Positions 1-20,000 of a stretch of DNA of 20,000 nucleotides are shown here, piece after piece; within the stretch, counting starts at the first letter, position 1, and every line of letters starts with the position of its first letter. The position numbers and the translations under genes are program-made. The stretch is from an uncultured virus (IMG/VR IMGVR_UViG_3300028283_000001) (lineage: Duplodnaviria > Heunggongvirae > Uroviricota > Caudoviricetes). The stretch lies in the IMG/VR virus record IMGVR_UViG_3300028283_000001; one strand, 5' to 3'. Below the pieces are notes generated by a model. That model made no database searches. It was not told where the DNA came from and saw nothing but the letters and a program-made list of their open reading frames with translations.

Positions 1-1
1 T

Positions 2-85
2 AAGGAATTAGAGGAAAAGGAAAGACAATTGAAGGCGAACGTTGCGTTATTGGAATGTGAATTTCAAAAATTGGAGGTGGGCTAA
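2..85 (+). CDS. 3' end of a coiled-coil protein (partial)
   Basis: Open frame KELEEKERQLKANVALLECEFQKLEVG*. Its TAA overlaps the next ATG (TAATG). Confidence 0.55.
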   Translation, partial: KELEEKERQLKANVALLECEFQKLEVG

Positions 86-243
86 TGGATAAGAAAGAAG
101 CGGTTCAATTGATTTCTCAGATGGTAGTTTCTGCGGCTGATTATTATGTTAATGAAAAGACTTTTTGTAGAAAGGTGTGGAAAGTGTTGATGGATGTTTA
201 TCGTTTGGCAAAGGGGGAGGAAATTTATGAAAACGAAAATTAA
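85..243 (+). CDS. Hypothetical protein (52 aa, MDKKEAVQLISQ...)
   Basis: Hand-translated. GGAGGT RBS upstream and translational coupling to the previous stop. Confidence 0.6.
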   Translation: MDKKEAVQLISQMVVSAADYYVNEKTFCRKVWKVLMDVYRLAKGEEIYENEN

Positions 244-496
244 AGAAATCACTGTTGAATATTTTTATACCAAACAACCGGCAGCGTATGAATCGGAAAG
301 GGTTACTGTTGGATTTACTATGGATGTTGACGTTGATAGCCCTGATGTGGAATCTACTATGGACGCAGCCGTTGACCATTGTATGTCTGTAGTGCATCGG
401 CGGTTGGGCTTGGTTAAAAAAGAAAAGGAATGCCTTGCCTTTGAGGGAGGCTCCGTTAATCAGCTTTCTCGTAGGAGAAAATATGAAGGTGCTTGA
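227..496 (+). CDS. Hypothetical phage protein
   Basis: Start moved to ATG 227, which follows a GGGGAGG RBS. Confidence 0.65.
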   Translation: MKTKIKEITVEYFYTKQPAAYESERVTVGFTMDVDVDSPDVESTMDAAVDHCMSVVHRRLGLVKKEKECLAFEGGSVNQLSRRRKYEGA

Positions 497-1103
497 ACTG
501 AGAGCAAAGATTGAGCAACTGAAGGGCGAGCAACAAGTTTTACAGCGGCAACGGGATTCTGCAATTAAATCTGTTGCTATTATAAAAGTGGAAATAAAAG
601 CCACTGAAGAAGCCAAAATGATAATGCAAGCGGTTGCAAAGAAGACTCAAGATAAATTGAGGGCTTACATTGAGGAACCAGTTTCATTGGCAATGGCGGC
701 GGTGTTTAATGATCCTTATCAATTGCGGTTGGACATGGTAGAACGGCGGGGCCGAACGGAATGTGATTTTAAATGGGTTAGACGGGATCAGGAGTATGAC
801 GATCTTATGTTTAGTGATGGAGGAGGGTTGGTGGACGTGGCCGCATTTGGGTTGCAGATTGCGGTTCTTTCTTTTATGCGTTATCATGCGCGTCCTTTAC
901 TTATTCTTGATGAACCGCTTAAATGGTTAAAAGGAGGCGAGTTGCCTGAGCGGGGGGCGCTTATGATTTCTGCGGTTGCAAAGGAATTAGGTATTACCGT
1001 TCTTATGGTTAGCCATATTCCAGAACAAAAGGCTGGGGCCGATAAGCTGTTTAATTTTACGTTGAGGGCTGATAGATCAACCAAAACACAGGAGGGGGCC
1101 TAA
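483..1103 (+). CDS. Rad50/SbcC (T4 gp46-like) ABC-ATPase, C-terminal half
   Basis: N-terminal coiled coil, signature-like FSDGGG, Walker B LLILDEP, H-loop MVSH, no Walker A. AGGAGA RBS before ATG 483. Confidence 0.85.
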   Translation: MKVLELRAKIEQLKGEQQVLQRQRDSAIKSVAIIKVEIKATEEAKMIMQAVAKKTQDKLRAYIEEPVSLAMAAVFNDPYQLRLDMVERRGRTECDFKWVRRDQEYDDLMFSDGGGLVDVAAFGLQIAVLSFMRYHARPLLILDEPLKWLKGGELPERGALMISAVAKELGITVLMVSHIPEQKAGADKLFNFTLRADRSTKTQEGA

Positions 1104-1525
1104 TGTCTTTACGCAAGGATTTGATTAAAATATCGGAAAAGGAAGGGTTTGATTGTGTTGAAGATTTTGTTCGTTTTTTTATTGTTGATGGGAATCGAAC
1201 CTTTATGGAATTGAAATTGTGGTTAGAGCAAAAGTATCGACGGTATTATAGTTGGGTTTGGGTGTATACGTGGTGTTCCCCCATGGTGCCTCAATACAGA
1301 GTAAGTAAAAGAGAACGATTGATAAATGTTTCGGGGTTGTGTAACAGTTTGGTAGAAAAACAGTGGGATGAAAAGGCTCAGGCTATAGGCCGGTTATCTA
1401 TTGATATGGTGTTTCGGGAATGGGTGGGGCCGTTGCCTGCTTTGGCCCAACGGTTGGGCGTTAAATATATGACTCTTTATTCTCGTTATCGTAAATGGGA
1501 GAAGATAAATAATGGCAAGCCATGA
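1103..1525 (+). CDS. Hypothetical protein, possible C-terminal HTH DNA-binding domain
   Basis: LPALAQRLGVKYMTLYSRYRKW resembles a helix-turn-helix. Coupled start (TAATG). Confidence 0.6.
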   Translation: MSLRKDLIKISEKEGFDCVEDFVRFFIVDGNRTFMELKLWLEQKYRRYYSWVWVYTWCSPMVPQYRVSKRERLINVSGLCNSLVEKQWDEKAQAIGRLSIDMVFREWVGPLPALAQRLGVKYMTLYSRYRKWEKINNGKP

Positions 1526-1700
1526 TTGGGTTGAATTAGAAGGGGTGGTTAATGCAGAAACGGCGGATGCTATTTTAGTTGATTTTGGCGGGCAAGAGGA
1601 ATGGGTTCCTAAATCACAATGTATAGATTTTCCTGATGTTGGCGATTTTGGAACATTGTTTGTTCGTGAATGGCTTGCATATAATCGGGGGCTAATATGA
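1512..1700 (+). CDS. Small phage beta-barrel (SH3-like) protein
   Basis: ETADAILVDFGGQEEWVPKSQC matches the common phage ETxKAxL...W(I/V)PKS pattern. Confidence 0.7.
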   Translation: MASHDWVELEGVVNAETADAILVDFGGQEEWVPKSQCIDFPDVGDFGTLFVREWLAYNRGLI

Positions 1701-1912
1701 GCGGTTCGATGGAAACGCAACTTATTTTTGAGAATCAGAAAAAGGAGGATTCTACATGGAGAGAAGCCCTTTATACCAAATTTTTACTGATGGCGAAAGG
1801 GTGTCCGTGCAGATCAAAAAGTGCCTGGACACAAGGTCAGTGTGTAATATTCAACGACGCTTGCGGCGATATGGAGCGTTGTCCCTTTGTTTACTGGGGT
1901 GGCTTGCGTTGA
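1697..1912 (+). CDS. Small Cys-rich hypothetical protein
   Basis: ATGA overlap with upstream gene. CPC...C...C...CPF cysteine pattern. Confidence 0.6.
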   Translation: MSGSMETQLIFENQKKEDSTWREALYTKFLLMAKGCPCRSKSAWTQGQCVIFNDACGDMERCPFVYWGGLR

Positions 1913-2023
1913 TGCCAGCTCAACAAACAGGAGATTCAGTAATTTCAAATCCTGATAAGTCATTGATCCTTGTAGAAGGGGGGATGCTTTGGATCCCTAT
2001 AACAGAAATGGAGGAAATATTTA

Positions 2024-2347
2024 ATGCCACTTCAAACATATCGGATAATCGACCAAAACGGCAAGTGTCTCGGAACGGCACACCTACAAAAAGATTGCGA
2101 CGTATTGCTGCGGCCCGGTGACTGTTCTTCATATCGGGATAGCGTACAGGCAGTTGTAGCAGAAAAGACTGCGATGGAGCAACGGGTTTCCGCTATAATT
2201 GAAGCGGAGATTAAAGCATTCGAGCAATCGGTGCGGATTCCAATCAAGACCATTTCTGTCCAGATGATTGTAGTGGAGGGGACATCTTTTACCGTGGAGA
2301 ACAAAGTCATCCAGGTAAAGGTGGGATTAGACCTCGACGCGCTTTGA
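2024..2347 (+). CDS. Hypothetical protein
   Basis: GGAGG RBS upstream, 107-aa ORF. Confidence 0.6.
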   Translation: MPLQTYRIIDQNGKCLGTAHLQKDCDVLLRPGDCSSYRDSVQAVVAEKTAMEQRVSAIIEAEIKAFEQSVRIPIKTISVQMIVVEGTSFTVENKVIQVKVGLDLDAL

Positions 2348-2370
2348 CGGTTTGTTGATGGAGGGTGAAA

Positions 2371-2571
2371 ATGGAAGAAGACCAACTGGCTAAATACTCA
2401 CCGTTTTGCTCATTTTGTGGCGGGAGGCAGAATGAAGTGGAGATGCTGATTGTAGGTGGGGCTGGTACAATCTGTTCTGGATGTGTGGAGATATGCTCTG
2501 AACTTATAAAAGAGAAAAGGAGGCTTAAAATTGAAGCTAAAAGAAATGAACAGGCTGAACAAACGGATTGA
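2371..2571 (+). CDS. Stand-alone ClpX C4-type zinc-finger protein
   Basis: CSFCGGRQNEVEMLIVGGAGTICSGCVEIC matches the ClpX N-terminal zinc-binding domain (CSFCGK..EV.KLIAG....IC.ECV..C). GGAGGG RBS; GTG 2365 is an alternative start. Confidence 0.85.
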   Translation: MEEDQLAKYSPFCSFCGGRQNEVEMLIVGGAGTICSGCVEICSELIKEKRRLKIEAKRNEQAEQTD

Positions 2572-2677
2572 GGCTAACGCTTTTATAACTCCGGTGTTGA
2601 ATGTTACGCCAGCCGGGCGCACCAGCACGGAGCGAAACCGGGTAAAGCGGGTAGCACGGAGATTGAGAGGAAAATAA
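2546..2677 (+). CDS. Small basic hypothetical peptide (43 aa, MNRLNKRIEAN...RVARRLRGK)
   Basis: Hand-translated ORF filling the gap before the first tRNA-like element. Weak RBS. Confidence 0.35.
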   Translation: MNRLNKRIEANAFITPVLNVTPAGRTSTERNRVKRVARRLRGK

Positions 2678-2680
2678 CAG

Positions 2681-2747
2681 TTTGCGCTTGCGGCGTGGTG
2701 GAACTGCCTGGAATCATGATCCAGTTCGAATCTGGGGCAAGCGCAAA
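2681..2747 (+). ncRNA. Truncated tRNA-like element (CAT loop; tRNA-Met-like pseudogene or mimic)
   Basis: 11-bp terminal stem TTTGCGCTTGC/GCAAGCGCAAA, hairpin CTGGA-ATCATGA-TCCAG, and T-loop TTCGAAT. Too short for a canonical tRNA and no CCA. Confidence 0.6.
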
Positions 2748-2749
2748 AC

Positions 2750-2818
2750 AAACAGGTCGTAGCATACGGTAATGCCGGAGAGTTGAAATGTATGCAGATC
2801 ACAGGCCGGAACCTGTTT
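2750..2818 (+). ncRNA. Putative structured RNA, possibly a degenerate tRNA-like element
   Basis: 8-bp closing stem AAACAGGT/ACCTGTTT, D-arm-like TA-GCA-TACGGTAA-TGC, and an alternative GCATAC/GTATGC pairing. Confidence 0.35.
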
Positions 2819-3151
2819 TATTGGCAAAGGAGAACTACAATGCAAACCCGACAATTCCACCAATGGCCCCGTAAGGCAGAGGCCCTTACACCGGGGAAAA
2901 TAAAACGATCCAGCCCTTACAACTAAATGGATCACTTCAGCCATAGAGAATTCCAAAGTTCCGGATATCGCTCAATCAGGAGCAGGCAAAGGGAGGATAA
3001 ATGAACGGGAAAGGCGATGGCAAAGAACGATTTAAACTATCTTCTATATATTTAAAATAACCTTTATTTTGTTTTACTCGGCTTCGGCTGAAAACTGTAA
3101 TATTTCTTGTGCGAAAGCCAGCACCGTGGAATTCCAGAAACAGGCTTGACG

Positions 3152-3167
3152 GCCCGGAGAGACGGGC
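3152..3167 (+). promoter_or_regulatory. boxB-like GC hairpin with purine-rich loop
   Basis: GCCCG-GAGAGA-CGGGC immediately before the RBS of ORF 3184. Confidence 0.4.
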
Positions 3168-3183
3168 AAAGGAGAACTGAGAA

Positions 3184-3375
3184 ATGGGTCAAGAAATTAC
3201 AAATAAGATAAATCCTGAAATTGGGAAAATGAATTGGAAGGCATGCGAATACTGCAAAAACCAGGCCGGCCCAAAAGGTTGCAACTCATTTGCTTGCTTC
3301 GAGGATTTAATTGAATACGAAGAAAAAAATGGAATTATTATTTGTTCTTATTTTGTAGAAAAGGAATTGGCATAA
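3184..3375 (+). CDS. Small Cys-rich hypothetical protein
   Basis: AGGAGA RBS. CEYC...C...C...C pattern. Confidence 0.65.
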   Translation: MGQEITNKINPEIGKMNWKACEYCKNQAGPKGCNSFACFEDLIEYEEKNGIIICSYFVEKELA

Positions 3376-3378
3376 CTT

Positions 3379-3596
3379 ATAGCGGGTGGCGGAATTAGAC
3401 GCGACCGTCAATTAAGTAGATGGAGAATGATGCTCCGACACGTTGGAATAATCGACCAGTAGGGAATTGATGATAATGGCTTAGGCTAAGAGTAAACTCA
3501 CGATGGGTAAAGCCAAGTAGACCGAAATGAGACGCCTTGTAAGGGAGATTTTAAACTCTGGGAATCCATTCCAGGTATTGAATCCTGGCTCGCTAT
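3379..3596 (+). ncRNA. tRNA-like RNA with a ~167-nt structured insert replacing the anticodon/variable arms
   Basis: Acceptor-like stem ATAGCGGG/CTCGCTAT, Leu-like D arm TG-GCG-GAATTAGA-CGC, T-like arm CCAGG-TATTGAAT-CCTGG. Fills an intergenic gap. Confidence 0.7.
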
Positions 3597-3625
3597 TTTA
3601 AGTTGATGAATCACAAGGAGGTATA

Positions 3626-3805
3626 ATGTCAAAAGGACTTGAGTTAAAATATTTTGTGCTGAAACCGAATGGAGACAATGCCTATGCCGAAGCAAGCAGG
3701 GCAGCATTAAAGAAGTATGCAATTAAAATCAGACCCACAAACGTGGACTTGGCCAATGATATTGAATCCTGGCTATCCGCCCTAAAAGGAAAGGAAATCC
3801 AATGA
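3626..3805 (+). CDS. Small phage protein (59 aa, MSKGLELKYFVLKPNGDNAYAEASRAALKKYA...)
   Basis: Hand-translated and absent from the ORF track. AAGGAGGT RBS and ATGA overlap with the next gene. Confidence 0.8.
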   Translation: MSKGLELKYFVLKPNGDNAYAEASRAALKKYAIKIRPTNVDLANDIESWLSALKGKEIQ

Positions 3806-4083
3806 AAAGTATAGTTAAAATAAAGGCGTTAGCAGAAGAAATTATTCGATGTAATGAGCAACTTGATAGGTTTGTAATATTTGATTATCCTGCATCTGAT
3901 GAAACTACAAGTTCTGGAGGAGAGCCTTCTCCAATTAATATTGTGCTTGAAGGCCCATGCGCTCATATAAAGATACATGGTTTATCCAGAATCGAACTTG
4001 ACTGTATGAGATCTACACTTAATTCAATTCTTCAAGAACGTAAAAGAGTTGCAACGGAAGAACTTAACAAACAATTTTCTTAG
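3802..4083 (+). CDS. Hypothetical protein
   Basis: AAGGA RBS, coupled start. Confidence 0.65.
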   Translation: MKSIVKIKALAEEIIRCNEQLDRFVIFDYPASDETTSSGGEPSPINIVLEGPCAHIKIHGLSRIELDCMRSTLNSILQERKRVATEELNKQFS

Positions 4084-4106
4084 GTTTGGCATCAAAAGGA
4101 AATCCA

Positions 4107-4370
4107 ATGACCGATGACACAACAGTAAAAACAGATAGAGATATTGCAATCGAAGTGAACAAAAGGCTGGATGCGCTTGAAAAAGAAGTTGAGCGGCTGA
4201 AAAGAAAATTTACGGATCTGAAAGATATTCACTATTCAATTCAAGCGTCAATTTGGATTGTTGGGGCATTATTATTTAGAAGTATCAATCATGATTCTCC
4301 TATATGTTGGTTATTGGCAGGCATTGGAGTGGTTTGGTTTATTTTATCCCTGTTAGAAAAAGAAAGGTAA
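4107..4370 (+). CDS. Coiled-coil protein with two C-terminal transmembrane segments
   Basis: Start moved to ATG 4107 after AAGGA. Hydrophobic segments SIWIVGALLF and ICWLLAGIGVVWFILSLL. Confidence 0.65.
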   Translation: MTDDTTVKTDRDIAIEVNKRLDALEKEVERLKRKFTDLKDIHYSIQASIWIVGALLFRSINHDSPICWLLAGIGVVWFILSLLEKER

Positions 4371-4375
4371 ATCAA

Positions 4376-4612
4376 ATGAAACTTTGTATATTTAATGAAC
4401 CAGAAAAAACAGAACCTGTAGTATTTGTAAAACTTGAGAGTTATTTAGATGACGTACATTTGGTAGTATGTGATGCATCTGGTGTTACTGTAATAGGCAG
4501 TAATATTCTAAGGATTTCCAGCAACGGAACATTAATACGATTTATAGACATTGATAAAGAACTTGGTTTTCAACTCGATGAAGAGGGCAGAATTAAATTA
4601 GCGGGAGAATAA
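4376..4612 (+). CDS. Hypothetical protein
   Basis: Start moved to ATG 4376 after AAAGGT. Confidence 0.7.
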   Translation: MKLCIFNEPEKTEPVVFVKLESYLDDVHLVVCDASGVTVIGSNILRISSNGTLIRFIDIDKELGFQLDEEGRIKLAGE

Positions 4613-4651
4613 AAATGTGCTGTTGTGGCCCATAAAGAAAGGGAAATTAAA

Positions 4652-4810
4652 ATGGATGTTCTCAGTGAATACGCAATAATAGTTTATGTAGCAACGGTAT
4701 TCATAGGACTCATTGGAGTTATTCTGATGTTCAAAATTATGTCAATCAAAAGCGATATTGAATTTCTTGAGTATTTGATAAAAGAGATTAGGCGCTGTGT
4801 CAACAGATAG
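4652..4810 (+). CDS. Small single-TM membrane protein
   Basis: AIIVYVATVFIGLIGVILMF hydrophobic stretch. AAGGGA RBS before ATG 4652. Confidence 0.55.
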   Translation: MDVLSEYAIIVYVATVFIGLIGVILMFKIMSIKSDIEFLEYLIKEIRRCVNR

Positions 4811-4971
4811 TGAAATATACGAAGCAGCAATACCCGATTGTTGCCAATTTCAGACCTACCGGGAACATCACGACTGGCTCATGCTTTGTTGGGGGCTTTT
4901 AAGCGCAATAAATGAACAAGAACCAATGGATTGTGGAATGTGCGAGTTTGCAACAAGAAAGGAGAAATAAT

Positions 4972-5316
4972 ATGGAACCAGCCCCGAAAGAAAAAGAGGG
5001 AAAGGACCGATGGCATATCTTCCCATTTAGGGAATGCCGCGAAGTGCTGAAGGCGTTTGAGTTTGGGGTGCAGAAGTATGGGAAGCCCTTCACTTATCGC
5101 CAGGGCGATGGACTGCCTCAGGAGGATATGTTTGATGCAACTATGCGGCATTTGGAACAGATCCAGGCGGGGGAGCACTCTGCGGCGGATTCCAATTGCC
5201 TTCATTGGGCCCATATTGCGGCTGATGCATTGATGGCTATCACAAGAGAATTGAAAGAACGGGAGGCGGAAAGAAATGCAATGAGTGCAGCTTCTTTAGA
5301 AATAGATAGAAAATAA
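4972..5316 (+). CDS. dATP/dGTP diphosphohydrolase-like (DUF5664) domain protein
   Basis: K..GK.RW..FP...EV..FG..KYG...Y..G...A..RH.....GE....S...H.AH pattern. AGGAGA RBS before ATG 4972. Confidence 0.85.
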   Translation: MEPAPKEKEGKDRWHIFPFRECREVLKAFEFGVQKYGKPFTYRQGDGLPQEDMFDATMRHLEQIQAGEHSAADSNCLHWAHIAADALMAITRELKEREAERNAMSAASLEIDRK

Positions 5317-5367
5317 CATTTAATTTTATCCTACCTTATAGATTGTTCCCTCAGTATTAAAAAATCC

Positions 5368-5417
5368 TTTACTTCCTCTAAAAAGATAGATTATAGTTGA
5401 TCTACGATCAACTATAA
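5368..5417 (+). promoter_or_regulatory. Candidate promoter for the packaging operon with an overlapping 12-bp perfect inverted repeat
   Basis: TTTACT-18 nt-TATAGT. Inverted repeat TTATAGTTGATC-tac-GATCAACTATAA at 5391-5417. Confidence 0.5.
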
Positions 5418-5439
5418 CATCACAAAAAAAGAAATCATT

Positions 5440-6126
5440 ATGTTTAGTGCTGAAGAAATTCCTCGGATTCGAAGGCGTTCATTGCCGATGTTGCCACCCT
5501 CCGTTCTTCAACGGCAAAGGGGGGAAAGGATTTGCCCAGCGCGCAATCAGAACGGTCAGCTTACATTAAAGGAAGCGTTGTTTGTTAGGGCCATCTGCTG
5601 TTGCCCCGAAGATCCCACGTTTGATAACATGTGTGCCGCCATGCGCAAGGCTGGTTATAATGGTAAGCACGTGGGGGTGGCTGCGTATGAGTTGATGAAG
5701 AAACCAAAGATCGCCAATGCAATAGAAAAATATCGTCAAAATATTATGCAAGAATTTGATATCACACCAAAAAAAGTATTGCAAGAAATAGCGGCTACCG
5801 CATTTAGCGATTTCGGTGATTTTTATAATAATGACGGTACCCTAAAGAACTTAAAGCGACTCTCAAAGGCTGCTAGAGTCGCTTTGCATGGGGTTGATAT
5901 TCAGTATGGATTGAATTCTGATGGAATTCCAGCAGTAACACAAAAGATTAAGTTGCATGATAAGTTAAAAGGGTTAGAATTATTGGGTAAATATCATAAG
6001 CTGTTTACTGATAACGTGAATATCACTAATTTGGATTCTGACATCACGCAGGATGAACGGGCGGCGCAAACAAGGAGCCGATTATTGGCTGAGCTTTCAA
6101 ACGATAAGGATGATGGAGGCGAATGA
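5440..6126 (+). CDS. terS: Terminase small subunit
   Basis: LT.KE..FV...AA.RKAGY...AYELMKKPKI, V..E...AF.D and KIKLHDKLKGLELLGKY..LF motifs. Directly upstream of TerL. Confidence 0.92.
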   Translation: MFSAEEIPRIRRRSLPMLPPSVLQRQRGERICPARNQNGQLTLKEALFVRAICCCPEDPTFDNMCAAMRKAGYNGKHVGVAAYELMKKPKIANAIEKYRQNIMQEFDITPKKVLQEIAATAFSDFGDFYNNDGTLKNLKRLSKAARVALHGVDIQYGLNSDGIPAVTQKIKLHDKLKGLELLGKYHKLFTDNVNITNLDSDITQDERAAQTRSRLLAELSNDKDDGGE

Positions 6127-7655
6127 CCGCATTATCTCTTATAGATTTTTGGCGCATAAGAAGGCGACATGAAGGGTTGAAAACAATCGTGCGCCCATGC
6201 CATCACACTATTGCTGAAGCATTAACACATTTAATGCTGGGCAAGCTCTCCACTCCTAACCTTATGATATTGCAACCTCCACGTACGGGCAAATCAGATC
6301 TTTTGCGTGCGTTTCAAGAATGGGCGTTTTCATACTTTCCAGACTCAGAATTTATTGATGCGGCTTACGGCACGGATCTTGCCACGAAGATGTGTGAAGA
6401 CACCCGGACAACCTTGTCGGCATCTTGGTATAGAGATTGTTGTGATTCTACTTGGGGCGCACATGTGGCGTCAAGGGGGGCAAGCGTAGGAGGAAGAAAA
6501 GATTACTTTCACACTGTAGAAGGCGGCAGCGTGAAGGCGGTGGGTAGTGGAACGGGGTCTTTGGGTTTTGGGGCAGGAAAGTTACGACCAGAGTTTGGCG
6601 GGGCGGTTTTGATAGATGATCCTTTGAAGCTACAGGATGCCACTTCTGTAGCGGTGAGAAAAAGCACTGTTGAATGGATTCATGGGGCATTAGAATCCAG
6701 ACGGAACAGGAAAAAAGATCCTATGACCCCATTGGTTCTTGACATGCAAAGATTACATCCACAAGACCCTGCTGGTCATCTTTTGTCTACAGAGCGTCAC
6801 CGGTGGACGGTGATCCAAGTTCCTGCACATGATGAAAACAATCAATCTATTTGGCCTGCTCGGATTAGTATGAATGAGCTTGAACACCTTAAAATATATG
6901 ATCTTGATACGTACCTTTCTCAGTACATGCAATCACCATCTACCACCGCGTACGAATTATTAATATCTGATTGGTGGCGATTTTGGGTTGATAGAAGTGA
7001 AGTGGAGAAACGCATTACCCTGAAGTTGATCACCGCTGATACCGCTTTTAAAGAAGGGGATAGCAACGATTACAGTGTTTTACAATGTTGGGGGTGTTTA
7101 GGAGTAGGCGGAATGGTTCTTCTTGATCAGGTTCGGGGCAAGTGGGATTTTCCTGATTTATGTAAAGAGGCCATAGATTTTTTGAAGAAGCATCGACAGC
7201 CGATCCCCGGCATCACCCCTGTGACGGAGTGTTGGGTAGAAGACCGGGCCAGTGGAACTTCTCTTGTGCAAACACTTCGAAAGGCTGGGCTTCCTTTTCG
7301 ACAATGGCTCCCTCCGCATGCTGATCAAAAACTGATTGATGGAAGCCAGGTTTTATCAGGCCCGGATAAGGTGAGCCGAGTAAAGCAGAGCAGTATGACA
7401 ATTAAGCCTGGTAGAATCTTTTTACCCTGGCCAGGACTTTCTGATTGCCGTTGGGTGGAGGGGCTGGTTAATGAGTGCATGTCTTTTAGTAATGATGATT
7501 CTCATCTTTATGATGATCAGGTGGACGCAATGACCATGGCTAACCTTATTTGGCAACAACGGGGCGGGGGCGTAGGGGCCATTTCAGTTGTTCGGAGTAA
7601 CGGGTGGCAAGATTGGTTGCATCGGAACGAACAGCATTGGAGGAAAGCCGCATAA
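6123..7655 (+). CDS. terL: Terminase large subunit
   Basis: Walker A PPRTGKS, Walker B LIDDP, MQRLH coupling motif, RNase H-like nuclease motifs DTAFK...DYSV and DDQVDAMT. Confidence 0.97.
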   Translation: MTALSLIDFWRIRRRHEGLKTIVRPCHHTIAEALTHLMLGKLSTPNLMILQPPRTGKSDLLRAFQEWAFSYFPDSEFIDAAYGTDLATKMCEDTRTTLSASWYRDCCDSTWGAHVASRGASVGGRKDYFHTVEGGSVKAVGSGTGSLGFGAGKLRPEFGGAVLIDDPLKLQDATSVAVRKSTVEWIHGALESRRNRKKDPMTPLVLDMQRLHPQDPAGHLLSTERHRWTVIQVPAHDENNQSIWPARISMNELEHLKIYDLDTYLSQYMQSPSTTAYELLISDWWRFWVDRSEVEKRITLKLITADTAFKEGDSNDYSVLQCWGCLGVGGMVLLDQVRGKWDFPDLCKEAIDFLKKHRQPIPGITPVTECWVEDRASGTSLVQTLRKAGLPFRQWLPPHADQKLIDGSQVLSGPDKVSRVKQSSMTIKPGRIFLPWPGLSDCRWVEGLVNECMSFSNDDSHLYDDQVDAMTMANLIWQQRGGGVGAISVVRSNGWQDWLHRNEQHWRKAA

Positions 7656-10160
7656 ATGCTAAAAAATACATTGACTCCACAATTCACTCGTAAATCACGG
7701 GTTCAAAATGCTTCTTTCGCCTCTTCTATTAATGGGGCATTAGGAGAGGGGGATAGAGGCGCTTTTCAACGAGTCCCTGCTATTACTGGAAACCCATACG
7801 AATTTCAGAACTATCTTGACCGCTGGCGGCAGTATTGCCATCTGTATGAAATCTGTTGGGAAGCCCGTAAAATAGTCCGTATCCCTGTGGAGGACGCATT
7901 ACGAAAAGACTGGGAAATAGAGAATATTCCAGAGGGGATTACCAAAATACTTCGTAAGGAAGAAAAGAAGTTTAAGTTCCGTGATTCCCTTGCCCGTGCA
8001 TGGATGCTGGAGCGGTTATTGGGAGGGTGTATACAGTTTTTTGGCCTGGAGCAGAATACAGATGATGTTTCTAAGCTGTACCAACCATTACTGGGAATGT
8101 CAAAGCTGCGGTTTATCAATGTTATCCCTGTCAGCAGAATCTCCCGTGTAAATTGGGAGACTGACCCCCTGAAGATAGGCTATATGCGGCCTAACGAGTT
8201 CATAATTAATGGGCATAATATGCATATCAGCCGGTGTATTCTGTGGGATGGAGAACCGCTGTTCGACCCATATGATTTCGCTCTTACTCAGTTCAGGGCG
8301 AACCTGGCGGGATTTGGGCCCAGTAAACTTGCTCCTATATGGGATGATATCGTAAAGGCTGTAGGTACCAGGCAGGCTGCATATCAACTTATCCAAACCA
8401 ATAATGCTCTGATAATGGCCGTCAGCCAGTTGCAGGATCTTGTGGGGACCAACCCCGGAAAGGCAAAGCTGGCAGAACTAAAAGAGATCACCAAACATTT
8501 ATCCCTTTATCGAGCGGCCATTATAGATAAGGAAAAAGTTACGATTAGTCAGCAGTCCGCAGCCTTTGGCAGTGTTCCGGAATTGCTGATGACATTCTTA
8601 CAAGTCTTATCGGCCGCTTCCGACATACCGGCCACCCGGTTTCTGGGGCAGGCCCCCGGTGGGCTGAACGCCACAGGAGAAAGTGATTTGGAGAATTACT
8701 ATAATGTGGTGGATGCCATGCAGCGGCAGAAACTGGAACCTGCCATTCGACAATTTTATGATATCCTCGGGTATCATAAGTGGCCAGACAGCTGGGGGAG
8801 AATCCGGGAAGACCTGGAGATCAAGTTTCCACCCCTTTGGAATATCAATGAGCTGGAAGAAGCACAAAAGAATCAAATCGAGATTGCCAATGTTATGCAG
8901 TGTTGGGAAGCGGGGGTTTTGCCTGATGAAAAGTTGGTTGAGGAGCTTAATCTGAAACAGGTTTTTTCCTGTGACTTGGACGAGAAAGATATTGACCTGA
9001 TGAAGTCCATGCAGGATGATTCTGGTTTTTATGGGGCTGATCAGGGGGTTGATTCTTCTGAGGAGAGACGCAGGCAGACTGCTGCGACGCGTTCGGCTGG
9101 GGGTCAAGGGGGTTATAAGGGTGAAGGTGAGGGGGAGAAACCTGCGACCGCTGAGGGGCCACCCCTTAAAAAACCACCTTTGTCTAAAATTGGGAACAAA
9201 GCCGAATTTAAAGAAGAAGAACACCCACGGGCTGATGATGGTAAGTTTGGTTCTGGGGCGGGTGAAGCTTCTGTGACAGATAAAAAACCAAAGCCTGCTA
9301 AAATGTCTGACGAAGAAAAGAATCAACAGAAGGAAGAACAATTTCAAGAGTTGTTGGCGACTAAAAACCCGCATGATCAAGAAGCCTTTAAAAAGGCACA
9401 AACATTAGGGATAAATGTTCAGCCCGCTTGGACAGATGTGTGGGTAAACGATGATCCTAACGCTGATATTTTAGCTTTGGGCCGCGATAAGAAAGGAAAA
9501 TTGCAATATACCAGGAGTGCAGCAGCCTCCAAACGGGCTGAAATTAAAAAGTATAACCGCTTACGAGATTTTAGTAATGATTATGCGGGAATTATGAATG
9601 CTGTTGATAAAGATTTTTATCGGTCTGTTGAATCTCAAGTTCTTTATTTGATTAGCAAAACGGGTTTCCGCGTGGGCGGGGAAGAAGGTTCCACGGCGGC
9701 TGAAGAGCAAGCATATGGGGCATCTACACTGACTTCTGATATGGTGAAGATAGACGGTGATGTTATTCAGTTTACCTTTACGGGTAAGCATGGGGTAAAA
9801 CAAAATCATTTGTTGACAGACCCTAAAATGGCCAATTTGCTTCGTCATAAACAGGGACAACTTTTTAACACTAATGATGCAAAAGTTTTAAAGTATATGA
9901 AAAAAACAAGCGGTAAGGATTACTTGACGAAAGATTTAAGAACTTATGTTGGGACAAAGACCGCCCTGGTTGCAATAGAAAAGATGGACACCCCCGTGGG
10001 GGAAAAGGCAATTAAGAAGGCCATGATGGAAGTGGCTAAAATTGTGAGCGCTAAATTAGGCAATGCCCCTAAAATGGCGCTTGATAGTTATATTGATCCA
10101 ATGGTATTTGATCGGTGGAAGGGGTTAGCTGATGCTACAAAGCAACAACAAAAAGGATGA
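7656..10160 (+). CDS. Portal protein (DUF1073-type) fused to a C-terminal DNA topoisomerase IB domain
   Basis: aa 1-~450: W.ARKIV.IPVEDALR, SAASDIPATRFLGQAPGGLNATGESDLENYY, F.PLW. aa ~575-825: PAWTDVW, GRD.KG..QY, TGFRVG, F.GKHG, KDLRT, LGN.P...SYIDP. Single uninterrupted frame. Confidence 0.93.
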   Translation: MLKNTLTPQFTRKSRVQNASFASSINGALGEGDRGAFQRVPAITGNPYEFQNYLDRWRQYCHLYEICWEARKIVRIPVEDALRKDWEIENIPEGITKILRKEEKKFKFRDSLARAWMLERLLGGCIQFFGLEQNTDDVSKLYQPLLGMSKLRFINVIPVSRISRVNWETDPLKIGYMRPNEFIINGHNMHISRCILWDGEPLFDPYDFALTQFRANLAGFGPSKLAPIWDDIVKAVGTRQAAYQLIQTNNALIMAVSQLQDLVGTNPGKAKLAELKEITKHLSLYRAAIIDKEKVTISQQSAAFGSVPELLMTFLQVLSAASDIPATRFLGQAPGGLNATGESDLENYYNVVDAMQRQKLEPAIRQFYDILGYHKWPDSWGRIREDLEIKFPPLWNINELEEAQKNQIEIANVMQCWEAGVLPDEKLVEELNLKQVFSCDLDEKDIDLMKSMQDDSGFYGADQGVDSSEERRRQTAATRSAGGQGGYKGEGEGEKPATAEGPPLKKPPLSKIGNKAEFKEEEHPRADDGKFGSGAGEASVTDKKPKPAKMSDEEKNQQKEEQFQELLATKNPHDQEAFKKAQTLGINVQPAWTDVWVNDDPNADILALGRDKKGKLQYTRSAAASKRAEIKKYNRLRDFSNDYAGIMNAVDKDFYRSVESQVLYLISKTGFRVGGEEGSTAAEEQAYGASTLTSDMVKIDGDVIQFTFTGKHGVKQNHLLTDPKMANLLRHKQGQLFNTNDAKVLKYMKKTSGKDYLTKDLRTYVGTKTALVAIEKMDTPVGEKAIKKAMMEVAKIVSAKLGNAPKMALDSYIDPMVFDRWKGLADATKQQQKG

Positions 10161-10161
10161 A

Positions 10162-10470
10162 ATGCCAGTAACGGATGGGGACGTGTTAATGCAAGATTAT
10201 GTGCATTCGATGATCTTTCAAAACGCTGATGGCACTATATTTGATGAATCTGCAGATGGAACGGAAGCGTCGTCCCCTCAGGTTGTTATTCACAACATGG
10301 TTTCTGCCCCCGTTATTTATAACCCAGAACAGGTTATGGCAGGAATGAAGGTAGAGTTTGAGCATAACGATTTAACACAAGGGGATCCGGTTAAGATTGC
10401 AGAAATTGTTAAGGCCCATCTGGATGAGGATCCTGAATACTACACCAAACTTGAAAAGGCGGGGTTATGA
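10162..10470 (+). CDS. DUF5661-like phage head-associated protein
   Basis: GMKVEFEH...IVKAHLDEDPEYYTKL motif. Start at ATG 10162 after AAGGA (10132 is an alternative). Confidence 0.75.
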   Translation: MPVTDGDVLMQDYVHSMIFQNADGTIFDESADGTEASSPQVVIHNMVSAPVIYNPEQVMAGMKVEFEHNDLTQGDPVKIAEIVKAHLDEDPEYYTKLEKAGL

Positions 10471-10724
10471 ATTCTTTTGAAAACGGTAGGCAAAAAGCAT
10501 TGAATGCATTCAAAAAGAAAGAAGCTGAGCAGGGTTTAATTTTTGGGCGTACGTGGGAAGAGGTTCAATCAATGCAGCAAAAAACATATATTCCCAAAAC
10601 GGTTGATGTTTCCCCTGTTGGGGATTATGGTGCAGACCCATTGGGAAATGGTAAATTTAAAATGGTTCCATCTGGGGATATTGTTGACTTGGCAGAAATG
10701 AAGCGAAGGCGGGGTTATAAATAA
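10467..10724 (+). CDS. Hypothetical protein in the head module
   Basis: ATGA coupling. Its FENGRQKAL resembles FQNGRTRAL in ORF 11657. Confidence 0.7.
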   Translation: MNSFENGRQKALNAFKKKEAEQGLIFGRTWEEVQSMQQKTYIPKTVDVSPVGDYGADPLGNGKFKMVPSGDIVDLAEMKRRRGYK

Positions 10725-10725
10725 A

Positions 10726-11640
10726 ATGCCGCTTATCCTTGACATACGGCAGGCAAAAGCGCTGAAGCGGAAAAAACGGGTGAAGAAACTTCGACCTGTG
10801 AAATCCCCGGCTATGGCGCAGAAGCTGTTGCAGCAGCAAACAGAACGTCTATGGGAACAGATTATTTTCCCTTCCCTGGAGCGGATTAAACAGGCCGTGA
10901 CCAATGGGGTAGATCTTGAGCAGCTTTCCCAGCTGTTGCAGCAGGAAATGGAGCAAGCCGCGTGGATGTATGGAATGGAAACCGAACAAATTGTAGATAT
11001 GTGGAGGTTGACGGTAGATAAGTTAACCAAAATCAAGTTGAATGCTGTGCTTAACAGGTCTTTGGGTATTGATTTGACTGCGGTGCTGGATGACCCCTCT
11101 GTAGCAGAAGCCTTGGCGGTGGGAGCGTTTCAGGCGGAGGAGCTTATCAAAACCATGCCGACAAAAGTCATGGGGCAGGTTGCGCAGGCGGTAATGGCCA
11201 ATATGCGGGGGATCCCGCTACCGGAGGGGCGCAGCCTTCTTCAGCAGATAGAGTTTCTGGGCACCCGGAGTAAAAAATGGGCCCATGTTATTGCTCGTGA
11301 TCAAACTGCGAAACTCAACGCCACGCTGAATCAAACCCGGCAACAGGCGCTGGGCATTGACACTTATATTTGGCGTACGATGGAGGATTTACGGGTAGTG
11401 GGCAATCCTGCAGGGCAGTATCCTGGGTGGAATGATAAGCATATGGACCATTATGTAATGGACGGGTTATATTGCCGGTGGGATGATCCCACTGTATTCA
11501 GCACGGATGAAGGGAAGAGCTGGAGAAAGCGCACCGGAAAGATGCCAAAGAATCACCCAGCGGATGACATTCTTTGCCGCTGTTATACGGAAGCTGTGAT
11601 GGACTTGGATAAAATACTGGCGCATGCCACTGTACAGTGA
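10726..11640 (+). CDS. Minor head/morphogenesis protein (Mu gpF / SPP1 gp7 family)
   Basis: IARDQTAKLN...Q..LGI..YIWRT..D.RV...H...DG...WDDP...HP.....CRC motifs. Confidence 0.93.
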   Translation: MPLILDIRQAKALKRKKRVKKLRPVKSPAMAQKLLQQQTERLWEQIIFPSLERIKQAVTNGVDLEQLSQLLQQEMEQAAWMYGMETEQIVDMWRLTVDKLTKIKLNAVLNRSLGIDLTAVLDDPSVAEALAVGAFQAEELIKTMPTKVMGQVAQAVMANMRGIPLPEGRSLLQQIEFLGTRSKKWAHVIARDQTAKLNATLNQTRQQALGIDTYIWRTMEDLRVVGNPAGQYPGWNDKHMDHYVMDGLYCRWDDPTVFSTDEGKSWRKRTGKMPKNHPADDILCRCYTEAVMDLDKILAHATVQ

Positions 11641-11656
11641 GGGGGGTAGATAAAAA

Positions 11657-12538
11657 ATGAGTTATAATGTTATGATTTCAGATAAATCTAAACCGAATAC
11701 CGCACCGACAATGAAATTTGCTAAAGATGAAGCGGAGGCAAAAGCAATCGTTTCTCATGCAAAAGGGATGGGGTTAGAAGCTATTATGAAATTGGTAAGT
11801 AAAGATTATGATGAAAAAGCATTTATTGCTTCCAGAAAAAAATCAGAAAAACATAATAAGAAAATTAATAATGTTTTCCAAAACGCAATTATTGATTATG
11901 GTGGGGGTTACCGAGTTGCTTCAACGCCTGTTGGCTGGATTGTTTTTTATTCTGGGATTAAGGTTGGGCATGGAAATAATGAAGAGGAAGCGAAACAGGT
12001 TATTAGAGATGATAGCAAGAAAAGGTTTTTTGGTCATCCACATGAGCCTGTTGCAAATTGTGCTTTCCAAAATGGTCGCACCCGCGCACTCGATCATATT
12101 ACAAACAAGGCAGGGTTGGTTGGTGTGAAGCTGGAGAATGCGGGTGATGCGTATGAAGAAGGTGAGAATGCTGCACAGAATAATGTTTCACGAAATGCAA
12201 ATAAATACCCCAAAGGATCAGGGCAATGGAAACAATGGGATTCTGGATGGAGTAACGCAACAGGAAACAGGTTGAAAAAGAAAGTAGCAAACATGGCAAG
12301 TAAGATTGGGGTACGGGTGGAGAATGCGGCAGTGTTGTATAAAACAGAATCAAAAAGCAAAAAATTTATCATTACGGTTACGAATGATAAAGAAGGTATT
12401 ATTGAAGTAGTTAGCACAAGGGCAGATGGGTTTTATCCAACAGTAGAAGATCGAAGTAAATATACGGATGATAAGTCGAGACAACAGGTGATTACTATGG
12501 CTAAATCCTTTGCGGATAGTTTTGCAAGAAATAATTAA
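11657..12538 (+). CDS. Modular hypothetical head-module protein including an Rmf-like segment
   Basis: Lies between MuF and the protease. Repeated FQN/ENA linkers and an AYEEG...N.Y...W..GW segment. Confidence 0.75.
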   Translation: MSYNVMISDKSKPNTAPTMKFAKDEAEAKAIVSHAKGMGLEAIMKLVSKDYDEKAFIASRKKSEKHNKKINNVFQNAIIDYGGGYRVASTPVGWIVFYSGIKVGHGNNEEEAKQVIRDDSKKRFFGHPHEPVANCAFQNGRTRALDHITNKAGLVGVKLENAGDAYEEGENAAQNNVSRNANKYPKGSGQWKQWDSGWSNATGNRLKKKVANMASKIGVRVENAAVLYKTESKSKKFIITVTNDKEGIIEVVSTRADGFYPTVEDRSKYTDDKSRQQVITMAKSFADSFARNN

Positions 12539-12548
12539 GGCTAAAATC

Positions 12549-13760
12549 ATGAAAATTACAAACCAGTTTACGCCAATCGCTCCCGAGTCTCCGAAGTGGG
12601 AAAAGACTGAGGACGGCTTTCTCCGCTGCAAGGCAAGGGTATTGATGGAGACCATAATGCCTTATGGTAGAAACGAGCTTGAAGGGCTGCCAGAGGGCTT
12701 TAAAAATTCAACCGTAAATATGTACGTACCCCTTGATGAAATAGTCGCCAGTGACGCCCTGCGGTCTCTGGAGGGGATGCCTATAGTGGCTGGGGACCAT
12801 ACTTGGATGACTCCGGAACTGATATCCGATTATTCAATGGGCAATGTTTCTGGCACTCCGGTGGTAGAAGGGGGTAGTTTGATTTGTAACATTCTGGTGA
12901 CGAATCCTGAAGCCATCGCCGCTATAGAGAATGGAAAGATCGGAGAGATTTCTGCAGCCTACCGAGCAGAGACAGAATTTGTCAATGGCACGTGGAATGA
13001 ACAAACCTATGACGCAGTGCAACGGGGCTTGCGTTTCAATCATATTGCTGTGATTCCGAAAGGACACGGCCGAGGCGGAAGTGAAGTACGAATCTTAAAC
13101 AAAAAACAGGAGGACGTGAATACCATGAGTGATGAAAAGAAAAAAGTCAGAGTGAAACTCCGGAACACCGGGAAGTATGTCAATGTGGATGAGGATGTGG
13201 CTCCGGACATCGAAGCTGAGGCCGATGCGGGGGAAGCCAAAACGGCGGGTATGGATGATAAGATCAGTACCCTGGAAGGGAAGAACGCTGATCTTGAAGC
13301 TCTCCAGGCAGAGATTGAGGAACTGAAAGGGGAGCTGTCCGTGTACAAAGAGAAACTGGATCAGCTGCTCTCAGAGGAATCTGTTGAAGCTGCGGCTGAA
13401 GGCATGGTGGCAGAAACGGGCGAGGCGGAAGATATTGTGGAAAATGCCATTCCTGAGCCTGAAGAGGAAGACAAGAAAAAGGAAGCCACCGAGTTCAAAA
13501 ACGCCCTGCGCAAACTTCACGGCACCAAACTCCACAATGCTGTTCTTACGGCCATCGGAGTGAAAACGGAAGGGATGTCACCGGAAGCCATGCGGGGCGC
13601 TTTTAAGGCTCAGCACCAGATCTGCAACGCCATGAAGGGCAAAGTGGCGGCAAAGGTGGTTTCTGGGACCAAAATGATTCAGAATGCCGGCATGCCTGGT
13701 GATCAGGTTCCCGCGCAGCGGACCAATTTGGAGCGGCTGGGTTTTCGAGCAGTGAAGTAA
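12549..13760 (+). CDS. DUF2213-type prohead protease with C-terminal scaffold
   Basis: T.DGFL, SLEGMPI...H, EISAAY and NHIAVI..G.GRGG..VRI motifs, then an acidic coiled coil. Start moved to ATG 12549. Confidence 0.88.
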   Translation: MKITNQFTPIAPESPKWEKTEDGFLRCKARVLMETIMPYGRNELEGLPEGFKNSTVNMYVPLDEIVASDALRSLEGMPIVAGDHTWMTPELISDYSMGNVSGTPVVEGGSLICNILVTNPEAIAAIENGKIGEISAAYRAETEFVNGTWNEQTYDAVQRGLRFNHIAVIPKGHGRGGSEVRILNKKQEDVNTMSDEKKKVRVKLRNTGKYVNVDEDVAPDIEAEADAGEAKTAGMDDKISTLEGKNADLEALQAEIEELKGELSVYKEKLDQLLSEESVEAAAEGMVAETGEAEDIVENAIPEPEEEDKKKEATEFKNALRKLHGTKLHNAVLTAIGVKTEGMSPEAMRGAFKAQHQICNAMKGKVAAKVVSGTKMIQNAGMPGDQVPAQRTNLERLGFRAVK

Positions 13761-13815
13761 AAGATCGTAACAACGCTGTTTTTGATAATAAAAAATACAC
13801 AGGAGGACTTAAACA

Positions 13816-14442
13816 ATGAGTTTTGCAAGTGGATATAGAGGAAATGTACTTGGGTCGGTGCAGACCACCTATTCGGATCAGCCCGGTGTAGCGCTGCCGG
13901 GGATGCTGGCTTTTGCCAGTGATGATAATTTTATGGATGCCATGTTCATCGGGGAAACTCTTGGCATTGAAGCGGGCAAGGGAATCCAGGCCATTATTGC
14001 AGATGAGGGGTTGGGTTTCAATCGTCCGGGGCTTGCAGCCTATCTGCCCAACGGTGGGGAATCCGCCGCAGAGATGTACGGCATCGTTGTATTTGATCAG
14101 GCCATGCAGTCACAGGAAGACTCCGATGGCAATCCTATCAATGGATGGGCAAAGGGCCGAGTGGCTCGGGTGCTTCGACCTGGTCGTGCCGGCGGGCGTA
14201 TTTATGTGAAGGCCAAAGACGATATCGTACCCGGTACTTCCACAGTGAACTGGGTCACCACCGCAGGGTCGGATGGCATTTACGAGGCGGGTGAGTTTGC
14301 TCCTGGCGTGCTGAACAGTGGCACTGTGGGGACCACCGTGGCCATCACCAATGCGAAGTGGGTTTCCGCAGCAGCCGCAGGCGAAGTGGCTATTCTGGAA
14401 CTCTTTGGCAATGTTGTGCCGACCTTTGACGCTTCCATTTAG
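13816..14442 (+). CDS. Capsid decoration/cement protein
   Basis: Position between protease and major capsid. Gly/Ala-rich beta protein with V...GRIYV. CAGGAGG RBS. Confidence 0.7.
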   Translation: MSFASGYRGNVLGSVQTTYSDQPGVALPGMLAFASDDNFMDAMFIGETLGIEAGKGIQAIIADEGLGFNRPGLAAYLPNGGESAAEMYGIVVFDQAMQSQEDSDGNPINGWAKGRVARVLRPGRAGGRIYVKAKDDIVPGTSTVNWVTTAGSDGIYEAGEFAPGVLNSGTVGTTVAITNAKWVSAAAAGEVAILELFGNVVPTFDASI

Positions 14443-14498
14443 TTTTGTGGTGGGCAGAAGATAAAAATAAAAAAATAACTACAGGAGGATTTTATACC

Positions 14499-15470
14499 AT
14501 GGCTTATGATTTTACTACCAAAAACGATGGGGCCATAAAAGCATCGGAACTCGTCGTTAGTATTTTCGATCAGGTGGACAGTGCATTCTACGATGTTCTG
14601 TACCCTGACATCCTGTGGAGAGATAATATTCCGCAGGGATCCATTAAATCCGATATCAACCCAGGGGCCATGAATCATGTTTACCGCTCCAGGGACGTCA
14701 AGGGAATGGGGCAGTTCATCAATGGTGATGTAAAGAACATTCCGCGTGTTGGACAGTCCATTGGGCAAATCACTGTACCGATTTTGGATGCGGCCGTAGG
14801 ATGCACCATTACCGATATGGAGGCAGAGCGGTACCAGTACGGGTACAATTCCAGCCTGGCGCAGGACATCGGGGAAGTGATGCGTAGAGCCACTGATCTG
14901 CATGTGGAGCGTTGCTATTTCTTTGGTGATGCCATGGCCGGGTTTCTTTCTTATCTGGATTACCCGACCGTCACAAAAATCCCGGCAGACGCTTGGACCG
15001 GGGCAGACCCGCAAGCATGGGTCAATAGCATCAATGACGCTATTACCGCAGTGTGGGTTGCGTCAAAGAACGTGCACTTGCCCGATACCGTGAAGATGCC
15101 TCCGTCCCTGTTCAGCATGCTGTCACAGGCGTACGTTATTGGCACCTCTACTACGGGGCTGGCAGTGCCGGCGTTTGACTTTCTGCAGAAGTCTAATATC
15201 TGCACCATGGTCACCGGTAAACCGCTGAAGATCGTCCCCCTGCGTTATCTGGAAGGGGCCGGAGTAGGCGGGGCAGACCGTATCATCATCCAGGAAGATA
15301 TGGATCGGAACTTTGTGATGCCATTTCCCCTGCCGTATCAGTTGGCGCAGCCCGTGCCGGTGGCATTCGGAGTTGACACCTTTGCTCGGTATAAGTTTGG
15401 CAGCTTCAACATTCGTTACCCTGGCAGTATGGCGTATCTTGATGTTGCGCAGGCCGACTCGTCTTCCTAA
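14499..15470 (+). CDS. Major capsid protein (DUF2184-type, HK97 fold)
   Basis: 323 aa. D...YDV.YP, G.G.FI....IP.V, FGD...G.L.YP, PDT..MPP and G...RYP....Y.D motifs. CAGGAGG RBS before ATG 14499. Confidence 0.9.
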   Translation: MAYDFTTKNDGAIKASELVVSIFDQVDSAFYDVLYPDILWRDNIPQGSIKSDINPGAMNHVYRSRDVKGMGQFINGDVKNIPRVGQSIGQITVPILDAAVGCTITDMEAERYQYGYNSSLAQDIGEVMRRATDLHVERCYFFGDAMAGFLSYLDYPTVTKIPADAWTGADPQAWVNSINDAITAVWVASKNVHLPDTVKMPPSLFSMLSQAYVIGTSTTGLAVPAFDFLQKSNICTMVTGKPLKIVPLRYLEGAGVGGADRIIIQEDMDRNFVMPFPLPYQLAQPVPVAFGVDTFARYKFGSFNIRYPGSMAYLDVAQADSSS

Positions 15471-15566
15471 CCCTTTAACTCTCAGCCAAACTGGTGTAAG
15501 TCCCGGCTGAGTTGCTATGCCGGGCAAACTTTTCTTTTTAACCACGCATAAAGGAGTGTAAGAAAA

Positions 15567-16052
15567 ATGGAACGAAAATCAAAAACAGATGTAAAAGTGA
15601 AAATGCAGCGGACCAGAAAGACCCCAACCGCTATATCGGCCCCGGACCCGGCCCCCATAGTTATAATTTCATCCCCGGTTGCCCCTGTACCGAGCAAGGC
15701 ACGGCGCACGATCTATTACATAGCTAACCCTACGGCGGCGGATGTAATTTATCCCCGCCCTGGCAGGGGGGGCTTGCGGGCCACACAGATTATTTTTCCC
15801 GCTGGGAAGTCCACCGCAGTTGATGCTGCAGAATGGGCAGAAATTCGAAAAATCAGCGGCATGCGAAATTATCTGGACAATGGGATGCTTGCAGAGGTCG
15901 GAACGGAAAAGGACGTTTTAATTGTAAAGGAAGCCTCCGCAGACCCCCCTATCCCTGAGCATCTGAAAAGGGAAGGGGAAGAAGTGCATGGCAAGGCTAC
16001 AGAGGTTAAAGCATCCGTCCGGCAAAAGACCGTTACCCATATCAATGTTTAG
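15567..16052 (+). CDS. Hypothetical protein downstream of the major capsid gene
   Basis: AAGGAG RBS. Position typical of head-associated genes. Confidence 0.7.
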   Translation: MERKSKTDVKVKMQRTRKTPTAISAPDPAPIVIISSPVAPVPSKARRTIYYIANPTAADVIYPRPGRGGLRATQIIFPAGKSTAVDAAEWAEIRKISGMRNYLDNGMLAEVGTEKDVLIVKEASADPPIPEHLKREGEEVHGKATEVKASVRQKTVTHINV

Positions 16053-16070
16053 AAAGGGGTCCCCGTAATT

Positions 16071-16418
16071 ATGAAAACCATTATCAATAAAGTTACCCAC
16101 ATCAAAAAGTCCCTTCTCCCTGATGAGAAAGAATTCATCACATACTTTGACCTTATGAAATCCGTTATTGACCGGCAACCTGAGCAGGGGTTCACCACGG
16201 AGGAAATGCGGAAACGGCTCCGGGTTCTTAATGCTATTGGGGAGAAACTCCCCTTGGAGTCTGCGGATCTTGAGGATGCGGATTTTGCAACCCTACAGAC
16301 CGCATGGCAAGCGATGCGTTGGGGAATGGTCCATAAGGACATTATCGCGGTGGAGGATTATTTATCCAGCCTTTCCGCCCTTACCCCTCCTACGGCTGTA
16401 CACCCCATTAAGAGGTAG
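16071..16418 (+). CDS. Hypothetical protein
   Basis: 115-aa ORF in the operon. Confidence 0.7.
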   Translation: MKTIINKVTHIKKSLLPDEKEFITYFDLMKSVIDRQPEQGFTTEEMRKRLRVLNAIGEKLPLESADLEDADFATLQTAWQAMRWGMVHKDIIAVEDYLSSLSALTPPTAVHPIKR

Positions 16419-16426
16419 AAAAACTA

Positions 16427-18043
16427 ATGACTGGTATTCTTGCAAAGTCTTCTGGATCAAGTGCTGCCGGATTGAATTCCCTTGCAACTGCCGAAAATGA
16501 TTTCCTTGTTGGCGCACCTACTCCCTTTGGGTCTTGGGTGAAAAAGACAGTTGCGGAAGTTAAGACGATTTTGGGCCTTGGAAGCGCGGCATACACGGCT
16601 TCAGGGGCTTATGATGTTGCAGGTGCGGCTGCGGGAATTATTGCTGCAAGTATCTCAGACGGCGACACTATGCACACGCCTTCATGTGACGCCGTGTTTG
16701 ACGCGCTGGCTGGGAAAGCCCCATTATCGTCTCCTACGTTGACAGGCACTCCTGCAGCTCCCACAGCCGCCGACAACACCTCTACGAATCAGCTTGCCAC
16801 GACAGCCTTTGCAAAGAGTCAAGATGCGGTGCTTGCAAGACTTCCAGATCAAGCAATAAATATGACTGCTGCTGCGAGTGGGAGTAGTGGGATTACGGTT
16901 GCAGATAATGATAATGTTGACTTTGGTACTGGAAACTTTACGTTGGCGTGGATAGGGAGTTTACCGGATTGGACACCCAGTTCTGCTCCAACATGGCTTT
17001 TAACAAAAATACAAGATGGAGATAACCGTTGGGGCTGTTATATCAACACTACTACTGGCTGTATTGGGTATGTGCATGCAAAAACTGGGGGCGCAACTGT
17101 TTCTAAACTTTCAACAATTTCTCTTCTCCACGCTGATAATACAGCGCATTGTATTGTAATGGTTGTAACAAGAGAAACAGCATCGGTTGCTGGATCAATT
17201 ACTATCTATGATGACGCTTTACTTGTCGAGGCAATTTCTATTGCAGCTGGAACACCTGCTAATATTTCCAATACTGGAAGTTTAGCGATTTTTGGTTATT
17301 TAGATGTTCGTTTTGCCGGAACTTGCTCCTTCGCCGCCACCTACAACCGAGCATTAACCGCAGCAGAAGTCCTTGATTTGTACCGGAATGGCGTTGCTTT
17401 TGCGGATAAGTGGGGGTCGCAGGCGGAGTTAATTGCGGCGACAAATGATAGGACATTTGCAGGAGCGAATAACTGGGCTAACGGTAATTTTAATGCGTTC
17501 AATGCGTCAATAGACTTGTCCATCACTGCTAACGCCGCCTACCAATATTGTTACCTACCTGATACTTATGCACCTATGACCCATCAAGGTAAAAAATATA
17601 GACTTAGCTTTAACGCTGCTAATATTGTTGGACTGTTCAGTATTTATGATGTTGTAACTGCTACTTTAATATTTCCTGCTGGATCATTCACGTCCGGAAC
17701 AAATGTTATTGAATTTACAAACTTAGGAGTAACAGGGGGCATTAGATTAAGAGCAGAATCAAGTAATTCTGCTGGTGATTTTGATAACTTTTCTCTTATT
17801 GAAATCGGCGCAACCCTCGCCCTCGAACCAGAAGGAATCCAAAACAACCTTTGGTACGACTCGTCAAGCAATGCGCTGAATGCATCTTACCCGACAACTG
17901 GGTGGAGTTTGACACGGCGTCTCAATTGGGCAACTCTTCCGACAGGTGCAAATAACGCTGCTGCCGCCGCTGCTGGCGTACTTGTTGGGGGGCTTTATCG
18001 AACAAATGCAGATCCATCTGTGCTTTGCACAAGAACGGCATAA
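16427..18043 (+). CDS. Fibre/appendage protein with a LamG (concanavalin-A-like) domain
   Basis: Fibre repeat SPTLTGTPAAPTA...QLATTAF, LamG motifs DFGTGNFT and YNRALTAAEV..LY, C-terminal NAAAAAAGV.VGGLYRT. Confidence 0.8.
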   Translation: MTGILAKSSGSSAAGLNSLATAENDFLVGAPTPFGSWVKKTVAEVKTILGLGSAAYTASGAYDVAGAAAGIIAASISDGDTMHTPSCDAVFDALAGKAPLSSPTLTGTPAAPTAADNTSTNQLATTAFAKSQDAVLARLPDQAINMTAAASGSSGITVADNDNVDFGTGNFTLAWIGSLPDWTPSSAPTWLLTKIQDGDNRWGCYINTTTGCIGYVHAKTGGATVSKLSTISLLHADNTAHCIVMVVTRETASVAGSITIYDDALLVEAISIAAGTPANISNTGSLAIFGYLDVRFAGTCSFAATYNRALTAAEVLDLYRNGVAFADKWGSQAELIAATNDRTFAGANNWANGNFNAFNASIDLSITANAAYQYCYLPDTYAPMTHQGKKYRLSFNAANIVGLFSIYDVVTATLIFPAGSFTSGTNVIEFTNLGVTGGIRLRAESSNSAGDFDNFSLIEIGATLALEPEGIQNNLWYDSSSNALNASYPTTGWSLTRRLNWATLPTGANNAAAAAAGVLVGGLYRTNADPSVLCTRTA

Positions 18044-18055
18044 AGGAGAAGTGGG

Positions 18056-18319
18056 ATGCTTGAGAAAATTACAACCAAAGAAAGTACCCAGATAGATCAA
18101 AATGGCAGGATTCGCGTAACATATCGAAATCAGGTGCTTGAAGATGGTGTGGAAGTTACGAGCTTTTATTCGGTAGAAACCATTGACCCTACCAAAGATA
18201 CTGAGCTTTCTGACAACTTAAGCGCGACGCTTAAAAACGTGGATGCTGAAATTGTCAGCAGGAAAGAGGCCGTTAAGATTGAATCAGTCCCGATTAAAGA
18301 AGCCGTTATCGATCCGTAA
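18056..18319 (+). CDS. Hypothetical protein, possible fibre accessory
   Basis: AAGGAGA RBS, directly after the fibre gene. Confidence 0.65.
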   Translation: MLEKITTKESTQIDQNGRIRVTYRNQVLEDGVEVTSFYSVETIDPTKDTELSDNLSATLKNVDAEIVSRKEAVKIESVPIKEAVIDP

Positions 18320-18350
18320 AGACTTGAAACAACTTTAGGAAATACGTGGA

Positions 18351-18554
18351 ATGGATCAAGTATTATTAAAACTCATAAACGTCTTAGCCGAACCCGTGCA
18401 GCTCGTGATGCTTCTTTGGATCATGTACTGCATCAAGGACAAGTACGATCTGCAAAAGATCAACAGGCAACTGTTAATCGTTCAACAGGAGCGTGGAATC
18501 ATCCTGACCAAAATCACCATGATGATAGAATCATTAATCAAGGGAGGAAAGTAA
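18351..18554 (+). CDS. Small single-TM protein, possible holin
   Basis: Hydrophobic VQLVMLLWIMYCI followed by a coiled coil. Near the lysozyme gene. Confidence 0.55.
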   Translation: MDQVLLKLINVLAEPVQLVMLLWIMYCIKDKYDLQKINRQLLIVQQERGIILTKITMMIESLIKGGK

Positions 18555-18556
18555 AC

Positions 18557-18781
18557 GTGAAATTGCTCTCTTGGCTATTAAGTCCATCAAAAAAGAATCA
18601 AGCAATCCTGGATGAAATTGAGATCCACAGGGAAATCATCAAGCAAACAGGAAACGCAGTAGATCAACTGATGGCAGAATTTAATGACGAAACCGGGAAC
18701 CTTACCTGTGGTTGTAAAGAAAAGGAGCTTAAACCTCATGTTGCATTCCCTCATAGTAAACAGCATCAATGCGCTTCTTAG
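18557..18781 (+). CDS. Hypothetical protein
   Basis: GGGAGG RBS before GTG 18557. Confidence 0.55.
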   Translation: MKLLSWLLSPSKKNQAILDEIEIHREIIKQTGNAVDQLMAEFNDETGNLTCGCKEKELKPHVAFPHSKQHQCAS

Positions 18782-19070
18782 TGCGTATTTATTCTTTTTA
18801 TTCGCAAGATGGTTCACACATTCAAGGACAAAGATTTATAAAGTCACTTGCTTTCTCATGCTTGGCCTGACGCTGCAATACGCTACTACGGCGATGTCTT
18901 ATTGGCGCTGCATCCATGGTGAGGATTTTGATTTTATTGTTACAAGTTGGTTTGTTTCCTATAACCGCTACTTTGTAATGATTCCGCTGGTTTGGTATTG
19001 CGGCCATGTCACAAAAAGGGTGTTCTGGCCCGAACCACCAGCTATGTATAAACGGAGGCTTACGGACTGA
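18738..19070 (+). CDS. Three-TM membrane protein, candidate holin
   Basis: AAGGAG RBS, three hydrophobic segments, basic C-terminus. Stop overlaps the lysozyme start (TGATG). Confidence 0.55.
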   Translation: MLHSLIVNSINALLSAYLFFLFARWFTHSRTKIYKVTCFLMLGLTLQYATTAMSYWRCIHGEDFDFIVTSWFVSYNRYFVMIPLVWYCGHVTKRVFWPEPPAMYKRRLTD

Positions 19071-19483
19071 TGGATGATGATATTAAGGCATCAATAAAAC
19101 GAGAAGAAGGATTGAGGCTTGAATCTTATCCTGATTCAAGGGGGTTGCTTACCATTGGTTATGGGCATCTGCTGGTGCATGGCTCAACCATTCCGATTGA
19201 AGCGGCTGAACTCATTTTTGAGGCTGATTATGCACTGGCGGTAAATGGTTATGATTCTCTTGCGCTAACGCTTGACTCAGCGCGGCGCGGAGCGGTTATT
19301 GATATGATCTTTAATATGGGGATTGCCGGGGTAAAGAAATTCAAACGGTTTTTGCTGTATCTGAAGGCCGCAAACTGGCACGCTGCTGCATCTGAGTTGA
19401 TGGACTCGGCTTATGCCGGGCAAGTACCAAATCGTGCAAAAAGAAACAGGGATAAAATTCTGTATGGCTCCGAGCCTTCTTAA
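19070..19483 (+). CDS. Endolysin, GH24 (T4-like) lysozyme
   Basis: E13-x8-D22-x5-T28 triad (EEGLRLESYPDSRGLLTIGYG) has the same spacing as T4 lysozyme E11/D20/T26. Also M.FNMG and S.YA.QV..RA motifs. Confidence 0.95.
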   Translation: MDDDIKASIKREEGLRLESYPDSRGLLTIGYGHLLVHGSTIPIEAAELIFEADYALAVNGYDSLALTLDSARRGAVIDMIFNMGIAGVKKFKRFLLYLKAANWHAAASELMDSAYAGQVPNRAKRNRDKILYGSEPS

Positions 19484-19496
19484 CGAACGTCTGAAA

Positions 19497-19727
19497 ATGA
19501 GTCGGGAAATTGTGCTTGAAAAAGGATTATCAGCGTTGACTCATGATGAGCTACTTGATATGATAACTCGTCCGGTGGTTTGTCGGGGCGTTGGGCCTGA
19601 AGTGATAACGAAAAAGCCTGTTGCGGAGATGCCTACGTTTAGGCGGTTTATCAGCTTCAGTTCTGATGAACCAGAAGATGATGAAGAAGAAAGCGATATT
19701 TACCCGCGTGAGGTGCATTATCCATGA
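19497..19727 (+). CDS. Hypothetical protein with an acidic C-terminus
   Basis: ORF following the lysozyme; start uncertain. Confidence 0.45.
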   Translation: MSREIVLEKGLSALTHDELLDMITRPVVCRGVGPEVITKKPVAEMPTFRRFISFSSDEPEDDEEESDIYPREVHYP

Positions 19728-19888
19728 TTAAAAGACTATTCGCATTTGTTTGGAAGCACTGGCTATACAATGAAAGAACGCGCAGTTACGCAAAAGTTGT
19801 CAGAGTCAAAGGGTGGCGAACGGCTCTTGTTGACTGGCCCGGACTTGGAAGGCAAACCATTTCTCCGTGTTTTTGGTGGTTTCAATGA
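19724..19888 (+). CDS. Hypothetical protein (54 aa, MIKRLFAFVWKHW...)
   Basis: GAGGT RBS, ATGA overlaps at both ends. Confidence 0.45.
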   Translation: MIKRLFAFVWKHWLYNERTRSYAKVVRVKGWRTALVDWPGLGRQTISPCFWWFQ

Positions 19889-20000
19889 TCATCATGCCAA
19901 AGTACAAGCGAAAGCAAAAAGTCCCACCCGCTTTTTCAAAGAAAGCTCTGGAACTGGCGATCAGACAAGCTGTCTGGATGCGATATGGGAAGCTGGTGAA
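19885..20000 (+). CDS. Hypothetical protein (partial, runs off the window)
   Basis: ATGA-coupled open frame MIIMPKYKRKQKVPP... to the window end. Confidence 0.35.
   Translation, partial: MIIMPKYKRKQKVPPAFSKKALELAIRQAVWMRYGKLV

Follow-up and report, generated by a model that had tools for sequence, protein, structure and literature searches.

A phage portal protein fused in frame to a predicted type IB topoisomerase

An uncultured lake-water phage carries a gene in which a portal protein continues, within one reading frame, into a type IB topoisomerase (TopIB) with a complete set of catalytic residues. The gene lies in the head module of a 20,000-nucleotide stretch of viral DNA, referred to here as the window, and relatives of its topoisomerase part recur in fusion with portals and other head proteins, some of them preceded by the same conserved motif. 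We favor, as a reasonably probable reading, that the portal serves as an anchor by which active TopIB enters the capsid, probably to be released and delivered together with the DNA. The original prediction, made from the sequence of the window, correctly described the fusion, but missed its recurrence in metagenomes, the known theme of effectors fused to portal and MuF proteins (PMC5512222), and the motif at the border of the topoisomerase.

The fusion gene in its head module

The start of the portal-TopIB gene at 7656 directly abuts the end of the gene for the large terminase subunit (TerL) at 7655, and genes for a MuF protein, a protease, a cement protein and the major capsid protein (MCP) follow in this order on the 3′ side, forming a head module (Table 1). 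As predicted, the two parts share one uninterrupted frame of 834 aa, with PF06381 and PF01028 both scoring above their Pfam cutoffs. The nearest IMG/VR record (G001, locus L001), a 14.7-kb fragment which shares 5502 identical bp with the window and was counted as non-independent, contains the same ORF unchanged. The window was also scanned for tRNAs and Rfam families, and none were found.

Table 1. Features of the window, with the evidence for each
Feature	Position	Strand	Evidence and remarks
Terminase small subunit	5440-6126	+	PF03592, phrog_51
Terminase large subunit (TerL)	6123-7655	+	phrog_38 (E 2.4e-68), PF17289; directly upstream of portal-TopIB
Whole portal-TopIB gene	7656..10160	+	ATG start; one frame, 834 aa plus stop; internal stops absent
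Portal domain PF06381	7830..8885	+	aa 59-410; folded region to about aa 436 (AF2)
Low-complexity G/E/K/P linker	8964..9305	+	aa 437-550, roughly 114 residues; predicted disordered
Cassette-border motif, core EFKEEEHPRADDGKFGSGAG	9195..9269	+	aa 514-538; pattern FxEExHPRxxDGKFGSG
TopIB module	9306..10157	+	aa 551-834: two lead helices, N-terminal beta domain, catalytic domain
DUF5661 protein, small, acidic, 112 aa	10132..10470	+	PF18905 (E 1.1e-8)
MuF-like head morphogenesis protein	10726..11640	+	phrog_324 (E 4e-38), PF04233; without cargo domain
DUF2213 head-maturation protease, acidic coiled-coil scaffold-like tail	12510..13760	+	PF09979 (E 3.8e-30), phrog_530 (E 3.9e-47)
Cement protein	13816-14442	+	PF22758, PF09950, phrog_264 (joint basis with MCP)
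Major capsid protein (MCP)	14445-15470	+	PF22758, PF09950, phrog_264 (joint basis with cement protein)

A metagenomic window invites the suspicion that two genes were misassembled, or that a sequencing error erased a stop codon or a frameshift, the more so as the run in which positions 7400-10500 are found whole (X1) may be its source sample; there, these positions lie inside a single 13,160-bp contig with 0 differences. However, short contigs from three other runs (X5, X6, X7) tile 8714-9538 except for 9029-9040, thus spanning nearly the whole linker without an indel, and two of them bridge the junction between linker and TopIB; stretches left uncovered in these runs carry no meaning. In addition, the exact 834-aa protein is recorded on 5 contigs from three sources, the search for other portal-TopIB architectures suggested by the original prediction yielded 15 further PF06381-TopIB proteins in other assemblies (51% identity to P0040, the closest of full length), and locus L005 is collinear over the junction. 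We therefore regard an artefact as hardly credible. Two of the runs, X6 and X7, are RNA libraries and hold parts of the portal-TopIB gene; since a contig is no proof of transcription and may stem from carried-over DNA, they were not used as evidence of expression.

The N-terminal part matches PF06381 (Phage_portal_3) over aa 59-410 with E 3.4e-62 and 210.7 bits (cutoff 33.8), covering profile positions 2-352 of 357, and phrog_146 (portal) with E 1.2e-71. Five solved portals (8hds, 9b41, 8fvh, 7kln and 9jlf) were matched in a PDB sequence search, the best being that of Pam3 (8hds, E 3e-30, aa 49-429). A full-length profile match, similarity to solved portals and a gene position directly after TerL thus all place this part among the PF06381 portals. 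Beyond it, aa 437-550 have pLDDT values <50 in the full-length AlphaFold2 (AF2) model, close to the linker borders originally proposed (~450-575), and according to the model this segment is a flexible tether. Inspection by eye found no in-frame slippery heptamer (X_XXY_YYZ) at the A6 run near 9166-9171, nor a Shine-Dalgarno sequence before the internal Met550; a shorter portal product may nevertheless arise through an undetected mechanism.

Downstream of the linker, Pfam recognizes PF01028 (Topoisom_I; aa 627-802, E 3.2e-16, 59.8 bits, cutoff 23.7) and, with 27.0 bits at a cutoff of exactly 27, PF21338 (Top1B_N_bact; aa 588-611). The PDB sequence search led to the TopIB of D. radiodurans (2f4q, E 3e-25, aa 580-821), in which the motifs FRVG, GKHG, KDLRT, LGN and SYI align opposite their counterparts. 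The catalytic set proposed earlier is complete and correctly located, comprising R672 (nt 9669), K711 (9786), K759 and R762 (9930 and 9939), N803 (10062) and Y812 (10089). Within it, the pentad R672, K711, R762, N803 and Y812 retains the N-to-Y spacing of 9, and the PAWTDVW and GRDKKGKLQY motifs are present as well.

The structural check proposed for aa 570-834 agreed with this assignment. AF2 returned a TopIB fold (pLDDT 95.2, pTM 0.88) with three strands (E24-28, E36-41 and E47-51 in the numbering of this domain model) ahead of the helical core. The best Foldseek matches in the PDB were the TopIBs of D. radiodurans (3m4a, E 4e-15; 2f4q, E 1e-14) and variola (2h7f, TMq 0.76); TopIB entries alone fill the top 21 matches listed (ranks 1-22, one rank being unlisted), and tyrosine recombinases score far lower. 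Full-length enzymes of bacterial and variola origin align with the model over 268-278 columns. Taken together, aa 551-834 is a complete TopIB of the bacterial and poxvirus type, predicted from sequence and model to be catalytically competent.

Directly behind the fusion lies the DUF5661 gene, whose start overlaps the portal-TopIB gene by 29 nt, with an alternative ATG at 10162. Its product and aa 501-579 of the L005 portal polypeptide share 37% identity; in L005, this DUF5661 module sits in frame between portal and InPase domain, and the domain is likewise internal to P0040, P0051 and P0003. In the protease encoded further downstream, S148 and H178 are invariant in 7/7 aligned homologues.

A motif-TopIB cassette on many anchors

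Querying viral contigs with the single protein returned no related loci, whereas a query with our smaller alignment (A2) recovered 34 IMG/VR loci. Among 38 homologues of 458-1460 aa, domains recognizable as head components were PF06381 in 4, Portal_Mu in 3, PF04860 in 2, MuF in 5 and DUF2213 in 2. A wider search gave 4320 matches; of their best 150 representatives, 101 are longer than 450 aa, and a domain scan of those longer than 360 aa (all but 33) assigned a portal of one of three families to 21, MuF to 10 and an XkdF protease to 1. The portal is thus the commonest recognizable anchor among these 150. All in all, the fusion partners of TopIB comprise three unrelated portal families, MuF and head proteases, and TopIB also occurs inside giant polyvalent proteins.

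The polypeptides concerned carry further enzymes and effector domains, namely InPase (13), ART-PolyVal (4), 2H (4), Acb1 (2) and ADPrib_exo_Tox (2), but also Zeta toxin, LPD1, LPD37, ddrB-ParB, NUDIX and N6/N4 methylase domains. Two proteins (P0085 and P0118) combine TopIB with an ATP-dependent DNA ligase. The topoisomerase occupies the extreme C-terminus in 30/39 proteins.

Whatever the partner, the catalytic residues are kept. R672, K711, R762 and Y812 are conserved in 179/179 relatives with 28-50% identity; the N803 column reads N in 170, D in 8 and H in 1, and the K759 column K in 165, H in 12, S in 1 and Y in 1. The set is also intact in the 34 viral loci, except for 2 that are cut by contig ends. 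On this sequence evidence, the TopIB active site is under purifying selection in every fusion context.

For 24 of the 34 IMG/VR loci, the TopIB ORF either has a head domain of its own or lies ≤2 ORFs from a head or packaging gene (raw count). The other 10 have no head context within two ORFs, and in one of these cases (L025) TopIB adjoins a helicase and a polynucleotide kinase; some members may therefore serve DNA metabolism.

What travels with TopIB is a short motif at the border between linker and enzyme. It is kept in 9/9 aligned portal-TopIB fusions, with G529 invariant, and a motif HMM matches the window just once, the separate MuF gene (10726-11640) giving no match. The motif occurs in 45/179 relatives and stands directly before TopIB in 36/57 instances, counts which are partly circular because the HMM was trained on instances picked by a regular expression. 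ORFs of the viral loci form a more independent set, though one that overlaps some of the clusters, and here the HMM found 23 matches in 13 loci. The motif also marks cassette borders in other proteins and is shared with other head-module proteins, and it could be a signal that directs the loading or cutting of phage head cargo in general. Our literature search for this motif retrieved unrelated papers only.

Two loci illustrate this border. Compared with the window, the L005 protein is 57% identical in the portal part and then carries inserted DUF5661 and InPase domains, with homology resuming exactly at the motif. In L011, an unfused portal precedes an independent ORF for TopIB that bears the motif at aa 13-35; the motif-plus-TopIB cassette thus also exists uncoupled from a portal. 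A FastTree phylogeny of 177 TopIB domains shows scattered anchor labels, the PF06381-type portal label (portal3) requiring 14 changes for 16 rows, at least 9 being forced by the starred branches; this is a FastTree analysis only, in which 80/174 inner branches have <80% support. Judging from these comparisons, the transferable unit is the conserved motif plus TopIB, a mobile cargo module.

This module belongs to a clade whose members are closer to each other than to cellular TopIB. Over aa 574-818, identity is 24-32% to cellular enzymes of Bacteroidota and 33-57% to relatives on viral contigs, and fusion proteins make up most of the nearest 150 clusters. A match to the TopIB domain, with 25-29% identity, was obtained for only 2 of 50,697 phage records, and no cultured phage with a motif-TopIB cassette was found among these records. 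One of the two matches, the top1E locus of BS162P1, has unannotated neighbors, none of them head genes, and is thus uninformative.

Proposed loading and delivery of TopIB, and other possible roles

The C-terminal crown and barrel regions of portals face the capsid interior, and type IB topoisomerases need neither ATP nor Mg2+. With the portal part as anchor, fusion would guarantee loading of TopIB into the head, since a portal is built into every prohead. Loading would occur at prohead assembly, in up to 12 copies if all subunits are full length, and twelve per prohead is a reasonable figure to derive from portal stoichiometry. During head maturation, TopIB would be freed by a cut in the linker near the border motif; an enzyme left on the portal could not be ejected, and twelve bulky C-terminal domains might hinder portal assembly. 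A predicted complex of the DUF2213 protease (residues 1-215) with linker residues 495-575 scored 0.02 against a mark of 0.32, which weighs neither way on whether this protease cuts there. The freed enzyme would exit together with the DNA at infection and, in the new cell, relax torsion in the entering genome or in the DNA of the host ahead of all phage gene expression, in a delivery that, by analogy, parallels that of the poxvirus virion TopIB for early transcription.

The original prediction had named two roles, relief of torsion during packaging or ejection and clipping-off followed by injection. In its strict form, the former would have TopIB stay on the portal crown, clamp the DNA just inside the channel and release twist that stems from the terminase motor in packaging or from the unspooling genome in ejection, without ever being freed. 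The status of portals as the commonest recognizable anchor and the acquisition of TopIB by three unrelated portal families would fit such a role, as would a tether long enough to bring the domain to DNA close to the channel, and a chemistry free of cofactors. However, the same clade sits on MuF, on head proteases and in polyvalent effector chains unconnected with the channel, and stands free beside an unfused portal in L011, so that the job of TopIB appears independent of a position at the portal. Most tailed phages package without a topoisomerase, and since the DNA end inside the capsid should be free to rotate, a swivel is not obviously needed. We consider this role distinctly unlikely; the second proposal, clipping and injection, fits the comparative data better. 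A still smaller chance remains that the fusion is a mere arrangement for expression and that TopIB, clipped off in the cytoplasm or active in unassembled protein, serves phage DNA replication, recombination or late transcription in the cell, outside the virion. The loci lacking head context, with L025 as an example, would agree with this, and jumbo phages do encode a type I topoisomerase that has been discussed among replication and recombination functions (PMC7824862). Yet such a role does not explain why portals, MuF and head proteases in particular acquired TopIB several times independently, nor does it explain the head-module context of most loci or a border motif shared with other head-module proteins; moreover, head genes are late genes, whose timing should suit a replication enzyme poorly. 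We regard it as very unlikely.

Alternatively, TopIB might be loaded and ejected as a weapon, relaxing or nicking the host chromosome, plasmids or prophages, with host shutdown or a blunted defense as the result. Its co-occurrence with Acb1, 2H, NUDIX, ART, Zeta toxin, N6/N4 methylase and ParB-like domains speaks for this, as Iyer et al. (2017) read such domains as conflict effectors (PMC5512222), and the small acidic DUF5661 gene comes next in the window, where an immunity or inhibitor gene would be expected. In contrast, the DNA ligase fusions suggest care of DNA rather than damage, and the active site is kept in full, religation-competent form with no sign of a nick-only variant. DUF5661 adjoins the portal rather than TopIB in relatives and may therefore be a portal accessory. 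On balance, an anti-host role seems unlikely, though less so than the two roles above.

A bolder version of loading and delivery, which we offer as a tentative and rather doubtful idea, would hold that many uncultured tailed phages carry a working capsid TopIB (here in ≤12 portal-tethered copies), cut at the border motif in head maturation and injected to reset DNA topology before phage gene expression, as a bacterial-virus counterpart of the poxvirus enzyme. That clade would, in addition, represent the 'undiscovered viral group' from which, in the proposal of Forterre and Gadelle (2009), the patchy bacterial TopIB came (PMC2647321). If TopIB is indeed loaded and delivered, it would represent a previously unrecognized class of virion enzyme, one that changes DNA topology at entry without ATP or Mg2+, with a bearing on how genomes that have just entered are made transcribable or circular and how they cope with the host nucleoid and defense systems. 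Because the portal fusion fixes both anchor point and copy number, the question is directly testable. The border motif could help to find or engineer cargo proteins, while the size (4320 matches) and diversity of the clade bear on the origin of bacterial and poxvirus-type TopIB.

Portal-TopIB compared with known virion effectors and topoisomerases

T4 internal proteins and Alt carry a capsid-targeting sequence that directs their loading and is removed by the prohead protease. This short leader peptide, with loading followed by removal, could serve as a model for the motif ahead of TopIB, whose part in targeting or cleavage is putative; sequence similarity between the two is absent. Alt itself is packaged and injected, as summarized in PMC5512222.

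More generally, portal-TopIB is a variant of the known theme of portal- and MuF-fused effectors, within which a virion-loaded TopIB is undescribed for phages; like the original prediction, our literature search found no paper on a characterized portal-topoisomerase fusion. Iyer, Burroughs, Anand, de Souza and Aravind (2017) interpreted fusions of portal and MuF proteins to PBECR, 2H and InPase, among them the portal-InPase protein BcepF1.124, as virion-packaged and injected effectors (PMC5512222). Portal-TopIB resembles their polyvalent proteins in joining a head-incorporated domain to a C-terminal enzyme among late and head genes, and TopIB shares polypeptides with InPase, ART-PolyVal, 2H and LPD domains, recurring in varied effector and LPD architectures. 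Unlike the domains treated there, TopIB is absent from the main text of that study; the only mention of 'topoisomerase' is in the reference list, and neither 'tyrosine recombinase' nor 'integrase' nor 'TopoIB' appears at all. The cargo also differs, in that nucleases, RNases and nucleotide-degrading enzymes give way to one that changes DNA topology.

With MuF polymorphic toxins of temperate phages, as described by Jamet et al. (2017) (PMC5576092), the contrast lies in the N-terminal domain, which in our case is the portal, the MuF protein of the window being encoded by a separate, cargo-free gene, although MuF-TopIB relatives do exist. Those toxins are followed by a cognate immunity gene; here, the following gene encodes the acidic DUF5661 protein, which in relatives lies inside the portal polypeptide.

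As for the enzyme itself, the jumbo phages Motura, NCTB, phiRSL1, Lu11 and PaBG encode a phage-specific type I topoisomerase whose catalytic domain is of the tyrosine-recombinase type (2021; PMC7824862), and portal-TopIB is likewise phage-encoded and of this type; the passages on the jumbo-phage enzyme do not mention a portal fusion. A tblastn search with the TopIB domain (E <= 1e-3) did not find those phages, so their enzymes must be distant from portal-TopIB. The best solved match, TopIB of D. radiodurans (2f4q/3m4a), shares the Asn at the His position and the PF21338 domain but is an unfused cellular enzyme of about 346 aa. Poxvirus TopIB (2h7f, 3igc) has the same fold and catalytic mechanism (Foldseek TMq 0.75-0.76), with His in place of Asn803 and 19-20% identity. 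Vaccinia encapsidates this enzyme, whose main role lies at the onset of infection, in early transcription (PMC12188299, with reference to Shaffer & Traktman 1987 and Da Fonseca & Moss 2003). There, however, TopIB belongs to a eukaryotic virus and is a core protein in free form, whereas in the phage described here fusion to the portal would do the loading.

A portal and a type IB topoisomerase in one frame

The portal-topoisomerase gene is an ATG-started open frame (7656-10160, + strand) of 834 codons, with no internal stops, which encodes the protein we call P0001. Its N-terminal half is recognized as a portal by PHROGs (phrog_146, E 1.2e-71) and matches five solved portals among the PDB sequences, including that of Pam3 (8hds, E 3e-30). 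Residues 580-821 match the topoisomerase IB (TopIB) of Deinococcus radiodurans (2f4q, E 3e-25), with FRVG, GKHG, KDLRT, LGN and SYI aligned opposite identical motifs. An AlphaFold2 model of aa 570-834, built on a 39-sequence alignment, reached a pLDDT of 95.2 and a pTM of 0.88; its top solved structures in Foldseek were bacterial TopIBs (3m4a, 2f4q) and variola TopIB (TMq 0.75-0.76), followed by human Top1, with tyrosine recombinases ranking far below. The original prediction that a portal and a TopIB share one frame is thereby confirmed by Pfam, PHROGs, PDB sequences, AlphaFold2 and Foldseek, and every catalytic residue it had placed in the C-terminal domain (R672, K711, K759, R762, N803 and Y812) proved correct in identity and coordinate when checked against the translated frame. 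By all sequence and predicted-fold criteria, the protein qualifies both as a PF06381 portal and as a TopIB of the bacterial/poxvirus type. The full-length model (pLDDT 64.9) shows two folded parts with a low-confidence stretch (aa 437-550) between them, a linker that is predicted to form a long flexible tether.

That this fusion is an artefact seems hardly conceivable. The window derives from lake-water metagenomes, and in run X1, possibly the source sample, 7400-10500 lies within a single 13,160-bp contig with 0 differences at a depth of ~20. A second DNA sample (X5) and two RNA libraries (X6 and X7) contribute short contigs that tile 8714-9538, save for 12 bases (9029-9040), without an indel, and the junction from linker into TopIB is bridged by X5 (9211-9432) and X7 (9245-9538). 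The exact protein is recorded on five contigs from three sources, the longest of 77,089 bp. The stronger argument for a real fusion is comparative. We found 15 other PF06381-TopIB proteins, which extends an architecture originally noted in a single protein; one relative, P0040, aligns with P0001 at 51% identity across the full length, and L005, an IMG/VR locus, runs collinear with the window (portal part 57% identical, TopIB 43%). All three count against an artefact.

Domains of the portal-TopIB protein and genes of the surrounding head module
Feature	Position	Strand	Remarks
TerS	5440-6126	+	
TerL	6123-7655	+	
Portal-TopIB	7656-10160	+	
Phage_portal_3 (PF06381), complete	aa 59-410	+	Pfam E 3.4e-62; covers 2-352 of the 357 profile positions
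Bacterial TopIB N-terminal domain (PF21338)	aa 588-611	+	27.0 bits, equal to the cutoff
TopIB catalytic core (PF01028)	aa 627-802	+	Pfam E 3.2e-16; 59.8 bits vs cutoff 23.7
DUF5661 protein, small, acidic	10132-10470	+	overlaps 3' end of portal-TopIB by 29 nt, different frame
MuF-like protein	10726-11640	+	
293-aa protein between MuF and protease	11657-12538	+	without Pfam or PHROG match
DUF2213 protease with coiled-coil scaffold-like tail	12510-13760	+	
Cement protein	13816-14442		
Major capsid protein	14445-15470		

Head module and border motif

The neighbors of the portal-TopIB gene make up a classical head module. In an alignment (A3) of seven homologues of the DUF2213 protein, S148 and H178 are invariant, as are E146, Y151, N177 and GRxG (187-190), and the invariance of S148 and H178 fits a Ser/His protease. 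In two of these seven homologues (P0030 and P0035), TopIB replaces the scaffold-like tail. A DUF5661 homologue is found in frame within the portal polypeptide, directly after the portal domain, in L005 and in the proteins P0040, P0051 and P0003; the separate DUF5661 protein of the window may be a portal accessory, or else a partner or inhibitor of a cargo.

Just upstream of the terminase genes, a 134-aa protein (4912-5316, + strand) matches dATP/dGTP diphosphohydrolase in its N-terminal domain alone (PF18909, E 1.3e-17); enzymes of this type accompany phages replacing a base in their DNA. Beyond the capsid gene, 15567-19483 holds two small ORFs without assignment, a tail-fibre-like protein (16427-18043) and a lysozyme (19070-19483); sheath, tube and tape-measure genes were not found within the window. 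The convincing genes all lie on the + strand (1-20000), GC skew is positive across the whole window with a steadily climbing cumulative skew, and G+C ranges from 0.36 (4001-5000) to 0.53 (15001-16000).

Aligning nine portal-TopIB fusions revealed a single conserved island in an otherwise variable linker, EFKEEEHPRADDGKFGSGAG (aa 514-538, G529 invariant), which occurs once in the window and has variants such as NFNPYHDxxGRF in other proteins. A strict regular expression detects this motif in 24 of 179 proteins, and an HMM in 45 of them (57 instances), a count that is partly circular as the HMM was built from the regex instances. Thirty-six of the 57 instances terminate close to the TopIB start, from 45 residues ahead of it to 4 residues past it, the others lying between other domains or at N-termini. 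Screening 855 viral-locus ORFs gave 23 further matches in 13 loci, divided between TopIB ORFs (13) and other head-module ORFs (10). ORFs without TopIB that carry the motif (HPRxxxGKF / NPYHDxxGRF) include L004:4934-6337, L007:8811-10049, L012:5516-6490 and L023:4505-6748, and a MuF-type protein is among such head-module ORFs. By its distribution, the motif resembles a border or leader signal shared generally by head cargo proteins, and it may act in loading, in cutting or in both; a literature search for the motif strings found no paper.

Two viral loci illustrate how the motif relates to TopIB. The portal polypeptide of L005 has DUF5661 and InPase inserted between portal and TopIB, and its homology to the window picks up again precisely where the motif lies (P0001 aa 517 corresponding to L005 aa 760). 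L011 encodes an unfused PF06381 portal of 495 aa (7458-8942) and, ~620 nt after it, a separate 443-aa ORF (9563-10891) that matches the TopIB part of the query (tblastn; phrog_23460) and bears the motif at aa 13-35; L011 thereby presents the fusion of the window in split form. From these two cases, we infer that motif and TopIB together form a cassette, either free-standing or joined to varied anchors, whose borders are marked by the motif.

Anchors and partners of TopIB relatives

Searching with the TopIB part yielded 38 matches among proteins of 458-1460 aa, in which Pfam recognized PF06381 (4), Portal_Mu (PF06074; 3), Phage_portal (PF04860; 2), MuF (5) and DUF2213 (2), and in others Zeta toxin, ADP-ribosyltransferase, ParB, N6/N4 methylase, HD_4, GNAT, InPase, Acb1 or His_Phos_1 domains. 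A HMMER scan of 1.84 billion representatives with TopIB gave 4320 matches, 703 of them at E <= 1e-30. Among the best 150 of the 4320, 101 exceed 450 aa and only 33 measure 360 aa or less; domain counts for the 150, which rest on the 117 proteins longer than 360 aa and leave out these 33, gave as anchors one of three portal families (21), MuF (10) and an XkdF-type protease (1), and as effector partners InPase (13), ART-PolyVal (4), 2H (4), Acb1 (2), ADPrib_exo_Tox (2) and NUDIX (2), with Zeta toxin, LPD1, LPD37 and ddrB-ParB in one protein each. In two of the same 150 (P0085 and P0118), TopIB is paired with an ATP-dependent DNA ligase (PF01068), which suggests that incoming DNA is both sealed and relaxed. 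In 30 of 39 proteins, TopIB lies at the very C-terminal end.

Across 179 proteins, R672, K711, R762 and Y812 are kept without exception, position 803 holds N (170), D (8) or H (1), and position 759 holds K (165), H (12), S (1) or Y (1). The retention of catalytic residues at 28-50% identity indicates selection for catalysis whatever the fusion context. In a FastTree phylogeny of 177 TopIB domains (the partial domains of P0035 and P0039 left out), the anchor types are mixed across the tree: 14 label changes are required for the 16 PF06381 rows, at least 9 of them forced by well-supported branches, and 62 for all anchor labels, where shuffled labels average 70.3, on a weak backbone in which 80 of 174 inner branches fall below 80% support. 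This TopIB clade has been attached, repeatedly and independently, to head-incorporated proteins.

The TopIB alignment (A2) also gave 34 IMG/VR loci, in which the TopIB ORF itself carries a portal domain (6/34) or MuF (3/34). A head or packaging gene is either the TopIB ORF itself or lies within two ORFs on either side in 24 of the 34, as a raw count; the ten without such context are L002, L015, L016, L019, L025, L029, L031, L032, L034 and L035, and in L025 TopIB adjoins a helicase and a polynucleotide kinase. The nearest matches in species-representative genomes are MAG contigs (33-39% identity), while cellular Bacteroidota TopIBs reach 24-32% over aa 574-818 only, and just 2 of 50,697 deposited phage records match the TopIB part (25-29%). 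No cultured phage was found that matches at least 80% of the whole protein.

A putative head cargo and its known counterparts

Portals are dodecamers whose C-termini build a crown or barrel facing the capsid interior, and type IB enzymes relax supercoils of both signs without ATP or Mg2+. The fusion would place up to 12 TopIB domains in the prohead; the tether would be cut during head maturation, and TopIB would exit with the DNA and act, ahead of phage gene expression, either on the genome entering the cell or on that of the host. We regard this cargo reading, taken as a whole, as rather probable. As to its parts, a location in the head is likely, release from the tether is evenly balanced, and ejection is slightly more doubtful than that.

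Torsion relief had originally been proposed alongside clipping and injection. Our results favor injection, whereas a portal-bound swivel for packaging or ejection is weakened by the existence of MuF-fused, protease-fused, polyvalent and free-standing forms and now seems improbable. An anti-host or anti-defence effector would share the delivery route of the cargo reading and differ in its target alone; conflict-type partner domains argue for such a role, but fusions to DNA ligase and a religation site that is kept intact argue against it, and we consider it unlikely. Were TopIB a purely intracellular replication or recombination enzyme, its anchors and head context would be left without explanation, which makes this alternative very improbable.

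The cargo reading has counterparts among known systems. Iyer et al. 2017 (PMC5512222) read PBECR, 2H and InPase domains fused to a portal or MuF as head-packaged, injected effectors, and the partner domains of TopIB belong to the vocabulary of the 'polyvalent proteins' described there; the main text of that paper makes no mention of a type IB topoisomerase. The window protein fits the architecture of portal-fused effector proteins but, being anchored by a portal, is no MuF polymorphic toxin. Passages of PMC7824862 mention that some jumbo phages encode a type I topoisomerase whose catalytic domain is of the tyrosine-recombinase type, though not as a head protein. In agreement with the original statement that no characterized portal-topoisomerase fusion is known, literature searches found no paper on such a fusion or on a phage-packaged TopIB. 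Forterre and Gadelle, in a passage of PMC2647321, proposed a viral group 'not yet discovered' as the origin of bacterial TopIB, and the large phage TopIB clade is a candidate for this source. As for virion-carried TopIB, poxviruses provide the precedent: vaccinia, according to a passage in PMC12188299 (citing Shaffer & Traktman 1987 and Da Fonseca & Moss 2003), encapsidates its TopIB mainly for early transcription.

Follow-up and report, generated by a model that had tools for sequence, protein, structure and literature searches.

The window is a 20,000-nucleotide stretch of DNA from an uncultured lake phage with a 70.6-kb genome, and a single contig spans the portal-topoisomerase region. The head genes and features are listed below (a slash marks a cut position; h in motifs is a hydrophobic residue and x any residue).

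7656..10160, + strand: portal (PF06381, residues 59-410), disordered linker and type IB topoisomerase (TopIB), 834 aa; Pfam and structure model
7701..7712, + strand: portal leader site V-Q-N18/A, predicted cut; homolog columns, pLDDT<50
9189..9200, + strand: linker site I-G-N514/K ahead of the cargo half, predicted cut; IGNK kept in the relatives L004 and L084
9207..9257, + strand: conserved tag F-K-E-E-E-H-P-R-x-x-D-G-K-F-G-S-G opening the cargo module
9309..10157, + strand: TopIB module with R672, K711, R762, N803 and Y812
10132..10470, + strand: DUF5661 ORF with sites FQN-A (10216) and IHN-M (10288)
10467..10724, + strand: 85-aa ORF beginning F-E-N-G-R
10726..11640, + strand: MuF head morphogenesis protein, motif not enriched
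11657..12538, + strand: 293-aa modular ORF with 9 hxN matches; its modules include an FQNGR one and an RMF-like one (12137-12292)
12549..13100, + strand: DUF2213 protease domain, from ATG 12549, with H84, S135, H165 and R175; PF09979, E 4e-30
13101..13760, + strand: scaffold half with LRN-T (13158), VEN-A (13437), FKN-A (13494) and IQN-A (13677); homolog conservation
13816..14442, + strand: cement/decoration protein of the E217 gp24/Pam3 gp6 family, unsupported as a substrate
14499..15470, + strand: major capsid protein (PF09950), leaderless

Judged from homolog starts, ATG 12549 is probably the start of the protease and ATG 14499 that of the capsid protein. RNA-library contigs from two lake runs gave low-depth, partial cover of the module, which is not proof of transcription.

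The protease domain scored 105.5 bits against Pfam PF09979 (cut-off, 22), aligning to positions 2-166 of the 167-position profile. It is fused to a scaffold, and the gene lies between the MuF and cement/capsid genes. The protease model matched T4 gp21 with a Z score of 10.6 (rmsd 2.7 Å, 131 aligned residues, 9% identity) and the varicella protease with a Z score of 7.8 (Foldseek E 0.005). The DUF2213 family comprised 5691 representatives at E≤0.001; from the protease set used here, 8 of 366 hits with no parsable motif and the truncated P0238 were left out. Four residues were near-invariant across 176 nonredundant homologs (P0001 numbering): H93 (173/176), S144 (176/176), H174 (176/176), and R184 (175/176). 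Their equivalents in the window protein are H84, S135, H165, and R175, which, by analogy to proteases of the herpesvirus-assemblin/T4 gp21 type, we take to be the catalytic His/Ser/His and the oxyanion Arg.

A sequence-only reading of this DNA had proposed that hxN motifs recurring across the head proteins are sites for an Asn-specific maturation protease. The 22 motifs that it cited were all present at the positions it gave, as was GHGRGGSEVRILN. The enrichment of its pattern, [FILV]xN[AGKM], was borne out: 27 matches were observed in eight head ORFs against 8.3 expected from sequence shuffles (n=2000, p≤0.0005). The excess came from the protease/scaffold (8 vs. 1.5), ORF 11657 (6 vs. 1.5) and two small ORFs; elsewhere in the head, counts were 5 vs. 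2.4 for the whole portal (p=0.09), 1 vs. 0.6 for MuF, and 1 vs. 0.9 for the capsid. The comparison genes gave 0 vs. 0.5 (TerL), 1 vs. 0.4 (lysozyme), and 2 vs. 0.8 (TopIB domain), and the tail sheath gene was also motif-rich (6 vs. 1.7). Outside the head, the 62 mechanically called ORFs of the 70.6-kb genome held 62 matches against 47 expected (1.3-fold, p=0.02). Asn topped all 20 residues after hydrophobic-x, at 1.74-fold, followed by Gln (1.51-fold) and Arg (1.42-fold), with Asp at 1.1-fold. Since the pattern was post hoc, a second one, [FIV]xN[ASCMT], was derived from homolog scaffolds; it occurred 15 times in head ORFs (5.0 expected), 10 times when the protease was removed (4.2 expected, p=0.012), and 39 times in non-head ORFs (33.5 expected, p=0.21). 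Numerous hxN matches fell inside the folded cores of the portal, TopIB, and InPase, and matches within folded domains are unsupported as sites.

The domain end was Asn in 150 and Asp in 26 of the 176 homologs, and the Asp ending that the earlier reading gave for DUF2213 domains is real in other family members. The window protein has an R-I-L-N domain end and Y-V-P, versus an x-D end and Y-R-P in Asp-type proteins (TLS, Pa193, DA10). Ninety-six nonredundant loci were compared, 29 Asn-type and 67 Asp-type (10/218 locus proteases were untyped). Scaffold hxN[ASG] was found 85 times in the Asn-type loci (17.7 expected) versus 17 times in the Asp-type loci (16.3 expected), while scaffold [RK]xD[ASG] was found 9 times (9.2 expected) and 205 times (65 expected), respectively. 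Both [RK]xD[ASG] and hxD[ASG] work as the Asp-type motif on the 67 loci; plain hxD, barely enriched at 1.10-fold in 26 representatives, was rejected. Against the Asp-type sister group, the domain end was Asn in 15/15 versus Asp in 7/7, and the VEN site Asn in 9/15 versus Asp in 7/7. At the portal leader, 9 of 11 Asn-type representatives had Asn, and 37 of the 38 Asp-type ones had Asp in the preceding column. Portal C-terminal extensions contained 23 hxN[ASG] matches in Asn-type loci (9.0 expected) and 12 in Asp-type loci (7.6 expected). Distant Asn-type capsids, for example those of L036, L200, L203, and L210, have hxN/A leaders. The expected D/N covariation was seen at the scaffold, portal leader, distant relatives' capsid leader, and cargo linker, which all switch with the protease type. 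The switch spares TerL and MuF across relatives, and the accessory ORFs of relatives showed a modest 1.4-fold enrichment. The five named records examined (TLS, DA10, Pa193, Vibrio D93, and a Helicobacter prophage) were all Asp-type; tblastn with Asn-type queries listed hundreds of records, all below 60% identity, and no cultured Asn-type phage was found. An Asn-type gene is present in Desulfosarcina widdelii PP31 (L118).

The motif also covaried with two protease residues, covariation with pocket residues being a check that the earlier reading had proposed: position 60 changes from Arg to Val/Ile and position 32 from a small residue to Leu (V60 and L32 in the window protease). Position 60 was Arg in 65/69 Asp-type proteins and hydrophobic in at least 71/72 of the main Asn clade. 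The Asp motif does not depend on Arg60, since 3/7 Asp-type sister proteins are without this Arg. The S1 pocket would, with about an even chance, be reshaped once Arg60 is lost and Leu32 gained; a profile alignment to T4 gp21 for placing residues 32 and 60 reached a probability of 0.2%. A second Asn group (L003, L231, L232), nested among Asp-type relatives of DA10 and Pa193, likewise carries Leu/Ile at these positions, together with swapped sites. In the careful tree, from which L116 was excluded as a long branch, two Asp/Asn changes are needed, and the switch therefore probably occurred twice, although a single Asn clade was not rejected (AU test, p=0.07). The covariation represents one or two evolutionary events, and therefore the sequence counts are not independent.

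Conservation separated the listed sites. I-T-N5/Q at the start of the protease domain was kept in 71/82 homologs and I-L-N184/K at its end in 94/94; the scaffold sites LRN-T (83/94), VEN-A (90/93), FKN-A (92/93), and IQN-A (82/93) were likewise kept. Two others proposed from the sequence were poorly conserved, LHN-A being kept in just 9/93 homologs and ICN-A in 43/93; LHN-A was rejected, as were the candidates IEN-G (17/94) and FVN-G (13/94). The looser capsid motif TKN-D (14517) was not conserved, and the capsid leader is absent in close relatives. Motif preferences were basic at P4, hydrophobic at P3, and small at P1' (Ser, Ala, Cys, Gly-like), and several conserved sites had Lys, Gln, or Met at P1'. 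The predicted cut sites fall in low-confidence, likely disordered stretches of the models; N514 lies within a stretch of pLDDT<50 (residues 473-517) in the portal-TopIB model. The proposal that protease and substrates switched together thus gained from the enrichment, the D/N covariation, and the covarying protease residues, and lost the capsid site and some of the listed sites, with accessory ORFs at just 1.4-fold.

The portal-TopIB ORF matched Pfam at E 3e-62 (portal) and E 3e-16 (TopIB), the TopIB core scoring 59.8 bits against a cut-off of 23.7. Its model (pLDDT 81) matched the Pam3, T1, and E217 portals and Deinococcus TopIB. R672, K711, R762, N803, and Y812, presumably the catalytic pentad of a type IB topoisomerase, were invariant in 28/28 aligned TopIB-bearing rows. 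The conserved cargo tag was present in 19/58 TopIB-fusion homologs, and the residue type before it, read by eye, was Asn in 5/5 with an Asn-type portal leader and Asp in 3/3 with an Asp-type leader. The DUF5661, InPase, and TopIB modules of relatives are bracketed by hxN, and the DUF5661 module is portal-fused behind an hxN in relatives. [FY]-[EQ]-N-G-[RKQC] occurred in small head-locus ORFs of 10/29 Asn-type loci (one being the window itself) versus 1/67 Asp-type loci. ORF 11657 had no full-length homolog of similar length and no Pfam/PHROG match as a whole. Its RMF-like module sits between LEN-A and VAN-M and matched PF04957 weakly (13.8 bits vs. a 27.9 cut-off, E 0.064; Atlas TM 0.6, below the naming bar); the module of the relative L024 reached 25.9 bits (E 1e-5) against the same cut-off.

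These data suggest that the 12549-13760 product is likely an Asn-specific prohead protease-scaffold fusion with a fold of the T4 gp21/herpesvirus type. It would cut after Asn in [R/K]-[F/I/V]-x-Asn where a small residue comes next, and other family members would likely cut after Asp. Inside the prohead, the protease would probably release itself, chop the scaffold, and trim the portal leader. A cut at N514, which we favor slightly, would free a tag-led type IB topoisomerase, in up to 12 copies if all portal subunits retain the fusion. Whether the small accessory ORFs would be split into modules appears evenly balanced, and passage of the freed modules into the host along with the DNA is a tentative suggestion. 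The capsid protein, its leader lost, is predicted to be uncut. Taken at its widest, the proposal would make DUF2213 a reprogrammable address code, in which Arg60 to Val/Ile and small 32 to Leu makes a strict Asn-cutter, twice independently; scaffold, portal, capsid leader, and swappable cargo are re-addressed; and TopIB and RMF-like peptides are freed in the head and injected. In that full form, we regard it as unlikely.

The hxN motif might instead serve for docking or capsid targeting, binding the protease/scaffold or the shell and mostly staying uncut. The motif accompanies longer conserved tags (FxNGR, HPRxxDGKF), the capsid protein of the window phage has no leader for removal, and the T4 capsid targeting sequence (PMC9026906) combines targeting and cutting in ten residues. 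However, the motif ends the protease domain itself in every homolog scored and recurs through the scaffold, its Asp counterpart fits a measured TLS N-terminus, and P1' favors small residues; we therefore consider docking improbable. Asn chemistry is a poorer account still: Asn would cyclize and break the chain by itself, or deamidate to Asp for a protease that is still Asp-specific. Small P1' residues favor succinimide formation and are enriched here, and deamidation yields exactly an Asn/Asp exchange. Yet all catalytic residues are kept, positions 32 and 60 change in step with the motif, the hydrophobic P3 and basic P4 resemble enzyme recognition, and Lys, Gln, or Met follows Asn at several conserved sites, which makes the chemical route very improbable. 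Least probable, by a little, is structural or inherited noise, with Asn and Asp capping helices and turns and a single clade drifting to Asn. In its favor, LRN-T(G), which is missing from the sister group, lines up with a turn-like 'VVD-G', InPase IENP and TopIB LGN are structural matches, and background ORFs are enriched 1.1-1.3-fold, but the switch hits different proteins at homologous places while sparing TerL and MuF, is seen again in a second lineage whose protease changed in the same way, and shows a double dissociation of Asn- and Asp-type motifs in the scaffolds.

The preferred reading, cleavage after Asn, can be set against known systems. TLS gp33 (T1-like) and Pa193 gp24 (Pbunavirus, PDB 9B40) belong to PF09979 and carry the motif at the same places, and the gene order portal-MuF-protease/scaffold-cement-capsid is common to them and the window phage. 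Unlike them, the window phage has a motif ending in Asn, Val for Arg60, Leu for small 32, and no capsid leader. The Edman sequence of the TLS capsid, ASDMGIW (PMC11447400), corresponds to the protein from residue 28, directly after K-N-D (K-N-D/A); the paper itself favors a 45-residue capsid leader. This one protein is the anchor for the Asp-type N-terminus. As a second anchor, the Pa193 portal counts neither for nor against: density is missing for 93 residues, but position 93 is occupied by a residue other than Asp, and the closest A-M-D/S is about 20 residues before it. Coverage of the Sf11 capsid begins at residue 40.

According to the available sections of PMC9026906 and PMC10052503, T4 gp21 (L/I-x-E) and SPN3US gp245/phiKZ gp175 (A-x-E type) recognize three-residue motifs with P3 and P1 fixed, the mapped prohead protease rules (T4, SPN3US, phiKZ) end in Glu, and these systems combine self-cleavage, scaffold fragmentation, and removal of propeptides from the portal and ejected proteins. 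The window phage shares with T4 gp21 the fold, with T4 gp21 and SPN3US gp245 the shape of a three-residue motif, and with all three systems one short motif at the protease end, in the scaffold, and in virion-protein leaders. It differs from T4 gp21 and SPN3US gp245/phiKZ gp175 in having Asn instead of Glu at P1, a protease-scaffold fusion, and cargo on the portal C-terminus, and from the T4/SPN3US/phiKZ type in that neither it nor its close relatives have a capsid propeptide. A literature search, with subscription papers mostly outside its scope, found no paper on an Asn-specific phage capsid protease. In the DUF2213 family, the measured rule so far consists of N-termini such as that of TLS. 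The Asn branch and its candidate determining residues would offer a model for a joint change in specificity of a viral protease and dozens of sites. They would also allow mature head proteins and the limits of cargo to be predicted across a clade that is widespread but uncultured, make it testable whether a topoisomerase travels in phage virions, and perhaps yield a small serine protease specific for Asn as a tool in protein work.

Phage polyvalent proteins (Iyer et al., 2017) are described in the available sections of PMC5512222 as mix-and-match fusions of InPase and other domains to portal or MuF, predicted to be packaged, with MPTase and assemblin-like peptidases named as possible processors. 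The relatives studied here similarly carry InPase, DUF5661, and TopIB in the head locus; the cleavage motif and the portal-TopIB fusion are absent from those sections. The TopIB module matched the fold of Deinococcus radiodurans TopIB (PDB 2F4Q/3M4A) at E 5e-12 with 29% identity and kept five catalytic-type residues. Unlike that enzyme, it is fused to a portal, with a predicted cut site and then a conserved tag ahead of it.

The window closes a phage genome of 70,578 bases, assembled as a single contig and found in lake-water metagenomes. One contig, which may come from the source sample itself, spanned the head module with zero differences. The following features were assigned by Pfam and PHROGs:

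Genes, in order: TerS, TerL, portal-topoisomerase IB, DUF5661, 85-aa ORF, MuF, 293-aa ORF, DUF2213 protease-scaffold, cement, capsid
7656-10160: portal fused to topoisomerase IB (TopIB)

The sequence-only reading had proposed that hydrophobic-x-Asn (hxN) motifs in the head proteins are cut by an Asn-specific protease. Every motif it cited was present, and [FILV]xN[AGKM] occurred 27 times vs. 8.3 expected from within-protein shuffles in eight head ORFs and 62 times vs. 47 expected in 62 other ORFs. Asn ranked first of the 20 residues at the third position in the head ORFs, and a pattern derived from homolog scaffolds was also enriched there (15 vs. 5.0; 10 vs. 4.2 without the protease). The enrichment was carried by the protease-scaffold and three accessory ORFs (10 vs. 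2.2); none was found in MuF, cement and capsid combined (4 vs. 2.3) or in TerL, lysozyme and the TopIB domain. Elsewhere in the genome, a probable tail sheath gene (G000 C1 9337-10857) contained the [FILV]xN[AGKM] pattern six times against an expectation of 1.7 (p 0.008, roughly the chance level for 70 tests).

Most protease-scaffold sites were kept among close homologs (n = 94): ITN in 71/82, ILN in 94/94, LRN in 83/94, VEN in 90/93, FKN in 92/93 and IQN in 82/93; ICN was less conserved, at 43/93. Two listed sites did not hold: LHN was kept in just 9/93, and the capsid TKN-D was not conserved, the capsids of close relatives opening directly with M-x-Y-x-F. The model of protease residues 1-197 (pLDDT 85.6; <50 at 1-10 and 176-197, where both flanking motif sites fall) shared the fold of T4 gp21 (Z 10.6, rmsd 2.7 Å, 131 residues) and matched herpesvirus proteases (Z 7.8, 6.0 and 5.0); Foldseek taken alone gave no better than E 0.005. 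H84, S135, H165 and R175, which by analogy we take to be the triad and oxyanion residues, were near-invariant among 176 representatives of <60% identity.

The DUF2213 domain was closed by Asn in 150 representatives (Asn-type) and by Asp in 26 (Asp-type), which is not the family proportion because sampling was centered on the query. Scaffold hxN was at 2.26-fold in the Asn-type and 0.84-fold in the Asp-type, in which plain hxD reached only 1.10-fold; around Asn, the 150 scaffolds preferred R/K at P4, F/I/V at P3 and C/S/M/A/T at P1'. In 96 non-redundant loci drawn from 208 typed, hxN[ASG] occurred 85 times vs. 17.7 expected in 29 Asn-type loci and 17 vs. 16.3 in 67 Asp-type loci, while [RK]xD[ASG] occurred 9 vs. 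9.2 and 205 vs. 65 times, respectively. This is a double dissociation, and it supports the proposed co-switch from Asp to Asn in protease and scaffold, as does the comparison with an Asp-type sister group, in which the swap is site for site (domain end, N 15/15 vs. D 7/7; VEN, N 9/15 vs. D 7/7). The genome of a cultured bacterium, Desulfosarcina widdelii PP31 (L118 10004-11011), and a Desulfobacterales MAG (L119) also encoded an Asn-type protease, here joined to a different, short scaffold; this may hint at the host and offer material for bench work.

Position 60 (Y-R-P vs. Y-V-P) was Arg in 65/69 Asp-type proteins, though absent from 3/7 of the sister group, and hydrophobic in at least 71/72 proteins from the main Asn clade. 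In that clade position 32 was Leu in 59/72, and in the Asp-type it was mostly small. We infer that both may line the S1 pocket; profile alignment to gp21 failed to place them. A tree of 40 domains, with motif columns largely trimmed, put three Asn-type loci (L003, L231, L232) among Asp-type P0109, Pa193 and L071. It needed two Asn/Asp changes (one-change trees, 0/200 bootstrap), and therefore at least one Asp-to-Asn change under any rooting. These three loci carried Leu32 and Ile60, with swapped sites in a scaffold alignable with that of Asp-type phage DA10. A second origin of the Asn type is probable; the AU test did not reject a single Asn clade (p 0.07).

The co-switch extended to the portal leader, with Asn in 9/11 Asn-type and Asp in 37/38 Asp-type representatives, the aligned columns differing by one. 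Read by eye, the capsid leaders of Asp-type loci closed with x-D|A, and those of several distant Asn-type loci with hxN|A. In the portal-TopIB model, the predicted cuts N18 and N514 lay within stretches of pLDDT <50; of the 12 remaining hxN matches, most fell inside folded parts. Portal C-terminal extensions in the Asn clade were mosaics with hxN at the joints between modules, which comprised DUF5661, InPase, TopIB and unassigned ones (hxN[ASG], 23 vs. 9.0 in the Asn-type; 12 vs. 7.6 in the Asp-type). Since close relatives L004 and L084 have IGN and then a DUF5661 module, the TopIB here appears to have been inserted at that joint. Among 58 TopIB-fusion homologs, the partner was the same portal family in 15, other portals (two further families) in 9, MuF in 6 and DUF2213 in 2 (P0292, P0306). 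Many carried the tag HPRxxDGKF ahead of TopIB, preceded by Asn in 5/5 with an Asn portal leader and by Asp in 3/3 with an Asp leader, the remaining 50 being without tag or readable leader. Against substrates in trans, accessory ORFs across loci were just 1.4-fold enriched and genes downstream of the capsid 1.3-fold.

The data are best explained by motif-directed head maturation in an Asn-specific variant, a reading that we consider likely; cargo release is less certain than scaffold processing, and injection the least certain. An experimental anchor comes from Asp-type phage TLS, whose protease ends L-N-L-D|S. Its capsid N-terminus by Edman sequencing is ASDMGIW (PMC11447400), which starts at residue 28 of the annotated capsid (L225 5088-6062), right after K-N-D, giving a leader of 27 residues compared to the 45 surmised by the authors. 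T4 gp21 (L/I-x-E) and SPN3US gp245 (A-x-E) cleave themselves, fragment scaffold and remove propeptides from ejected proteins (PMC9026906, PMC10052503), portal-InPase fusions are described as likely injected (PMC5512222), and missing N-termini are noted without cleavage sites (PMC11456595, PMC12724387). No Asn-cutting prohead protease appeared among the papers listed by literature searches.

Docking without cutting is unlikely as an explanation of the motif. Chemical Asn cleavage or deamidation at the sites is quite improbable, and structural drift as the source of the pattern slightly more so; all three are weaker than cutting by an Asn-specific protease. New here are the paired Asp/Asn test spanning protease, scaffold, portal and cargo linker, the two candidate specificity residues, and the probable second origin. 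Cargo release could be tested in cultured Asp-type phage Pa193, whose portal (L227 11588-13885) ends in an InPase-like module resembling those of the Asn clade.

The motif F-[EQ]-N-G-R-x-x-A, possibly a loading tag, occurred in small head-locus ORFs of 10/29 Asn-type loci (window 10476-10490 and 12065-12079) and immediately after the protease domain in L118/L119 and P0099. In the L021 portal extension (1949-4474, residues ~575-660), an HPR tag preceded a V-Y-H-G-S-start module, presumably ADP-ribosyltransferase-like, that had no Pfam match. Head-locus proteins repeatedly carried, flanked by hxN sites, a ~50-residue module that resembles ribosome modulation factor below the Pfam cut-off; one copy lay within a portal extension:

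Window 12137-12292
L092 37-789
L024 14506-14934
L021 portal residues 715-756 (portal extension)

Amid the neck genes, G000 C1 3562-7712 held a block of genes that we take to resemble those of glycosyltransferase and sugar-modifying enzymes, the first gene of which was common to relatives (L005 13610, L009 13838).
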